IMG/VR virus record: IMGVR_UViG_3300044623_000381
Location: 1-52,155 of that record
DNA: 52,155 nucleotides
From: a virus
Lineage: Duplodnaviria; Caudoviricetes
Direction: 5' to 3' (one strand)
A model generated the notes under the pieces. That model saw nothing but the letters and a program-made list of their open reading frames with translations, was not told where the DNA came from and did not search any database. Both the position numbers and the translations under genes were made by a program. Below, piece by piece: positions 1-52,155 of this stretch; the first letter of the stretch is position 1; the number at the start of each line of letters is the position of its first letter.

Positions 1-293
1 TTAGGGAGGGGCTATTGTTCCTCTCTTGTTCACAAGAGCAAACCAAACCACAATGCCAACCGACAACCAAAACCATACAAGACGTACGCATTAAACGCTC
101 AAGCCACTCACTGAAGCCGACCAACCAAAACGCTAAAAGCCTGCAATAGGAATCAGCGCGCGCGAGGGGCATACGTGTGGGATTGCGTTTCCGTTTGCGC
201 GTGCGTACGTTTATATATGTATATTATCCCCCAGATAATTATTTCTAACTCGAAATAATCAGGCCTACCATAAACATTTATTTATCTTAAGAT

Positions 294-619
294 GCTTCTG
301 ACGTCAACCCTTAGGTTGAGGAAGAAGCTGCAGACGTAAACTTATACATTGACGATAGTAGTCTAAACAGCTGTTAATTTGCCATCACGTGGGAGGTGGA
401 GGGGCCCTAAGGACCCGTATACCTCCATTACTCTGCTTTATATGGAGTAAAAACGAGTAAACAATATGTAATGATGGTCAGAAAGAACAGACCATAGTTG
501 TCGCTTATTCTGGGTATCTGAGCACTTGATGTGTTTCGTGACGAGTAGGGGGGTCTCTGCTTGTGCGACGACCCCCTTAGTACGTGATGTGTAAAAGCGA
601 TTGTCTTTTAGATCGCTTT
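294..619 (+). ncRNA. candidate structured RNA (or ssDNA) element with at least 6 hairpins and a long-range closing stem
   Basis: No ORF here. Stems 294-299/323-328, 304-309/314-319, 383-390/582-589, 392-397/421-426, 428-433/445-450, 474-479/490-495, 546-555/570-579 and 594-602/611-619. G-U pairs favour the + strand. Confidence 0.4.
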
Positions 620-655
620 GTCTTTGAGCACTGTCACTGCAGACCTTAGTCTATG

Positions 656-663
656 CGAAGGTA
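656..663 (-). promoter_or_regulatory. possible Bacteroidota promoter, TAnnTTCG variant (TACCTTCG), pointing into the structured region
   Basis: CGAAGGTA on the + strand, with TTG (CAA at 684-686) 20 nt upstream on the - strand. Confidence 0.35.
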
Positions 664-700
664 CGAATGGATTTACAACTTGTCAACCGACTATTTTTTG

Positions 701-708
701 TATATTTG
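701..708 (+). promoter_or_regulatory. Bacteroidota primary-sigma -7 box (TATATTTG) for the HNH gene
   Basis: Matches TAnnTTTG; TTG at 680-682; A-rich leader to ATG 731. Confidence 0.7.
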
Positions 709-730
709 CAAACAACAAAAATATAACACT

Positions 731-1468
731 ATGAAAATCCACCATATAAAGAACAGCTACGGGTCCAACAAGATTGTGATTGCATCAGACAGATCCGCAT
801 TCTATACATTTAGGAACAAGGCAGGTGATATATCGCCACTAAAGAAGATATACTGTGACGACAGGGGTTGGACCGTTGTATCTACTAATGGCCTCAAGAA
901 AGGTATATCCTTAAATATAGTGGAGATAGACTATGACAGGGAGTTCTCGTATAATTCATTATCGGGTCCAATAGGTATCTCTATAATGTGCGACTATGAA
1001 TCAGTAAAGAAATGGCTTGACAAAAACAACTGCAAGATTCTACCTGGAGGAATGTGTAGGTACGCTGTATCTAGAAAGGGGGAGGCATTTCGTATGTTTG
1101 ATAAATTTGGTAATCTAAAACCTTTTAAGTTAATTGGAGCTAAAAATAGTAGGGGGTATACACAGATTCATATTAAACAATTAGATGGTTCGACTAAATA
1201 TGTATTAATCCATAGACTTGTAGCATATATGTTTCTCAATCTAAGTTGGGACTCTAAACTTGACATCGATCATATAAATATGAATAAGGACGATAATAGA
1301 CTAGAAAACATCAGGGCGTGTACAAGGTCTGAGAATTTACAATTCTTCAGAGACCGAGTTGTAAAGCTGTACATAAGAAATGGAAGGGATATAGCAAGCA
1401 CCGCAAGGGCAATGAATATAACTCAATTTAAAGTATCGCAGTCATTGTCTATGGAAGGCGTTAAGTAG
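731..1468 (+). CDS. HNH (HNH_3-type) homing endonuclease with a C-terminal HTH-like segment
   Basis: IHRLVAYMF...DIDHINMNKDDNRLENIRACTRSEN motif. Start moved from 653 to ATG 731, downstream of the promoter. Codons look more AT-rich than in neighbouring genes. Confidence 0.85.
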   Translation: MKIHHIKNSYGSNKIVIASDRSAFYTFRNKAGDISPLKKIYCDDRGWTVVSTNGLKKGISLNIVEIDYDREFSYNSLSGPIGISIMCDYESVKKWLDKNNCKILPGGMCRYAVSRKGEAFRMFDKFGNLKPFKLIGAKNSRGYTQIHIKQLDGSTKYVLIHRLVAYMFLNLSWDSKLDIDHINMNKDDNRLENIRACTRSENLQFFRDRVVKLYIRNGRDIASTARAMNITQFKVSQSLSMEGVK

Positions 1469-1473
1469 AATTG

Positions 1474-1481
1474 TATATTTG
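1474..1481 (+). promoter_or_regulatory. TAnnTTTG promoter (TATATTTG), ATG 6 nt after the final G
   Basis: Exact consensus in a short intergenic gap. Confidence 0.7.
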
Positions 1482-1486
1482 CTGCT

Positions 1487-1954
1487 ATGAAACTAAGTAA
1501 CTACGTATCGCTATCGGAGGTCACCAAGAGTGATACTGCCAAGCGCAAGGGTATAGACAATACTCCAACCCCAGAGCACCTAGAGAATCTAAAGACAATC
1601 TGTACTGAAGTCTTTGATAAGGTGCGTGAGCACTTCGGTGTTCCTATCTACATCTCTTCGGGCTACAGATCTGCTGGTTTGAACAAGGCCATCGGAGGCA
1701 GCAAGAACTCGGACCATAATCTTGGTAGGGCGTTAGACCTAGACCAAGATGGTAGGGGTAATGGGATTACTAATATGGAAGTGTTTGAGTTTATTAAGGA
1801 CAACCTAGAGTTCGATCAGCTCATCGCTGAGTTCCAGCGTGCTGATGGAAACTTTGACTGGGTTCACGTTGGTTACCGCAAGGGAGCCAACAGAAAGCAG
1901 ATACTTGTAGCCTACAAGGAGGGCACCAAGACAAAATACAAACCATTTAAATAA
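1487..1954 (+). CDS. peptidase M15A family endolysin (Zn peptidase)
   Basis: ISSGYRS..LNKAIGGSKNSDH..GRALD and WVHVGY motifs. Confidence 0.9.
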   Translation: MKLSNYVSLSEVTKSDTAKRKGIDNTPTPEHLENLKTICTEVFDKVREHFGVPIYISSGYRSAGLNKAIGGSKNSDHNLGRALDLDQDGRGNGITNMEVFEFIKDNLEFDQLIAEFQRADGNFDWVHVGYRKGANRKQILVAYKEGTKTKYKPFK

Positions 1955-1962
1955 TATCTTTG
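1955..1962 (+). promoter_or_regulatory. TAnnTTTG promoter (TATCTTTG), ATG 6 nt after the final G
   Basis: Exact consensus in a 13-nt intergenic gap. Confidence 0.7.
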
Positions 1963-1967
1963 TACCT

Positions 1968-2375
1968 ATGAAAGCAAAGATGACTGTTTACCAAGAAGGC
2001 GGAAAGATGCCTGTTGGCACAAAGAAAAAGATGACCGATATGGAGATTGCCAAGGCAAACCGTATGGATATGTTAACCCAGGAGCGCAACACCATCCGAA
2101 AGAATGACCCCGATGCACTGGCCGCGTTTGATCGCGGACTAAAGGCGCAAGGATTTATGGTTAACAAGAAGCCAGCCGCTAAGCCAGCTGCCGCAGCCGT
2201 CAAGAAGATGATGGGCGGAGGAAAAATGGATATGTACTCTAAAGGAGGAAAGATGGATACGTACGGTATGGGCGGTAAAATGAAGAAGTACCTTATGGGA
2301 GGCCAAGTAAAGATTGACAAGAACAAGGACGGAAAGATTTCCGCCATTGACTTCAAGATGCTAAAAAAGAAGTAA
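1968..2375 (+). CDS. basic K/M/G-rich protein with [YM]xxGG repeats and a C-terminal EF-hand-like loop
   Basis: Five [YM]xxGG[KQ] repeats; DKNKDGKISAIDF. Confidence 0.7.
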   Translation: MKAKMTVYQEGGKMPVGTKKKMTDMEIAKANRMDMLTQERNTIRKNDPDALAAFDRGLKAQGFMVNKKPAAKPAAAAVKKMMGGGKMDMYSKGGKMDTYGMGGKMKKYLMGGQVKIDKNKDGKISAIDFKMLKKK

Positions 2376-2381
2376 ACAGTT

Positions 2382-2564
2382 ATGAAAGCCAAGAAGTACA
2401 ACTACGGTGGTAGGATGAGTGATGAGTCCGGTGAGGAGATTGAAATCAAATCAATGGATATGGCATCTGGGATGAAGCAGCTTGAAGCTGCTGTAAAAGC
2501 CTCAGGAAAGACTCCTAGCAGCTACAAGTTCAAGGCCTGCTTCTACGAAGAGGACGAGGACTAG
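2382..2564 (+). CDS. small hypothetical protein with an N-terminal KKYNYGG motif
   Basis: Tightly packed in the operon; shares the motif of the upstream gene. Confidence 0.6.
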   Translation: MKAKKYNYGGRMSDESGEEIEIKSMDMASGMKQLEAAVKASGKTPSSYKFKACFYEEDED

Positions 2565-2585
2565 ATATTGTAAGCAAAACTGCTT

Positions 2586-2804
2586 ATGAAAACTAAAAAG
2601 TACTACGACAGCAACCCCAAGGCTTACCAAAAGAAGAAAGAGTACGATACGGAGTATCACTCCACCGACGAGCGTAAGAAGTATCGGGCTGAGCTCAACA
2701 GAAAGAATCGTCAAGCCGGCAAGTACGGAAACGGAGATGGTCTAGACTACGACCATACCGAGCGTAGGTTCATATCAGCGGTAAAGAACAGATCTAAAAA
2801 GTAA
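2586..2804 (+). CDS. small basic protein with a degenerate HNH-like motif
   Basis: GDGLDYDH...NRS resembles small phage HNH-like proteins; operon position. Confidence 0.55.
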   Translation: MKTKKYYDSNPKAYQKKKEYDTEYHSTDERKKYRAELNRKNRQAGKYGNGDGLDYDHTERRFISAVKNRSKK

Positions 2805-2816
2805 ACAACCCCCAAT

Positions 2817-3512
2817 ATGAAAAGTACATTATTATCACTACTTGCTGCTTCAGCATTACTAAGCTGCGCGAGCGAAGAATCAAAAGACGCTAAGGCCCTT
2901 AAGATCCACGAAGGCCTTTATGCCTTCTGCGGAGCATCAGGTGCGGAGCTTACTGGAAAGCAGATCATAGTGCAAGGAAAGGTATTTGAAGAGGGCTGTT
3001 CTATCTGTCCAGTGTTGGATGGACCTTCGGTCTCTAACCTAGCTATGGATGGCTATAGCTTTAGCTGGGGCTCTGAGTTCAGTACCGATAGAAACTTTCA
3101 GTACCCGAACAACGACGGAAGCACAGTATGGGATGGTAAGTCAGTGTGGTCTCTGTACTGGTACTTTGACACTTCTAGCTTTGTTCCTCAGTACAATCCT
3201 AAAACACAGGATTGGGAGATGATGCACCCAAAGAACCGCTCGTTTATCGTTAACACAGACTACGCAGTAACAAGTGAGAGCAATATGTTCTGTATGCCCT
3301 GTGAGGTTTTCGATACCACGGAGACTGGAATCGTTCTAGCTAAATGCTACGGGCCTATGAATGAGGCTGCTGTTCCTCTTCGTAGGGCTATCGAAGTAAA
3401 GACTGGTATGAAGTCAATCACCGCAGCGATAGCAGGAAAGCCATACCCGGTGGGAACACCAGTTCCAGTTATGGAGATGAGCAAAAAAGCACAGAAAAAA
3501 GCAAAACTATAA
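2817..3512 (+). CDS. Cys-rich lipoprotein of unknown function
   Basis: Signal peptide MKSTLLSLLAASALLS-C (lipobox LLSC); CSIC and CMPC pairs. Confidence 0.7.
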   Translation: MKSTLLSLLAASALLSCASEESKDAKALKIHEGLYAFCGASGAELTGKQIIVQGKVFEEGCSICPVLDGPSVSNLAMDGYSFSWGSEFSTDRNFQYPNNDGSTVWDGKSVWSLYWYFDTSSFVPQYNPKTQDWEMMHPKNRSFIVNTDYAVTSESNMFCMPCEVFDTTETGIVLAKCYGPMNEAAVPLRRAIEVKTGMKSITAAIAGKPYPVGTPVPVMEMSKKAQKKAKL

Positions 3513-3685
3513 TGAAAGCCAAGAAGAAAGACAGCCACGTAATGGTTCCAGCACCAGCTGGTCATCACTGGATGATGGAGAAAGGTCGTTACTATGTGAT
3601 GGCTGACAAGGACGGAAAGTTTACCCCTCACGAAGGAGCTTCGAAGGAGGCAAAATTCCGGCTATACTCCGCCCATCAATCTTAG
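3512..3685 (+). CDS. 57-aa small protein (MKAKKKDSHVMVPAPAGHHWMM...), not in the ORF track
   Basis: TAATG coupling with the upstream stop. The AP.G.HWM motif resembles small phage proteins I recall; MKAK start shared with neighbours. Confidence 0.6.
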   Translation: MKAKKKDSHVMVPAPAGHHWMMEKGRYYVMADKDGKFTPHEGASKEAKFRLYSAHQS

Positions 3686-4250
3686 CCTGAGCGATAATCT
3701 TCTTGCCAAGGGGAGTATCCTCGTGGCCCTTTAGCTTTCTACCTAATAGAACTGTGGGGATGCCCTCTGCCCTGTTGGGTATGGTCTTGTTGATGGTTTT
3801 TTTGTCGTACTGAAGCTCCACAGTCTCCTTACCGGAGGCTATATCCCTCCACCTCTCTACAATCATACGCCCCTGCTGGGTTAGTGAGTACCTTTTGCGG
3901 TAGTTCCACCTGTTCTCATCGCGAAACCACATAGAGGTGTCCTTGTGGATGTCGATATCCTCCATCGAGAAGTAGTCGAACAGCAATTCCCGCTTCTTCA
4001 TCCTAACAGTAAGCCAGTCTTTGGTCTGATTGTAGGACTTCGACAGCTGTTGTGCCATCCACTCGATGGTAAAAAACTCTAGGTCGTAGGCGAAGAGCAG
4101 AAAGTCCACCTGTATTGGCAGGAGCTTATACTCCTGCTTCATAAACTTGTTGGCGTGCCAGACGAATTTGTATAGGGTAGGCCCGCGATCGTCGCGGTAG
4201 GCGAAGTCCCTAAACTTTAGGTCTTCCTTTTTCTTGAACTTTTTAGCCAA
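3621..4250 (-). CDS. winged-HTH (MarR-like) DNA-binding protein
   Basis: FLLFAYDLEFFTIEWMAQQL helix region and YSLTQQGRMIV wing motif; own promoter at 4274-4281 on the - strand; TTG start. Confidence 0.6.
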   Translation of the reverse strand: MAKKFKKKEDLKFRDFAYRDDRGPTLYKFVWHANKFMKQEYKLLPIQVDFLLFAYDLEFFTIEWMAQQLSKSYNQTKDWLTVRMKKRELLFDYFSMEDIDIHKDTSMWFRDENRWNYRKRYSLTQQGRMIVERWRDIASGKETVELQYDKKTINKTIPNRAEGIPTVLLGRKLKGHEDTPLGKKIIAQAKIDGRSIAGILPPSKLLREG

Positions 4251-4262
4251 TGAAGTAAATTG

Positions 4263-4281
4263 TATCTTTGTAGCAAAAGTA
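4263..4281. promoter_or_regulatory. interleaved divergent promoters: TATCTTTG (+, 4263-4270) and TACTTTTG (-, 4274-4281)
   Basis: Both are exact TAnnTTTG matches between divergent genes. Confidence 0.65.
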
Positions 4282-4287
4282 CGAAAT

Positions 4288-5253
4288 ATGGGAACACTTA
4301 GTGGTCAGCGCGTAAAAGATGCATTCGGTTCACTCCTTAAGATGGAGAGCGGAACAGCAACATCGACGACTAAAATAATTGAAGACGGAGCAGGAAACGA
4401 TACCGCCCTCAAACTGTCAACGGTAAAGGTTGAGGTAAACGGAACTCTTGCCTTCACCTCTGCCCCAAGTACTGGGTCTACTGAAGTAGCAGCCCTTTTC
4501 CTTGACGCTAGCAACAACATTGTAAAGCGTAACCTTGGAACAGCAGCGTTTACCTCAGGGTCTAGCCTAACGCCCGTAGCTCCTCTTGCAATTGCAAGTA
4601 ATGTAATCTCCATCAGTGCGCCAACGACCTTGTCGCAGCTGACGGAGTCTACCGTTGCCATTGCTGACACCTTCCTGATTTACGACGCATCTACTACCGT
4701 ATACAAGTACATCACCATTGAGGACCTTACCCAGTATGTAGGAGCCAACGTGACAGTTACGGCTGGAACAAATAACAACATTGTATACAATAGCGGCGGA
4801 GCACTCGCTGGAAGCGCTAATTTAAACTTCTATGACACTTCAGCTGCTGAGATTCTTGCATTTAGCGGTGATAAGTTCATTATCACTCCTACGGTTGCTG
4901 ACTCAGGCACTAGTTTCCGGAGTCGCAAAAGCTCTGTTGCTAACGGGGCTTCAGGAGCTACACTGTTTACATTCGGCCTCAGTGGTGAGGAAAAAATGTT
5001 GATTATGGAATACTTTGCCTACAACAATTCTCGCGATCGTACGCGAATCGGAACATTGTATGTGGTTGTAAACACATCTACTGGAACAGCAACGGTAACC
5101 GACACAATCAACGTATCTAACGGAGCATCTACATCCTCAAGTCTTACGCTTGGTGCAACACTTAGTGGGAACAACATTTTAATAACAGCAACAAACTCTA
5201 CTGGAGTAACCTACTTCTTCCTTGCTACTGAGCGTAACTTCTACATCACATAA
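4288..5253 (+). CDS. virion structural, fibre-like protein
   Basis: S/T/A/G-rich beta-type composition. Start moved to ATG 4288, after the promoter. Confidence 0.65.
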   Translation: MGTLSGQRVKDAFGSLLKMESGTATSTTKIIEDGAGNDTALKLSTVKVEVNGTLAFTSAPSTGSTEVAALFLDASNNIVKRNLGTAAFTSGSSLTPVAPLAIASNVISISAPTTLSQLTESTVAIADTFLIYDASTTVYKYITIEDLTQYVGANVTVTAGTNNNIVYNSGGALAGSANLNFYDTSAAEILAFSGDKFIITPTVADSGTSFRSRKSSVANGASGATLFTFGLSGEEKMLIMEYFAYNNSRDRTRIGTLYVVVNTSTGTATVTDTINVSNGASTSSSLTLGATLSGNNILITATNSTGVTYFFLATERNFYIT

Positions 5254-5546
5254 TGACAAAAGAAGAGGCTAGGATTGAGCTATTTATGTTTGCAAAGAAC
5301 AGCTTTGATGACATATTAAACAAAGCCGAAGATCTTGGTCTGCTTGATGACTTTATGATGATTGCATCAGCAGGTATTGTGGTGGACCAGATAGACGGGA
5401 ACAGCGTTGTTGAGTCTGTGTCTAACATCAACGTAGACACCAAGGAGGAGATGATTTCCTTGATCACATACCTTATGGGATCCTACAGCGAGGACGACGA
5501 AGCCGACGATACATCCAATATAGATTATTGGCTAAATTTGAACTAA
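5253..5546 (+). CDS. acidic hypothetical protein
   Basis: TAATG coupling with the upstream gene. Confidence 0.65.
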   Translation: MTKEEARIELFMFAKNSFDDILNKAEDLGLLDDFMMIASAGIVVDQIDGNSVVESVSNINVDTKEEMISLITYLMGSYSEDDEADDTSNIDYWLNLN

Positions 5547-5557
5547 ATTAAAATGAA

Positions 5558-5791
5558 ATGGAACTTATCAGAAAAATCATTGCTGGGACCGACCCACTGA
5601 AAGCCTTAGCCTACTATGTAGGCCAGAAGGCAGGGGACGGAGAGATCGACTCCATCGTTCTCGACGGTTCTCACCTCCACTACCACGGGGAGCGCAAGTA
5701 CCTAATATACCTAAAGAAGGAAGACACGCTTATGTTGTGGAAGACCATCGAGGGTATGCCAGTTATAGTAGAATACGACTGTAACTTCTAG
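5558..5791 (+). CDS. small hypothetical phage protein (IRKI..G.D...A..Y.VGQ)
   Basis: Operon position upstream of the GroES-like gene and terminase. Confidence 0.65.
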   Translation: MELIRKIIAGTDPLKALAYYVGQKAGDGEIDSIVLDGSHLHYHGERKYLIYLKKEDTLMLWKTIEGMPVIVEYDCNF

Positions 5792-5818
5792 TTGTAACCG
5801 ACTTACAACTTTTATTTA
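5790..5818 (+). terminator. AT-rich hairpin with a T-rich tail
   Basis: AGTTGTAA-CCGAC-TTACAACT followed by TTTATTT. Confidence 0.4.
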
Positions 5819-5832
5819 TTTTAATTAAACAT

Positions 5833-6411
5833 ATGATACCATTGTACCACATACTAGTGCACATACCTAGCGCTGTAAACGACACCATCAAGGTGGGAGA
5901 GTCAGAGCTTTACCTCGACACTAAGTTCAACGAGTTCCAACACCGCACTATGAAAGCGCTTGTTGTAGGCATTCCCGCCAAGTTCAAGTCCGAGCTAGAG
6001 ATAGGAGACTATGTATTCCACCATCACCACGTTGCACTCAACGACACCCAAGTCGTTGACCCTAAAGAGAAGATATACCGCGTCAACTACGACCCCTTCG
6101 GTGGTCAGGGTAACCAGGCATACCTTATCGAGAAGCCCGACGGCAGCCTTATTGCTGTTGCGGACTGGGTGTTCCTAGAACCCTTTGATATCGATGCTGA
6201 CAAAGAGAAGAGCTTCATAGAAATCATCACCCTCAAGGAACCAGAGAAGCGCTGGGGTCGTATCGTTTACGGCAGCCAGTGGCTAGAGGAAGAAGGTCTC
6301 GCTGTGGGCGACGTGGTGTACTTCGCCAAGGACGCAGACTACGAGATGGACATCAATGGCCGCAAGCTGTGGCGTATGCAAATTCACCACCTGATATGTC
6401 AAAAGCTGTAA
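5833..6411 (+). CDS. tandem GroES-like co-chaperonin
   Basis: Two GroES-like halves (..EIGDYVF.. and ..GLAVGDVVYF..DYEMDINGRK..). Confidence 0.65.
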   Translation: MIPLYHILVHIPSAVNDTIKVGESELYLDTKFNEFQHRTMKALVVGIPAKFKSELEIGDYVFHHHHVALNDTQVVDPKEKIYRVNYDPFGGQGNQAYLIEKPDGSLIAVADWVFLEPFDIDADKEKSFIEIITLKEPEKRWGRIVYGSQWLEEEGLAVGDVVYFAKDADYEMDINGRKLWRMQIHHLICQKL

Positions 6412-6689
6412 AGTTCACAACAGTTAATGCTGCGCGTAACCTCATCTCTGCGATGGAGGCTGCGATCAGCAATATGACCGAGGAGATCCGTAAGCCGGTA
6501 GACCCCGATTTAACGGGGTCCGCCCGCAAGGCAGAGCTGCAGGCTATCAAAGACACCGCCCTAGCCTGTAAGGAGCTTATCGTAGAGAGGCAGAAGCTAG
6601 AGCAGCTTGTTGGCGACATCGAGGAGTCCGGATCCTTTGAAAAGGAGAAGGACTTCAAGGGGGGCTTCGCCGAGAGGATGGCAAGATAA
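6396..6689 (+). CDS. putative terminase small subunit
   Basis: 97-aa helical protein (MSKAVKF...) coupled (TAATG) to the large terminase; assigned by position. Confidence 0.55.
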   Translation: MSKAVKFTTVNAARNLISAMEAAISNMTEEIRKPVDPDLTGSARKAELQAIKDTALACKELIVERQKLEQLVGDIEESGSFEKEKDFKGGFAERMAR

Positions 6690-8800
6690 TGGCTGGACTT
6701 AAGGTAATAGACAAGCAGGAGGTGATAAACATCTGTCCGAACAATTCGGACGGACCTATCATTGAGATAGAGTCCCTCAGCATCCAGTTACCAAAGCCGG
6801 AAAGTTTTCTCTTTAGCGACCTACCCAGGCATCAGCAGATGTGGAAGCGTCAGGACATACCTAGGGAGCTCGCTCAGATAAACTCTATGGACGACTGGTA
6901 CGAGTCACCGCGTGAGTTCCAGCAGAGGTGGAGCCCCTACATTGAGCAGGAGTTCAAGAGGCGTAAGGAAGGCCTGTGGTTTATGAACAACGGGGAGGAG
7001 ACCTACATTACGGGTCACCACTATATGTTCCTTCAGTGGAGCTCCATAGACATCGGATACCCTACGTACCTAGACTTCCAGCGTAAGCTGTTTGTCCACC
7101 TCTCGGCCTGCGAGTCAGACCCTCGGTGTCTTGGTCAGATATACACTAAGTGTCGACGTTCTGGGTATACCAATATGAGTGCAGCGGTGCTTGTAGACGA
7201 AGGTAGTCAGGTGAAGGAAAAGCTGTTAGGTATTATGAGCAAGACAGGAACAGACGCCCAGGAGGCGGTGTTCGGTTCTAAGATCATCCCCATATTCAAG
7301 GGCTACCCATTTTTCTTTTCTCCAATTATTGACGGAACGACTAACCCGCGTATGGAGCTCGCCTTCCGAGAGCCATCGAAGAGGATCACCAAGAAGAATA
7401 AGACGACCTCACGAGGTGAGGCCTTGGACACTATAATCAACTGGAAAAATACCACCAACAACGCATACGACGGAAGCAAGACCCATATGCTGTTTCTTGA
7501 TGAGGCTGGTAAGTGGCTGAATCCTAATGACATAAGAGAGGTGTGGAGAATCCATAGGACCTGTCTGCTTGTGGGTCGTAGGGTGATTGGAAAGGCGATG
7601 GTGGGGTCCACGGTAAACCCGCTGGACAAGGGCGGCAGGGAGTTTAGGAATCTGTACTACGACTCCGACCCTAACGACCGCAACGAGAACGGAAGGACCA
7701 AGAGCGGGCTTTATAAGATATTCATCCCAGCATACGATGCGATGGAGGGATTCTTCAGCCAGTACGGACTTCCTATTGTTGAAGACCCAGAGACTCCAAT
7801 GCTTACCGAAGACGGAACCATAACCGAAATTGGGGCTAGGACGTTCTTAAAGAACGAGAGAAAGGGTCAGCAGAATAACAGCTATGAGCTCAACGAAATC
7901 ATCCGTCAGTTCCCCTTTACCGAGGACGAGGCGTTCCGCGACTCGACCAAGAGTTCTCTGTTCAACATCCAGAAGATATACGAGCAGATACAACATAACG
8001 AGGAGCTTTATCCAAACCCTGTTGTCATCGGTAACTTCCAATGGAAAGACGGTAAGATGGACAGCGAGGTAATCTTCGCCCCCGACCCTAATGGGCGGTG
8101 GCGTGTGGCTTGGCTAGCACCTGCTGATATTCGAAATAAACGAAAGGTTGAGAACAATAAAGCTGTTGCCCCCAACGGAGCATTCGGGGTTATGGGTGTT
8201 GACTCCTACGACCTTGACACCACCCTTGACTACAGGTCCTCAAAGGGTGCCTGCCACGTATACAACAAGTTCTCAATGGAGCACCCATCCAATATGTTTG
8301 TCGCGGAGTACGCCTCACGGCCTCCGCTCGCCAAGATATTCTACGAGGACATCCTTATGGCTGCCGTCTTCTACGGATACCCTGTGCTGATAGAGAACAA
8401 CAAGTACGGCATCGCTAGGTACTTTGAGTCAAGAGGATACGATGAGTATCTTATGAACCGCCCTGCGCATCTAGCGTCTACCTCTTCAAAGATGAACGTA
8501 AAGACAAAGGGTATACCTTCCAACAGCCAAGATGTGATACAAGCTCACGCTCAGGCTATTGAGTCCTACATCCACGACCACGTAGGCCTCCACAATGAAA
8601 GTGGTAAGTTCGGAAGGATGTATTTAAACAGGACACTTGAGGACTGGATTAATTTTAAGATAGACGACAGGACGAAGTTTGACTTAACAATTAGCTCAGG
8701 GCTGGCGCTGCTTGCTGCCCAGAAGCAGGTTAAAGAAGTCAAAAAGACAAACTTCAACGAGAGGGTTTTCTTCCGCAAGGGTAAGGAAATTAGGCGATAA
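6689..8800 (+). CDS. terL: terminase large subunit
   Basis: Walker A-like KCRRSGYT, Walker B LFLDEAGKW, nuclease GVDSYD, IENNKYG. Confidence 0.9.
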   Translation: MAGLKVIDKQEVINICPNNSDGPIIEIESLSIQLPKPESFLFSDLPRHQQMWKRQDIPRELAQINSMDDWYESPREFQQRWSPYIEQEFKRRKEGLWFMNNGEETYITGHHYMFLQWSSIDIGYPTYLDFQRKLFVHLSACESDPRCLGQIYTKCRRSGYTNMSAAVLVDEGSQVKEKLLGIMSKTGTDAQEAVFGSKIIPIFKGYPFFFSPIIDGTTNPRMELAFREPSKRITKKNKTTSRGEALDTIINWKNTTNNAYDGSKTHMLFLDEAGKWLNPNDIREVWRIHRTCLLVGRRVIGKAMVGSTVNPLDKGGREFRNLYYDSDPNDRNENGRTKSGLYKIFIPAYDAMEGFFSQYGLPIVEDPETPMLTEDGTITEIGARTFLKNERKGQQNNSYELNEIIRQFPFTEDEAFRDSTKSSLFNIQKIYEQIQHNEELYPNPVVIGNFQWKDGKMDSEVIFAPDPNGRWRVAWLAPADIRNKRKVENNKAVAPNGAFGVMGVDSYDLDTTLDYRSSKGACHVYNKFSMEHPSNMFVAEYASRPPLAKIFYEDILMAAVFYGYPVLIENNKYGIARYFESRGYDEYLMNRPAHLASTSSKMNVKTKGIPSNSQDVIQAHAQAIESYIHDHVGLHNESGKFGRMYLNRTLEDWINFKIDDRTKFDLTISSGLALLAAQKQVKEVKKTNFNERVFFRKGKEIRR

Positions 8801-8810
8801 GTTAAGTTCG

Positions 8811-8818
8811 TACCTTTG
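8811..8818 (+). promoter_or_regulatory. TAnnTTTG promoter (TACCTTTG) for the portal gene
   Basis: Intergenic consensus match. Confidence 0.65.
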
Positions 8819-8835
8819 TCCATAAACTCCGATAA

Positions 8836-11292
8836 ATGGATCAATACTCTGTAAAAAGTAACTCATACGACTCTACGTTCCCAGACCCTTTTGCCTCACA
8901 CGATGTAAAGGTGGGAAAGAGGTACGGTCTTCAGTACGCAAAGGCTGTATACGGCCAGTGGGGAAGCGCCCAGTACGAGGGGTCTCTGTACAGCAAAAGA
9001 TTCCGTGAGTTTGAAGTCTCTAGGGACTACGCCAACGGAACGCAAGACACATCCATCTACAAGCAGATACTTACCTCTCTTGACCCAAACAATGGTGATG
9101 GGTCTCTGGTGAACCTAGACTGGACACCAGTTCCTATCGTTCCCAAGTTTGTAAAGATTGTAGTCAACAAGATTCTGTCTTCTAAGTTCTACCCCAACAT
9201 TGAAGCTGTTGACCCTTTATCACGCAGTGAGAAGGACTACGAGAAAAATAAGATGAAGATATTCATCGAGAACAAGGATATCCTAAAGGAGGCGAAGGAC
9301 TCAGGACTTCGCACCGAGGTAGACCCAGATTCACTTCCCGATACCGCTGAGGAGACCGAAATTTTCCTTGAGACTAACATCAAGACCGCTGCCGAGATTG
9401 CTGCCCAGATTGGCATCAACCTAACGCTCAGCTGGAATGACTTCGACGAGCGCATTTTTAGGCGCAATGTCGAAGACCTCGTCACCTGCGGTATTGCTGT
9501 CACCAAGCGCAGCAACGACCCCAACTACGGGATTGTTGAGGACTATGTAGACCCAGCATTCTTTATCCACAGCTTTACCTCTGACCCAAACTTTACGGAT
9601 ATAACCTACGCAGGCCACGTAAAGCGTATGAGCATCTCTGAACTTAAGAGAACCGCAGGCAACCAGTTCACCGAGGACGAGTACGAGAAGATGGCAAGGA
9701 CGGTTATGAACCGCTTTGGTAATGATTCTAGTAGGCTTATGGGATCTGGGTACGACCCAGGTATGGAGCGCTACTACTACGGCTACGACGAGTACACCAT
9801 CGAAGTCCTTGACTTTGAGTTCGTTAGCGTTGACAACATCATCTTTGAGAAGAAGGAGTCTCGTTTTGGAAACATTGGTTTCTACTACAAAGGCCACAAG
9901 TACAATGCCCCACAGCAGAGTGTGTATGATAGGGAGGCTGTCTATATGCAGAACCAGACGCTGTATGGTGGTAATTACATCCTAGGGACTGACTACATCT
10001 ACGACTACGGATTGAAGAAGAACATTCCTAAAAATGTTCACGACCTCACCCGCACCCGGATGAGCTACAGCATTGTGGCCACCAACATCCGCAAGTCTAT
10101 TCCTAAGTCTATGGTTAGCGGCATCATCGGCTTTGCCGACCAGCTGCAGATCACCCACCTAAAGCTCCAACAGTCTATCGCTAAGGCTAAGCCTGATGGA
10201 TTGATTATCGACATCGAGGGACTTGAGAACGTACAACTAGGACGTGGCGGAGAGCTACAGCCTCTGGACCTTCAAGACATCTACGAGCAGACGGGTATCT
10301 TCTACTACCGCAGCAAGAATCCTGACGGCAGCTTCCAGAACCCACCGATCCGTCCCCTTGAGAACGGCATCAGAAACATCAACGAGCTCATTACCATCTA
10401 CAACCACGCTCTGCGTATGATTCGTGATGCTACGGGCATCAACGAGGTTATGGATGGAACGAGCCCTAAGGGAGACCAGCTTGTTGGCGTACGCCAGCAG
10501 CAACTGGCGGCAGGCAACAATGCTCTTGGGGATATTAGCAATGCAGCGATTGTGCTGTACCGAAGGATCTGTGAGGACGTTGTGAAGTGTCTTCAGATAC
10601 TTCCCCCGAAGTCTATCCTATACAAGGCCTACGAGACTGCTATTGGCAGGGAGAATATGGCGGTGCTGTCGAGTTTCTCTAATCTGCCTATGTATAACTT
10701 CGGTGTTAGGGTTGTCGCTGATATGAACGAGATTGACCGTATGTATTTAGAGCAAAACATCCAGGCTTCTATTGCCCAGGGCGAGCTTGACATCGAGGAT
10801 GCTATTGCTATCCGTCAGTTAAGGGACATCGACCAAGCCGAGAGGTTGCTTATCGTACGCCGTAAGAAGCGTATGAAGGTCCGTCAGGAGATGGCCCAGC
10901 AGAACTCTCAGTTCCAGGCTCAAGCCAACGCACAGGTCGCTCAGGTGACAAGCCAAGCCAAGATGCAGGAGGACCAGATGAAGGCACAGTTAGACGCTCA
11001 GAAGATTCAGCTAGAGGCTGAGGCTAAGGCTCAGCTGCTGCAGGTGGAGTACGGACTTAAGATGCAGTTGGCTCAACTGCAAGGAGACTACGGAATCAAA
11101 GAGCAGCAAATTGAATCTGGCGTACGTCAGAGTGCCGATCAAGAGGCTGAGGACCGCAAGGACAACCGCATTAAAGAGCAAGCAGTTGCCCAAAGCAAAC
11201 TGATTGCCCAGCGTAAGGGAGACCGTTCTGAGTTGGAGAAGCAGGACCTCGAGAGTCAAGAGGATATCGTGGATATCATATTGAACCAATAG
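8836..11292 (+). CDS. portal protein (crAss-like/podovirus type)
   Basis: Follows terL; 818 aa; PIVPKFVKIVV and MIRDATGINE..DG segments; Q/A-rich C-terminal coiled coil. Confidence 0.85.
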   Translation: MDQYSVKSNSYDSTFPDPFASHDVKVGKRYGLQYAKAVYGQWGSAQYEGSLYSKRFREFEVSRDYANGTQDTSIYKQILTSLDPNNGDGSLVNLDWTPVPIVPKFVKIVVNKILSSKFYPNIEAVDPLSRSEKDYEKNKMKIFIENKDILKEAKDSGLRTEVDPDSLPDTAEETEIFLETNIKTAAEIAAQIGINLTLSWNDFDERIFRRNVEDLVTCGIAVTKRSNDPNYGIVEDYVDPAFFIHSFTSDPNFTDITYAGHVKRMSISELKRTAGNQFTEDEYEKMARTVMNRFGNDSSRLMGSGYDPGMERYYYGYDEYTIEVLDFEFVSVDNIIFEKKESRFGNIGFYYKGHKYNAPQQSVYDREAVYMQNQTLYGGNYILGTDYIYDYGLKKNIPKNVHDLTRTRMSYSIVATNIRKSIPKSMVSGIIGFADQLQITHLKLQQSIAKAKPDGLIIDIEGLENVQLGRGGELQPLDLQDIYEQTGIFYYRSKNPDGSFQNPPIRPLENGIRNINELITIYNHALRMIRDATGINEVMDGTSPKGDQLVGVRQQQLAAGNNALGDISNAAIVLYRRICEDVVKCLQILPPKSILYKAYETAIGRENMAVLSSFSNLPMYNFGVRVVADMNEIDRMYLEQNIQASIAQGELDIEDAIAIRQLRDIDQAERLLIVRRKKRMKVRQEMAQQNSQFQAQANAQVAQVTSQAKMQEDQMKAQLDAQKIQLEAEAKAQLLQVEYGLKMQLAQLQGDYGIKEQQIESGVRQSADQEAEDRKDNRIKEQAVAQSKLIAQRKGDRSELEKQDLESQEDIVDIILNQ

Positions 11293-11344
11293 CTATCTTT
11301 GTAAGGAATTAGCGTTTTCTCTTTAACCTCTAACCTTTACCATT

Positions 11345-11611
11345 GTGAGCTATTCAAACATTACCAACCCAGTAAACTACCAACTTCAAGCATTCGGTCA
11401 GAAGGGATTTAGGGTAGTAACCTCAGCATTTACTCCTGTTAGCGGAGAATTCTACCGAGCATTTACCATAACCAGCGACGCAGTGGTCACCGCTACATCG
11501 GTAGAAGGGGATAGCCTTAGCGCTGTAACGCTACTTGCCGGAACAACAGTTTACGGATTGTTCAGCGCAATCAGCGTTTCTTCTGGAACGGTAATCGCCT
11601 ATATCGCATAA
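11345..11611 (+). CDS. small virion protein (head decoration-like)
   Basis: Beta-rich, ending GTVIAY; promoter TATCTTTG at 11294-11301; GTG start. Confidence 0.6.
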   Translation: MSYSNITNPVNYQLQAFGQKGFRVVTSAFTPVSGEFYRAFTITSDAVVTATSVEGDSLSAVTLLAGTTVYGLFSAISVSSGTVIAYIA

Positions 11612-11613
11612 AG

Positions 11614-11889
11614 ATGATTGGTCTCGGTTTAAGCGTAAGCCTGACTCCGTCTGGTGCTGGATTCCTTCGCGGAGCAGCTCAGCTAATCTACAATGACTAC
11701 TACAACCGAGTAACGGCAGATGGTGGTACTGTGGAGGGAGAGTCTTGTTTTGAGCGTGCTGTATTCCTACTTGGTGTTCGTAACACCGTCAACTACATCG
11801 ACCTAATCTTCCAAAGATGGACTGCCGACGGCGGAACCATAGAGGCGGAAGATTGCTTTACAAATTCTTTCTTTGCGCTAAATCAATAA
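11614..11889 (+). CDS. small virion protein with an IGLGLS N-terminus and two R.TADGGT.E...CF repeats
   Basis: Internal repeat visible in the translation; in frame with the next gene. Confidence 0.6.
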   Translation: MIGLGLSVSLTPSGAGFLRGAAQLIYNDYYNRVTADGGTVEGESCFERAVFLLGVRNTVNYIDLIFQRWTADGGTIEAEDCFTNSFFALNQ

Positions 11890-11892
11890 AAA

Positions 11893-13581
11893 ATGTCATC
11901 ATTCTACTCAGACGCATCACTAGTTTTAATTCCCTCTGGCTACAAGAATCAGAAGGTTTACTCTGCAGTCCCAACGGACGGGAGCGGAGATTTGTCGTTC
12001 ACCCGTGCCTCTGATGCCACCCGTGTGGCAAGCAACGGCCTAATTGAAAAGGTGCGGACTAATAACTTTGTTCAAAGCCAAGCATTAGCAACATCTTGGC
12101 TGGTCTTTGCCGCTAGTGGTGCTGGTACTATTGTGCGGACAAATAACTATGCCGCTGCACCCGATGGAACGATGACTGCCACCCGCATACAAAATACTGG
12201 CACAAGCACTGTTCAATGGGTTTACCAAAATTTAGTAAGCTCACCATCCGTTGTATCAATTTATGCCAAAAGAACTGGAGCAACAAACCAAACATTTACA
12301 TTGTTTGGCAATAATGGAAATACGCAATCGGCAACCTTTACCGCAACCGACACTTGGCAGCGATTTACATTTGCTTTAGGTTCGCATATATCGTTGCCAG
12401 TAGGCATCAATGCCGATGCTTCTGGAAGTGCTTATGACATCCTTTTTTGGGGCGCACAACTTGAAGATGGAGACGTAGCAACCGACTACATCGCCACCAC
12501 CACCGCAGCGGTATCAGTTGGCCCCGTTAGCGGTTTACCCCGCTTGGATTACTTGGGGTCTACTTGCCCTCGCTTGTTGCTGGAACCGCAGCGGACTAAT
12601 GTACTGCAATACTCGGAGCAAATAGACAATGCGGCTTGGGCTAAATCACTCACAACGATAACGGCAAACGCAGTAACTTCACCAAGTGGCTATCAAGATG
12701 CGGATAAATTAGTAGAAACGGCTTCGCTGGGCGTACATAGGGCAGCACCTACAAGTACAACAAACCTAAATGGAACTTATTCGTTTTTCGCAAAAAGCGG
12801 TGAAAGAACAAAGGTTGCCATACTTTCAACCACGATTGATTTAGGTTTTGATTTATCAAATGGTACCTTGATTAATTTAGGTTCTGGAACATCAGTTGGC
12901 AAAATTGAAAACTACGGTAATGGATGGTATCGCTGCTCTTTACCGCAAGCCAGTGGAATTGTTGCGCTTTCTTTAGCCCTTTTGGACGATGCTGGCAACA
13001 TTTCTTACACGGGCAACGGCACAAGTGGCGCATATTTTTGGGGCGCACAACTTGAAGTCGGAGCCTACGCCACCTCGTACATCCCCACGCTTGGGGCATC
13101 AGTTACAAGGGTTGCGGATGCTGCTTCAAAGACGGGCATTAGTTCTTTGATTGGGCAGACGGAGGGAACAATGTTTATTGACACGCAAGTAGGCGATGAA
13201 ACGGATGAGGTTTACGGATGGCTTCAGGCATCTTTGTCTGGAAATCCAAATGACTCAATTCAGATTAACCGAGCGACTACAACTGTACAATGTCAAGTTT
13301 ATATTGGTTCATCCGTTACTGGTTTCATAAGTGGTGGTAGCATTACAACAGGTCAGCGCATAAAAATAGCAGTAGGGTACAAACAAAACGATGTAGTGCT
13401 TTATTTAAACGGAACACAAATTGGGGTTGACACATCAACCAATATACCAACTTGCGCAGTATTTCAATTAGGTGCATACCCTCCGCTTTTGAGCGATTAC
13501 ACAAATAATGGCGGAATCAAGCAAGCCCTACTATTCAAGACCCGTCTAACCAACGCCCAACTGGCTGAACTAACCGCATAA
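11893..13581 (+). CDS. head or tail fibre protein with duplicated beta-sandwich domains
   Basis: FTRAS, LLLEPQRTN, two FWGAQLE.G..AT.YI.T repeats, LamG-like C-terminus. Confidence 0.7.
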   Translation: MSSFYSDASLVLIPSGYKNQKVYSAVPTDGSGDLSFTRASDATRVASNGLIEKVRTNNFVQSQALATSWLVFAASGAGTIVRTNNYAAAPDGTMTATRIQNTGTSTVQWVYQNLVSSPSVVSIYAKRTGATNQTFTLFGNNGNTQSATFTATDTWQRFTFALGSHISLPVGINADASGSAYDILFWGAQLEDGDVATDYIATTTAAVSVGPVSGLPRLDYLGSTCPRLLLEPQRTNVLQYSEQIDNAAWAKSLTTITANAVTSPSGYQDADKLVETASLGVHRAAPTSTTNLNGTYSFFAKSGERTKVAILSTTIDLGFDLSNGTLINLGSGTSVGKIENYGNGWYRCSLPQASGIVALSLALLDDAGNISYTGNGTSGAYFWGAQLEVGAYATSYIPTLGASVTRVADAASKTGISSLIGQTEGTMFIDTQVGDETDEVYGWLQASLSGNPNDSIQINRATTTVQCQVYIGSSVTGFISGGSITTGQRIKIAVGYKQNDVVLYLNGTQIGVDTSTNIPTCAVFQLGAYPPLLSDYTNNGGIKQALLFKTRLTNAQLAELTA

Positions 13582-13592
13582 TTCAACACACG

Positions 13593-13988
13593 ATGAAATT
13601 CTTAAAATACGAGTTCACGCCCACGCAATGGGCAACGGCTAAAGCAAAGATTGAGTTAACGGGCACCGACCCCGAAGGCGAAACCTACCAATACTACAAC
13701 CCCGAATTAGTTACTGCCGTAGTGGAACTCGGCCACCTATGCACCCAATGGGGAACCGATGCCGAAGGCAACAAAGTTTGTGAGGTAACGTCACCAAAGT
13801 ACGCAGTTGACATTTTGTGGACTGCCGAACCAATGACAACTTCGTTTGCGTCTTATGTCGTATGGCCTTCGCCTTGCGGAGTTCATATCTTCGCAGGATG
13901 GGAATCAGCATACGCAACCGAGTATTGCGTAGCGAACCCAACTGCTGCCTACTGTATTCTGCCTCCAGTACCACCGACCGAAGAGTAA
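13593..13988 (+). CDS. hypothetical fibre-associated protein
   Basis: Directly follows the fibre gene; ends in a Pro-rich tail. Confidence 0.6.
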   Translation: MKFLKYEFTPTQWATAKAKIELTGTDPEGETYQYYNPELVTAVVELGHLCTQWGTDAEGNKVCEVTSPKYAVDILWTAEPMTTSFASYVVWPSPCGVHIFAGWESAYATEYCVANPTAAYCILPPVPPTEE

Positions 13989-14012
13989 CATTCGTATCTT
14001 TATATACGTTAT

Positions 14013-14040
14013 AGGGGCCTATTGTGCCCCTTTGACGTTT
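14013..14040 (+). terminator. probable intrinsic terminator
   Basis: AGGGGC-7nt-GCCCCT followed by a T-rich tail; the next promoter TACCTTTG is at 14043-14050. Confidence 0.5.
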
Positions 14041-14057
14041 TGTACCTTTGCAATCGT

Positions 14058-17000
14058 ATGGCAGCAAATCAAGTAGACTTTAAGATCCTTCCGAGCGATC
14101 AATTTAGCGTATATAGTCCCCAGACCCGAAGCGACAAGGTAATCACCTATTTTACTTTGCTGTCTAAACTTCGTGGAGACATCCTATCCGTTGGGCAAGA
14201 CGACGACCCAAACGATATTGTCTCGGCGTTCTACAGCAGCGTAGGGGGAACTCAGACCCTCCACCTTGTAAAGGCGGATGGGTCAGAGATTACGGCATCC
14301 GTCCCAGAGCCCACCGTAGGAACGGTTACCTCTGTCGACCTAACTGCTAGCACAGGAATCAGCGTTAGTGGGGGACCTATCACCACTAGTGGAAGTATTA
14401 CCGTAACCAACACAGCACCCGATCAGGTGGTAGTGTTGACTGGTGCTGGGACAACCTCCATCAGCGGAACCTACCCAAGCTTTACCATCACAAGTAACGA
14501 CCAGTATGTAGGTACTGTAACATCTGTTGGCCTTACGATGCCAGCGGCTTTCTCTGTTGCAAATAGCCCAGTAACTACTAGTGGAACCTTAGCGGTCACT
14601 GCAATTGGCTTAAGCTCTCAGTACATCAGGGGCGATGGCCAGCTAGCTAACTTCCCGACCCCTGGGGGTGGAGGCTCTAGCGTTAACTACTACCTAAATG
14701 GATCGGTAAACCAAGGTACGTTTGGTGGTGTCATCTACTATGAGTTAAGCAAGACACCAATCGCTGGAGCTGGAACGAATTTTACGAGGACTAGCGCTTC
14801 AGGAAATGGATACGTAGCTTCATTTATAACTGACGCTAACGACCCAGACCAGATAAACATACCTGGTGGAAACTTCAACCTAGAGTTCTACTTTAACTCG
14901 TCATCAAACGGTGGTTCGCCTGCGTTCTACGGAGAGTTGTACAAGGTAAGCACATCAAATGTGTTTACGTTAATTGCTAGCGGATCAGCCAACTCAGAAG
15001 TCATCACTGGAGGCACTTCTGTTGACCAGTACTACACCTCGATAGCTGTACCTCAGACTGCGTTACTTTCCACCGATAGGCTTGCTATTCGTGTGTATGT
15101 TATAGTAGACGGAAGAAACATCACGCTCCACACTGAGAATAGTAACTTCTCTGAGGTGATCACTACGTTCTCTACTGGCCTTAACTCACTTAACGGGCTT
15201 AGCGATCAGGTTCAGTACTTTGCTGTTGGTACTAGCGGAACTGATTTCGCGATAAGTTCTTCTGTAGACACCCATACGTTTAACTTGCCAACGGCTAGCG
15301 CCACCAACAGGGGCGCTCTGTCGTCTGCGGACTGGAGCACTTTTAGTGGCAAGCAGAATGCTTTAACGCTAACGACCACAGGAACCACTGGCGCAGCCAC
15401 CTTAATTGGAGCTACGCTAAACATTCCAAACTACGCAGACCAGTTTGTAGGGACGGTAACTAGTGTAGACCTCACGGCTGGAACGGGAATAACCGTAAGC
15501 GGTGGTCCGATAACCTCAAGCGGGTCTATCACCGTAAACAACAGCGACAGAGGCTCATCGCAAAATATCTTCAAGAACATTGCTGTTGCTGGTCAGTCTA
15601 CTATTGTGGCTGACCTAAATGATGATACTCTTACTATTGTTGCGGGAACAGGAGTTACAATCACCACTAATGACACTACGGATACTCTAACGATATCTGC
15701 AGCTGGAAGTGGGGGTACGATCACAGGAACTGGTACTACGAACTATGTTTCTAAGTTTACAAGTTCAAGCGCTATTGGTAACTCTGCTATCTATGATAAC
15801 GCGGGCAACATCGGCATCGGGACGACGTCGCCTGGAACTAAATTAGATGTAGTAGGAAATGCTAGAATGGGTGCGAATACATCACAGCAAGCTTTTGCAG
15901 CATTACAAGTATCAGCCGGGGAGGGAACAACTACTACATACAGAGATATAGATTTACACGGTTTTTGGGCTGCAGGTGAAGGTCACGCTATAACAGCAAA
16001 TTACGGAACAACAACATCTGATATCGTAGGACAAATTGTATTCCAGCACGATAATCCTGGTTCTAAAATTAAGTTTGGAAGATTGTATGATTCTGGAAAT
16101 CAATCTACATATCCAATGGAGTTAGTTAGCGATGGTGGAAGCGCTAACTTAACAATAACGGGTAAAGTCGGAATTGGGACTACGAATCCAACTTCTAAAT
16201 TATACATAGAAGGTGGTTCAGCTAACTGGAACGAAACCACGCCTGGTCTTTCTGTTGGTACCATCCATCTAGATCCTGGAGTAAGTACAAACGATTTCGG
16301 TAATGCTATAACATTTGGAGCTAGTGATGCGTCTAGTGGAACAGATGCTCAGGCTGGGATATATGTTCGTAGTGATGGAGCCTACGGTACAAAAATGTAC
16401 TTTGCTACAACAGATGCTTATGTTACTGGAAGTAAGACAAGGATGTATATATCCGAAGCTGGAAGCGTCGGTATTGGTAACACTGCACCATCTCAGATAC
16501 TCCACGTCACTGGAAACCTCCGAGTAACGGGAGCGTACTACGACTCCGGAAACTCAGCAGGTACATCAGGTCAGATATTGTCTTCGACCGCAACGGGTAC
16601 TTCTTGGATTGCAGCACCTAGTGGTAGTATAAGTGGTAGTGGTACTACGAACTATGTGCCTAAGTTCACAGGTGCAAGTGCTATTGGTGACTCTGCCATA
16701 TATGATAACTCGGGTAAAATCGGCATTGGTACGACCGCGGCTAGCGCTAAGTTTCAGGTTGTATCTGGAATTCAGTCAAATACGGTTTCCGTAGCTAATT
16801 CAGCAGCATATATATATGGGATAGATGTCGGTTTAGCTATTGGGCAAGACAATGGCGCTGGAGGATATGGAACTTGGGTTCAGTCTACTCGATTATCAGA
16901 TGGAGTATCGTTTAGTATGGCTTTAAATCCCAATGGAGGCAATGTCGGTATTGGTACGATAGCTCCACAGGCATTGTTGCACGTATCTGGAACAGTTTCT

Positions 17001-18371
17001 TATGGTAGCGCTAGATTTAGCCCAACATCCGCTGACGGTGAATCAGCTATAGCCTTTTATGCTGACGTAGCAGGAACTAGTACAAGTACATCTTGGGTAG
17101 TTGGTCAGGCTGGGTGGGGACACACTGGAGACTTTGTTATTGGTAATGAAAATGGTGGGGCTGGCGGCAATGTAAGACTCCTAATAGAGCGCTCCGGCAA
17201 CGTCGGAATTGGGACGACGGGTCCAGCATCTAAGCTTCACGTTCAAGATGGAGATATAAGGATATACAATAGCACTTCCGCAAATCCGACTATATACTTT
17301 GGCAACTATAACGTAAGTACAGCATATCCACAGGTATCCATTGTTCAATCAGACGCTGGGTCTTATGGTGGGAACCTTGAGTTCTACACTAAGCCAAATG
17401 GAGGGCCAACAAATGCATTGATATTTGCAATGAATATTACCCACCAACAAAGAGTTGGCATTGGGACGACGGCACCATCGTTTAAGACAACTATATCTGC
17501 AGACATCACAAAAGATGGTGATCTAAGCCCTGGGACTGCACAATTGTCTCTTGAGGGAATAACCACTCCTGGAAAAAGAATGATTCTAGGGTATGATACT
17601 AATAGTAATGGTTTTGGTTTCATTAAGGCTGGAAACTTTGGGGTAACGTGGACAACATTATCGCTTCAGCCAGATGGTGGCAACGTCGGCATTGGGACGA
17701 CGAGTCCTGCTGCTAAACTACACGTTGCTGGCACTCAATACATATCTGGTGATTTAAGAATAGGTTCGTCATTTGGAGCTACAAATCAAACAAGTATATT
17801 TAAGGACCAAGGGTCCGCTGGTCTTGGTATTTTTACGTGGGGAGATACGGCTCCAGTTGTTATTGGTGGAGGTCACGTAATAATACGGTCTGAATCCGGT
17901 GCGAACAGAAATCTTTATGTTACTGGCAACGTCGGCATTGGGACGACGGGGCCATCCTACAAGCTAGACGTTGTTGGAGACGCTCGCATCACCTCGGGCT
18001 CATTAGGCGTGGGGGTTGCCCCCAACGCCACCGACGGACGTATCGACGCATCCAACGACATCGTAGCATTCCAGACCTCAGATAGGAGGCTAAAGGAAAA
18101 CATCACCCCCATCACTAACGCACTTGAAAAGGTTCGTTCTCTAACAGGTGTAATGTTCGACTGGAAGGAAGAGACCAAGTCTGTCCACGGATACGAAGGA
18201 CACGACGTAGGTATCATCGCCCAAGACGTGCAGGCAGTACTCCCAGAAGCTGTCCGTACCAACGACACAGGATACCTATCGGTACGCTACGAGAAGATGA
18301 TTGCACTACTGATTGAAGCAAACAAAGAACTCGCTACTCGTGTTGAAGAACTAGAATCTAAATTAAAATGA
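14058..18371 (+). CDS. long tail fibre with a C-terminal intramolecular chaperone (peptidase S74) domain
   Basis: GTVTSV and GNVGIGTT.P repeats; SDRRLKENI...GIIAQDV...VRYEKMIALLIEA. Start moved to ATG 14058, after the promoter. Confidence 0.85.
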   Translation: MAANQVDFKILPSDQFSVYSPQTRSDKVITYFTLLSKLRGDILSVGQDDDPNDIVSAFYSSVGGTQTLHLVKADGSEITASVPEPTVGTVTSVDLTASTGISVSGGPITTSGSITVTNTAPDQVVVLTGAGTTSISGTYPSFTITSNDQYVGTVTSVGLTMPAAFSVANSPVTTSGTLAVTAIGLSSQYIRGDGQLANFPTPGGGGSSVNYYLNGSVNQGTFGGVIYYELSKTPIAGAGTNFTRTSASGNGYVASFITDANDPDQINIPGGNFNLEFYFNSSSNGGSPAFYGELYKVSTSNVFTLIASGSANSEVITGGTSVDQYYTSIAVPQTALLSTDRLAIRVYVIVDGRNITLHTENSNFSEVITTFSTGLNSLNGLSDQVQYFAVGTSGTDFAISSSVDTHTFNLPTASATNRGALSSADWSTFSGKQNALTLTTTGTTGAATLIGATLNIPNYADQFVGTVTSVDLTAGTGITVSGGPITSSGSITVNNSDRGSSQNIFKNIAVAGQSTIVADLNDDTLTIVAGTGVTITTNDTTDTLTISAAGSGGTITGTGTTNYVSKFTSSSAIGNSAIYDNAGNIGIGTTSPGTKLDVVGNARMGANTSQQAFAALQVSAGEGTTTTYRDIDLHGFWAAGEGHAITANYGTTTSDIVGQIVFQHDNPGSKIKFGRLYDSGNQSTYPMELVSDGGSANLTITGKVGIGTTNPTSKLYIEGGSANWNETTPGLSVGTIHLDPGVSTNDFGNAITFGASDASSGTDAQAGIYVRSDGAYGTKMYFATTDAYVTGSKTRMYISEAGSVGIGNTAPSQILHVTGNLRVTGAYYDSGNSAGTSGQILSSTATGTSWIAAPSGSISGSGTTNYVPKFTGASAIGDSAIYDNSGKIGIGTTAASAKFQVVSGIQSNTVSVANSAAYIYGIDVGLAIGQDNGAGGYGTWVQSTRLSDGVSFSMALNPNGGNVGIGTIAPQALLHVSGTVSYGSARFSPTSADGESAIAFYADVAGTSTSTSWVVGQAGWGHTGDFVIGNENGGAGGNVRLLIERSGNVGIGTTGPASKLHVQDGDIRIYNSTSANPTIYFGNYNVSTAYPQVSIVQSDAGSYGGNLEFYTKPNGGPTNALIFAMNITHQQRVGIGTTAPSFKTTISADITKDGDLSPGTAQLSLEGITTPGKRMILGYDTNSNGFGFIKAGNFGVTWTTLSLQPDGGNVGIGTTSPAAKLHVAGTQYISGDLRIGSSFGATNQTSIFKDQGSAGLGIFTWGDTAPVVIGGGHVIIRSESGANRNLYVTGNVGIGTTGPSYKLDVVGDARITSGSLGVGVAPNATDGRIDASNDIVAFQTSDRRLKENITPITNALEKVRSLTGVMFDWKEETKSVHGYEGHDVGIIAQDVQAVLPEAVRTNDTGYLSVRYEKMIALLIEANKELATRVEELESKLK

Positions 18372-19435
18372 CCTTACCCCTTTCGGGCCCTCTAGAGGCC
18401 AGCGACATCAACGTAGAGCTTGGACGCTCAGCAACAGCAACATTCTCTATTACTGATGCAGCAACAGGGGTTTATGGTGCCATCAATACCTGTAGCATTC
18501 CCCACCCTAATGGAACTGCTCCCCACGCCTATTCGGAGTGGTACGGGTACAACCACAACGCTATATGTCTTAATTCATATTATGCATTCCTTGATGACCC
18601 ATCCAGCGGATCGGGTAAACTTTACTCGCTCACTAAAGACTACTGGACCGTTGTTTCATCATCAAGGCCAAGTCCAGCATCTTCAATGACCATAAGCTTT
18701 TGGATGAAAATGACAGATAATTGGGGAACCAATCGTGCTGGTCTTATTGAGTTTACAACTGGATCTAGCAATAATAGTCTTCTAATAGATTGGCGGCTGT
18801 CGGAAGATCTTTTAAACCCTGGAACTTATTTTAACGATATACTTTTCTTTTTTAGAACTGGATCAACAGATATTTTGTCGAGTATAGTAAACTTAGCAGA
18901 TTCAAACAATTCTTCACTTACAGGAATAAATTCTGGTGGTTACTGGGACAATAGTGGCAATACCGGATATGTTGATAGCAATGGTTACTCATTGATAACC
19001 ATTGTCATCGACTACAGCCAATATGGAACATCTCAATATGCTAAGTGGTACTGGAATGACACGCAACTTATTGTCCCTTGGCAACCAAATCCCGGAAATG
19101 GAGAATCTTTTACAGATGGAGTATCCTCATTATCGGGACCAAACTGGACCAACAGCAGGCTGTATGTTGGCGGAACTTCTGGACTTCCCGCTGAATGCCA
19201 ACTTGATGGATTTGCCATATTCTTGAATACAGCACTTAATCAATCGGATGTTACAAGCATATACAATGGTGGCGCTGTTGCCCCTATTGCATCATATACG
19301 GGTATATCGTCAGCCCTTTTGTTTTACAACTTTGAAAACGATACTCCAAACATTGGACTCGACACAGGCGGAACATATACGATGGATCTTAATGAGCTAA
19401 ACAATCCGCAAAGAGTTCAAGACCCAGCTCTCTAA
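18368..19435 (+). CDS. LamG/concanavalin A-like fibre-associated protein
   Basis: MTLPLSGPL...DINVELG N-terminus; TISFWMK and LDGFAIFLNTALNQSDVTSIYNGG. Confidence 0.7.
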   Translation: MTLPLSGPLEASDINVELGRSATATFSITDAATGVYGAINTCSIPHPNGTAPHAYSEWYGYNHNAICLNSYYAFLDDPSSGSGKLYSLTKDYWTVVSSSRPSPASSMTISFWMKMTDNWGTNRAGLIEFTTGSSNNSLLIDWRLSEDLLNPGTYFNDILFFFRTGSTDILSSIVNLADSNNSSLTGINSGGYWDNSGNTGYVDSNGYSLITIVIDYSQYGTSQYAKWYWNDTQLIVPWQPNPGNGESFTDGVSSLSGPNWTNSRLYVGGTSGLPAECQLDGFAIFLNTALNQSDVTSIYNGGAVAPIASYTGISSALLFYNFENDTPNIGLDTGGTYTMDLNELNNPQRVQDPAL

Positions 19436-19477
19436 TTGAATACTTTGTATATTTGCCTAACTAACTAGTACATAACA

Positions 19478-19867
19478 ATGAGCGATATAATTTACACCTG
19501 GGACTGCCGTACAGTAGACTGCTACCCGACCAAAGACGAGCAAGGCGTAGAGCTGGATGACGTAGTGTACAACATCCACTGGCGCCTAACAGGAACACAG
19601 GCTGTTGATACCAAGACCTACACCGCTACCGTTATCGGCACGCAGATGGTCTCTGCTGACGACATCGACCCTGCCACCTTCGTTCCCTTCGAAGATCTTA
19701 CCAACGAGATTGCCACAGGATGGTGCACCACATCAATGGGACCAGAGCAGGTAGCAAACCTAGAGACCTCTGTAGCTAACCAAATCGCGAGTCAAATCAA
19801 TCCAACGTCTATAACGTTGGTGATTGGTCAGCCCATACCTCCTACCCCTCCTACTCCAGTAGTTTAG
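19478..19867 (+). CDS. fibre-associated hypothetical protein
   Basis: YTW...DVVYNIHWR...FVPFEDLT...GW pattern; promoter TATATTTG at 19448-19455. Confidence 0.65.
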   Translation: MSDIIYTWDCRTVDCYPTKDEQGVELDDVVYNIHWRLTGTQAVDTKTYTATVIGTQMVSADDIDPATFVPFEDLTNEIATGWCTTSMGPEQVANLETSVANQIASQINPTSITLVIGQPIPPTPPTPVV

Positions 19868-19895
19868 TAGTATATTTGCATAAATAATTAAATAT

Positions 19896-20168
19896 ATGTC
19901 ATCATCATCAACAACACACGTAGCAAAAGAGCTCATCGACACTGTCAAGCAGCTCCAATCATCAATGGAGGCAATCAAGTCTGAGCTTGGCACCATTACA
20001 CTTATCGAATCACGCAAGGCTAAGCTAATCGCCTCCTTCGAGGAGGCTGAGGTGTCTATGAAGGACGTGAGGGAGAAGATCTACAAGGATTACGGAGACG
20101 GAACCATCGACCTCAACACTGGCGAGTTCACCCCCAACGGTGTGCCCGAGGCTGAGATTGTAGAGTAG
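19896..20168 (+). CDS. small coiled-coil protein (possible fibre chaperone)
   Basis: Heptad pattern ending YGDGTIDLNTGEF; promoter TATATTTG at 19871-19878. Confidence 0.65.
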   Translation: MSSSSTTHVAKELIDTVKQLQSSMEAIKSELGTITLIESRKAKLIASFEEAEVSMKDVREKIYKDYGDGTIDLNTGEFTPNGVPEAEIVE

Positions 20169-20226
20169 ATACTGGCACAGGCAGATAGGCCCCTTAGTGT
20201 GGGGCTTATCATAAGCTGGTTAAGGC

Positions 20227-20253
20227 AAAGCCCCGCAAGGGGCTTTTCTTTTT
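20227..20253 (+). terminator. intrinsic terminator
   Basis: AAAGCCCC-GCAA-GGGGCTTT followed by TCTTTTT. Confidence 0.85.
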
Positions 20254-20294
20254 GGCATAACTTTGCACTACTTCAAACCCATTCATTTAAACAG

Positions 20295-20549
20295 ATGAAA
20301 TTTTTTACTTACATAAAAGAAAAACTTATGGGCTTTGCCTCTATCTTTAAAGATGACAACAACTGGAATGAGAAAACCATTATTGGTTTTATGTCATTTG
20401 CTGTAATGGTTATAGTAATGGTTGCGGACGTTGTCTCTGGCGTTATGGGTAAAGACCTAGTTATTAACGAGTTCACTTATAATTCTTTTGTAATCATTAC
20501 CCTAGGATCATTTGGAATCGCAGGACTAGAAAAGTTCGCTAAGAAATGA
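20295..20549 (+). CDS. holin-like two-TM membrane protein
   Basis: Two hydrophobic segments and a basic C-terminus; promoter TAACTTTG at 20258-20265; alternative start at 20328. Confidence 0.55.
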   Translation: MKFFTYIKEKLMGFASIFKDDNNWNEKTIIGFMSFAVMVIVMVADVVSGVMGKDLVINEFTYNSFVIITLGSFGIAGLEKFAKK

Positions 20550-20797
20550 AGATGCCCGTCAACTTTGAGCAGTTCCAAAAGAACCCCACCGCAGCAATAG
20601 CGTTTATTGCATTGGCAGCCGTAGGCTATTTATACATTGATCAGAAGATGAGCAACTCAACAACCGATGAGCGTTGTCAAACAAGAGTGGGTGAGCTTGA
20701 GGTGAAGGTAGAAAAGTACACCGAACACGTCAGACGGCTAGACTCAGCGTTAGCCTACACAAGTGCTAAAAACGAAATGCTAATACAAACACGATGA
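20546..20797 (+). CDS. small membrane-anchored coiled-coil protein
   Basis: TM segment AAIAFIALAAVGYLY followed by a coiled coil; ATGA overlap. Confidence 0.6.
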   Translation: MKMPVNFEQFQKNPTAAIAFIALAAVGYLYIDQKMSNSTTDERCQTRVGELEVKVEKYTEHVRRLDSALAYTSAKNEMLIQTR

Positions 20798-21144
20798 AAG
20801 CCACACAAGCTGCAGTAATTCTGTTAATCCTTCTAATCATTGGTGGAATCCTTAGCGCACAAAAGCCAAAAGTAAAAGTGGTAGATGAGATGGACTTGAT
20901 GATTGAGAAGTCCAACCAAACTATGCGTAAAGCGGCATCCGTATCAAAGAGCGCAGACAATCTAATTGTTGCGGAAGTAAAAGAAATGAAGGCCACCATC
21001 ACAACTTTAGAGGAGGAGAAGGTCGCCCTCGTTGAACAAGTTAAAACAATGCAAGATGAAATCGTTGCTATTAGCGAGCAGCCTGCTGCTTTGCCATTTA
21101 ACGTACTCGCAATCCTACCCGATTCAACGGGTGGAGGGGAGTGA
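20794..21144 (+). CDS. N-terminally anchored coiled-coil protein (i-spanin-like)
   Basis: N-terminal TM and a long helical region; overlaps the next gene in another frame. Confidence 0.5.
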   Translation: MKATQAAVILLILLIIGGILSAQKPKVKVVDEMDLMIEKSNQTMRKAASVSKSADNLIVAEVKEMKATITTLEEEKVALVEQVKTMQDEIVAISEQPAALPFNVLAILPDSTGGGE

Positions 21145-21418
21145 TACGGTAGTCGTTCTTAAGCTGTCTCAGGCAGCGTCTATGAACAGCAAGTTTGTCA
21201 AGCTGAAGAAAGAGATTGACTCTGTAAGCGTAGACTATCGTGGTATGAAGTCTGTTGCCGACTCTCTTGCTACTGAGAACATCAAAACCACAGAGACCCT
21301 ACGTAAAGCCCTTCTAGAGCCTAAGGCTGCAGTCAGTAGGGCAAACGACCAATGGATTGGTGGAATAGCTACGTATCTATGGGGCAGATTTGTATTCTTC
21401 GTATTATTTGAGCAGTGA
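21056..21418 (+). CDS. exported or membrane protein overlapping the upstream gene
   Basis: Signal peptide MKSLLLASSLLLCHLTYS-Q; hydrophobic C-terminus; 89-nt out-of-frame overlap. Confidence 0.5.
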   Translation: MKSLLLASSLLLCHLTYSQSYPIQRVEGSDTVVVLKLSQAASMNSKFVKLKKEIDSVSVDYRGMKSVADSLATENIKTTETLRKALLEPKAAVSRANDQWIGGIATYLWGRFVFFVLFEQ

Positions 21419-21702
21419 TGGAAGAAAGAGTAAAGAACCTCCTTAAGAAGTACGGGTTATCTGGAATTAATAAAGCCAAAGCAACTCCCTCACACCCAAA
21501 GAAGTCGCACATCGTATTAGCTAAGGTCGGAGATAAGGTTCGCCTTATCCGCTTTGGGCAAAAAGGTGCTGACACAGTAACCGAGAGCAATCCTACTGCT
21601 GCTCGTGCTGCAAAGCGTGCGAGCTTTAAGGCTCGGCACGCAAAGAACATCGCCAAGGGTAAGATGAGCGCGGCGTACTGGGCAAACAAAATTAAGTGGT
21701 AG
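21418..21702 (+). CDS. small basic phage protein
   Basis: IRFGQKG...RASFKARH...SAAYWA...W pattern. Confidence 0.7.
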   Translation: MEERVKNLLKKYGLSGINKAKATPSHPKKSHIVLAKVGDKVRLIRFGQKGADTVTESNPTAARAAKRASFKARHAKNIAKGKMSAAYWANKIKW

Positions 21703-21705
21703 GTC

Positions 21706-22083
21706 GTGAAGGTTGCTAAAAAAACAAACCCAGAACTTTGGGAGAAGTCAAAGGCTCAGGCTAAGGCTAAGATGGGCGGAAAGCACTCAGCTAGAGCTAT
21801 GCAGCTTGCTGTTTCTATCTACAAGAAAGCAGGCGGAGGATACTCCGGCGCAAAGACGAAGACAAGCCTCAGCAAGTGGACCAAGCAGAACTGGCGCACC
21901 AAGAGCGGCAAGCCATCAGGCGAGACAGGAGAACGCTACCTTCCAGAGAAGGCAATCAAATCATTAAGCTCTAAAGAGTACGCAGCCACCACCCGCGCTA
22001 AGCGCGAGGGGACTGAGAAAGGCAAGCAATTCGTTGCCCAACCCAAGGCTATTGCCAAGAAAATCGCTCGGTTCCGTAAGTAG
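21706..22083 (+). CDS. small basic phage protein
   Basis: SARAMQL...YKKAGGGY...KWTKQNWRTKSGKPS..TGERYLP pattern; GTG start. Confidence 0.7.
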   Translation: MKVAKKTNPELWEKSKAQAKAKMGGKHSARAMQLAVSIYKKAGGGYSGAKTKTSLSKWTKQNWRTKSGKPSGETGERYLPEKAIKSLSSKEYAATTRAKREGTEKGKQFVAQPKAIAKKIARFRK

Positions 22084-22161
22084 CCATATACGAAACTGTT
22101 GCAAAATATGCAATAGTTATTTGAACTAATTTTGCGTTATTAATAACAAAATTTATTTTAT

Positions 22162-23292
22162 ATGAGCAATGACATTGAAAGCGCTCTAAGCGCAATGGGA
22201 TACGAGGTAACCAGCGGAGAGGTGCCAGAGGGAACGCCACTAGACGCCCCCACCTTCTCAGTACCTGAGGGAGCAGAGGTTTTAGACTTTAGCAATCAAG
22301 TTGCAGAGTCTACACCAGAGCAACCAGAGGCCGCACCGCAGGAGACCTACGAACCCCAACAGCAACTAGAACAGGAGTCTGTTCAAAGTTCTTTTACAAA
22401 TGAACCCGAGCCAGAGATGTCTGAGCAAGAGTTCGAGGCTGCAGTCGCAAGCTACGTCAGTGAAAAGCTAGGCGTATCTATCGATAGCATCGAACATCTT
22501 ACCCAGCTTCTTGAAGCTCAAAAAGCCCCATCAATTGACGAGAGAATAAAGGCAATCGCCGACTTCGTTGAAGAGACAGGACGTGATCCACTTGACTGGT
22601 TTAGATACCAGTCAATTAATCCGTCTGAAATGGATGAGCTCAGCGCTGTGAAACTGCAGCTAGCTGTTGACTATCCTAATCTCTCTAATGAAGACATCGA
22701 TTTACTGGTGAGGTCCAAGTACAAAGTAGACGAGGACCTATACAGTAATGAAGAGATTCGGTTGTCGAGTATCCAATTGAAGATTGATGCGGACAAAGCT
22801 AAACGGGACATCGAGAAATTGCGCGACAATTATCGTATGCCTGTGAAGCAAGAAGTCTCAAATAACGAAGTTCAAAGTCCCATTGACGAGAACTGGATTC
22901 GCACGATGAGCCAAGAGGTTGATGCCCTTGAGGCGCTAAGCTTTCAGCTTGGCGACCAAGAGTTCAACTTTGGGCTTAACGACCAGTACAAGTCGAGCTT
23001 AAAGGATAAGAACGCACGTCTTGATGAGTTCTTCGATCAGTATGTCGATAACAGCGGAGGCTGGGACTTCGAGCTGCTGAACTCTCACCGAGCCCTAGTA
23101 GATAACATTGATGAAATTGTCAGTTCTATCTACAAACAGGGCCTTAGTGATGGCCAGCGCAAACTCGTAGAAACTGCCGCGAATGTAGATGTCTCATCTC
23201 CACGTCCCGCTGATTCAAAGAATGCTGATTCTGTCTCTGCTCAGATACTAAACTATCTAAGCAATAGCGACAGTCTTCGTCTAAAAATATAA
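22162..23292 (+). CDS. capsid scaffolding/assembly protein
   Basis: Acidic disordered N-terminus, helical body, immediately upstream of the capsid gene; promoter TAATTTTG at 22127-22134. Confidence 0.65.
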   Translation: MSNDIESALSAMGYEVTSGEVPEGTPLDAPTFSVPEGAEVLDFSNQVAESTPEQPEAAPQETYEPQQQLEQESVQSSFTNEPEPEMSEQEFEAAVASYVSEKLGVSIDSIEHLTQLLEAQKAPSIDERIKAIADFVEETGRDPLDWFRYQSINPSEMDELSAVKLQLAVDYPNLSNEDIDLLVRSKYKVDEDLYSNEEIRLSSIQLKIDADKAKRDIEKLRDNYRMPVKQEVSNNEVQSPIDENWIRTMSQEVDALEALSFQLGDQEFNFGLNDQYKSSLKDKNARLDEFFDQYVDNSGGWDFELLNSHRALVDNIDEIVSSIYKQGLSDGQRKLVETAANVDVSSPRPADSKNADSVSAQILNYLSNSDSLRLKI

Positions 23293-23315
23293 AAACGCCT
23301 AACACATAAAACAAA

Positions 23316-24734
23316 ATGGCAACTACAAATACCCCGTTGGATTTTTCTCCCAACAGTTTTCGTCGGTTAGACCCGACCAAATACACTTCACTCGGTGATT
23401 TCATCGATGAAGTAAACAAGCCCGACAACCGTGATCTTCTCGTTAAGACCTACGGTAACCAAGGCATCACAGGCTTCCTTCAGATGGTAGGAGCTGTCAA
23501 ATCTAACGGTGCTGCCGATGAGGTTCAGTACTGGGAGGAGACTCGCTTGCACCAGCTTCAGGTTGCTACCCTTTCTGCTACTGCTGCAACTGGAGCTACT
23601 ACCCTGACCCTTAACCTTGCATCTGCTGCTGCTACTGCAACTGGATCTACCAAGGCTGCTGCTCAGAAGTATCTTCGCGTTAACGACGTGATTTTGGTTG
23701 GTGGTGTAGACCGCTTCATCATCACTGCTGTTTCTTCTGGCGAATACTCTCAGACAGCTACTGCTGCCGCTACTGCTGTTGCTCTTACCTCTGGCGGCTT
23801 AAGTGCTACAGCCGCTACTGCTGCTGCTAACTACCCCATCGTTGGTAATATGTTTGCTCAGGGAACTGATCAAAACACTGGATACCTAGAATCAAACGTT
23901 GTTAAGCGTACGAACCCATACCAGATCATCAAAGAGGTCTACAAGGTTACCGGTTCACAGGCTACCAACATTGGCTGGGTAAACCTAGGAAATGGCGACT
24001 ACCGCTGGTTCATCAAGTCTGAGAACGACACCCGTCAACGCTTCCTCGACAAGCGTGAGATGATGATGTTGCTTGGACAGCAAGTTACCAACACATCAGC
24101 TACTGGTCTTGGTTCTATTGCTGGATCTGAAGGTTACTTCTCTGCTATCGCTGATCGTGGTGTTGTTGTTAACTCTGGTGCAACCACTACTGCTGCTATC
24201 GCTACGCTTGACGAGCTTGATGTTCTCATCACCGCTCTTGACAAGCAAGGCTCTATGCCTGAGTACGCTATGTACGTTAACCGCCTCCAAGACCTTGCCA
24301 TTGACGATATGATCGCTCAGGGTACGTCTACGGCTGCTAACATCACCGCTGGTGTTACTACTCAGTTCGGACAGTTTGCTAACGCTGCAGATATGGTGAA
24401 GCTTGGCTTCTCTTCATTTATGCGTGGCTCTTACACCTTCCACAAGCACAGCTGGAAGCTCCTCAACGATCCTACGTTGTTGGGCGCTAGCAACTTCCAA
24501 GGTGTTATGATTCCGTTGACCAACGTTGCTGATCCTCGCACTGGAGAGAAGTCTCCAGCTCTTGAGCTCAACTACAAGGCCACGAATGGTTACAACCGCG
24601 AAATGGAGCACTGGATGACAGGTTCTATTCTTGGAGTTACCAATAGCAACACGGACGCTTTGCAGTTTAACTACCGCTCAGAGTTCGCACTAGTTACTCG
24701 CGCTGCTAACCAGCACGTGCTTTTGACTAAGTAA
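23316..24734 (+). CDS. major capsid protein
   Basis: 472 aa; strongly biased high-expression codons (GCT/ACT); follows the scaffold gene and is followed by a strong terminator. Confidence 0.8.
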   Translation: MATTNTPLDFSPNSFRRLDPTKYTSLGDFIDEVNKPDNRDLLVKTYGNQGITGFLQMVGAVKSNGAADEVQYWEETRLHQLQVATLSATAATGATTLTLNLASAAATATGSTKAAAQKYLRVNDVILVGGVDRFIITAVSSGEYSQTATAAATAVALTSGGLSATAATAAANYPIVGNMFAQGTDQNTGYLESNVVKRTNPYQIIKEVYKVTGSQATNIGWVNLGNGDYRWFIKSENDTRQRFLDKREMMMLLGQQVTNTSATGLGSIAGSEGYFSAIADRGVVVNSGATTTAAIATLDELDVLITALDKQGSMPEYAMYVNRLQDLAIDDMIAQGTSTAANITAGVTTQFGQFANAADMVKLGFSSFMRGSYTFHKHSWKLLNDPTLLGASNFQGVMIPLTNVADPRTGEKSPALELNYKATNGYNREMEHWMTGSILGVTNSNTDALQFNYRSEFALVTRAANQHVLLTK

Positions 24735-24754
24735 TCAACAGCTTTGTTGATAGG

Positions 24755-24778
24755 AAGGGGGCTTAGGCCCCCTTTTTT
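24755..24778 (+). terminator. intrinsic terminator after the capsid gene
   Basis: AAGGGGGC-TTAG-GCCCCCTT followed by TTTT. Confidence 0.85.
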
Positions 24779-24846
24779 ATTGCCAAATTTTCGCTTTGCA
24801 TAGAAGTGTAATTTTGCATAATTATTAATTATAATTCTATTTAACT

Positions 24847-25605
24847 ATGGCACGTCCAGCACGAGCGTCTGCAGCTCCTAAAGCAGAAGAAAGAAAGGGA
24901 AAGATTTTCTCCATCCCCAGTGGTGGCGGAATAATTTCCACAGTAAAGTCAGAGGCAATCATCTACGATCCCGAGACTAATACCAACAGACAGATACGTT
25001 ACTGCCCCAACGAGTCTTCTATCTTTGCCGACGAGCAGAGCAGCCTAGCTGTTCGCCGTCACGTTATCTTCGAGGGTGGGCTACTCTACGCTCCTGCTAA
25101 CCAGCCTAACCTGCTTAAATTCCTAGATCTTCACCCCGCCAACCGCGCAAACGGTGGCGGCTTGTTCGAGGAGGTAAACACCGAAAATAACGCAGAGGTT
25201 GATATCAACGTAGAGTTCCTTCTCCACGATGCCATCGGCCTGATTCGTAGCAAGTCCGTAGACGAGCTTATTCCTGTCGCTATATGGTTAGGTATCGACA
25301 CTGGCCAGAAGAACGCTGAGATCAAGCGTGAGCTACTCCTAGAGGCTAAGGGGAACCCTAAGCGCTTCATTGATCTATTCGATAACCCAACAGTTACCAC
25401 CAGGGCCAACGTTAAGAAAGCTGTTGACTTCCAGATGCTGCTTGCCCGTGAGGACGGTATGTACTGGTTCGACAGCAACCGCTTGATTGTCGCTACTCCA
25501 GTGGGTCAGGACACCGTAAGTGTTATGACTCAGTTCTGTATGACTGAGAAGGGCGGAACAGCTTACGAAACTTTAAAGACAGAGTTGCAAAAGTTGGAGC
25601 AATAG
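24847..25605 (+). CDS. hypothetical protein downstream of the capsid gene
   Basis: Own promoter TAATTTTG at 24809-24816; clean 252-aa ORF. Confidence 0.7.
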   Translation: MARPARASAAPKAEERKGKIFSIPSGGGIISTVKSEAIIYDPETNTNRQIRYCPNESSIFADEQSSLAVRRHVIFEGGLLYAPANQPNLLKFLDLHPANRANGGGLFEEVNTENNAEVDINVEFLLHDAIGLIRSKSVDELIPVAIWLGIDTGQKNAEIKRELLLEAKGNPKRFIDLFDNPTVTTRANVKKAVDFQMLLAREDGMYWFDSNRLIVATPVGQDTVSVMTQFCMTEKGGTAYETLKTELQKLEQ

Positions 25606-25620
25606 CGTATATTTGCACCC

Positions 25621-25694
25621 TACACTGAACCTCGTTTCATAGGTTAATTGTTGATTGGTTGGAAAGGGCTCTAGAAATGGAGCCCTTTTCTTTT
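25621..25694 (+). ncRNA. candidate ~70-nt small RNA with an anti-start-codon loop
   Basis: Promoter TTG (25585)-20 nt-TATATTTG (25608-25615); no ORF; hairpin AACCT-CGTTTCAT-AGGTT; terminator at 25663-25694. Confidence 0.55.
25663..25694 (+). terminator. intrinsic terminator with a GAAA tetraloop
   Basis: AAAGGGCTCTA-GAAA-TGGAGCCCTTT followed by TCTTTT; next promoter TACTTTTG at 25699-25706. Confidence 0.85.
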
Positions 25695-25728
25695 GTTGTA
25701 CTTTTGTATGAACTACAGATATTAAGAT

Positions 25729-26442
25729 ATGGCATCAGTAAACCGCGTATATTCAGCCCTGAAAGATCTGGTCAACAAGGACCAGCGTGGCTTTGTTACG
25801 CCTGCTGTTTTCAATAACTTCGCTCAGGTGGCGCAGATGAACTTGTTTAACAAGTTATTTAGCGATGCTGCACTCGATAAGAGACTACGTCAGGCGCAGC
25901 TTGATGCAGGAAGAGACAAGTCAAGGGTAAAGCAAAGCAACGAAGACCTCTCGTACTTCTCTAAGAAGTCAACCATCAGTTTAACCACTGGGGTTGGCGC
26001 AAAGCCAACCGACCTTGCAAGGATTATCTCTATACTATCCACCGACTCACCAGCGAAGAGCCTTGCGCTTATCTACGACGAGGAGAAGCTAGAGTACATC
26101 CTAAGGTCTACCCTCAGTGCCCCTACAACGGCGTTTCCTGCTGCTATGGTGGGAGACAGCGTATATGTGTACCCAACTAGTATAGCAAGCGTTATTATGC
26201 GCTACTACAAGACCCCACAGGGTCTTGTTCCGTCCACTGGCGCACGCACCACGGCATCGCCTAAGTTTGGCTATACTGTTGTCGCAGGAAAAGAGGTTTA
26301 TGATGCCACCAACAGCGTTGACTTCGAGCTACCAGAACACTACTTCGCGGAGTTAGTTGTCGAGGTTGCAAAGCTTATAGGGGTCAACCTACGCGACACT
26401 GACGTTTACACTTACGCTAAACAAGAAACTCAACAGCAATAA
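25729..26442 (+). CDS. tail tubular/ring protein
   Basis: NKDQRGFVTPAVFN and FELPEHYFAELV motifs; position after the capsid module. Confidence 0.7.
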   Translation: MASVNRVYSALKDLVNKDQRGFVTPAVFNNFAQVAQMNLFNKLFSDAALDKRLRQAQLDAGRDKSRVKQSNEDLSYFSKKSTISLTTGVGAKPTDLARIISILSTDSPAKSLALIYDEEKLEYILRSTLSAPTTAFPAAMVGDSVYVYPTSIASVIMRYYKTPQGLVPSTGARTTASPKFGYTVVAGKEVYDATNSVDFELPEHYFAELVVEVAKLIGVNLRDTDVYTYAKQETQQQ

Positions 26443-27185
26443 TGGCACAGGATACCGTATCACTTGAGCAGGTCATTACGGACTTCGTCATATCGATGGA
26501 GAGTGATGACTATGCAAATACCGCCTCAGACACCCTTATTCGCAACCTAGCGCTAAGAGGTATCAGAGAGATGGGATTCGACATCCTGAAGCGCCTAAAG
26601 GCCACTGAGCTCAACATAGACTTAAGCACCAACACAGTGACGTTGCCAAACGATTATGTTGACTTAGTAAAAATTGGAATAGTAGGATCAGATGGACTTG
26701 TATATATATTCGGAGAGAACAAAAACAAAAACATACTCGCTAACCAGCAGCCATATCAGATTCCTGATTACCTGCTTGGCTTTGACGACTTTATTTACCG
26801 CAACTATGTGTACGCCACAACCAATGGCCGCTTATACGGCTATGGTGGTGGCCACTACAGCGGAGAGTACCGAATAAACACAGAGCAGAACAGGATAGAG
26901 CTAACCACTGGCACTAGTGTAGACACCGTTTACCTAGAGTACATTGCAGACGAGGCTCGTGCAGCGAGCCCCACCATCCACATCTACGCAGAGCAGGCCC
27001 TGAGGGCGTACATCTACAACCATCTCATCGAGCGCAAGAGTAATGTCCCATTAGGAGAGAAGGCTCGTGCGCGTCAGGAGTACTACACCGAGCGCCGTCT
27101 AGCAAACTCACGACTAAAGTCATTCTCTAAGGATGAAGCACTGAAGACGATTCGCAAGAATTTCAAGCAATCTCCTAAGTACTAG
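26442..27185 (+). CDS. second tail ring/adaptor protein
   Basis: LPNDYV..KIG and VYLEYIAD motifs; TAATG coupling. Confidence 0.65.
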   Translation: MAQDTVSLEQVITDFVISMESDDYANTASDTLIRNLALRGIREMGFDILKRLKATELNIDLSTNTVTLPNDYVDLVKIGIVGSDGLVYIFGENKNKNILANQQPYQIPDYLLGFDDFIYRNYVYATTNGRLYGYGGGHYSGEYRINTEQNRIELTTGTSVDTVYLEYIADEARAASPTIHIYAEQALRAYIYNHLIERKSNVPLGEKARARQEYYTERRLANSRLKSFSKDEALKTIRKNFKQSPKY

Positions 27186-27191
27186 TAACTT

Positions 27192-30100
27192 ATGATTGAA
27201 AAACTCATACCGCGATACCTTAACAAGGACGATGATGCCCGCCTAATTAAAAGCATAGAGATGACAGACGCACTTAATGTGCGTGTCTCGTCTGAGGAGA
27301 ATGGCGATGGAGGTGTTGTCAAGAACGCTTTTGGTAACTCAGCTGTTGTATTTCGCTCTGGTAACAACTGGCAGGGATTACCTCACGCCCTACCCGCTCC
27401 AACAAATAAAGTTGTAGGTTCCGTAAGCGACCTAAAGAATGGAGTAATCATATACTTTTTGTATAACAGCAATGGTGATCATTCAATCTATAGGTTTACC
27501 ACTTCACAAAATAATGTAGAGCTAGTCTACCGCGACAGCGTGCTGGCCTTCCAGTCTGACAGCTTCGTAAAGGGAGATGTGATCAATAACCTCTATAACG
27601 AGGTTCTTCTTTACTTCACCGATGGTATAACTCCACCAAAGAAGATTAACGTAACCAGAGCGATTATAGGGGGCTATTCAGAGGTCATCACCAACGGGAC
27701 AGACGAGCAGAAGCTAGAGTTCATTACGTTGGCTAAGAAGCCACCTCTAGACCCACCCACCTACGAGTTCTTTACCGATACAACTGTTGACGATAACAAC
27801 ATCTACGAGGATAATTTTCAGTTTGCCTATCAATATGTTTATCTAGACGGTGAGTACTCAGCGTTGTCTAAGTATACCGACCTAGCTGTTGCTCAGAACC
27901 AGTACCTAGACGGCTTTATTGAAGAGGATCAGAAAAATGAGTATAACGCTATACGTATCTCAGTAGAGTCTTCAATAGCCGATGTAAAGACTATTAAAGT
28001 ATTAGGGCGCAGAGGAAATACTGGTCCTTGGTTTATTGCGGGCGAGATTTCAAATCCCGCCCTTGCAAGTCCAGCTACATTATATATTGAATTTAGGAAT
28101 GATAAACTATATAGGTTTATTTCCCAAGATGATGCGAACAAGATTTATGATGCTGTTCCGCTTACCGCTCAGTCTCAGACCATTTCAGGTTCAAGATTGT
28201 TCTTGGGCAACTACACCGAAGGATACCCAAATCTTCGAATTGATTCAGCAATAATTCCAAACTACGAGAAGGAGGCTCAGGTAATTAATATACCTGTAGA
28301 AACCATTGGCCAGACTGTGACTCCAAACTTTATGGGTCCAGTAAAAGAAATACGTGCAGATATTTCATCTATCCCCGCAGGAGGTGTAACCGCTGATAGT
28401 ATATTAATCATTGATTTCTCTATTGATTTAGGTCGTGTGGAGCTATATGCTCCGGGATACTTTTTTAATTTTGTATCACTAAACGAAAACTTATTAAAAG
28501 TTTACGGCGGTGCCCTTATAGAAAGTTTCGTATACACATCTGCGTTTCCCGTATCGATATACAAAAAGCAATTCGTTCCTGCGGGTACATCGTACAACGA
28601 CATCATTGTATTGATTCAAGCGGAGATAGAGGACAGATACGCTATACTCTTTGGAACAGACACCACAAATCTAGGTCTTGCTAGTCGATTTAGCGCTGCC
28701 GTTGTTCCCAATAATGCTGGGCGTCAAGATCAAAAGTTCTTTAATAACTATGGATTTTTTACTGGATCAGGAACACTAGAGATTGACTCAACTGGCGTAA
28801 GTGGTAATTATGCAAACTTTGTGTTAAGCATACGAGATACTACAATGAGTATGCAGTTCTTGTGTGGTGCTGTCAGCAGCAATCCAAACATCCAAGACTC
28901 TATAAACATTTTTGAAACAGATAACGTAGTTTATAATGGCGATGACAATCAATACACTAAATATCTTGGCATCCTTGATATTATTTCAACAACCGTTGTA
29001 CAGCCAGAGCCTAATAGCACTACTGGAGTTTTTTCATCCAACAGCAAATTTTCTTCTGTCTTAACATCTTCTTCGTTTCTTTCTAGCTTTATCGAGGGAG
29101 TAAAACAATTTAAATCTGGCGCGTCTCACGAGCTTGGGATTGTATTTTATGACGATCGAGGTCGTTCATCAGGCGTTCAGACGCTAAGCAGTCCATATGT
29201 AGAGTGGTATTCTGATAGGCAATATAAGGGGGCTGTATCTATTGTAATGCGAATTAAAAGCCAAGGACCATCTTGGGCTAGAAAGTGGGCGCCTGTATAC
29301 GCCAAGCGTGGGTCCATAGATAGGTTTATCCAGTATTCTGTTATTGATGGATTCATTGCCTCAAATCCAGACGCTGATATTTCCACAATATACTCAAATC
29401 AAAATTCAATTTACCTTTCAATGAGATCTTTGGAGGGCAAAGACAGCTCCTACATAAATGGTAAAGATGCAAACCTTTCATATGAATATACGGACGGAGA
29501 CAAACTAAGGGTAGTTTCATATATTGACGACTCTACAATTACGTTAACAATATCATCAGTAGTAGGCAACATAGAAGTTGGAGACGTATTGCTTGGATTT
29601 GGTCTACAGGGATTTTTTTTCTTTACTATTACTAGTATAAACCTTGTCGGTGGGGTAGGAACTATTCAGGGAACATCAACCCTACCGATTGGCTCAATGC
29701 CTTCTGCTTCTGCAATTTTTAATCCAGATCCAACTAATAGCGTTCAAGTTAACTACACCGCAATATCTGAATCAGAGCAAAAAATATATCCATCAATATC
29801 ATATTTCAATGTATTGGGCTATAGTAATTTTACCGATGACCCAGACACAAACCCAGTATTAAATAGGTCCAATGACGATACTATTTTCAATAGCACTGGG
29901 CAGTTCTTGGTTTTAGAGAACAATGATGGCGCTATTGGATTTAATGCCCAGTCAATTGCTCAAGGTACATCTGTATGGGGTAATAGGTGTATCGTTGAAA
30001 TTTATCGCACAAGAAAAGAGCAATCCGAAGAAGTTTACTACGAAATAGGCGAATCATATAATGTCACAAATGGTTTTCTTTCTAGCGATAGAAATATTGT

Positions 30101-32309
30101 TTCACAAATTGCCGCACTTTGCACCAATGAAAGGCCGCTTCAATTTAGAACTAACATCATACTTTATGCGGGAGACATCATATCAGATGTCTCTGGAAAT
30201 TCAGCGCTTGTCACAAACGTTTTTGAAAGTGTTTCTGCTCCATATAATTATTTTGTAGACTGCACGCTTAGCACCGGATCCTTTACCTCAACCCAAACAT
30301 ACACATTTAATCTATTAAACAGCAGCGATGCTGTTATTCAGTTAACGCAGGGTGACACTTATTTTCGAATTCGTCAACTTAGGTACGGAAGCCAAGCAAA
30401 GTCATTTAATTATTTTGTAGATTATGTTGAGTCGGATACCGTAAGTGATTTTTACGAATCTAAAAACACATCTATTGGTCGTCCGTTTGCTGTACTTCCA
30501 GACGCAAAGACAATCTACAGGACTGGCTCCGTAACCTATTCTGATCCATTTATTGTTGATGTAACAAGGCTTGGGCTGTCTTCGTTTAATCCATCCCTAG
30601 CGCCTTTCTACGACCTCAACTATATCCACGGATCAATCCGATATATGGTCAACAGAGACGACAGCATAGTATTCTTGCAAGACAAGAAGTGTGGCCTGTT
30701 ACCAGTGGGACGTAACTTAATTGAGTACGTAAGCGGACAGCAAGGCGTTACCGTATCCACAAACGTTGTTGGAACACCAAGCTACTACGTAGGTGACTTT
30801 GGAGTTGGAAACAATCCAGAGTCTGTTGCCGTTGAAGGTGGACGTGTTTACTTTGCTGACATACGCAACGGAAAGGTGATGCGCATCTCACAAGATGGGC
30901 TCACCGCAATCAGTGAGACCAAGATGGACTCATTCTTTAAGGGCAACTTTAGGGATATAGTCCAGTTTGCTTCAGTAAAACGAGTAGTTGGAGGCGTTGA
31001 CGACGAGGCAGGCGAATATATTATCGCTAGCGATAGTATCTGCACATCAACAATTGCCATAACAGCAGATGGAGTTGACATAACGGCAGCGTTTGAACAG
31101 CGCTGCATAGGTGACGGTGGAACCTTTGAGGGCACAATATGCTTTGATGCTGCAATAGAAGTCCTTCTTGGCTCGTTTAGCTTCACACTGCAAACAAATT
31201 GTGCAGGCTCTGTTGTATTTGCCGAAATAGAGTACAACGACGACAAACTTCCTCAGTTTAATACAGAGGTTCGTGAGTTTCAAGATATATGCGATACGTT
31301 TGACAACAGCGTAAATGCTGTTGTTTTTTTAGACAGACTTACTGCTGGGCAGGCAATCATTGTTGGAGAAGAGTTTCAGGGCACCAACAGCACCATCTAC
31401 GGTATTGCGACCAACTCTACGTATGATTTCTTTGTCGGTATATCTATAGACCTTTCTGCTGGAACGTTTACCTTTATAAACACCTGCGGAAACTACAATG
31501 GAGCAATATCTAATGTTGGCACTACAGACACAGGTTTCACCGTAGCCTACGATACCGAAGACAAGGTGTGGAACACTAGGTACTCCTACTCACCAGAGAG
31601 GATTGCTACTCTAGACGATACGCTCTACACATTTAAGGCAGGGACGATGTACGTCCACGACGATACATCCAACAGGTCTACATACTACGGCGTTGCGGGA
31701 GGTACTATTGTGGAGGTGATAAGCAACAACAACCCATCTATGGTTAAGTCCTACGAGTCGTTAAGCCTTGAGGGCACTGATGCTTGGGCTACTGTAATCA
31801 CAAACACAGATCAGTCTACGTCAATCCTTACTACCGACTTCAGCGAGAGAGAGCGTGAGTTCTTTGCCTACGTTCCAAGAGACACTAGCGCAAACGTTGG
31901 AACTAGCACCATCACCTCGCTAAGCGGAAGCTCTGAGGTTTTTGTTCTCGGAAACGTAGCCACAAGTGGAGTTTCCGGGTCAACCATTACGTTCACCACT
32001 CCTGTGGGAGATGTGCCATTCCCTTTCGGAGGCACACTCTACAAGGTTAGCGGTTCGACCCTTGTAACCCTTGGGGTAACTGTTACTGCAATCAGCGCTA
32101 ACAAGCAGATTACTGCAAGTGGCGCTATAGCTGGCGTAAGTGACGGAAACACAATAGTGGTCCTTGCTAACGCTGGAGTCGAGGGAGACCAACTGCGAGA
32201 CTACTACGCACGCATCAACCTAACAAACACCGATACATCTGAAATTGAATTGTATGCCGTCAATGCAGTGTTCGCCCAAAGTAATCTACACAACCAACAG
32301 GGACAATAA
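27192..32309 (+). CDS. tail stabilisation (nozzle/muzzle-like) protein
   Basis: LNKDDDARL..DALNVRV N-terminus; FKSG..H.LGIVFYDDRGR; GVGNNPES; crAss-like gene order. Confidence 0.75.
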   Translation: MIEKLIPRYLNKDDDARLIKSIEMTDALNVRVSSEENGDGGVVKNAFGNSAVVFRSGNNWQGLPHALPAPTNKVVGSVSDLKNGVIIYFLYNSNGDHSIYRFTTSQNNVELVYRDSVLAFQSDSFVKGDVINNLYNEVLLYFTDGITPPKKINVTRAIIGGYSEVITNGTDEQKLEFITLAKKPPLDPPTYEFFTDTTVDDNNIYEDNFQFAYQYVYLDGEYSALSKYTDLAVAQNQYLDGFIEEDQKNEYNAIRISVESSIADVKTIKVLGRRGNTGPWFIAGEISNPALASPATLYIEFRNDKLYRFISQDDANKIYDAVPLTAQSQTISGSRLFLGNYTEGYPNLRIDSAIIPNYEKEAQVINIPVETIGQTVTPNFMGPVKEIRADISSIPAGGVTADSILIIDFSIDLGRVELYAPGYFFNFVSLNENLLKVYGGALIESFVYTSAFPVSIYKKQFVPAGTSYNDIIVLIQAEIEDRYAILFGTDTTNLGLASRFSAAVVPNNAGRQDQKFFNNYGFFTGSGTLEIDSTGVSGNYANFVLSIRDTTMSMQFLCGAVSSNPNIQDSINIFETDNVVYNGDDNQYTKYLGILDIISTTVVQPEPNSTTGVFSSNSKFSSVLTSSSFLSSFIEGVKQFKSGASHELGIVFYDDRGRSSGVQTLSSPYVEWYSDRQYKGAVSIVMRIKSQGPSWARKWAPVYAKRGSIDRFIQYSVIDGFIASNPDADISTIYSNQNSIYLSMRSLEGKDSSYINGKDANLSYEYTDGDKLRVVSYIDDSTITLTISSVVGNIEVGDVLLGFGLQGFFFFTITSINLVGGVGTIQGTSTLPIGSMPSASAIFNPDPTNSVQVNYTAISESEQKIYPSISYFNVLGYSNFTDDPDTNPVLNRSNDDTIFNSTGQFLVLENNDGAIGFNAQSIAQGTSVWGNRCIVEIYRTRKEQSEEVYYEIGESYNVTNGFLSSDRNIVSQIAALCTNERPLQFRTNIILYAGDIISDVSGNSALVTNVFESVSAPYNYFVDCTLSTGSFTSTQTYTFNLLNSSDAVIQLTQGDTYFRIRQLRYGSQAKSFNYFVDYVESDTVSDFYESKNTSIGRPFAVLPDAKTIYRTGSVTYSDPFIVDVTRLGLSSFNPSLAPFYDLNYIHGSIRYMVNRDDSIVFLQDKKCGLLPVGRNLIEYVSGQQGVTVSTNVVGTPSYYVGDFGVGNNPESVAVEGGRVYFADIRNGKVMRISQDGLTAISETKMDSFFKGNFRDIVQFASVKRVVGGVDDEAGEYIIASDSICTSTIAITADGVDITAAFEQRCIGDGGTFEGTICFDAAIEVLLGSFSFTLQTNCAGSVVFAEIEYNDDKLPQFNTEVREFQDICDTFDNSVNAVVFLDRLTAGQAIIVGEEFQGTNSTIYGIATNSTYDFFVGISIDLSAGTFTFINTCGNYNGAISNVGTTDTGFTVAYDTEDKVWNTRYSYSPERIATLDDTLYTFKAGTMYVHDDTSNRSTYYGVAGGTIVEVISNNNPSMVKSYESLSLEGTDAWATVITNTDQSTSILTTDFSEREREFFAYVPRDTSANVGTSTITSLSGSSEVFVLGNVATSGVSGSTITFTTPVGDVPFPFGGTLYKVSGSTLVTLGVTVTAISANKQITASGAIAGVSDGNTIVVLANAGVEGDQLRDYYARINLTNTDTSEIELYAVNAVFAQSNLHNQQGQ

Positions 32310-32325
32310 TTAGTACCTTTGCAAT

Positions 32326-33297
32326 ATGCGATCAAAGAAGAGTAAAGAACCAAAAAAATATATAGCGGGAGGACTTGTTCTAGCTGGAGCATTAGGCGCA
32401 GCGCAAACAGGACTTGGTGCATACCAAATGATTCAAGGACAGCAGGCTGCTAAACGAATTAAGGAGGCTTCAACAGCTCGTCCTTCTGAATACGCAGAGA
32501 TGCTAAAGCAGGCTCGTAATGCGGAGCTAGAGCAAAGACGCCTTGAGGAACTTAACCGCTCTATAGCTACAGGAATCGCTGCTGCCCAAGGGGCTGGTGG
32601 TCGTGCTGTTGTCGGAGCGTTGCCAGGTATGATTCGTGCGTCAGATGCTGGCGCCTTGGATATCTTAGGTCAGCGTCAGGCTCAGACTATGCAGGCCCTT
32701 GGCTTTGCGGCGCAGGGCTCTGAGCGAGAGATTGGACGTAAGATAAATCGTGAAATGATGGAGCGTCAAGCTGCTCAGGCCGCCATTGAGGGCGGCCTCC
32801 AGAACATCGCAGGTGGTGTAGGTCAGATTGGATCTGCAGGTGTATATGGCGCTCAATTGGCGTCTAAAAAGCCCGCTAAAGCTGGTGCTGAATCAGTACT
32901 TAGTGCAGAAGATATAGCTAGAACTGAAACCGTTGCCTCTTTAAGAGGAGCGGAAGGCGAACGTGCTGTTCTTGCTCAAGGATTTGACAATATGCAAGAG
33001 GAGGAGATGTTTCCGTTGATTCCAGAATCAGCAGAAAGTAGAGCCGCTAAGATATTAGGACTTACAGAATATCCAGACATCTTAAAAGATCGCTCGTTTT
33101 ACAAAAAAGACGGAGGTATGGTAACAGGCGGTAAGTTTGACCATAAGACCAACCCAATCGACATCGTAAAGAAAGGTCAGAAGATTGGCGAGATGACAGG
33201 CGGAGAGGTTATCCTAAACCCAGCCCAACAGCAAAAGCTCAGCAAAGAAAGTGCTTACTTTCGTCAGCTGTTAAAGAAATTCAATAAGCAAAAGTAA
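32326..33297 (+). CDS. internal virion/ejection protein 1
   Basis: A/G/Q-rich helical protein with a hydrophobic N-terminal segment; DGGMV...H...GEMTGGEVILN; promoter TACCTTTG at 32314-32321. Confidence 0.6.
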   Translation: MRSKKSKEPKKYIAGGLVLAGALGAAQTGLGAYQMIQGQQAAKRIKEASTARPSEYAEMLKQARNAELEQRRLEELNRSIATGIAAAQGAGGRAVVGALPGMIRASDAGALDILGQRQAQTMQALGFAAQGSEREIGRKINREMMERQAAQAAIEGGLQNIAGGVGQIGSAGVYGAQLASKKPAKAGAESVLSAEDIARTETVASLRGAEGERAVLAQGFDNMQEEEMFPLIPESAESRAAKILGLTEYPDILKDRSFYKKDGGMVTGGKFDHKTNPIDIVKKGQKIGEMTGGEVILNPAQQQKLSKESAYFRQLLKKFNKQK

Positions 33298-34709
33298 TGG
33301 CTAAACTTATCCCAAGTGGCGTAATTCAGCTGCCAAACTTTGCGGAGCTTCAGTACAATCTCAATGAGCGTGAGCGCCAGAAGCAGCTTCAGTTCGACGA
33401 TTGGTCATCTCAGTTTACGAAGAAGTCAGGAACATATCTTGATGGAGATAGAGAGGCTGTTCAGACAGCCTATGGCGCGGTAGAGAACTCACTTAAAGAG
33501 CTTGCTAGGGACCCAGATAATATAGACCTACGACGTAAGGTTCGTGAGGCTAATGCTGGATACAACGAGATAGCAGGAACAGCACAATATCTTGCAGACA
33601 ACTACCGACAGCAGTGGTCTGCATACAATACCAAGCCAGATCAGTTTGACTTGGGTGGGAGAAATGCTTCGGAATTATTTGATGCCGAGCGTACCACTAA
33701 ACGTGACGCAAATCAAATTATGTCGCTTGCTGCCAATCCTTTTACCTTGCTTCCAAGGTATAACTATGATATGCAGAGCCCTAATCAGATTGCTGATGAA
33801 ATGGCTTCAACGTTTGAACGCAATAAGAATGATTACATCAAGCGTGACGGAACTATTGATCAAGAAAAAGCTGGAAAGTGGGCAGCGGAATATCTTCTTG
33901 CCCGAAACATTGACCCGGCACAGTTAAAAAATGCCGTTGTATTTGAGGGGGTGTCTCAAGGTAAGCTTGGACGTAACGGTCAAATCACAAGCAGAGCAGA
34001 CCTAGACATCATTGATTCAGAAGGATTTGCTCCTCTAAAAGAAGGATTAGTTGCAGACTACAACAACAAAGCCATTAATGCTTTCTTAAAGAAAATTCCT
34101 GAGCGTGGAATTTCAGCGTACGATAAGGCTGTCAATGATCAGAAGATTGCAATTGAAATCGCTAAGCTTAATCAAAAGGCAACTGAAAATCAGCGTAAAA
34201 ATAAGTATTTTGGAATTGAGCCAGCTGCTTACGTTCAGCGAGTAGGAGAGAACATTTTATCTACTGGATATATGATTCCCATTCGAACTGCCAAAATCCC
34301 AACAGTTGGTGGTGAAATCTCAGCATTTGGAAAACTTAATGGAAAGCCAAGTATAATCGTTGAGGTTAGAGAGAAAAGAATAGGTGCTGATGGAGTAGAA
34401 TTCGTGGCCGTAAGAGAGGTTGGTAGAGAAGCAAAACCAAGCGATCTTTCAACACTAAGAAAAGCCACTGAAGGATTGTCAGATAGCTATTTTAATGCCC
34501 TACCATCATCACAGATTAAACCTCGCGCTACTGCAATGCAGTCTGCAGCGTCTGGAAGACTTGATATAAATGGAGCTTCCGAAGCTCTAGGTCTACAAGA
34601 GACACAGGCGCCACAAGGTGGAGAGGTTTGGTCTTCTGAAATGTTTGGAGAAAGTCAATTCTCTAAACCTAGAATACCTACCATCCCAGGCATCACCATT
34701 ATCGACTAG
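33297..34709 (+). CDS. internal virion/ejection protein 2
   Basis: TAATG coupling; helical; lies between the other two ejection genes. Confidence 0.55.
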   Translation: MAKLIPSGVIQLPNFAELQYNLNERERQKQLQFDDWSSQFTKKSGTYLDGDREAVQTAYGAVENSLKELARDPDNIDLRRKVREANAGYNEIAGTAQYLADNYRQQWSAYNTKPDQFDLGGRNASELFDAERTTKRDANQIMSLAANPFTLLPRYNYDMQSPNQIADEMASTFERNKNDYIKRDGTIDQEKAGKWAAEYLLARNIDPAQLKNAVVFEGVSQGKLGRNGQITSRADLDIIDSEGFAPLKEGLVADYNNKAINAFLKKIPERGISAYDKAVNDQKIAIEIAKLNQKATENQRKNKYFGIEPAAYVQRVGENILSTGYMIPIRTAKIPTVGGEISAFGKLNGKPSIIVEVREKRIGADGVEFVAVREVGREAKPSDLSTLRKATEGLSDSYFNALPSSQIKPRATAMQSAASGRLDINGASEALGLQETQAPQGGEVWSSEMFGESQFSKPRIPTIPGITIID

Positions 34710-34732
34710 AAGTAATTAGTATCTTTGTCATA

Positions 34733-37700
34733 ATGAACGAAGAGCTACAATCTTTAATCGATCGCGCAATGGCCGCAGGTCGTAGTCCCGGGCAAATTAT
34801 TTCAGCCTTAAAGCAGAATGGTCTTGACGATGGCGGAATAATGTCTGCAGATTCCTATATTAAAAAAAAAAGTCCAAGCGATTTAAAGGGATCAAGTTCT
34901 CTATCGGATCTACGACCATCTGTATCGGAATCATTAGGTAGCGAGCGAGTACAGATAGGCTTTGATGAAGCTGCTATACAGCAGAAGAAAAAGGCTATCT
35001 CAGATGATGCTGCCGCACAGGTATACACTGCTGTAGTTAAGACTAAAGGTGACCTAAACAAGATTGAAGACAAGCAGGCTTTTGCCAATGCCTACACCAC
35101 ATATCGCTCTATGTCCGACGACCCTATGGTGTCGTCGCTTCCTCAGAATCCAGTAGCTCAAAATGGGCAGATAGACTTTGCTGTTGTCCCTGCATTGAAG
35201 AAGGGTGCCACTGAATACATCAACGACTTAATCAAGCAAGAAGAGGCTCGAAAAGCCAAGCTTGGAGAGAAGATTACAGTACCGATATTAAGCGAAGCAG
35301 CAGCTGGTGCAAATGCGCTTATTGGTGGTGTCTTAAAGTTCAATGAAATGATTACTGGAAGGGACAGCGAGCTTGCTGATTTCTTTCTAAATGATGCATC
35401 AACTAGAGGTCGTGATGCTCTTATTGATTATGGCCTTACCGAAGAAGACATTAGTAAGGGTCTTATTGGCAATATATCAGAAGGGAATATAGGTACTGGT
35501 TTAGCTATATTTGGCTCTACTTTGGTTCAACAGTTACCTCAGCTTGCTGCTGTTGCTCTGACTGGTGGTGCTGGACTTCCACTGCTCGCTGCATCTGCAG
35601 CTGGTAGCGGTTATGCCTCATTCGAAGATCGATCTGATTTAAGCGAAGGAGAGAAAGTGCTTTACGGCATTGGTGTTGGAGCTGCTGAATATTTAGCAGA
35701 ACGGTTATTTCTTGGTGACATAAACGCAATCCGAAAGGCGCTTGGCAAAGAAGGTATAGAGGGCCTTACTAAAAAAGAGCTGGGCGATGTGATGTTTGGC
35801 GCACTACCTAAAGGAGTGCGTGGAGTAATGGAAGAAGGAACAGAAGAACTTCTTACCAGTGTAGCCCAGCAGACTCTCGGAAAGATTATTGCAGGCGAGG
35901 AGTTTAACCCTATTGAGATTGCAGAAAGTGCAATCTATGGTGGAACTCTTGGTGGCAGCATTTATTTATTGAGTCGTGGCAGTGGTGCTATTGTAGATCC
36001 AGAAAATGAAGCTAAGATTCAGGACTTAAAAAAAGATCTGAATAAAACACAACAGGCAAAAAGCCGACCAGACATTGCCGAGGAAGAAAGAGAAATACTG
36101 TCTAGAAAAGAACAAGAGACTCGTCAGGCGATTAATGATTTTAAAGCGAAGGATGATGATTTAGTTGCTCGTATGAGCGAAGAAGATCGCGTGGCGCTAA
36201 AGAGTATTCAAGACGAAATTAGTTCAATCAGAAGAAAAAATACTATTGTAAAGACAGAAGAGGGTAAACAGCAACTCAAAAAAGAGTCTCTTGCCGCCAT
36301 TCAAAAGTTAAACAATCTAAAGACTAAATATGATACTCAAGAAGAAGCAGGGATACCAAGTCCTATCGTCGAAGGGGAAGCCCCTATCGAAGTCCAACCT
36401 ATCGAAGGAGCAAGCCAAGAAACGCCTCAAGCAGGTGGAGTTTTTCAAGTACCTGTCGAAGAAGGGGCTGAAGCCACAGCCCAAACAGAAGTAATAGCCC
36501 CAATACAGGCAACAGTATTTGCTGCTCCGTTCTACGACACTAAAGTCAATAACATTCAGGAGGCTAGGGCTATTCGTCAGAGCGAGCCATACATTAATAA
36601 TCTAGACACAGTACGTAATGCGTCTGCATTATTTAACCTAGAGATTGAGAACATAGACGAATCCATTGGAGGATTCGTTAACGAAGCTGGAGATAAAATT
36701 GTAGAGATATCAAATATCATTAGAGTCAAGGGAACTCCCGAAGACGTACAGAACTACGCCGCGTTTCTAGCCACTTCATCGCCAGAAACTCAGGAGGCAA
36801 CTATTGCCGCTACTTATGTCGAGCCCGACAGTGAAACCCACAACATTGATGAGTTAACTATCAGTGTATCAGATGTTGACGGAGCCATTGAAGCGCTCAA
36901 GGAAAACGATATTTACGACTTTACAATCAACGACTCCAACAACACCATTACATTTTTAGATTTTTCTAAGGGTGCTGATGGTGATTTTATGGATAATGTT
37001 GGTAAATTTGCTAAATCTTTAGAACGAAAAAACATTAGTTATGAAAAAAGAGACATCCGAGCCATCGACTCAAAATATATCGGACCGAGAGAAAGGGAGG
37101 GAATTTTTAGCGGGATTCAAGAAACTCTCGTACAACAGGGACAGACTGGGACAGAGCTTTATAAGCAAGTCGAACAAGCGATAGCTAGAAACCAAGAGTT
37201 TCTAGCTAAGACGTCAGCCCCAATATCTGAGGCTATAGTAGCTGAAGAGATTACTGAACAAGCTGTAGAACAAGAGCCTATAAAGAATAAGAAAGGCTTA
37301 AGCAGTGAGCAGGTAAATGAAGCTGTATCTGGTGCTGAAAGACTAGCTAAACGGCTAGGTCTTCCTACTAAGATAATAGTACACAACAGCAGAAAGGAAT
37401 TTAATGACGCTATGGACGAGGTGTCTAAGAGCGGATCTGTTGACGCTGGTGTTGAGTCGGGTAGGTTTATCCCGTCTGCTAATGAGATACACCTGAACCT
37501 CGAGGATATGACCTCAGAGGTTCCTTTCCACGAGGTGTTCCACGCAGCCTTTGTAAACAGGTTTGGCAAGAGAGGACAAAAGGTTCGTGAGAAAGTAGCT
37601 ACCGACTTTTACAATGGCATCGTTAGGATTCTACGTAGCGGAAGCGAGCAGGATCAATTGCTTGCTGATGCTGTTGAATCATTCACTAGGTCTGGGTACT

Positions 37701-40700
37701 ACACCGCTGAAGAGAAGCCAGAGGAGTTCTTAGCTCAAACAGCTGGATTTCTATCTACTAGTGGCGATAAGATCAGCAAGTCTACGATGGACAAGCTCAT
37801 CCAGTGGCTTAACAACTTCATTGCTAAGATTGCTCCAGGCGTTAAGGTTAATACTCGTGGTGAGTTTATTGACTTTATGAACTCGTTTTCTGGTGCGTTG
37901 TTTTACTCTCAAGCAGAGCAGACAAACGCTATTGATAAGCTTGGTGAGATGGAGGACGGGACTATTCCGTTGACAGAATCTCCAATTGACGTATCCCCAG
38001 AACAGCTAAAAGATTCTTCTAGTCGTAAAGCAAACTATATCAATACGTACATATCAAATAAGTACATCGTAGATCCAGAGAAAGTATTCGAAGACTTCCG
38101 TAAGGAAAACGGCCGAGACCCAAAGGTTTGGATTTGGATGAGTGACCAACTTAAGCGTGGTGAATACTTTAATCCAAAAAGTGGAGTACGTATGAGTCTT
38201 GAAGGCGGAATCGGATTCGCTTTTGATGCCGAAAATCAAAAGAAAAATATCGTGTGGGCATCTGGTCTTTCCGATAAGACCCTCACCGAACGCACCAAAG
38301 ATGCGGACTTCATTTGGTTTATGTCTGGCAGTCCCAAGTCAAGTTTTAACTTCTCAAAGGGAACTACTAAAGTATTCTTTGCCGAGATTGAAGCTGGTAT
38401 GCAAAATGTAAAAGGTCAGACCATTGAAGGAGTTGAAATAAAGGACGGGTCATTCGATGAGTTTATTGCTGTTGTTAATGCAATCTATGATGCAAACACT
38501 GGTAAAAACTGGGTAAATGCGGATAAGTGGACCAACGTTCGTAAATACTTAAACGACGGTAAGAAGGGCCTTATTGATAAGCCTATTCGTAAGTTTGTCG
38601 TAGAGAATATGATGCACGAAGGCGAGGGTAAGTCTATGCAGATTCCTGTACAAAAGTTCCTTCACGAGACTCTTGGAGTTCCACAGAAAGATGTGTTCCA
38701 TTCTTTGCTTCGTGACGAGGCATTAGTAAAAAATAATGTTCGCAACGGAGACCTTACACTTATTGTTAAGCCTACTGGAATCATTCGTGGATCTAACGTT
38801 CACGACACGTACCCAACAGCTATTACTGGTAAGATTGTAGGTGTGCCAAATAAGATTTATAGCGTACTTGATGTTGTACCAGAAGAAGCAAAAACCGTAA
38901 TATCAACGCAGACTGGATTACCGATTCCAAATGCTTCACCAACCACACAGATTAAGACTGCTGTTGGTGATGTGGGGCGTATTTACAAATCGATAGAGCT
39001 TCAAACAAAGGAGGCCAACAAAGTATATGACAACATACTTAAGGAGTCTAGTTCTAAGTCTTTCCAAGAGCTTTCAGAAGCTAGTAAAGCTGGTTTGCTT
39101 ATACACGCAACAAAAGGTTCATTTGATACATTTGATCCGCAGAGAATATACGGAGGAGCACGATCCCTATATGGATACGGATTCTACTTTACATCAAGAG
39201 CAAGTAAGGCGTTAGACTATGGGAGCAAATTTATTTTTACGCCATTAAATAAATATAACTTCCTTGACATTGATGCAAAAGCAAACAATGATTTTGCGAA
39301 CGAACTTAAGTCATTGGCTGAAGCTCGGATTTTAAAACTTCAGGGCCTATTTAAAGGCATTGAATTAATACCAAAATCATTAAAGACTCCACTAGATAAC
39401 GCATTAAAAATAAGTTCTACCATATCTGGTGATTCTAAATATGGCAAGTATTCTATTGATGACTTGCGTAAGTTTTTAGATAACGATTACATTCTTAGTT
39501 TCACAGATTTTTCTGAAGCTATGCTATCTGTTGGTTATGATGGATTCCAAACTGATGACTTTTATGAGGCTGTAATCTTCAACTTTGGAAAGCTGAACGA
39601 CAACCTTGTTAAGGACGAAGCTGACTACTTAAAAGAGTCATCTTCTCGTGATGTTCGTGAGGAAATACTAGATAAAGAACAGCTATCATTTAAGCAGAGG
39701 GCTGTTAATACAGCTAAGACTTTTGTTTGGAGCGATACTCAGAAGCAAATTCGGGTATTTAAAGAGCGTATGAGTTCTCAGATAGCTGAGGAAGGTATTC
39801 AGATTACAAAGTTTACAAAAAGTCTTAATAAACTTCTTAAAAAAGCAGATGTTCAGACTCTTGACTTAGTAGGTGACATATTTGATGGAACACTTACTCC
39901 AGAGAATCAAAGAATACTAGAGTCTAAGCCCAATGGAAGTCTGATATTCGGACAGGCAAATGCAATGCGTAACTACATTGATTCGTTTGCCGAGGAGTTC
40001 GTAAACAGCCCAGAGTTTCACGCGATGCCAGAGGAAACTGTTAACACAATTGTTGACAACTTTGGTCAATATATGCGTGGTAGTTATAGATTCTGGAAGG
40101 ATAAGAACTTCAAGCCGTCAAATGCTGCACGTCGTGAAGCAATCGCTTACGAGTATGAGATATTACGCGCAAAGAGCATTGGACAACTTACAAAGTTGTC
40201 TGGTCTAACCGAGAGTGAGGCTGACGATTTCTTTGAACTGCTTCACGATGAAACACTTGCTCAAGCAACAAAGGTAATAGACGACTACATTGCCGACATT
40301 GAAAAGATTCGCAACGGAAGCGACTTTAAGAAGCTTGGAATCGTAAGTCCTTCTGGCATAAAGCTGCCAAGCGAACAGTTCTTACGCCGTAAAGAATTAC
40401 CTGAGACAATTCAAAATTTGCTAGGTAAGGAGCGTGACCCAATTATTCGATTTATTGACACGACAATTGCTCTATCAAACATCAAGTACAAGGGCCATAT
40501 GCTCTACGCGATAAGCGAATCACTTGGCGGAACCCAGTTCATCAAGAACGAGGTGACGGACGCTGAGAAGTCAACTGGTGAATACAAAGAGGTAAAGGAT
40601 AAGTTCTCGCCCCTTAATGGTCGATTCGTTCACCGTGATGTGTATGAGGCAATCACAAATCAAAACATCTATGAATCCGATAACATATGGATGAGTGGAT

Positions 40701-42220
40701 ACCTAACAACCCTTCAGCTTGCTCGTAAATCTAAGGTTATATATAACCTTCCTTCTTGGCGTAAAAACCTTACTGGTGGCTGGTATACTATGGCAGCAAA
40801 CGGAGTGATTAACCCTAGCTTCGTAAGAGACATTAAGCGTCGTGCTGAGTTATTTGCAACGGGAGAGACGGACCAGGAGACAGAAGATCTGCGCAAGATT
40901 ATGGCTAACAATGGATTGCTTGCTCAGGACGTTAACGCTAATCTTTTGGGATTCACAAACGCTATGTACTCTCGCACTTTAACTGGAAATGACAAGGACT
41001 ACAATAGTTATGTTGACAGGGCAAGAAATCTAATTAAGAATTTTGACTCTGTAGTAGGTCAGAAATATGCTGCTGTTGACGACTACACTAAGCTTGTAGT
41101 CTTCCGTTCAGAGATTCAATCCTTTGCGAAGAAGATATACGGGAATTCATACGACTCGCTTACTGAGGCCCAGAAGAATAAGGTTCACGCTGAGGCGGCT
41201 GAGTTTGTGAAGCAGAACACACCAACGTTCTCAAGACTACCAAAGTGGTATGCATCACTTGCCAAGCTTCCAGCAGGAGACTTTCTATCTTTTGAGTTTG
41301 AATCCCTTCGTAGTTTCGGGACCAATATACTCAACGGACAGAGGGACCTTATGAAGGGTATGACCGATAAGACCCTAAGTAAGGAGCAGAAGGCTGAATA
41401 TATTGAGTCTGGATCTCGTCGCCTAGCTGGGTCTGCTGCAATTCTCGGGGCTCGTTTAGCTATAACCTCTATCTTAGCATCTCTTGCACTTGGGGATGAT
41501 GATGAGCTTGAGGAGGACATCAAGAACAACCGACCAAACTGGATGGAGGGCCACAGCATTATACCTACTAAAGTCAGTAAGGAAGGCATTGCAACCGTCT
41601 ATGACTATTCTATGGAGGATCCATATGGAAGCTTCTTTGACCTAGCTACAGACCCATTATCTTTCCCAGCGTATGTTGTTGACCTACTTCAGCCTAATAT
41701 GGGTATCTCGTTCTTAACTAATCTTGCAGAAAACAAGGACTTTTACGGAAGGGATATAACCAACAGCTACGACAGCAAACTAACGAAGGGGTACAAGTAT
41801 GGTGGTCACACACTAAAGTCATTGATTATTCCTCCGTTTATTGCATCATCGTACCGCGATGAGCAAAAACGTCTTGAGGCTGAGGCTGACAAGTACAGTC
41901 CTCTTGATGCTGTTGGACGAGTTGCTTCTCGTGCAGTTATCCGCGACTATGAGTACAACATCCCCGTTCAGTTCTACTACTTTACGGATCAGTTCCGTAC
42001 AAAGAAGGAACAGTACAGCGACTTAACTGGAGCATCTAGAGACAACAGGCTTGCGGAGCTTGACGAAATCAAGAAGATGTACAAGTCAATCACAAACATT
42101 GGAATCAAGAAAGGAAACTACAAAATGATTGCCGATGCAAACAAAAATGTTAAACGAGCGCTAAAACCAGCTGAAGAAGCTTACGTGCTGTACGGATACG
42201 AAATACCAGAGAAAAAATGA
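34733..42220 (+). CDS. giant ejection / large polyvalent protein with a zincin metallopeptidase and an ADP-ribosyltransferase-like domain
   Basis: 2495 aa; HEVFH (37529-37543) plus downstream EEFLA; HATKGSFDTFD...YGYGFYFT (from 39104); promoter TATCTTTG at 34720-34727. Confidence 0.7.
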   Translation: MNEELQSLIDRAMAAGRSPGQIISALKQNGLDDGGIMSADSYIKKKSPSDLKGSSSLSDLRPSVSESLGSERVQIGFDEAAIQQKKKAISDDAAAQVYTAVVKTKGDLNKIEDKQAFANAYTTYRSMSDDPMVSSLPQNPVAQNGQIDFAVVPALKKGATEYINDLIKQEEARKAKLGEKITVPILSEAAAGANALIGGVLKFNEMITGRDSELADFFLNDASTRGRDALIDYGLTEEDISKGLIGNISEGNIGTGLAIFGSTLVQQLPQLAAVALTGGAGLPLLAASAAGSGYASFEDRSDLSEGEKVLYGIGVGAAEYLAERLFLGDINAIRKALGKEGIEGLTKKELGDVMFGALPKGVRGVMEEGTEELLTSVAQQTLGKIIAGEEFNPIEIAESAIYGGTLGGSIYLLSRGSGAIVDPENEAKIQDLKKDLNKTQQAKSRPDIAEEEREILSRKEQETRQAINDFKAKDDDLVARMSEEDRVALKSIQDEISSIRRKNTIVKTEEGKQQLKKESLAAIQKLNNLKTKYDTQEEAGIPSPIVEGEAPIEVQPIEGASQETPQAGGVFQVPVEEGAEATAQTEVIAPIQATVFAAPFYDTKVNNIQEARAIRQSEPYINNLDTVRNASALFNLEIENIDESIGGFVNEAGDKIVEISNIIRVKGTPEDVQNYAAFLATSSPETQEATIAATYVEPDSETHNIDELTISVSDVDGAIEALKENDIYDFTINDSNNTITFLDFSKGADGDFMDNVGKFAKSLERKNISYEKRDIRAIDSKYIGPREREGIFSGIQETLVQQGQTGTELYKQVEQAIARNQEFLAKTSAPISEAIVAEEITEQAVEQEPIKNKKGLSSEQVNEAVSGAERLAKRLGLPTKIIVHNSRKEFNDAMDEVSKSGSVDAGVESGRFIPSANEIHLNLEDMTSEVPFHEVFHAAFVNRFGKRGQKVREKVATDFYNGIVRILRSGSEQDQLLADAVESFTRSGYYTAEEKPEEFLAQTAGFLSTSGDKISKSTMDKLIQWLNNFIAKIAPGVKVNTRGEFIDFMNSFSGALFYSQAEQTNAIDKLGEMEDGTIPLTESPIDVSPEQLKDSSSRKANYINTYISNKYIVDPEKVFEDFRKENGRDPKVWIWMSDQLKRGEYFNPKSGVRMSLEGGIGFAFDAENQKKNIVWASGLSDKTLTERTKDADFIWFMSGSPKSSFNFSKGTTKVFFAEIEAGMQNVKGQTIEGVEIKDGSFDEFIAVVNAIYDANTGKNWVNADKWTNVRKYLNDGKKGLIDKPIRKFVVENMMHEGEGKSMQIPVQKFLHETLGVPQKDVFHSLLRDEALVKNNVRNGDLTLIVKPTGIIRGSNVHDTYPTAITGKIVGVPNKIYSVLDVVPEEAKTVISTQTGLPIPNASPTTQIKTAVGDVGRIYKSIELQTKEANKVYDNILKESSSKSFQELSEASKAGLLIHATKGSFDTFDPQRIYGGARSLYGYGFYFTSRASKALDYGSKFIFTPLNKYNFLDIDAKANNDFANELKSLAEARILKLQGLFKGIELIPKSLKTPLDNALKISSTISGDSKYGKYSIDDLRKFLDNDYILSFTDFSEAMLSVGYDGFQTDDFYEAVIFNFGKLNDNLVKDEADYLKESSSRDVREEILDKEQLSFKQRAVNTAKTFVWSDTQKQIRVFKERMSSQIAEEGIQITKFTKSLNKLLKKADVQTLDLVGDIFDGTLTPENQRILESKPNGSLIFGQANAMRNYIDSFAEEFVNSPEFHAMPEETVNTIVDNFGQYMRGSYRFWKDKNFKPSNAARREAIAYEYEILRAKSIGQLTKLSGLTESEADDFFELLHDETLAQATKVIDDYIADIEKIRNGSDFKKLGIVSPSGIKLPSEQFLRRKELPETIQNLLGKERDPIIRFIDTTIALSNIKYKGHMLYAISESLGGTQFIKNEVTDAEKSTGEYKEVKDKFSPLNGRFVHRDVYEAITNQNIYESDNIWMSGYLTTLQLARKSKVIYNLPSWRKNLTGGWYTMAANGVINPSFVRDIKRRAELFATGETDQETEDLRKIMANNGLLAQDVNANLLGFTNAMYSRTLTGNDKDYNSYVDRARNLIKNFDSVVGQKYAAVDDYTKLVVFRSEIQSFAKKIYGNSYDSLTEAQKNKVHAEAAEFVKQNTPTFSRLPKWYASLAKLPAGDFLSFEFESLRSFGTNILNGQRDLMKGMTDKTLSKEQKAEYIESGSRRLAGSAAILGARLAITSILASLALGDDDELEEDIKNNRPNWMEGHSIIPTKVSKEGIATVYDYSMEDPYGSFFDLATDPLSFPAYVVDLLQPNMGISFLTNLAENKDFYGRDITNSYDSKLTKGYKYGGHTLKSLIIPPFIASSYRDEQKRLEAEADKYSPLDAVGRVASRAVIRDYEYNIPVQFYYFTDQFRTKKEQYSDLTGASRDNRLAELDEIKKMYKSITNIGIKKGNYKMIADANKNVKRALKPAEEAYVLYGYEIPEKK
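36330..36494 (+). CDS. nested +1-frame 54-aa basic protein inside the giant gene
   Basis: MILKKKQGYQVLSSKGKPLSKSNLSKEQAKKRLKQVEFFKYLSKKGLKPQPKQK; A-rich initiation region; overlies an acidic, low-complexity linker of the main frame. Confidence 0.5.
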   Translation: MILKKKQGYQVLSSKGKPLSKSNLSKEQAKKRLKQVEFFKYLSKKGLKPQPKQK

Positions 42221-42630
42221 AATACCTATCAACCCTACTAGTCGCTGCACTTCTTTCAGGATGCAGCGCCACCTATCATCTCAACAAAGCAGTAAAGAAG
42301 GACCCTTCAATACTGAAGCCAACTACCATTACGGTCTGGGATACCATCATCACCCCACCAGTGTATCTGGTTGACACAGTTGCTGTTCTGGATAATGGCG
42401 ATTCTGCGGTGATTGAAAACGACACCGTCAAAATTGTCATCACGAAGTACCAAGACAAGATGATAGTGAAAACCTTGGTAAAGGAAGTTCCCTACGCGGT
42501 GAGTGTCCAGGCTGAGTGTCCACCGCAATTAGTCCAGCCAGAAAGCAAAACGGGCAAGGTAAAAGATTACCTACTTTTGTTCTTAGCGGCAGCACTTGTC
42601 GTTATGATGTTTTTATACCGATTCAGATAA
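42217..42630 (+). CDS. lipoprotein with a C-terminal TM helix (unimolecular spanin-like)
   Basis: Lipobox LSG-C, beta-rich V/T/I middle, C-terminal TM YLLLFLAAALVVMMFLY. Confidence 0.6.
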   Translation: MKYLSTLLVAALLSGCSATYHLNKAVKKDPSILKPTTITVWDTIITPPVYLVDTVAVLDNGDSAVIENDTVKIVITKYQDKMIVKTLVKEVPYAVSVQAECPPQLVQPESKTGKVKDYLLLFLAAALVVMMFLYRFR

Positions 42631-42770
42631 TGGCTAAAACCAAAGCACAAACAGCATCAACCTTTAAAGCAAAGCCAAAGGTCTCAAGGCCTGGCGTACA
42701 TTCCAAGACCAAGAGCAGTAAGCTCAAGACCTCTAAGCTGTACTCCAAGTCCTATCGTGGGCAGGGTTAA
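42630..42770 (+). CDS. 46-aa basic protein ending YRGQG
   Basis: TAATG coupling; RPGVHSK...K.YRGQG pattern of small phage proteins. Confidence 0.6.
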   Translation: MAKTKAQTASTFKAKPKVSRPGVHSKTKSSKLKTSKLYSKSYRGQG

Positions 42771-42800
42771 AGAAAAAGACCCGTCTTACGAAGGCAGGCC
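42768..42800 (-). terminator. probable terminator of the nrdA transcript
   Basis: On the - strand: GGCCTGCCTT-CGT-AAGACGGGTC followed by TTTTCTTT. Confidence 0.55.
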
Positions 42801-42805
42801 CCTCG

Positions 42806-42886
42806 ATCCAGCAGTAGTTGGATGGTGCGTCACAAGGCCAGTAGCCTGTGACGGAAACTGCCCCCACGCCTCTTGCAGCAGCAAGA
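42806..42886. repeat. three hairpins sharing a C-AG(T/C)A-G loop
   Basis: Hairpins at 42806-42823, 42828-42853 and 42871-42886. Confidence 0.6.
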
Positions 42887-42896
42887 AGTAAAACAT

Positions 42897-44675
42897 CTAA
42901 CCATCGCAGGAAAGACAGTCGGGGCTCATAGCCTTTACGGCTATATCACCACGAAGCACAGACTCTGTTCGCATATAGTACAGCGTCTTGATTCCTTGAT
43001 TCCACGCCTCCATATGTACCTGATTGATCCACTTAGGAGTAGCCTCAGTAGGGAACGCAAGGTTCAATGATACAGACTGATCTATGTACTGCTGTCGGAT
43101 TCCCGCTTGGTAGATTAGATCCAGCTGATTGATTTCCTTGAAGGTCTTGTAGACCTCCTTCACTAGAACTACGTCCATCATAGGGTCAGCCTCATTGCTT
43201 TGTATAAGCTTACCCTTCTGGTAAATCCAGCCATCAAGCTCATTGATGTTCTGAACAGAGCCTTCGTCGGCTAGTATCTGGTCCCAGGTCTCTTTGTTGT
43301 TGATCCCTATCTTACGCAGAACCCTCTCTAAGGTTGGGTTCTTGCGTATGAACGTACCCTTTGCAGACTGCTCGGTGAATACGTTAGCGGCCCAAGGCTC
43401 GATGCCTGCACTTACGTTACCACTAAGCTTGGAGTTGGACACCGTAGGCGCTATAGCGCGTAGGTGGGTGTTGCGAACACCGAAGCCACGGCACCATAGA
43501 GGCTCTCCGAACATCTTAGCCATATCGCGGCTAGCACGCTCTGATTCCAGCTTGATGTGGGAGAAGATACGGCGCGTCTCGATCTGCGCCTGTAGCCCCT
43601 CAAATGGGGCTCCACGTTGCTGTAGGTAGGTGTGCCATCCGAGTACGCCCAGTCCAAGTGCCCGTCCCTTTTCAGCAGAACGAACCGAATTTTCGAAGCC
43701 CCTCATATTCTTGGCTTTCTGGATGAACTCCTCCAACACACCGTCCAAAAAGAACGTGGAGTAGTATACAACGTCTGTGTCCTTCCACTCGTCATACTTG
43801 GCAAGGTTCAGTGAGGATAAACAGCAAACAAAGCTGTGGGACTCATCGGTGTAAAGGGTAATCTCTGAGCAGATATTGGTCATAAAGACCTTCAGCCCGT
43901 TGTGCTTGTACATCTCGGGGTTCTGCTTGTTGACGTTGCCGCGGTACATAATGTACGGCTGGCCTGTAGCCTTGCGCTTCTGTAGTACTTTAGACCAGCG
44001 ACGGCGCGACTCATCGTCGCCGTCCTCTAGCTTCCGCATAAACTTATCGGATACAATGATAGACTGGTTTAGGTTGAGGCACTGGCGGTTGACGTCGCCC
44101 TTTGGCTCGCGGATCTCAATCCACTCCCAAAAGTCTCCGTGCTCTATGCTTAGGTTCACCGATGCAGCACCCCTGCGTACGTTGCCCTGTGAGGTGGCGA
44201 GTATCGTTGAGTCGTATATCTTACAGAAAGGGACCACACCATCGGTAGTCCCATTGCTGTTGGAGATAGGTGATCCTGCAGGACGTAGCATATTGAGTCC
44301 GATGCCTACACCACCGCCGTGCTTGGCCAGTAGCATAGTCTCTAGGTTCTTCATCCCGATGTCGTGGATGCTGTCGCCAATGTCAACGCCGAAGCAAGAG
44401 ATTGGAAGCCCACGATCTGTTCCCATATTGGCAAGTACTGGTGTGGCAAGGCCAAGCCAGTTGTTCCATATGTAGCCGTAGAACTTGCTGGCAAGCTCGG
44501 GTCGATTTAGGCGGTGTGCCGCCGCCTTAGCGACCCGTAGGTACGCATCCTTAGGCTTTTCGTCGTTGATGAGGTAGCCACGCGATATGGTCTTCACGTA
44601 CTCCTCTGTGTTTCCCCACTCGGGGAAGTCAACTCCGACTTCCCACCCTAGGCTCTCTGCAAAATTCTTAGACAT
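42897..44675 (-). CDS. nrdA: class I ribonucleotide reductase alpha subunit (short form, no ATP cone)
   Basis: ATPVLAN, PISCF, GGGVG, RRGA, NICSEI, IAPT, KTLYY, C-terminal CLSC. Confidence 0.95.
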   Translation of the reverse strand: MSKNFAESLGWEVGVDFPEWGNTEEYVKTISRGYLINDEKPKDAYLRVAKAAAHRLNRPELASKFYGYIWNNWLGLATPVLANMGTDRGLPISCFGVDIGDSIHDIGMKNLETMLLAKHGGGVGIGLNMLRPAGSPISNSNGTTDGVVPFCKIYDSTILATSQGNVRRGAASVNLSIEHGDFWEWIEIREPKGDVNRQCLNLNQSIIVSDKFMRKLEDGDDESRRRWSKVLQKRKATGQPYIMYRGNVNKQNPEMYKHNGLKVFMTNICSEITLYTDESHSFVCCLSSLNLAKYDEWKDTDVVYYSTFFLDGVLEEFIQKAKNMRGFENSVRSAEKGRALGLGVLGWHTYLQQRGAPFEGLQAQIETRRIFSHIKLESERASRDMAKMFGEPLWCRGFGVRNTHLRAIAPTVSNSKLSGNVSAGIEPWAANVFTEQSAKGTFIRKNPTLERVLRKIGINNKETWDQILADEGSVQNINELDGWIYQKGKLIQSNEADPMMDVVLVKEVYKTFKEINQLDLIYQAGIRQQYIDQSVSLNLAFPTEATPKWINQVHMEAWNQGIKTLYYMRTESVLRGDIAVKAMSPDCLSCDG

Positions 44676-44976
44676 TGTTGATTTTTGATTCTATGTTAAA
44701 CTTCATCTTACTATAACGATTTCGATATACTTTGTTTGTATCTAGTTCACGACCTACCGCCTTTGTAGTGGCGACCACCGTAGAGTGGTCTCTGTTTACT
44801 AGCCTACCAATCTCCGTGGTGGTCATTGATGAGTGCTCTCGCATAAGCTGAGTAAACACTTGGCGTGCCTCACGCACATAGGATATACGAGTCTTGTTAC
44901 GTATATGAGAAATGCTTAGTCCATACTCGTTTTTGACCTCATAAAAAACAATGGATGCTATTTTATTATTGTTCAT
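44668..44976 (-). CDS. stand-alone DnaA C-terminal (domain IV) HTH protein
   Basis: ARQV...L.RE...TTTEIG...NRDHSTV signature. Confidence 0.8.
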   Translation of the reverse strand: MNNNKIASIVFYEVKNEYGLSISHIRNKTRISYVREARQVFTQLMREHSSMTTTEIGRLVNRDHSTVVATTKAVGRELDTNKVYRNRYSKMKFNIESKINNV

Positions 44977-44987
44977 AAATTTAATTT

Positions 44988-45977
44988 TTACCAGATGTTC
45001 TCAAAGTCTTCTCCCTCGTTGGCCTTTGAGTAATCAGTAGGGCGTATAGAGAAAAAGTCAGTATGAGTATGGCCACCAGTTAAGTGGTAGAACCAATCAA
45101 GCTGAGAAGCCTTTGACTCGTCATAGTCAAAGATACCATCGTAGCCTAACTCCCGCAACTTTTCGTTGCCTCTTTTTTTAATAAACTCTTTAAGGTCCGA
45201 AGCCTTCAGGTTCTCGAGGTCTCCCATCTCAAACATCTTGTCGATAAAGTTTAGCTCCATATCAACAGCTACCCTAGCAGCTTCCTCAATCTTTTCCTTT
45301 ACTCCAGCGCGGATGTATGGGTCTTCCTCGCACATATGGTTGAACAGGATGCAGCCCATCTTGGAGTGGAGGGACTCATCCCTCACGGACCACTTCATCT
45401 GTTGACCGACTCCCTTTAGCAGGTTACGCATCTGGAAGGAGTAAAGAACAGCAAATGAAGAGTAGAGGGCCATACCCTCGGCGAAGGCAGAGAAGACCGC
45501 TATAGAGCGGGCGACGTCCTGACGTGCCTTGGGGTCTATCTTAAGTATTGTGTGGCTGTACTCGGCCTTAGTGTCAACTAGGTTCTCAAACCTAGCAACG
45601 GTTGCAGGCTCCTGAAGGAAGGCCTCAAAGTCCTCAAGCCCTAGCGTCTCGTTGAGGTAGCTGTAGGCGGTGGCGTGGATGGTCTCCTGTGAACCGAACA
45701 TCATAGCCATCTGCTTGATCTCGTGCTTGGGGAACCACTTGGTAACCATACCAGTCCAGTAGTCGGCAACAGCTGTCTCTGTCTGGGCGAAGCCTAGGAG
45801 GATGTTACCCACGAGGTTCTTCTCGCTTGGGCTTAGGTTCTCCCTAAAGTCCTTAACGTCGTTCTGCATAGAAATCTCCGTGTGCAGCCAAAACGCTTGA
45901 GCTTGCTTGAGCCAGCCTTCAGTATAGTATATCGGATATTCGAAAGGTTTGTAGGGGATACGTTCGTCAAACAGCAT
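44988..45977 (-). CDS. nrdB: class I ribonucleotide reductase beta subunit
   Basis: FWLHTEI, QETIHATAYS, EGMALYSSF, RDESLH, DFF. Confidence 0.95.
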   Translation of the reverse strand: MLFDERIPYKPFEYPIYYTEGWLKQAQAFWLHTEISMQNDVKDFRENLSPSEKNLVGNILLGFAQTETAVADYWTGMVTKWFPKHEIKQMAMMFGSQETIHATAYSYLNETLGLEDFEAFLQEPATVARFENLVDTKAEYSHTILKIDPKARQDVARSIAVFSAFAEGMALYSSFAVLYSFQMRNLLKGVGQQMKWSVRDESLHSKMGCILFNHMCEEDPYIRAGVKEKIEEAARVAVDMELNFIDKMFEMGDLENLKASDLKEFIKKRGNEKLRELGYDGIFDYDESKASQLDWFYHLTGGHTHTDFFSIRPTDYSKANEGEDFENIW

Positions 45978-45996
45978 AGGATTATTGTTAAGGTTA

Positions 45997-46024
45997 GAAA
46001 AGAAAGGGCCACACTAGGTGGCCC
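45997..46024 (-). terminator. terminator-like hairpin upstream of nrdB
   Basis: On the - strand: GGGCCAC-CTAGT-GTGGCCC followed by TTTCTTTT. Confidence 0.65.
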
Positions 46025-46046
46025 AAAACGGATTGCGAAGATAGTG

Positions 46047-46460
46047 CTACTTGCTCAATCCTAGCAACTCTGTGATGTCTTTTCCTAAAGAAATGTTGTA
46101 GTAACCCACCATCTTGACAATCATATTGTTATTGGTGAAATGCGTAGTCTTTGGCATCCTACGCTCCTCCCACTTGGGTTCTGGGAGTTCGCTCAATCGG
46201 AACGACCAGACCCCATTAGGGGTTGAGTTGATATAAACAGGGAGCGTACCAAACATTGCCGCCCTTTCGATAAGGGCGTCGTACTTGGCCTTCTCGATGA
46301 GTAGATCATCGTAGTGAAGGTTACGGCACTTAAGTTCTATGTCTGAGTTATGGACAAGAGAGTAGCAGTCGTACTTAGACATCTTATGCTCGCTGACCTT
46401 GAGGTCATCGGCAATTCTCTCCTTTATGAGGTTGAAGAGCTCCCTCTCGTACTTTACCAT
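46047..46460 (-). CDS. PD-(D/E)XK nuclease-like protein
   Basis: YDC...DIELKCR...LLIEKAKYD motif. Confidence 0.55.
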   Translation of the reverse strand: MVKYERELFNLIKERIADDLKVSEHKMSKYDCYSLVHNSDIELKCRNLHYDDLLIEKAKYDALIERAAMFGTLPVYINSTPNGVWSFRLSELPEPKWEERRMPKTTHFTNNNMIVKMVGYYNISLGKDITELLGLSK

Positions 46461-47533
46461 TCCTTGCAGAAGTTAAGTGCTTTCTCAATCACTTGATGCA
46501 TATCGTAGTATTTATATTCCGCTAGTCGTCCGCCAAGATGCAACCCATCAATCACGTCTGCCTGTGCCTTGTACTGGGTGTATCTCATTCTGTTCTCAAC
46601 AGTGTCTACGGGATAGTATGGCTCCGCACCACGAAAGTATTCTGATGGGTACTCTTTAGTCACAATCGTCACGTCGGAGTCTACATTGCGAGCAAAGTGT
46701 CGGTGCTCAATAGAACGAGTGAACTTCGTCACGTCGTCTGTGTAGTTGATTACGGCTGTTCCTTGGTAGTTGTCGGTCTTGTAGGTCTTCTGCTCAAATC
46801 GCAGGCTCCGGTAGTCAAGGTCCCCATACTCATAGTCAAACAACTCATCAATCTTGCCAGTGTATATGATGTTCTTCGCCTTAATGCGATGTTGGGCCAT
46901 CTTGAACTCTACCCCAAGCTCAAGGTTAATTCCGTCAAGTAGTTGTTCAAACATAGATGTGTAACCACCCATCGGTATTCCTTGATACTTGTCGTTAAAG
47001 TAGTTATTATCAAACGTAAGACGGACTGGGAGCCTCTTAATAATTTCAGCAGGAAGATCCTTAGGGTCCCTCATCCATTGCTTTTTCGTATAGCCGTATA
47101 CCAATTTTTGGTACATCAACCTTCCTATTGAGTTGATTGCCACCTCCTCAAGGTTCTTTGGATCGTCGAAACTTTTCATCTCCTCAAGCTTTTGCTTAAC
47201 CTCACCTGGTGTACTTACGCCGTAGACCTGATTGAATGTCCAAAGGTTGAACGGAAGCGAGAATAGCTCCCCGAGGTAGTTGGCTACGGGACTAAGCTTG
47301 AATGGTTCAAAGTAAGCAAATCTGTTTACATATTCCCAAACCTCCTCGTTTGAAGTGTGGAAAATATGTGGTCCGTATACGTGGACATCAATACCCTTCT
47401 GATTGGATGTGTAGCAGTTTCCCCCAATATGTGGGCGCTTGTCAATTACCAAACAGCTGTAACCCTTATCGGTCAGTTCTCTAGCACAGATGCTGCCATA
47501 CAGGCCAGCACCAACAATTAAGAAGTCATACAT
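46454..47533 (-). CDS. glf: UDP-galactopyranose mutase
   Basis: IVGAGLYG FAD motif, IGGNCY, YGPHIFHT, RLPVR, YQGIP..GY, PYYP, GRLAEYKYYDMHQ. Confidence 0.95.
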   Translation of the reverse strand: MYDFLIVGAGLYGSICARELTDKGYSCLVIDKRPHIGGNCYTSNQKGIDVHVYGPHIFHTSNEEVWEYVNRFAYFEPFKLSPVANYLGELFSLPFNLWTFNQVYGVSTPGEVKQKLEEMKSFDDPKNLEEVAINSIGRLMYQKLVYGYTKKQWMRDPKDLPAEIIKRLPVRLTFDNNYFNDKYQGIPMGGYTSMFEQLLDGINLELGVEFKMAQHRIKAKNIIYTGKIDELFDYEYGDLDYRSLRFEQKTYKTDNYQGTAVINYTDDVTKFTRSIEHRHFARNVDSDVTIVTKEYPSEYFRGAEPYYPVDTVENRMRYTQYKAQADVIDGLHLGGRLAEYKYYDMHQVIEKALNFCKEW

Positions 47534-48279
47534 TACAGCTTATGCCTAAACAGAATCTTCTTCCCGTTATTCATAGCAAAGCTGTCTTTGTAGTAGCATC
47601 CAATTGGATTTCCACCGTGGCCGTGTGAATGCATTTGATATGACATTTCAATGACGCGGTATCCCATAGTATTGACGATTAGGCTAAGTAGCCATTGCTG
47701 TTTTGCGTAGTGAGTAAACATAGAGTCCACACGATCCCAGTACTCAAGATATTTTTCGTATACGCTCCACCAAGTCTTCTTATTCATAATGAGAACACCA
47801 GTATTATATACCTTGATCTTACGAAGGTCTATATCGGTAAGCCCAGGAACAACAGCTCCAGTATAAGACAGTCTCATTGCCTCGTCATATAGAGTGTCAT
47901 CAGGTGATGCGTTGTAGCCTACAAGCACATCATTGTCGCCTAGATTACGCAACAGTTCAATCTCACCAGAAGACATACGACGCTGTAGGATTATGTCCCC
48001 ATCGGTAAAGCAGATAACATCATCATCTGCTAGGTCAGTCATTTCTTTGCTGTTTAAAAACTCGCCGTGCTGGATGCAATTGTTTTGGTTTATGACCTTA
48101 CAGTCATCCATTTTTATGTGCGACACCTTAATCTTTTTGAACCCAGACTTAATCGGTTCTTCGTCGAGATATATAAGGTAGTTCTCGTCAAAATTACTGT
48201 TTGTCTGGATGGACTCAAGATATGGAAGTATCCTCAGGTAGTATCCCTTATCGCTTCCGGTTGCTAAAACAAGTTTCAT
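47533..48279 (-). CDS. GT-A fold glycosyltransferase-like protein
   Basis: DxD motif (FTDGD), YNTGVL, ..QQW..; coupled to glf. Confidence 0.6.
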   Translation of the reverse strand: MKLVLATGSDKGYYLRILPYLESIQTNSNFDENYLIYLDEEPIKSGFKKIKVSHIKMDDCKVINQNNCIQHGEFLNSKEMTDLADDDVICFTDGDIILQRRMSSGEIELLRNLGDNDVLVGYNASPDDTLYDEAMRLSYTGAVVPGLTDIDLRKIKVYNTGVLIMNKKTWWSVYEKYLEYWDRVDSMFTHYAKQQWLLSLIVNTMGYRVIEMSYQMHSHGHGGNPIGCYYKDSFAMNNGKKILFRHKL

Positions 48280-49241
48280 TATACTAAGTATTTAATTCTA
48301 TTCTGATTTATCAGGTCTAAATTGTGGTCAGGAGAATCCTTCAAGGCCTCGTGGAGGTTACTACCGAGTTTTTTAGCGAGCTTCTTATCCATCATCTCGA
48401 TTGCTTGTGCCCACTCGTACTGATCGTTAACTAAAAAGCCAGTGGAACCGTTCTCAATTGCTTGATTATATGGTCTTGTGTTCGATGCTATAACAGCAGT
48501 CTTTGTAGCGGCTGCTTCGGTAATCTTCAAATCACTCTTACTCCAGTTAAATCTGTTAGCTACAAGCGGTACAAGGCTAACATCTACATCTTTGTATAGC
48601 TTTCCGTAGTTCCAGATGTCCCTAGCGTATGAACTCTTATTGTAATTAAATATCTCGTCGTAGCCCATACCCTCTACACCGAATGTATGGATTTTAGAGA
48701 AGTCATATCCTATAAGTTGAACATCCCTGATGTGAGCCGCAGCACCAACATATCCGAAACGAACTTCTTTTGATGGATTTTTTCTTGGATTTAACCACTG
48801 CTCCTCACCCATATCTAACCCGTTGTTTACGAATTCAATTATGGCCTTCGGATTTTCATCCTTCATAATCTTACCTAGGTATTTAGATGGTGTCCAGATA
48901 ACATCAGCAATCTTAATTGTCTTCTTGATGTCTGGACCGTAGTATGTCTCATACAAAGGCTTCGCTGGATTCTCTGGGTTAAGCACCCAGTAGTCGTCGT
49001 TGTCAAGTATTAAACGTATGCCGTGATTCTTTAGCATACGGCTGAATTCCTTGTGGCTATTTACCGAAGTCTTCCTAGATACGATAAGGTTATCTATTAG
49101 GTCGAGGTTCATATCCTTAAGGTCAGTCAATCCTTTTATCCAATGCAGATTAACCCCTTGTGACTGAAGCCTACGAAGGGGTACAATCAACCTGTGGTAG
49201 TTTACGCCACTAAGCCCATCAAGGTGCACCACGGTTATCAT
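48279..49241 (-). CDS. GT-B fold glycosyltransferase
   Basis: GVNYHRL..P, LDNDDYW, DVSLVPL...FN..KSDLKITEA, VIASN..PY. Confidence 0.8.
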   Translation of the reverse strand: MITVVHLDGLSGVNYHRLIVPLRRLQSQGVNLHWIKGLTDLKDMNLDLIDNLIVSRKTSVNSHKEFSRMLKNHGIRLILDNDDYWVLNPENPAKPLYETYYGPDIKKTIKIADVIWTPSKYLGKIMKDENPKAIIEFVNNGLDMGEEQWLNPRKNPSKEVRFGYVGAAAHIRDVQLIGYDFSKIHTFGVEGMGYDEIFNYNKSSYARDIWNYGKLYKDVDVSLVPLVANRFNWSKSDLKITEAAATKTAVIASNTRPYNQAIENGSTGFLVNDQYEWAQAIEMMDKKLAKKLGSNLHEALKDSPDHNLDLINQNRIKYLV

Positions 49242-49495
49242 CGCTGCTGTTCTGCGTACTCCGTGAGTGCTGAGCGGATCATATCAAGCTCAAGACGAAA
49301 TGATCTAGAGTACTTATTTGTTATCTCGCTTACCTGCTTTGGGTCTAGCAGAGGGCTTCCTTTTTGGTCGTGTAGGTCTTCGTACAGTTCCGCGCTCCCC
49401 GCTGATATCCTCGAGGTCGCTATGAAGTACACTCGGCTTAGTTGTTCTAGTGTCATATTAAATTTTATTATTGAGTACGTCGTTTGGATCTTCAA
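49238..49495 (-). CDS. hypothetical protein
   Basis: ATGA overlap with the GT gene; the real start may be the internal MTLEQL. Confidence 0.55.
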   Translation of the reverse strand: MKIQTTYSIIKFNMTLEQLSRVYFIATSRISAGSAELYEDLHDQKGSPLLDPKQVSEITNKYSRSFRLELDMIRSALTEYAEQQR

Positions 49496-49697
49496 ACTTA
49501 AATAGTCGAGATGATTTATTGGTATGTTTACCTAGTTCTTCGTTTTGATTATTATGGATATAATAGTGCTCTATAAGAGTAATAGCAGTTTGAAGTCCCC
49601 AGACATATCCCTTGTCCCACTCGTTAGACGCACTATCCTCTATTTCGTTGCTTTTTTTCTGGATTTTTTCGATTATCCTCTTTATGTGCTTGTTCAT
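49458..49697 (-). CDS. hypothetical protein (AT-rich)
   Basis: ATG with an A-rich leader; operon position. Confidence 0.5.
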   Translation of the reverse strand: MNKHIKRIIEKIQKKSNEIEDSASNEWDKGYVWGLQTAITLIEHYYIHNNQNEELGKHTNKSSRLFKFEDPNDVLNNKI

Positions 49698-50076
49698 AGT
49701 TTTGAATTAAATTATAGTTATAACAGATTATTTTAGCGATGTATTGATCCTTTTTGAGTTCCGCATCAAACGTGATTCTAAGCTCCAGGAAATGTTTAGG
49801 AGTATCATCGATAACGTATCCATTATAGCGTAGATAATCTGCAAGAAACTTAACAGCAACAACAGAATTGTCAACGTCGAATTTAGAATTATAGCGTAGG
49901 TGGATAGCGAAGCGGTCTGTAGACCATTTATCGTGTCCTTCAAGCGCAATGGCAAGGCCATTAAAATACTTTTCTTTTTCCCTGTGGCGGAACGTCCAAA
50001 ACTTGCCAGCGTAGAGCTGATTAAGTGACGGAGGCTTTGGTATTGATATCTCAATTTCATTATAATTATTTATCAC
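49633..50076 (-). CDS. RusA-like Holliday junction resolvase
   Basis: PPSLNQLY, DVDN...KFLAD, DDTP; promoter TATCTTTG (-) at 50081-50088, 5 nt before the GTG. Confidence 0.7.
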   Translation of the reverse strand: MINNYNEIEISIPKPPSLNQLYAGKFWTFRHREKEKYFNGLAIALEGHDKWSTDRFAIHLRYNSKFDVDNSVVAVKFLADYLRYNGYVIDDTPKHFLELRITFDAELKKDQYIAKIICYNYNLIQNYEQAHKEDNRKNPEKKQRNRG

Positions 50077-50088
50077 TAGTCAAAGATA

Positions 50089-51915
50089 CTAGAAAGCATC
50101 TTCATACACAACACCTTCGAAGTTTATTTTAGGTGGCGGTACATCGGCAAGTATAGACTTAAACAATGGCTTTCCTGTAAACTTGTTTACAAAGCCAGAG
50201 CTTAGCCCATTCATCTCAAACAGAACAGGATAGTCGAGGCTTGTGGGTTCCCCACCGGACTCTACCTCCCTAATCTTTCTTACGTGGACCTCGACGGTGC
50301 GCCTCATATCGTACTCTGGGTGCTGAATTTTCCTGTGGAATGTCAAGAAATTATCGCTCTTATTTACGAATTTACCGCCACCTTCGGTGTCCTCAGCATA
50401 GGGGGCCTTAGGTAGTCCGTCCTCTCCCTTGCGCCTCTGCGCCTCGGTGATGGCGTGGGTCGACAGCCACAGGCCCATATTGTGTGACTGGGTAAAGGAA
50501 AGGAACTCAGAGGCAGCCTCGTAGTGGTAGTCGTGGGTGGTGAGCGAAGAGCCCGAAGACATCTGAATCTTTAGACTATTGTACGGATCAATGAAGTACC
50601 CGTCGTAGTCACCCTGGCGTATTAGCTTCTCTCCGAATACCAGCAGGTCGCTGTAGGAGTAGATGCTCTTATTGCTAATTATCGTGAAGTGGTCATTGAC
50701 CCATTGGTACGACCTCTTAAGGTCGTATCCATTCATCTCCTTGACCTGCATATTTGCAGCAAACTGGATGAGCTTCATCTTTACTGCAGCTGTGCGGTTC
50801 TCTGATGAGTATATAATCCACCTCCAGTTGTGGTTAACTGCAGTAGATACAATCATATATAGAGAGAACGTAGACTTACCAATGTTTGATATTCCGTTGA
50901 TTACGGTTAGGTCTCTTTTGATTAAGAAGTGCTTGTCAAAGTCCTTGCAGCCAGTGGTAAGGCCTAGCTGTATCTTACCCTCTATGTAGTCCTGAATCCA
51001 TCGGTAGTCCTCATCGTCGGAGGATATGAACGACATATCACCGTCGTTGATCATCATCTCTAGCTTGGCGGAGTTCTCCTCCTCTAGGACCTCACGGATG
51101 GGCATTGTCTTGCCCTTCGCTATGCCGTCCTTGATTGTGTTGCGTGCGGTCTCTATGGAGTCCACATCGCGCCTAAGGATCTCCCTCTCGAGCACGTGGT
51201 ATGCCTCATCCTCTTCCATACGTCCAACAGCAATATAGCCGCCACATAGAATCGCTGCCTTGAGAAGTATCGCGTGCTTCTCTCCATCCTCTGCTCGGCG
51301 TATCATAGATGACACCACCGCCAACTTATTGTAGTCGGTGTAGTGGTCCTTTGGCTGTACCTTCTGCGCTATAGACTTCTCGGACATCATCTGCCCGAAT
51401 ATCTTGGAGCCTTCGTTGACTACAATCTCTGGGTCGTAGCTGTCAAAGCAGGCGCGAGATTCGTTGATTCCTGATGGGTCTACCTCAAGACCATACTCAG
51501 TATCAAAGTACGCCTGAAGTGCTCGGAAATGGTCTCTATGTAGGCTTGGATTCGATACGTTGACCAGTGCCTTGAGCCCTTCGCCGGATGGAGATATCCA
51601 GCAGGCGAATACATATGGATCTGTGGATAAAATGTCCTTACTTCCCTCCACGTCTAGGTGGTCGAAGTCAAGGACTATCAGTCCACTGTGCTGTCGTATT
51701 GATTCGTCGCGGCGTGAGTCAAACTCACCCGCCCATAGGATCACCGGAAGCTTCTTCTTGGCTTCTTTTTGACCCCCTCTGAACTGCTGAATCAATGGTA
51801 GATGTTTCCCACCAGTCGAGATTCTTTGGAGTGCGGCGGATATCGTTATGTACGAAGGTTTTTCCGTCTGCAGAACGCTCGGAAATATTGTCACTGATTG
51901 TTCTAGTACGCTCAT
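50089..51915 (-). CDS. primase (VirE-N/BT4734-like) fused to a DnaB/SF4 helicase
   Basis: KKKLP...GEF..R...SGLIVLDFD...SPSGEGLK; Walker A GISNIGKS; YFIDPYN. Confidence 0.85.
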   Translation of the reverse strand: MSVLEQSVTIFPSVLQTEKPSYITISAALQRISTGGKHLPLIQQFRGGQKEAKKKLPVILWAGEFDSRRDESIRQHSGLIVLDFDHLDVEGSKDILSTDPYVFACWISPSGEGLKALVNVSNPSLHRDHFRALQAYFDTEYGLEVDPSGINESRACFDSYDPEIVVNEGSKIFGQMMSEKSIAQKVQPKDHYTDYNKLAVVSSMIRRAEDGEKHAILLKAAILCGGYIAVGRMEEDEAYHVLEREILRRDVDSIETARNTIKDGIAKGKTMPIREVLEEENSAKLEMMINDGDMSFISSDDEDYRWIQDYIEGKIQLGLTTGCKDFDKHFLIKRDLTVINGISNIGKSTFSLYMIVSTAVNHNWRWIIYSSENRTAAVKMKLIQFAANMQVKEMNGYDLKRSYQWVNDHFTIISNKSIYSYSDLLVFGEKLIRQGDYDGYFIDPYNSLKIQMSSGSSLTTHDYHYEAASEFLSFTQSHNMGLWLSTHAITEAQRRKGEDGLPKAPYAEDTEGGGKFVNKSDNFLTFHRKIQHPEYDMRRTVEVHVRKIREVESGGEPTSLDYPVLFEMNGLSSGFVNKFTGKPLFKSILADVPPPKINFEGVVYEDAF

Positions 51916-52155
51916 CTTCAACTGCAATTTTAAGTAAAATTAAATAACCTATTAGGTCCTGAATAGTATCCTCCGTGGAGTCGTTGATCCCTTTGTTTTT
52001 GATTCGCATCAGCTTGTCGTCAATACGACAGCAGATGTTCTCAACAGCGGAACCCTTTGCAAAGATATTGGAAGGCTCAAGTGCTGAGTCCCCATATGCT
52101 TTATTTTTTTCTAACAATAAATCCCTAACAGCATTTGCTGTTTTTAGAATCTTTA
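51725..52155 (-). CDS. DUF1599 / nucleotide-modification-associated domain 1-like protein (5' end outside the window)
   Basis: KNKAYGDS...RIDDKLMRI...EDT..DLIGYLIL; the frame stays open to the window edge. Confidence 0.65.
   Translation of the reverse strand, partial: KILKTANAVRDLLLEKNKAYGDSALEPSNIFAKGSAVENICCRIDDKLMRIKNKGINDSTEDTIQDLIGYLILLKIAVEDERTRTISDNISERSADGKTFVHNDIRRTPKNLDWWETSTIDSAVQRGSKRSQEEASGDPMGG

Follow-up and report, generated by a model that had tools for sequence, protein, structure and literature searches.

Does the 123-nt spacer between two + strand genes of a phage structural module (24847-25605 and 25729-26442) encode a regulatory RNA, or is it simply the untranslated end of one message followed by the promoter of the next? 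The question arose from a sequence-only reading of the locus, which proposed a stand-alone small RNA of about 70 nt that presents an anti-AUG loop and silences translation initiation in trans. The window analysed here is the entire IMG/VR virus record IMGVR_UViG_3300044623_000381 (52,155 bp, estimated completeness 86%), identified as a phage by virion-protein PHROGs, a Crassvirus muzzle-protein domain and ribonucleotide reductase genes. Every gene from 653 to 42630 lies on the + strand, and a distant blastn search of GenBank phages with positions 24000-27200 returned no matches.

Anatomy and transcription of the element

The following features make up the element and its immediate surroundings:

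24847-25605, + strand: upstream gene (252 aa, phrog_34748, function unknown; stop codon TAG at 25603-25605), whose mRNA has the element as its 3' UTR (ORF, PHROG match, RNA contigs)
25585-25587, + strand: TTG, a possible -33 element of promoter P1, lying within the upstream coding sequence with a 20-nt spacer to the -7 box (sequence)
25608-25615, + strand: P1, TATATTTG, a Bacteroidota -7 box (TAnnTTTG, sigma-A of the sigma-ABfr type) 2 nt 3' of the stop codon (sequence, motif)
25628-25645, + strand: 5' hairpin AACCU-CGUUUCAU-AGGUU (in DNA, AACCT at 25628-25632, CGTTTCAT, AGGTT at 25641-25645) (MFE and centroid folds)
25635-25642, + strand: UUUCAUAG, the best-conserved part of the body and the complement of CU-AUG-AAA (alignment of relatives)
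25643-25662, + strand: C-free G/U tract GUUAAUUGUUGAUUGGUUGG (in DNA, GTTAATTGTTGATTGGTTGG), the proposed seed (sequence, alignment)
25661-25694, + strand: intrinsic terminator with a 13-pair stem (6 G-C), a GAAA loop and a U run, the hairpin itself occupying 25661-25690 (terminator scan)
25699-25706, + strand: P2, TACTTTTG, the promoter box of the next gene, 22 nt 5' of its ATG at 25729 (motif, RNA contig starts)

The order of promoter box, small hairpin, UUUCAUAG, C-free G/U tract, strong terminator and second promoter across 25608-25706 was confirmed. No ATG-started ORF was found on the + strand of 25616-25660, in agreement with the earlier description of about 40 nt without an ORF, and the AACCT/AGGTT hairpin that had been proposed was recovered in both the MFE and the centroid folds, with a predicted unpaired probability of 0.90 for the CAU of the window element. 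The GAAA-tetraloop terminator with a fresh promoter behind it was also found where it had been described. This terminator ranked first among the terminator-like sites of a 20-32 kb scan, and combines the attributes of an intrinsic terminator, namely a G+C-rich hairpin, a U run and RNA contigs that stop at the site.

The promoter was only partly as described. A full Bacteroidota promoter had been claimed, and the -7 box, the TTG and the 20-nt spacer are all present, but a strict -33 TTTG, placed in promoters of this type some 19-21 nt upstream, is absent and the TTG sits within coding sequence. The strict pattern (TTTG-N17-23-TANNTTTG) matched twice in the whole window and not at the P1 site, and most gene-proximal -7 boxes of this phage likewise lack a strict -33 TTTG. 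The -7 motif TANNTTTG (TAnnTTTG) was itself enriched, with 61 copies in the window compared to 36.75 +/- 5.71 in shuffled sequence (0/100 shuffles reached 61). Thirteen copies in the window precede a same-strand gene start by no more than 45 nt, often directly after the preceding stop codon. The copy at 25608 resembles these junction promoters, and is the sole such intergenic copy that is not followed by an ORF.

Parts of the stretch were found in 23 RNA runs, from which four freshwater metatranscriptomes, possibly of one campaign, were examined (X1-X4) through Logan contigs, which give contiguity with the upstream gene and not the ends, strand or level of a small RNA. In three of the four runs, contigs extended from the upstream gene through the element (24840-27200 in X1, 24868-25665 in X2 and 24859-25713 in X3), the X1 contig bridging the terminator; the X4 contig ended at 25580, leaving the element uncovered. 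New contigs began just past P2, at 25721 (X2) and 25728 (X3). Contig depth for the capsid gene, the upstream gene and the downstream genes, respectively, was 1210, 408 and 36 in X2 and 183, 42 and 7 in X3, corresponding to a 6- to 11-fold drop at the terminator (408 to 36 and 42 to 7). That these genes fall on different contigs, and at such unequal depth, speaks for RNA and against carry-over of DNA. Both the terminator and P2 match their predicted behaviour in these runs, in which the element is present as RNA contiguous with the upstream + strand gene. As it is joined to the RNA of that gene and contigs stop at the terminator, the element exists at least as a 3' UTR, an outcome that the sequence-only reading had itself named as counting against its 'stand-alone' RNA.

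Conservation and recurrence of the module

Relatives of the upstream protein were located in 26 viral and 80 metagenome loci, 99 of which were examined and yielded 53 distinct intergenic sequences; the lineages are related, and sequence counts are not equal to counts of independent events. In 42 of the 53, a P1-like box lay no more than 20 nt from the stop codon (32 TATATTTG, 7 TATATTTA and 3 TATCTTTA), exactly 2 nt after the stop in 37 of these 42 and with a final A instead of the consensus G in 10. A search of related phages for promoter-CAT-U/G tract-terminator units had been suggested; TTTCATAG was present in 33 of the 42 P1-bearing intergenics and CAT in 40. The other 11 of the 53, which belong to interspersed lineages, consist of a short tract and terminator, followed by the next gene's promoter, and lack P1, hairpin and CAUAG. 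Between the terminator and the next gene, a P2 box (TACTTTTG or TATCTTTG) was found in every P1-bearing lineage with that gene in view, and the module occurred exactly once in each of the seven genomes that have it.

In an alignment of 30 representatives, TTTCATA (at least 90% conserved) and the terminator formed the conserved blocks, and the 5' part between conserved blocks was unalignable across lineages. A 5' hairpin was nonetheless present in each lineage, built from different stems (CAGG/CCUG, GGGG/CCCC, CCUC/GAGG, AUCCC/GGGAU and UUCC/GGAA). RNAalifold, run on 12 and on 17 sequences, recovered the terminator alone, missing the 5' hairpins because these are out of register between sequences; compensatory changes were found in three terminator pairs. 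The exposed anti-AUG loop that had been claimed held for the window and for 12 of 20 representative relatives, in which CAU exposure was predicted, and failed in five of the 20, in which CAU is buried inside a stem; the UUUCAUAG sequence is the same in predicted loops and in predicted stems. A mimic of the CAU-tRNA anticodon loop, considered for the 7-nt loop UUCAUAG of clade C, was dropped, as loop size and register vary between lineages.

The + strand fold was more stable than that of the reverse complement in 19 of the 20 representatives (means of -7.87 and -4.29 kcal/mol, respectively; 46 of 214 pairs G-U), which is partly a composition effect, since G/U-rich RNA can wobble and its complement cannot. 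Overall, these data support the element as a conserved, non-coding, structured unit of the + strand.

The module is not confined to this locus. An IMG/VR search with two fixed motifs (TATATTTG, 6-36 nt, TTTCATAG) returned a strict terminator within 90 nt after the pattern in 12 of the 113 distinct matches listed, compared to 1 of 117 when the second motif was reversed as a control (Fisher p 0.0011). Among the matches listed, the module began 1-37 nt past the end of a + strand ORF at 9 of 15 inspected loci, which represent eight distinct contexts (L071 and L117 being near-identical), and at three of these nine the preceding ORF was homologous to the upstream gene of the window (21-32% identity). 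In an abundant lineage, the L042 family, the module instead lies antisense inside an operon. A three-motif search indicated at least about ten independent lineages with a terminator (by eye, among the matches listed). As the motifs were fixed, these searches show that the module recurs and not the true extent of the family.

Complementarity to gene start regions

The complement of the G/U tract matches a leader consensus, TTAACCAAT..AACAATTA. The cognate seed of each near-complete relative was scored against all start regions of its ORFs of at least 50 aa, with shuffled seeds for comparison and scores of -21 kcal/mol or below counted as strong. Strong start regions numbered 7 in G001, 15 in G002 and 12 in G005, compared to shuffle means of 1.2, 2.5 and 1.8, and in each case 0/50 shuffles reached the count. 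The summed energy of the top five was likewise reached by 0/50 shuffles in these three genomes and by 1/50 in G003. The best-scoring targets were clustered small genes of the opposite strand with a common leader, together with genes for an Erf-like annealing protein and nrdB. The leader family of the target genes has the consensus TTAACCAAT..AACAATTAGAAACT-ATG-AAA, and the element, once reverse-complemented, aligns within this family close to its consensus. In the distant relative G018, in which the module follows a different gene (a 3757-aa ORF), many start regions matched and the top-five sum was reached by 0/40 shuffles.

No excess was found with the 3' UTRs of relatives lacking P1, used as a control (48/50 and 32/50 shuffles in G008; 40/50 and 20/50 in G013), or with the degenerate variant E (AAUAG) in G004 (lineage E, 100% complete by CheckV). 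G017 and G011 also gave no anti-leader excess, and G016 gave nothing beyond the scoring of the module's own reverse complement. Together, these comparisons support a predicted complementarity of the seed to replication-arm start regions in complete relatives that goes beyond composition, an excess that could merely restate the presence of an inverted leader-cassette copy at the locus.

Four start regions of the window itself bear on the proposed targets:

45966-46012, - strand: nrdB start region, the best predicted target in the window (RNAduplex, -22.0 kcal/mol)
729-736, + strand: CUAUGAAA, the complement of the 8-mer, where an HNH endonuclease gene begins (ATG at 731) (sequence)
1485-1492, + strand: CUAUGAAA where the endolysin gene begins, 5 nt 3' of a TATATTTG box (sequence)
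1966-1973, + strand: CUAUGAAA at the start of a 135-aa gene, 5 nt 3' of a TATCTTTG box (sequence)

The gene that starts at 45975-46000 on the - strand encodes the ribonucleotide reductase small subunit (Pfam PF00268, E 5e-57). The resemblance at 45975-46000 on which the earlier reading had based a pairing with nrdB was as quoted, and this start region ranked first of 42, with a score equalled on any start region by 2.3% of 300 shuffled seeds. The match did not carry over to all relatives. Cognate nrdB scores were reached by a fraction of 0.002 of shuffles in clade A and of 0.07-0.28 in clades B and C, and B-type RNAs are predicted to pair better with the clade-A nrdB leader than with their own. 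The gene is absent from the near-complete relatives G004, G008 and G014, and G013 has nrdB and similar leaders without the module. nrdB was therefore ruled out as a conserved target, given clade B and C scores no better than shuffles, the preference of B-type RNAs and the patchy distribution of the gene.

The match reported at the gene at 1968 was recovered, with ACCT-ATGAAA at that position. CTATGAAA occurs at 3 of the 42 gene starts of the window, where about 0.95 would be expected from the separate frequencies, which is suggestive only. The claim that the RNA is antisense to replication-arm starts is supported by the excess in G001, G002 and G005; inside the window the excess is weak, the best score being reached by 5/50 shuffles and the top-five sum by 2/50. 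A 10.3-kb segment of the relative G001 (34319-44646) has no counterpart in the window and falls between the two ends of the contig, and the weak in-window signal is attributed to the early-gene cluster lying in this missing segment.

Interpretation and comparison with known systems

A regulatory RNA is the simplest account of a locus that joins a conserved P1 box, a re-made 5' hairpin, UUUCAUAG, a C-free tract and a terminator. Our preferred reading, held tentatively and at a little under an even chance, is that the element is a + strand anti-leader regulatory RNA of about 75 nt that pairs with many early mRNAs. Such an RNA would arise from its own host-type promoter P1, from the upstream capsid-module mRNA by trimming of its 3' UTR, or from both, and would have its 3' end at the 25661-25694 terminator. 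Its 5' hairpin would be followed by a largely single-stranded stretch, made up of UUUCAUAG and the C-free G/U tract, and by the terminator hairpin as the third part. The single-stranded stretch would act as an antisense image of the early, replication-arm leader family TTAACCAAT..AACAATTAGAAACT-AUG-AAA, and the G and U of the seed may permit wobble pairing with leader variants. Pairing in vivo would then cover the unstructured A/C-rich leader and the AUG, on which initiation without a Shine-Dalgarno (SD) sequence in Bacteroidota relies, and could block ribosome loading on many early mRNAs together, at the time when the structural genes are on. A broader proposal, that a late-made, wobble-degenerate seed and an anti-AUG block constitute an RNA early-to-late switch, carried by a cassette that is mobile across sites and phage lineages, is possible but doubtful. 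If the anti-leader reading is correct, a single phage RNA takes advantage of the SD-less, leader-dependent way in which its host phylum starts translation and thereby silences a whole class of the phage's own genes, and the combination of promoter box, UUUCAUAG, C-free U/G tract and terminator supplies a rule for searching metagenomes.

The main rival, which we consider unlikely though serious, holds that the spacer is a plain 3' UTR with a terminator, that its body is a relic, an inert copy of an early-gene leader cassette in inverted orientation, and that TATATTTG is vestigial or inactive. The RNA contigs, which run on from the upstream gene into the element and break off at the terminator, are just as compatible with a plain 3' UTR, 11 of the 53 intergenics manage without P1, hairpin or CAUAG, and a reverse complement close to the leader consensus is what an inverted duplication would give. 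A relic should decay, however, and here the P1 box, its 2-nt position (37/42) and TTTCATAG (33/42) persist amid replaced sequence and re-made hairpins; the different genomic place of the module in G018 also argues against it. Were the 3' UTR relic nevertheless the answer, a conserved promoter box 2 nt past a stop codon would still want explaining. Binding of a protein is a different matter and looks improbable as the main function: the U/G tract and UUUCAUAG would form a site for an RRM-type (RbpB-like) protein or a nuclease, making the RNA a sponge or stability element. The retention of the UUUCAUAG sequence in loop and stem alike would suit this arrangement, and, according to the FopS report (PMC11697453), the RRM protein RbpB of Bacteroides binds single-stranded parts of similarly built sRNAs, but protein binding does not predict an excess of complementarity to the phage's own start regions.

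The succession of a promoter, a short transcript, a strong terminator and further late genes also recalls an attenuator or antitermination leader for the downstream structural genes, similar to the lambda PR'-tR' 6S RNA, or a promoter-terminator insulator, and the X1 contig does span the terminator. We give this a small probability, as the next gene is preceded by its own P2 box in every P1-bearing lineage with that gene in view and the antisense relationship of the body to early leaders is left unexplained. The slimmest chance is assigned to a functional - strand, on which the locus, read as a hairpin, an A/C-rich leader and ATG-AAA like the early genes, would serve as a leader cassette, encode a micro-ORF or provide a start signal of the early type, directed back into the capsid genes. 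A longer ORF does open at that ATG in G016 and the L042 family. Against this, the + strand carries all genes between 653 and 42630, the hairpins depend on G-U pairing, which is impossible on the other strand, it is on the + strand that the T run comes after the hairpin, and the - strand ORFs, of 2-38 codons at most loci, are not conserved (in the L065 subfamily the frame closes after 17 codons, by eye). The micro-ORF (MKRGSV), named earlier as a finding that would undo the RNA proposal, was itself rejected, since the peptides differ in length and sequence beyond MK.

The description of regulatory RNAs in Bacteroidota is only just beginning, and a literature search for phage-encoded sRNAs of Bacteroidota or crAss-like phages found no description among the papers listed. 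Among better-known phages, c4 of P1/P7, CI of P4 and OOP of lambda are short RNAs that pair at or near the ribosome-binding sites of their own phage's genes, c4 and CI acting on repeated target sites. The anti-leader RNA proposed here would be alike in being a short, phage-encoded RNA directed against the start sites of the phage's own genes. The three known RNAs belong to temperate enterobacterial phages and address SD-containing sites near their own locus, whereas the element, itself located in the structural module, has as its proposed targets a dispersed family of leaders that lack an SD and lie on the opposite arm. A second parallel is offered by sRNAs of the MicL/DapZ type, which comprise the 3' end of a protein gene's transcript, have the terminator in common with it and use a promoter at or inside the end of the gene. 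The element is like these in its 3'-end position, common terminator and promoter site, its promoter being a motif only. It differs in phylum and in the absence of Hfq, and the DapZ model scored it at 18.8 bits (cut-off 56), giving no homology.

Rfam assigned no family to the window at its cut-off, and the sub-threshold matches to the element were mostly to its terminator. The nearest comparison is with FopS (RF04319 BTncRNA_FopS), to which the element does not belong by score (21.9 bits, E 0.1, or 17.8 bits in other scans, against a cut-off of 56); the alignment covers model positions 25-71 only, the 3' half, without the FopS seed at 1-21, and the weak local similarity consists of AGGUUAAU..GAUU and the terminator. 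According to their published description (PMC11697453), FopS RNAs are 65-70 nt long and combine a canonical promoter with a single-stranded seed and a terminator, and the FopS/GibS sRNAs of Bacteroides thetaiotaomicron, one of which is 3' UTR-derived, block initiation on mRNAs without an SD by pairing beside the start codon. The same report describes a multicopy family of 12-15 copies per Bacteroides genome and mentions a FopS-like sequence in one gut phage (PMC11697453). The element has the same design as FopS, with a 5' hairpin placed before the seed and one copy per phage genome compared to 12-15 per bacterial genome. It comes, moreover, from freshwater and marine phage contigs, and its predicted targets are the early genes of the phage rather than susC.

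The module in other lineages

In the clade-B lineage of L005, a locus homologous to the gene upstream of the module, an additional gene is inserted 3' of the terminator (L005 3860-4000), at the position where others carry P2, the promoter box for the following gene. The same arrangement was found in the homologous locus L395, and the inserted L005 gene begins MKEHKKSCSKCK when the DNA is read by eye. At L042 (2012-2095), the same promoter-TTTCATAG-TTGATT-terminator module lies antisense within an opposite-strand operon, a short way upstream of a gene with the conserved start MNLREKV. This antisense type represents an abundant phage lineage, comprising L042 and about 40 related contigs among the matches listed.

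Promoter boxes, leaders and start codons

Several TAnnTTTG boxes in the window, the -7 box of Bacteroidota, end 4-5 nt ahead of a start codon and directly 3' of the preceding stop codon. Judged from this spacing, the mRNAs of such genes would be leaderless or nearly so.

TAnnTTTG boxes with a near start codon in the window
1474-1492
1955-1973
32314-32328
34720-34735
50076-50088, (-) strand

Upstream of nrdB, the ribonucleotide reductase small subunit gene, a near-promoter box, TATCTTCG, is followed by a hairpin and T run that are kept in relatives (window 45978-46046, - strand). A terminator-like hairpin thus appears to lie within the leader of nrdB. The first gene (window 653-1468) encodes an HNH endonuclease according to PHROGs. 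Within it, ATG 731 is preceded by TATATTTG 22 nt upstream and by an A/C-rich leader, neither of which accompanies ATG 653, and sequence context thus favours ATG 731 as the more likely true start. A fourth copy of CTATGAAA (window 5948-5955) lies in frame within ORF 5833-6411 and may be its real or an alternative start.

Window ends and gene content

The window is a linear contig, 86% complete. In G001, a near-complete relative (94-97% identical), a 10.3 kb segment (34319-44646) containing approximately 20 small early ORFs with a common leader falls between window ends 1 and 52155. The leftmost 650 nt of the window (1-650) lack any ORF of 80 aa or longer and contain G+C-rich inverted repeats; this stretch could represent an end of the genome or have a regulatory role.

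The UDP-galactopyranose mutase gene in the phage replication arm is an auxiliary sugar-metabolism gene. The 2495-aa protein (window 34733-42220) had no Pfam match, and two further large proteins carried recognizable domains.

Genes with domain matches in the window
46454-47533, (-) strand, UDP-galactopyranose mutase (GLF, E 3e-72)
27192-32309, 1705-aa protein, Crassvirus muzzle-protein domain at the N-terminus
14022-18371, 1449-aa protein, Peptidase_S74 chaperone domain at the C-terminal end

The Peptidase_S74 chaperone domain is typical of tail fibres.

Follow-up and report, generated by a model that had tools for sequence, protein, structure and literature searches.

We analyzed a virus record of 52,155 nucleotides (IMGVR_UViG_3300044623_000381; Duplodnaviria, Caudoviricetes; referred to here as the window) and conclude that positions 36330 to 36494 very probably hold a real, selected, and separately initiated gene that overlaps a giant gene in another reading frame (Table 1). 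The nested open reading frame (ORF) begins with an ATG at 36330, ends with a TAA at 36492 to 36494, and encodes the peptide MILKKKQGYQVLSSKGKPLSKSNLSKEQAKKRLKQVEFFKYLSKKGLKPQPKQK; it is offset by +1 from the surrounding 2495-aa ORF (34733 to 42220), because (36330 - 34733) mod 3 = 1, and it occurs once in the window. The original prediction had described a very basic ATG ORF of 54 aa in the +1 frame, an A-rich leader, and an acidic, Pro-rich main frame. Translation bore out the ORF, the leader is present, and the main frame reads as an acidic stretch rich in Pro, Gly, Glu, and Gln (YDTQEEAGIPSPIVEGEAPIEVQPIEGASQETPQAGGVFQVPVEEGAEATAQTEVIAP). The 41-residue core of the small protein has a net charge of about +8.5, and an AF2 model (pLDDT, 92.1) contains strands at residues 2 to 5 and 8 to 12 and a helix at residues 26 to 45; the predicted fold is a beta-hairpin packed against one helix.

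Table 1. Features of the giant gene and of the small gene nested in it (positions are those of the window)
Feature	Position	Strand	Basis and remarks
Promoter-like motif of the TAnnTTTG type, TATCTTTG	34720..34727	+	13 nt before the giant ATG
Giant host gene	34733..42220	+	2495-aa ORF; last large gene of the virion module; polyvalent-protein type
Giant N-terminal domain, residues 1-532	34733..36328	+	Giant protein compared with 81 loci by tblastn
A-rich leader without Shine-Dalgarno sequence	36310..36329	+	Presumed internal initiation region, within giant codons
Acidic low-complexity linker in the giant frame, codons 533-588	36329..36496	+	Shares its DNA with the small gene; translation
Nested small gene	36330..36494	+	ORF and translation; 54 codons plus TAA; member of an unnamed family of ~44 aa
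Weak ART-PolyVal-like stretch, giant residues 1458-1498	39104..39226	+	E value, 0.0017; 19.5 bits against a cut-off of 31.2

The length of the nested ORF is within chance expectation, because eight alternative-frame ORFs of at least 54 aa, the nested ORF included, lie within the giant ORF between 34733 and 39000. What goes beyond chance is homology and conservation rather than length. In a search among 5.8 billion proteins, all 27 scored candidates matched (E values, 1.9e-19 to 2e-3), each with a length of 42 to 67 aa, and a profile search for the small-protein family retrieved 2,394 cluster representatives at E values of ≤1e-3 (572 at ≤1e-10). The nested protein is similar to its homologs over the full length, including invariant or nearly invariant columns and a family signature with conserved G-K-x-L and K-R-L positions. 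The family of free-standing small phage proteins that the original prediction had pointed to thus exists, with 250 viral loci, and the search for stand-alone homologs that it had proposed recovered free-standing and in-frame-domain homologs alike.

The family takes three forms: free-standing genes (in phages, bacteria, and archaea), in-frame domains of multidomain proteins, and nested genes. Among viral contigs, 250 of 429 pattern matches were confirmed as family loci, and 80 were kept for analysis, picked by similarity to full-length members and therefore with a slight bias toward intact starts. Cellular genomes yielded at least 530 bacterial or archaeal loci; 78 of the 80 that were kept are intact free-standing genes, one (L138) is shortened, and one (L087, in a genome region of Prolixibacteraceae) is nested. 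Cellular copies are common on large Acidobacteriota contigs and in other genomes, where the neighbors are stress genes (Usp, HSP20, BON, CBS, and Crp) and not phage genes. Of 120 copies, 66 are internal and 37 C-terminal in-frame parts of larger proteins. Aeromonas phage 1233 carries an unannotated free-standing ORF of 43 aa that matches the small protein (tblastn E value, 5e-6) and that is accompanied by GGGAG and by a hairpin resembling a terminator; an 812-aa protein beside it was ruled out as a homolog of the N-terminal part of the giant (best E value, 0.87). The nested arrangement itself was absent among isolated phages, as searched by blastn with the region of the window (0 matches) and by tblastn with the small peptide and the giant protein; the giant protein retrieved one distant ADP-ribosyltransferase gene.

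Neither sequence nor structure searches supplied a name for the family. Pfam and PHROGs had no match to the nested peptide and only scattered subthreshold matches across 70 aligned members. A profile search against PDB sequences gave two chance-level rows only, Foldseek against the PDB gave nothing at E values of ≤0.001, and a wide VIA-align search gave no Z score of ≥5, the best ties being weak (Z ≤ 4.3). BFVD returned sequence relatives without function, and the ESM Atlas matches were all to unnamed clusters (43 to 47 aa). DUF2188 (PF09954) was rejected, as only 3 of the 70 members matched and the best match (E value, 0.071) did not reach the cut-off. The top weak structural neighbors were the YegP-like UPF0339/DUF1508 proteins (3bid, 2k7i, and 6q2z), which are similar in size and likewise have a beta-hairpin followed by a helix. 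Foldseek gave E values of 0.9 to 3.3 for them, and their VIA-align Z scores (4.2, 4.0, and 3.3; rmsd, 3.8 to 4.2) were tied with those of unrelated chains. DUF1508 was absent from the families listed for the 70 members at E values of ≤1, and membership in that family is not supported; the cellular members of the present family are placed among stress genes. In the openly accessible main texts searched, neither this family nor any gene enclosed by the gene of a polyvalent protein was described.

The nesting is a recurrent feature. A small ORF of 43 to 65 aa lies within a larger ORF in 55 of the 80 viral loci, with the same frame offset every time, and the ATG, the frame, and a stop soon after the conserved core are retained in these loci. 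The enclosing ORFs extend 66 to 1857 codons upstream and at least 220 codons downstream of the nested ATG. At the lower end, two loci (L057 and L058) have only 66 codons ahead of the nested ATG; a simple split of a giant of the L056 type was rejected for them, as the ORFs that precede the nested ATG there show no relationship to the corresponding portion of the L056 giant. Twenty of the 55 enclosing giants have no similarity to the giant of the window at E values of ≤1e-5, and the small protein is 58 to 98% identical to the copy in the window across host giants. An open giant frame does not follow from the small gene alone: 17 of 20 distinct free-standing copies contain at least one stop in it, as against 0 of 46 nested copies.

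Selection on the two frames was compared in eight disjoint related pairs. At giant-frame codon positions 1, 2, and 3, differences per site were 0.141, 0.082, and 0.380 in the upstream flank and 0.148, 0.083, and 0.388 in the downstream flank, compared with 0.181, 0.072, and 0.044 in the overlap, where the most variable position is giant position 1, i.e., the third position of the small frame. The contrast between positions 1 and 3 gave an odds ratio of 11 in a Fisher test (p = 8e-20), a p value that, like the counts of 45/46 and 46/46 given below, overstates independence because the loci are phylogenetically related and the nesting possibly has a single origin. In three close pairs, the overlap changes (4, 4, and 1) are all silent in the small frame. 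Sixty-six distinct copies align without gaps over the core, and the entropy by small-frame codon position is 0.68, 0.49, and 1.10. Among 1035 pairs of nested copies, mean identity is 72% for the small protein and 42% for the giant-frame peptide, and identity is higher in the small frame in every pair. The giant-frame peptide is rich in G, E, Q, V, A, P, and T, with a net charge of -4.4 in the 46 nested copies.

These results show that selection in the overlap acts mainly on the small frame and that the giant-frame stretch is a tolerated, disordered acidic linker. Dual coding with the small frame constrained and the linker as its by-product, as first proposed, is supported by the homologs, by the switch in codon phase, and by the pairwise identities; the proposed check of synonymous constraint likewise agreed, with giant third positions at 0.044 in the overlap and 0.38 to 0.39 in the flanks. 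The caveat attached to that proposal, namely that Glu-rich linkers naturally produce Lys-rich +1 frames, fails to explain the conservation. The direction is the reverse: a folded, Lys-rich protein is encoded, and the acidic linker falls out of its -1 frame.

The genes that precede the giant ORF match PHROGs annotated as virion structural proteins, a position from which we regard the giant as a putative packaged protein that is delivered to the host. By tblastn against 81 loci, the giant N-terminal domain is common to many, but not all, nested loci, and the N-terminal similarity of the giants stops at about residue 573 to 590, i.e., inside or just past the overlap. The ART-PolyVal family matches above its cut-off in two related giants (37.3 bits in L003 and 53.2 bits in L080), LPD38 is slightly under the cut-off in a third (L022), and DarA_C was found in a fourth (L039). 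Iyer et al. reportedly described, in 2017, the large polyvalent proteins that phages and conjugative elements encode, to which the Pfam families ART-PolyVal, LPD38, and DarA_C belong. Judging from these domains, the host genes appear to be polyvalent virion proteins, the ART-PolyVal match of the giant in the window being below the cut-off.

Start codons of the 46 distinct nested copies are ATG in 45 cases and GTG in one. In the window, the A fraction at -20 to -1 is 0.60 (0.32 over the giant ORF), and across the 46 distinct nested loci the A content of the leader averages 0.21 above the background of the respective giant ORF. In 45 of the 46 loci, the region from -30 to +30 around the nested start has less structure than windows taken from the giant ORF. 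The weak RNA structure at the nested start is partly forced by the Lys-rich N terminus of the protein. The sole exception (L042; GC content, 61%) carries an AGGAGG that precedes the nested ATG by 8 nt, within the giant ORF; genes of the window generally lack a Shine-Dalgarno (SD) sequence. TAnnTTTG-type motifs, which may represent the Bacteroidota -7 box, precede 10 of 33 gene starts at a distance of no more than 80 nt, and the phage probably has a host in Bacteroidota. No such motif was found within 300 nt upstream of the nested ATG, and the one ahead of the giant gene is likely the promoter of an mRNA with both frames on it. Small portions of the window are represented in three metatranscriptome runs, and some of the contigs span the small ORF; the contigs, being 85 to 99% alike, stem from relatives, the libraries may include DNA, and no transcript starts or ends are visible. 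The nested gene is not contradicted by these contigs.

From these features we infer that the nested gene is translated separately, by internal initiation. The nested AUG would be initiated on the late mRNA of the giant gene itself, by way of an A-rich, weakly structured leader without an SD sequence, in keeping with the SD-poor gene starts of this phage, and the small protein would be made alongside the giant protein at its own rate.

As to function, our best guess, offered tentatively, is that the small protein binds nucleic acid (DNA) at the head or packaging stage and is possibly packed with the DNA and the giant; a DNA-binding core protein was among the functions suggested by the original prediction. 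The main competing reading, which we consider somewhat unlikely, is that of a protein-binding adaptor or assembly factor that docks on the portal, the scaffold, the terminase, or the giant and not on nucleic acid. It draws on fusions of the module to the C terminus of a portal protein (P0044) and to the N terminus of a prohead core protein (of Klebsiella phage DP01, in which the first 41 residues are the module), on BFVD relatives that include a prohead protease and XkdF-type proteins, and on 7 of 17 scanned free-standing loci in which the large terminase gene lies directly downstream. The two fusions and the terminase-adjacent loci also speak for the late or head setting of our best guess. 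The family is, however, common beside stress genes in Acidobacteriota and other genomes, and the module is fused to unrelated enzymes (DNA ligase, GNAT, NUDIX, and Fic) that have no head role; a universal ligand is favored over a phage-specific partner because of these cellular settings and enzyme fusions, and the strong positive charge suits nucleic acid. The same enzyme fusions make a head- or DNA-related role of the module only one of the readings that fit. The large terminase gene of the window is 28 kb from the nested gene. A small terminase subunit was rejected, as no TerS family was listed for the 70 members and the position before the terminase gene was seen only in free-standing relatives.

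It is also conceivable, as the original prediction had suggested, though we judge it very unlikely, that the small protein is a chaperone or an immunity-type inhibitor of toxic domains in the giant, since it shares an mRNA with a protein whose effector domains include one of the ART type. Host giants differ in these domains (ART-PolyVal, DarA_C, GGDEF, His_Phos_1, GNAT, and RadC), and 12 of 20 are without any Pfam match, yet the small protein stays well conserved across them; in addition, the family stands alone in cellular genomes and beside terminase genes. Dedication to specific toxic domains is improbable because the domains of the giants differ and because the family lives in cellular genomes.

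Whether the small frame is read separately was weighed against a +1 frameshift (by the ribosome or RNA polymerase) near 36330, which would join the N-terminal 530 residues of the giant to the module in a product ending at 36494. The module does occur in frame in many multidomain proteins, as the internal and C-terminal copies attest, and also sits in frame between domains of polyvalent-type proteins. One database protein (P0033) is exactly such a fusion of the giant N-terminal domain and the module, separated from ordinary nested relatives (L084 and L085) by a one-base indel in an A run. It comes from a single contig and represents a genuine but rare variant or else a mistake in assembly; because it joins the two parts in frame, a covalently attached form of the module is at least possible. 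As a general explanation, a frameshift is nonetheless highly improbable. All 46 distinct nested copies retain the start codon, whereas Met stands at the equivalent position in 2 of 66 in-frame internal copies, and free-standing proteins start at the same Met. Moreover, a stop closes the small frame 0 to 32 codons upstream of the ATG (≤1 codon in five loci), too near for a shift site to fit ahead of the conserved first strand.

That the ORF is a chance product, a Lys-rich +1 frame that falls out of a Glu- and Pro-rich linker and encodes nothing, would agree with its ordinary length, the missing SD sequence, and the empty Pfam and PHROGs searches, but is scarcely credible against homologs that include free-standing genes, the codon-phase switch and uniformly better conservation of the small frame, and a nesting that outlasts recognizable similarity of the giants; in its low-complexity-artifact version, it also conflicts with the confident fold and the ungapped alignment of distinct copies. 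Equally negligible is the probability that the conservation stems from an element of the nucleic acid itself (such as a packaging site, a binding site, or RNA structure) instead of a second protein. Any overlapping element could make giant third positions nearly invariant, but the overlap shows clean three-base periodicity in the small frame, changes between close pairs that are silent in that frame, and less folding than the remainder of the gene, and there are free-standing genes that encode the same protein with quite different codons at GC contents from 29% to 69%.

A separately initiated nested gene being the preferred reading, the comparison of loci supports the small gene as the older frame and the giant-frame linker as the newcomer, because free-standing copies abound in bacterial and archaeal genomes. 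The giant gene would have grown over, or fused across, a preexisting small gene, and the small ORF would not have been born inside the giant. A more far-reaching picture, speculative and rather improbable as a whole, is that of one ancient, universal mini-domain of ~44 residues that is encoded in three interchangeable ways: free, in frame, and nested in the linker of an injected giant. In the nested form, internal initiation on one late mRNA would yield more of a small, basic, DNA-bound protein (an escort or a condensing factor) than of the giant effector, and the two would be packed and travel with the genome. If true, this would be a gene engulfed by its neighbors and not one born by overprinting, and it would define a new class of small virion or nucleoid proteins shared by phages and stressed cells.

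The hidden gene recurs in over half of the viral contigs kept and is better conserved than the giant that hides it. Such nested genes are invisible in phage annotation because gene callers forbid long same-strand overlaps. The family, which has no Pfam or PHROG entry, connects the head and packaging modules of phages with injected polyvalent proteins and with the stress-gene neighborhoods of Acidobacteriota. A module that occurs by itself, as an in-frame part, or in a shifted frame amounts to a natural experiment on uncoupling a domain from a polyprotein, with possible gains in, e.g., stoichiometry, timing, or independent targeting, and the locus offers a test case for internal, SD-independent initiation within a long ORF in Bacteroidota-type phages.

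Like known large polyvalent proteins, the hosts of the nested gene are of giant size, are built from modules whose effector domains can be exchanged, and stand at the end of the virion module; unlike them, they carry an out-of-frame, conserved, domain-sized gene, an arrangement that we did not find described in the literature searched. In viral overprinting (PMC8227390), a gene that already exists gives rise to a new ORF within it. The present case is similar in that one stretch of DNA encodes two proteins and one of the frames is compositionally biased and disordered, but the polarity of age seems reversed, the nested frame being ancient (2,394 clusters and cellular homologs) and the linker younger; the origin would thus be opposite to the usual one.

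The closest parallel is the Rz/Rz1 pair of lambda, in which the o-spanin gene Rz1 is embedded in the +1 frame of the i-spanin gene Rz (spanin survey, PMC6139136). In both cases, a dsDNA phage has a small gene with its own start that is completely contained, in the +1 frame, in a larger gene on the same strand and that gene callers routinely overlook, and the same type of gene pair is known in other architectures in other phages (PMC6139136). As in Rz/Rz1-type pairs, we found full enclosure, purifying selection on the embedded frame, and a conserved start of its own with a putative initiation signal. The nested gene differs in having neither a lipoprotein signal nor a lysis context. The enclosing gene encodes a polyvalent virion protein of 1 to 3.5 thousand residues, compared with a lysis protein of 150 aa in lambda, and the embedded gene here appears to be the old, folded, and widespread partner, with the enclosing frame as a disordered by-product. 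Finally, whereas the survey found no spanin family that mixes embedded genes with other architectures (PMC6139136), one family here spans nested genes, free-standing genes, and in-frame domains.

The small ORF nested in the giant gene of the window (see the table) is unremarkable in length, with eight alternative-frame ORFs of at least 54 aa in the stretch of the giant ORF from 34733 to 39000, and its peptide had no match in Pfam or PHROGs. It is the sole member of its family in the window, an IMG/VR virus record estimated to be 86% complete. Across the overlap, the giant frame encodes an acidic segment in which Pro, Gly, Glu, and Gln are abundant. An antisense ORF with a TTG start is a nearly exact mirror of the nested gene, and comparable antisense open frames (50 to 150 codons) occur in many nested loci; we take the mirror ORF as a by-product of codon make-up. 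Between 58 and 100% of the sampled words from positions 35300 to 37300 were present in 17 lake or freshwater metagenome runs (14 studies), indicating that this phage lineage recurs in freshwater. RNA-library contigs from relatives span the nested ORF and are silent on translation.

Coordinates of the nested gene, its host gene, promoter-like motifs, and related loci
Feature	Record	Position	Strand	Remark
Nested small ORF	window	36330-36494	+	ATG at 36330; 54 codons; TAA 36492-36494
Giant ORF	window	34733-42220	+	2,495 codons; nested ORF in its +1 frame
A-rich leader of nested ATG	window	36310-36329	+	
Antisense ORF	window	36317-36484	-	55 codons
TAnnTTTG motif before giant gene	window	34720-34727	+	
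Other TAnnTTTG motifs	window	1474-1481, 1955-1962, 8811-8818, 19448-19455, 22127-22134, 24809-24816, 25699-25706, 32314-32321	+	
TAnnTTTG motif	window	50081-50088	-	
Free-standing family ORF, Aeromonas phage 1233	L001 = OR359403.1	3001-3132 (54724-54852 in OR359403.1)	-	43 codons; unannotated
Nested copy in a genome assembly	L087	6001-6135		inside a 1,719-codon ORF; Prolixibacteraceae (Bacteroidota) genome; locus taken from the initial 20 kb of a 7.6-Mb record
AGGAGG before nested ATG	L042	~5975-6000		
Early nested start	L057/L058	5802-9821		1,339-codon ORF
Nested relatives of P0033	L084, L085	around 8030-8160		
Prohead core protein, Klebsiella phage DP01	L083 (PP824815.1)	3501-4901		466 aa
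Free-standing copy near reverse transcriptase	L030	4512-5549		

The original prediction had likened the nested product to a family of free-standing small phage proteins, and such homologs were found. A tblastn search of 50,697 phage records with the nested peptide gave a single significant match, an unannotated locus of Aeromonas phage 1233 (E, 5e-6). This free-standing copy is identical to the window peptide at 21 of 41 residues, and has a GGGAG site 5' of its ATG and a terminator-like hairpin 3' of its stop. All 27 candidates from a word-indexed search of 5.8 billion proteins matched at an E value of ≤0.01 (best, 1.9e-19); all are unnamed and 42 to 67 aa long. Of 1.84 billion cluster representatives searched in full with a profile, 2,394 matched at ≤0.001, including 572 at ≤1e-10. 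These searches show the family to be real, large, and uncharacterized. The same module also occurs in frame within 120 longer proteins (66 internal, 37 C-terminal, and 17 N-terminal); many of the C-terminal copies with a Met look like putative free genes that were assigned over-long starts.

The family alignment was used to scan IMG/VR viral contigs, where 250 of the 429 pattern matches were confirmed; the nesting counts rest on the best 80 of these 250 loci. The proposed nested arrangement recurs in 55 of the 80, where a very long ORF encloses the small ORF, which is invariably in the +1 frame of the giant; the remaining 25 are free-standing or spanned by short ORFs only. In the 55 loci, the nested start is preceded by 66 to 1,857 codons of the long ORF, and 220 to >2,000 follow the nested stop; complete host giants span 918 to 3,529 residues. 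Since the start ranges from codon 66 (L057/L058, two viral loci) to residue 1857 (L048), the position within the host gene varies from the far N terminus onward. In 20 of the 55 nested loci, the giant had no similarity to that of the window at an E value of ≤1e-5, and the small proteins of these loci were still 58 to 73% identical to that of the window. An open giant frame is not the default state: at least one stop interrupts it in 17 of 20 distinct free-standing copies, versus none of the 46 distinct nested copies. Database protein P0033 carries the giant's N-terminal domain and the module in a single frame and terminates where the module does. The viral loci closest to it (L084 and L085) are ordinary nested loci with a one-base difference in an A run, and P0033 represents an assembly error or else a rare, naturally occurring fusion of the frames.

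In the window, the genes for the large terminase, portal, and tail/fibre proteins and several PHROG virion-structural matches precede the giant gene, in this order. Pfam matches were obtained for 8 of 20 complete host giants, all different: ART-PolyVal (two, above the cut-off), LPD38, DarA_C plus methyltransferase, GGDEF, His_Phos_1, GNAT, and RadC; the ART-PolyVal match of the window's giant was below the cut-off. The host giants are apparently modular, polyvalent-type virion proteins, plausibly ejected into the host cell, and the nested gene lies within a linker that separates their domains.

Several comparisons bear out the proposal that the small gene is the constrained frame. Column entropy at small-frame codon positions 1, 2, and 3 was 0.68, 0.49, and 1.10 across the 46 distinct nested copies, a coding-frame signature. 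We then compared differences per site in eight disjoint pairs of related loci by giant-frame codon position, position 3 of which is position 2 of the small frame. The values for positions 1, 2, and 3 were 0.141, 0.082, and 0.380 in the upstream flank (1,598 codons), 0.181, 0.072, and 0.044 in the overlap (320 codons), and 0.148, 0.083, and 0.388 in the downstream flank (1,197 codons). Change thus shifts from position 3 to position 1 in the overlap (odds ratio, 11; p, 8e-20); the loci are related and such p-values overstate independence, although the effect is clear in both direction and size. Overlap changes numbered 4, 4, and 1 in the three closest usable pairs, all silent in the small frame and all altering the giant frame. 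Over all 1,035 pairs of nested copies, mean identity was 72% for the small protein and 42% for the giant-frame peptide, and the former was higher in every pair. In composition, the giant-frame peptide favors G, E, Q, V, A, P, and T (net charge, -4.4), and the 41-residue core of the small protein carries a net charge of +8.5.

The nested frame could be reached by its own start or by a frameshift fusing the N-terminal part of the giant to the module. The predicted ATG is conserved, with a start codon at the homologous position in all 46 distinct nested copies (45 ATG and 1 GTG), whereas only 2 of the 66 in-frame internal copies have Met there, and a stop closes the small frame 0 to 32 codons 5' of the ATG (within one codon in five loci). 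Taken together, these features favor separate initiation over a frameshift fusion. The 20 bases 5' of the nested ATG exceed the locus's own giant-ORF background in A fraction by 0.21 on average (window, 0.60 versus 0.32). In 45 of 46 loci, the region from -30 to +30 around the nested start is less folded than windows elsewhere in its giant ORF (mean z, +1.66), a low structure partly imposed by the protein's own Lys-rich beginning. The exception, L042 (GC, 61%), is the sole GC-rich nested locus; within its giant ORF, a perfect AGGAGG lies 8 nt 5' of the nested ATG and looks like an embedded Shine-Dalgarno (SD) site. SD-like sites are rare at gene starts in the window, and 10 of 33 starts are preceded at 12 to 38 nt by a TAnnTTTG motif, a putative Bacteroidota -7 promoter box; none lies within 300 nt 5' of the nested ATG. 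SD-independent initiation is typical of Bacteroidota, and the motif and the SD-poor starts are in keeping with short leaders and a Bacteroidota host.

Across prokaryotes, scanned at one genome per species, at least 530 family loci were confirmed, mostly in Acidobacteriota, with others in Patescibacteria, Verrucomicrobiota, Micrarchaeota, and further groups. Of the best 80 of these, 78 are intact free-standing genes of 42 to 54 codons; in one (L138), a stop interrupts the gene after 22 codons. The remaining one (L087, in a Prolixibacteraceae genome assembly) is nested; it may belong to a prophage and may point to a host. Because free-standing copies are so widespread in cellular genomes, the small gene is probably older than the overlap and the giant's linker the younger frame; this age polarity would be opposite to that of usual overprinting. 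A tree of 66 distinct small-gene sequences was poorly resolved, placing 45 of the 46 nested copies in one 48-row group with at least five state changes; nesting could still have had a single origin. Neighbors at 20 sampled cellular loci include universal stress proteins, HSP20, BON, CBS, OsmC, a Crp-type regulator, and sigma-54 activators. In L088 to L165 (mostly Acidobacteriota), a "GKNLGGPY" subtype is a free-standing gene of 43 to 44 codons on large contigs, often amid stress genes and regulators, which suggests a cellular stress-related small protein.

AlphaFold2 confidently modeled a beta-hairpin plus helix from a 70-sequence alignment (pLDDT, 92.1). Family-profile and fold searches gave no reliable assignment across the family; UPF0339/DUF1508 proteins were the top structural neighbors, and only weakly so. 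Among 17 scanned loci with a free-standing phage copy, the large terminase gene follows directly in 7 (8 if a locus with one ORF in between is included); the copy precedes a portal gene in another locus and lies between a coat module and an adaptor gene in a further one. In Klebsiella phage DP01, the module makes up residues 1 to 41 of the "prohead core protein," whose gene directly precedes those for the decoration and major capsid proteins; comparable weak matches fall in genes of related Klebsiella and Escherichia phages that carry a coat-protein annotation. It is also fused to the C terminus of a portal protein (P0044) and found between enzyme domains of large proteins. At L030, a free-standing copy lies two genes past a reverse-transcriptase gene, with a DUF6273 protein upstream, and the region may be a diversity-generating retroelement. 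Given the strong positive charge, the late/head contexts, and the cellular homologs among stress genes, the best fit, a tentative one, is a nucleic-acid-binding protein. Its main rival, a protein-docking adaptor, is somewhat less likely. Dedicated inhibition of the giant's toxic domains is an improbable role because the domains of the host giants vary and homologs exist in cellular genomes.

A literature search, covering sources other than supplements and subscription journals, found no description of the family or of such a nested arrangement. Among known cases, lambda Rz1, which lies within Rz in the +1 frame, comes closest; PMC6139136 describes spanin gene pairs as embedded, overlapped, or separated and notes that embedded genes escape gene callers. 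Compared with Rz/Rz1, the embedded gene of the present system is the ancient, folded one, the enclosing gene encodes a giant polyvalent-type protein, and a single family covers free, in-frame, and out-of-frame forms.
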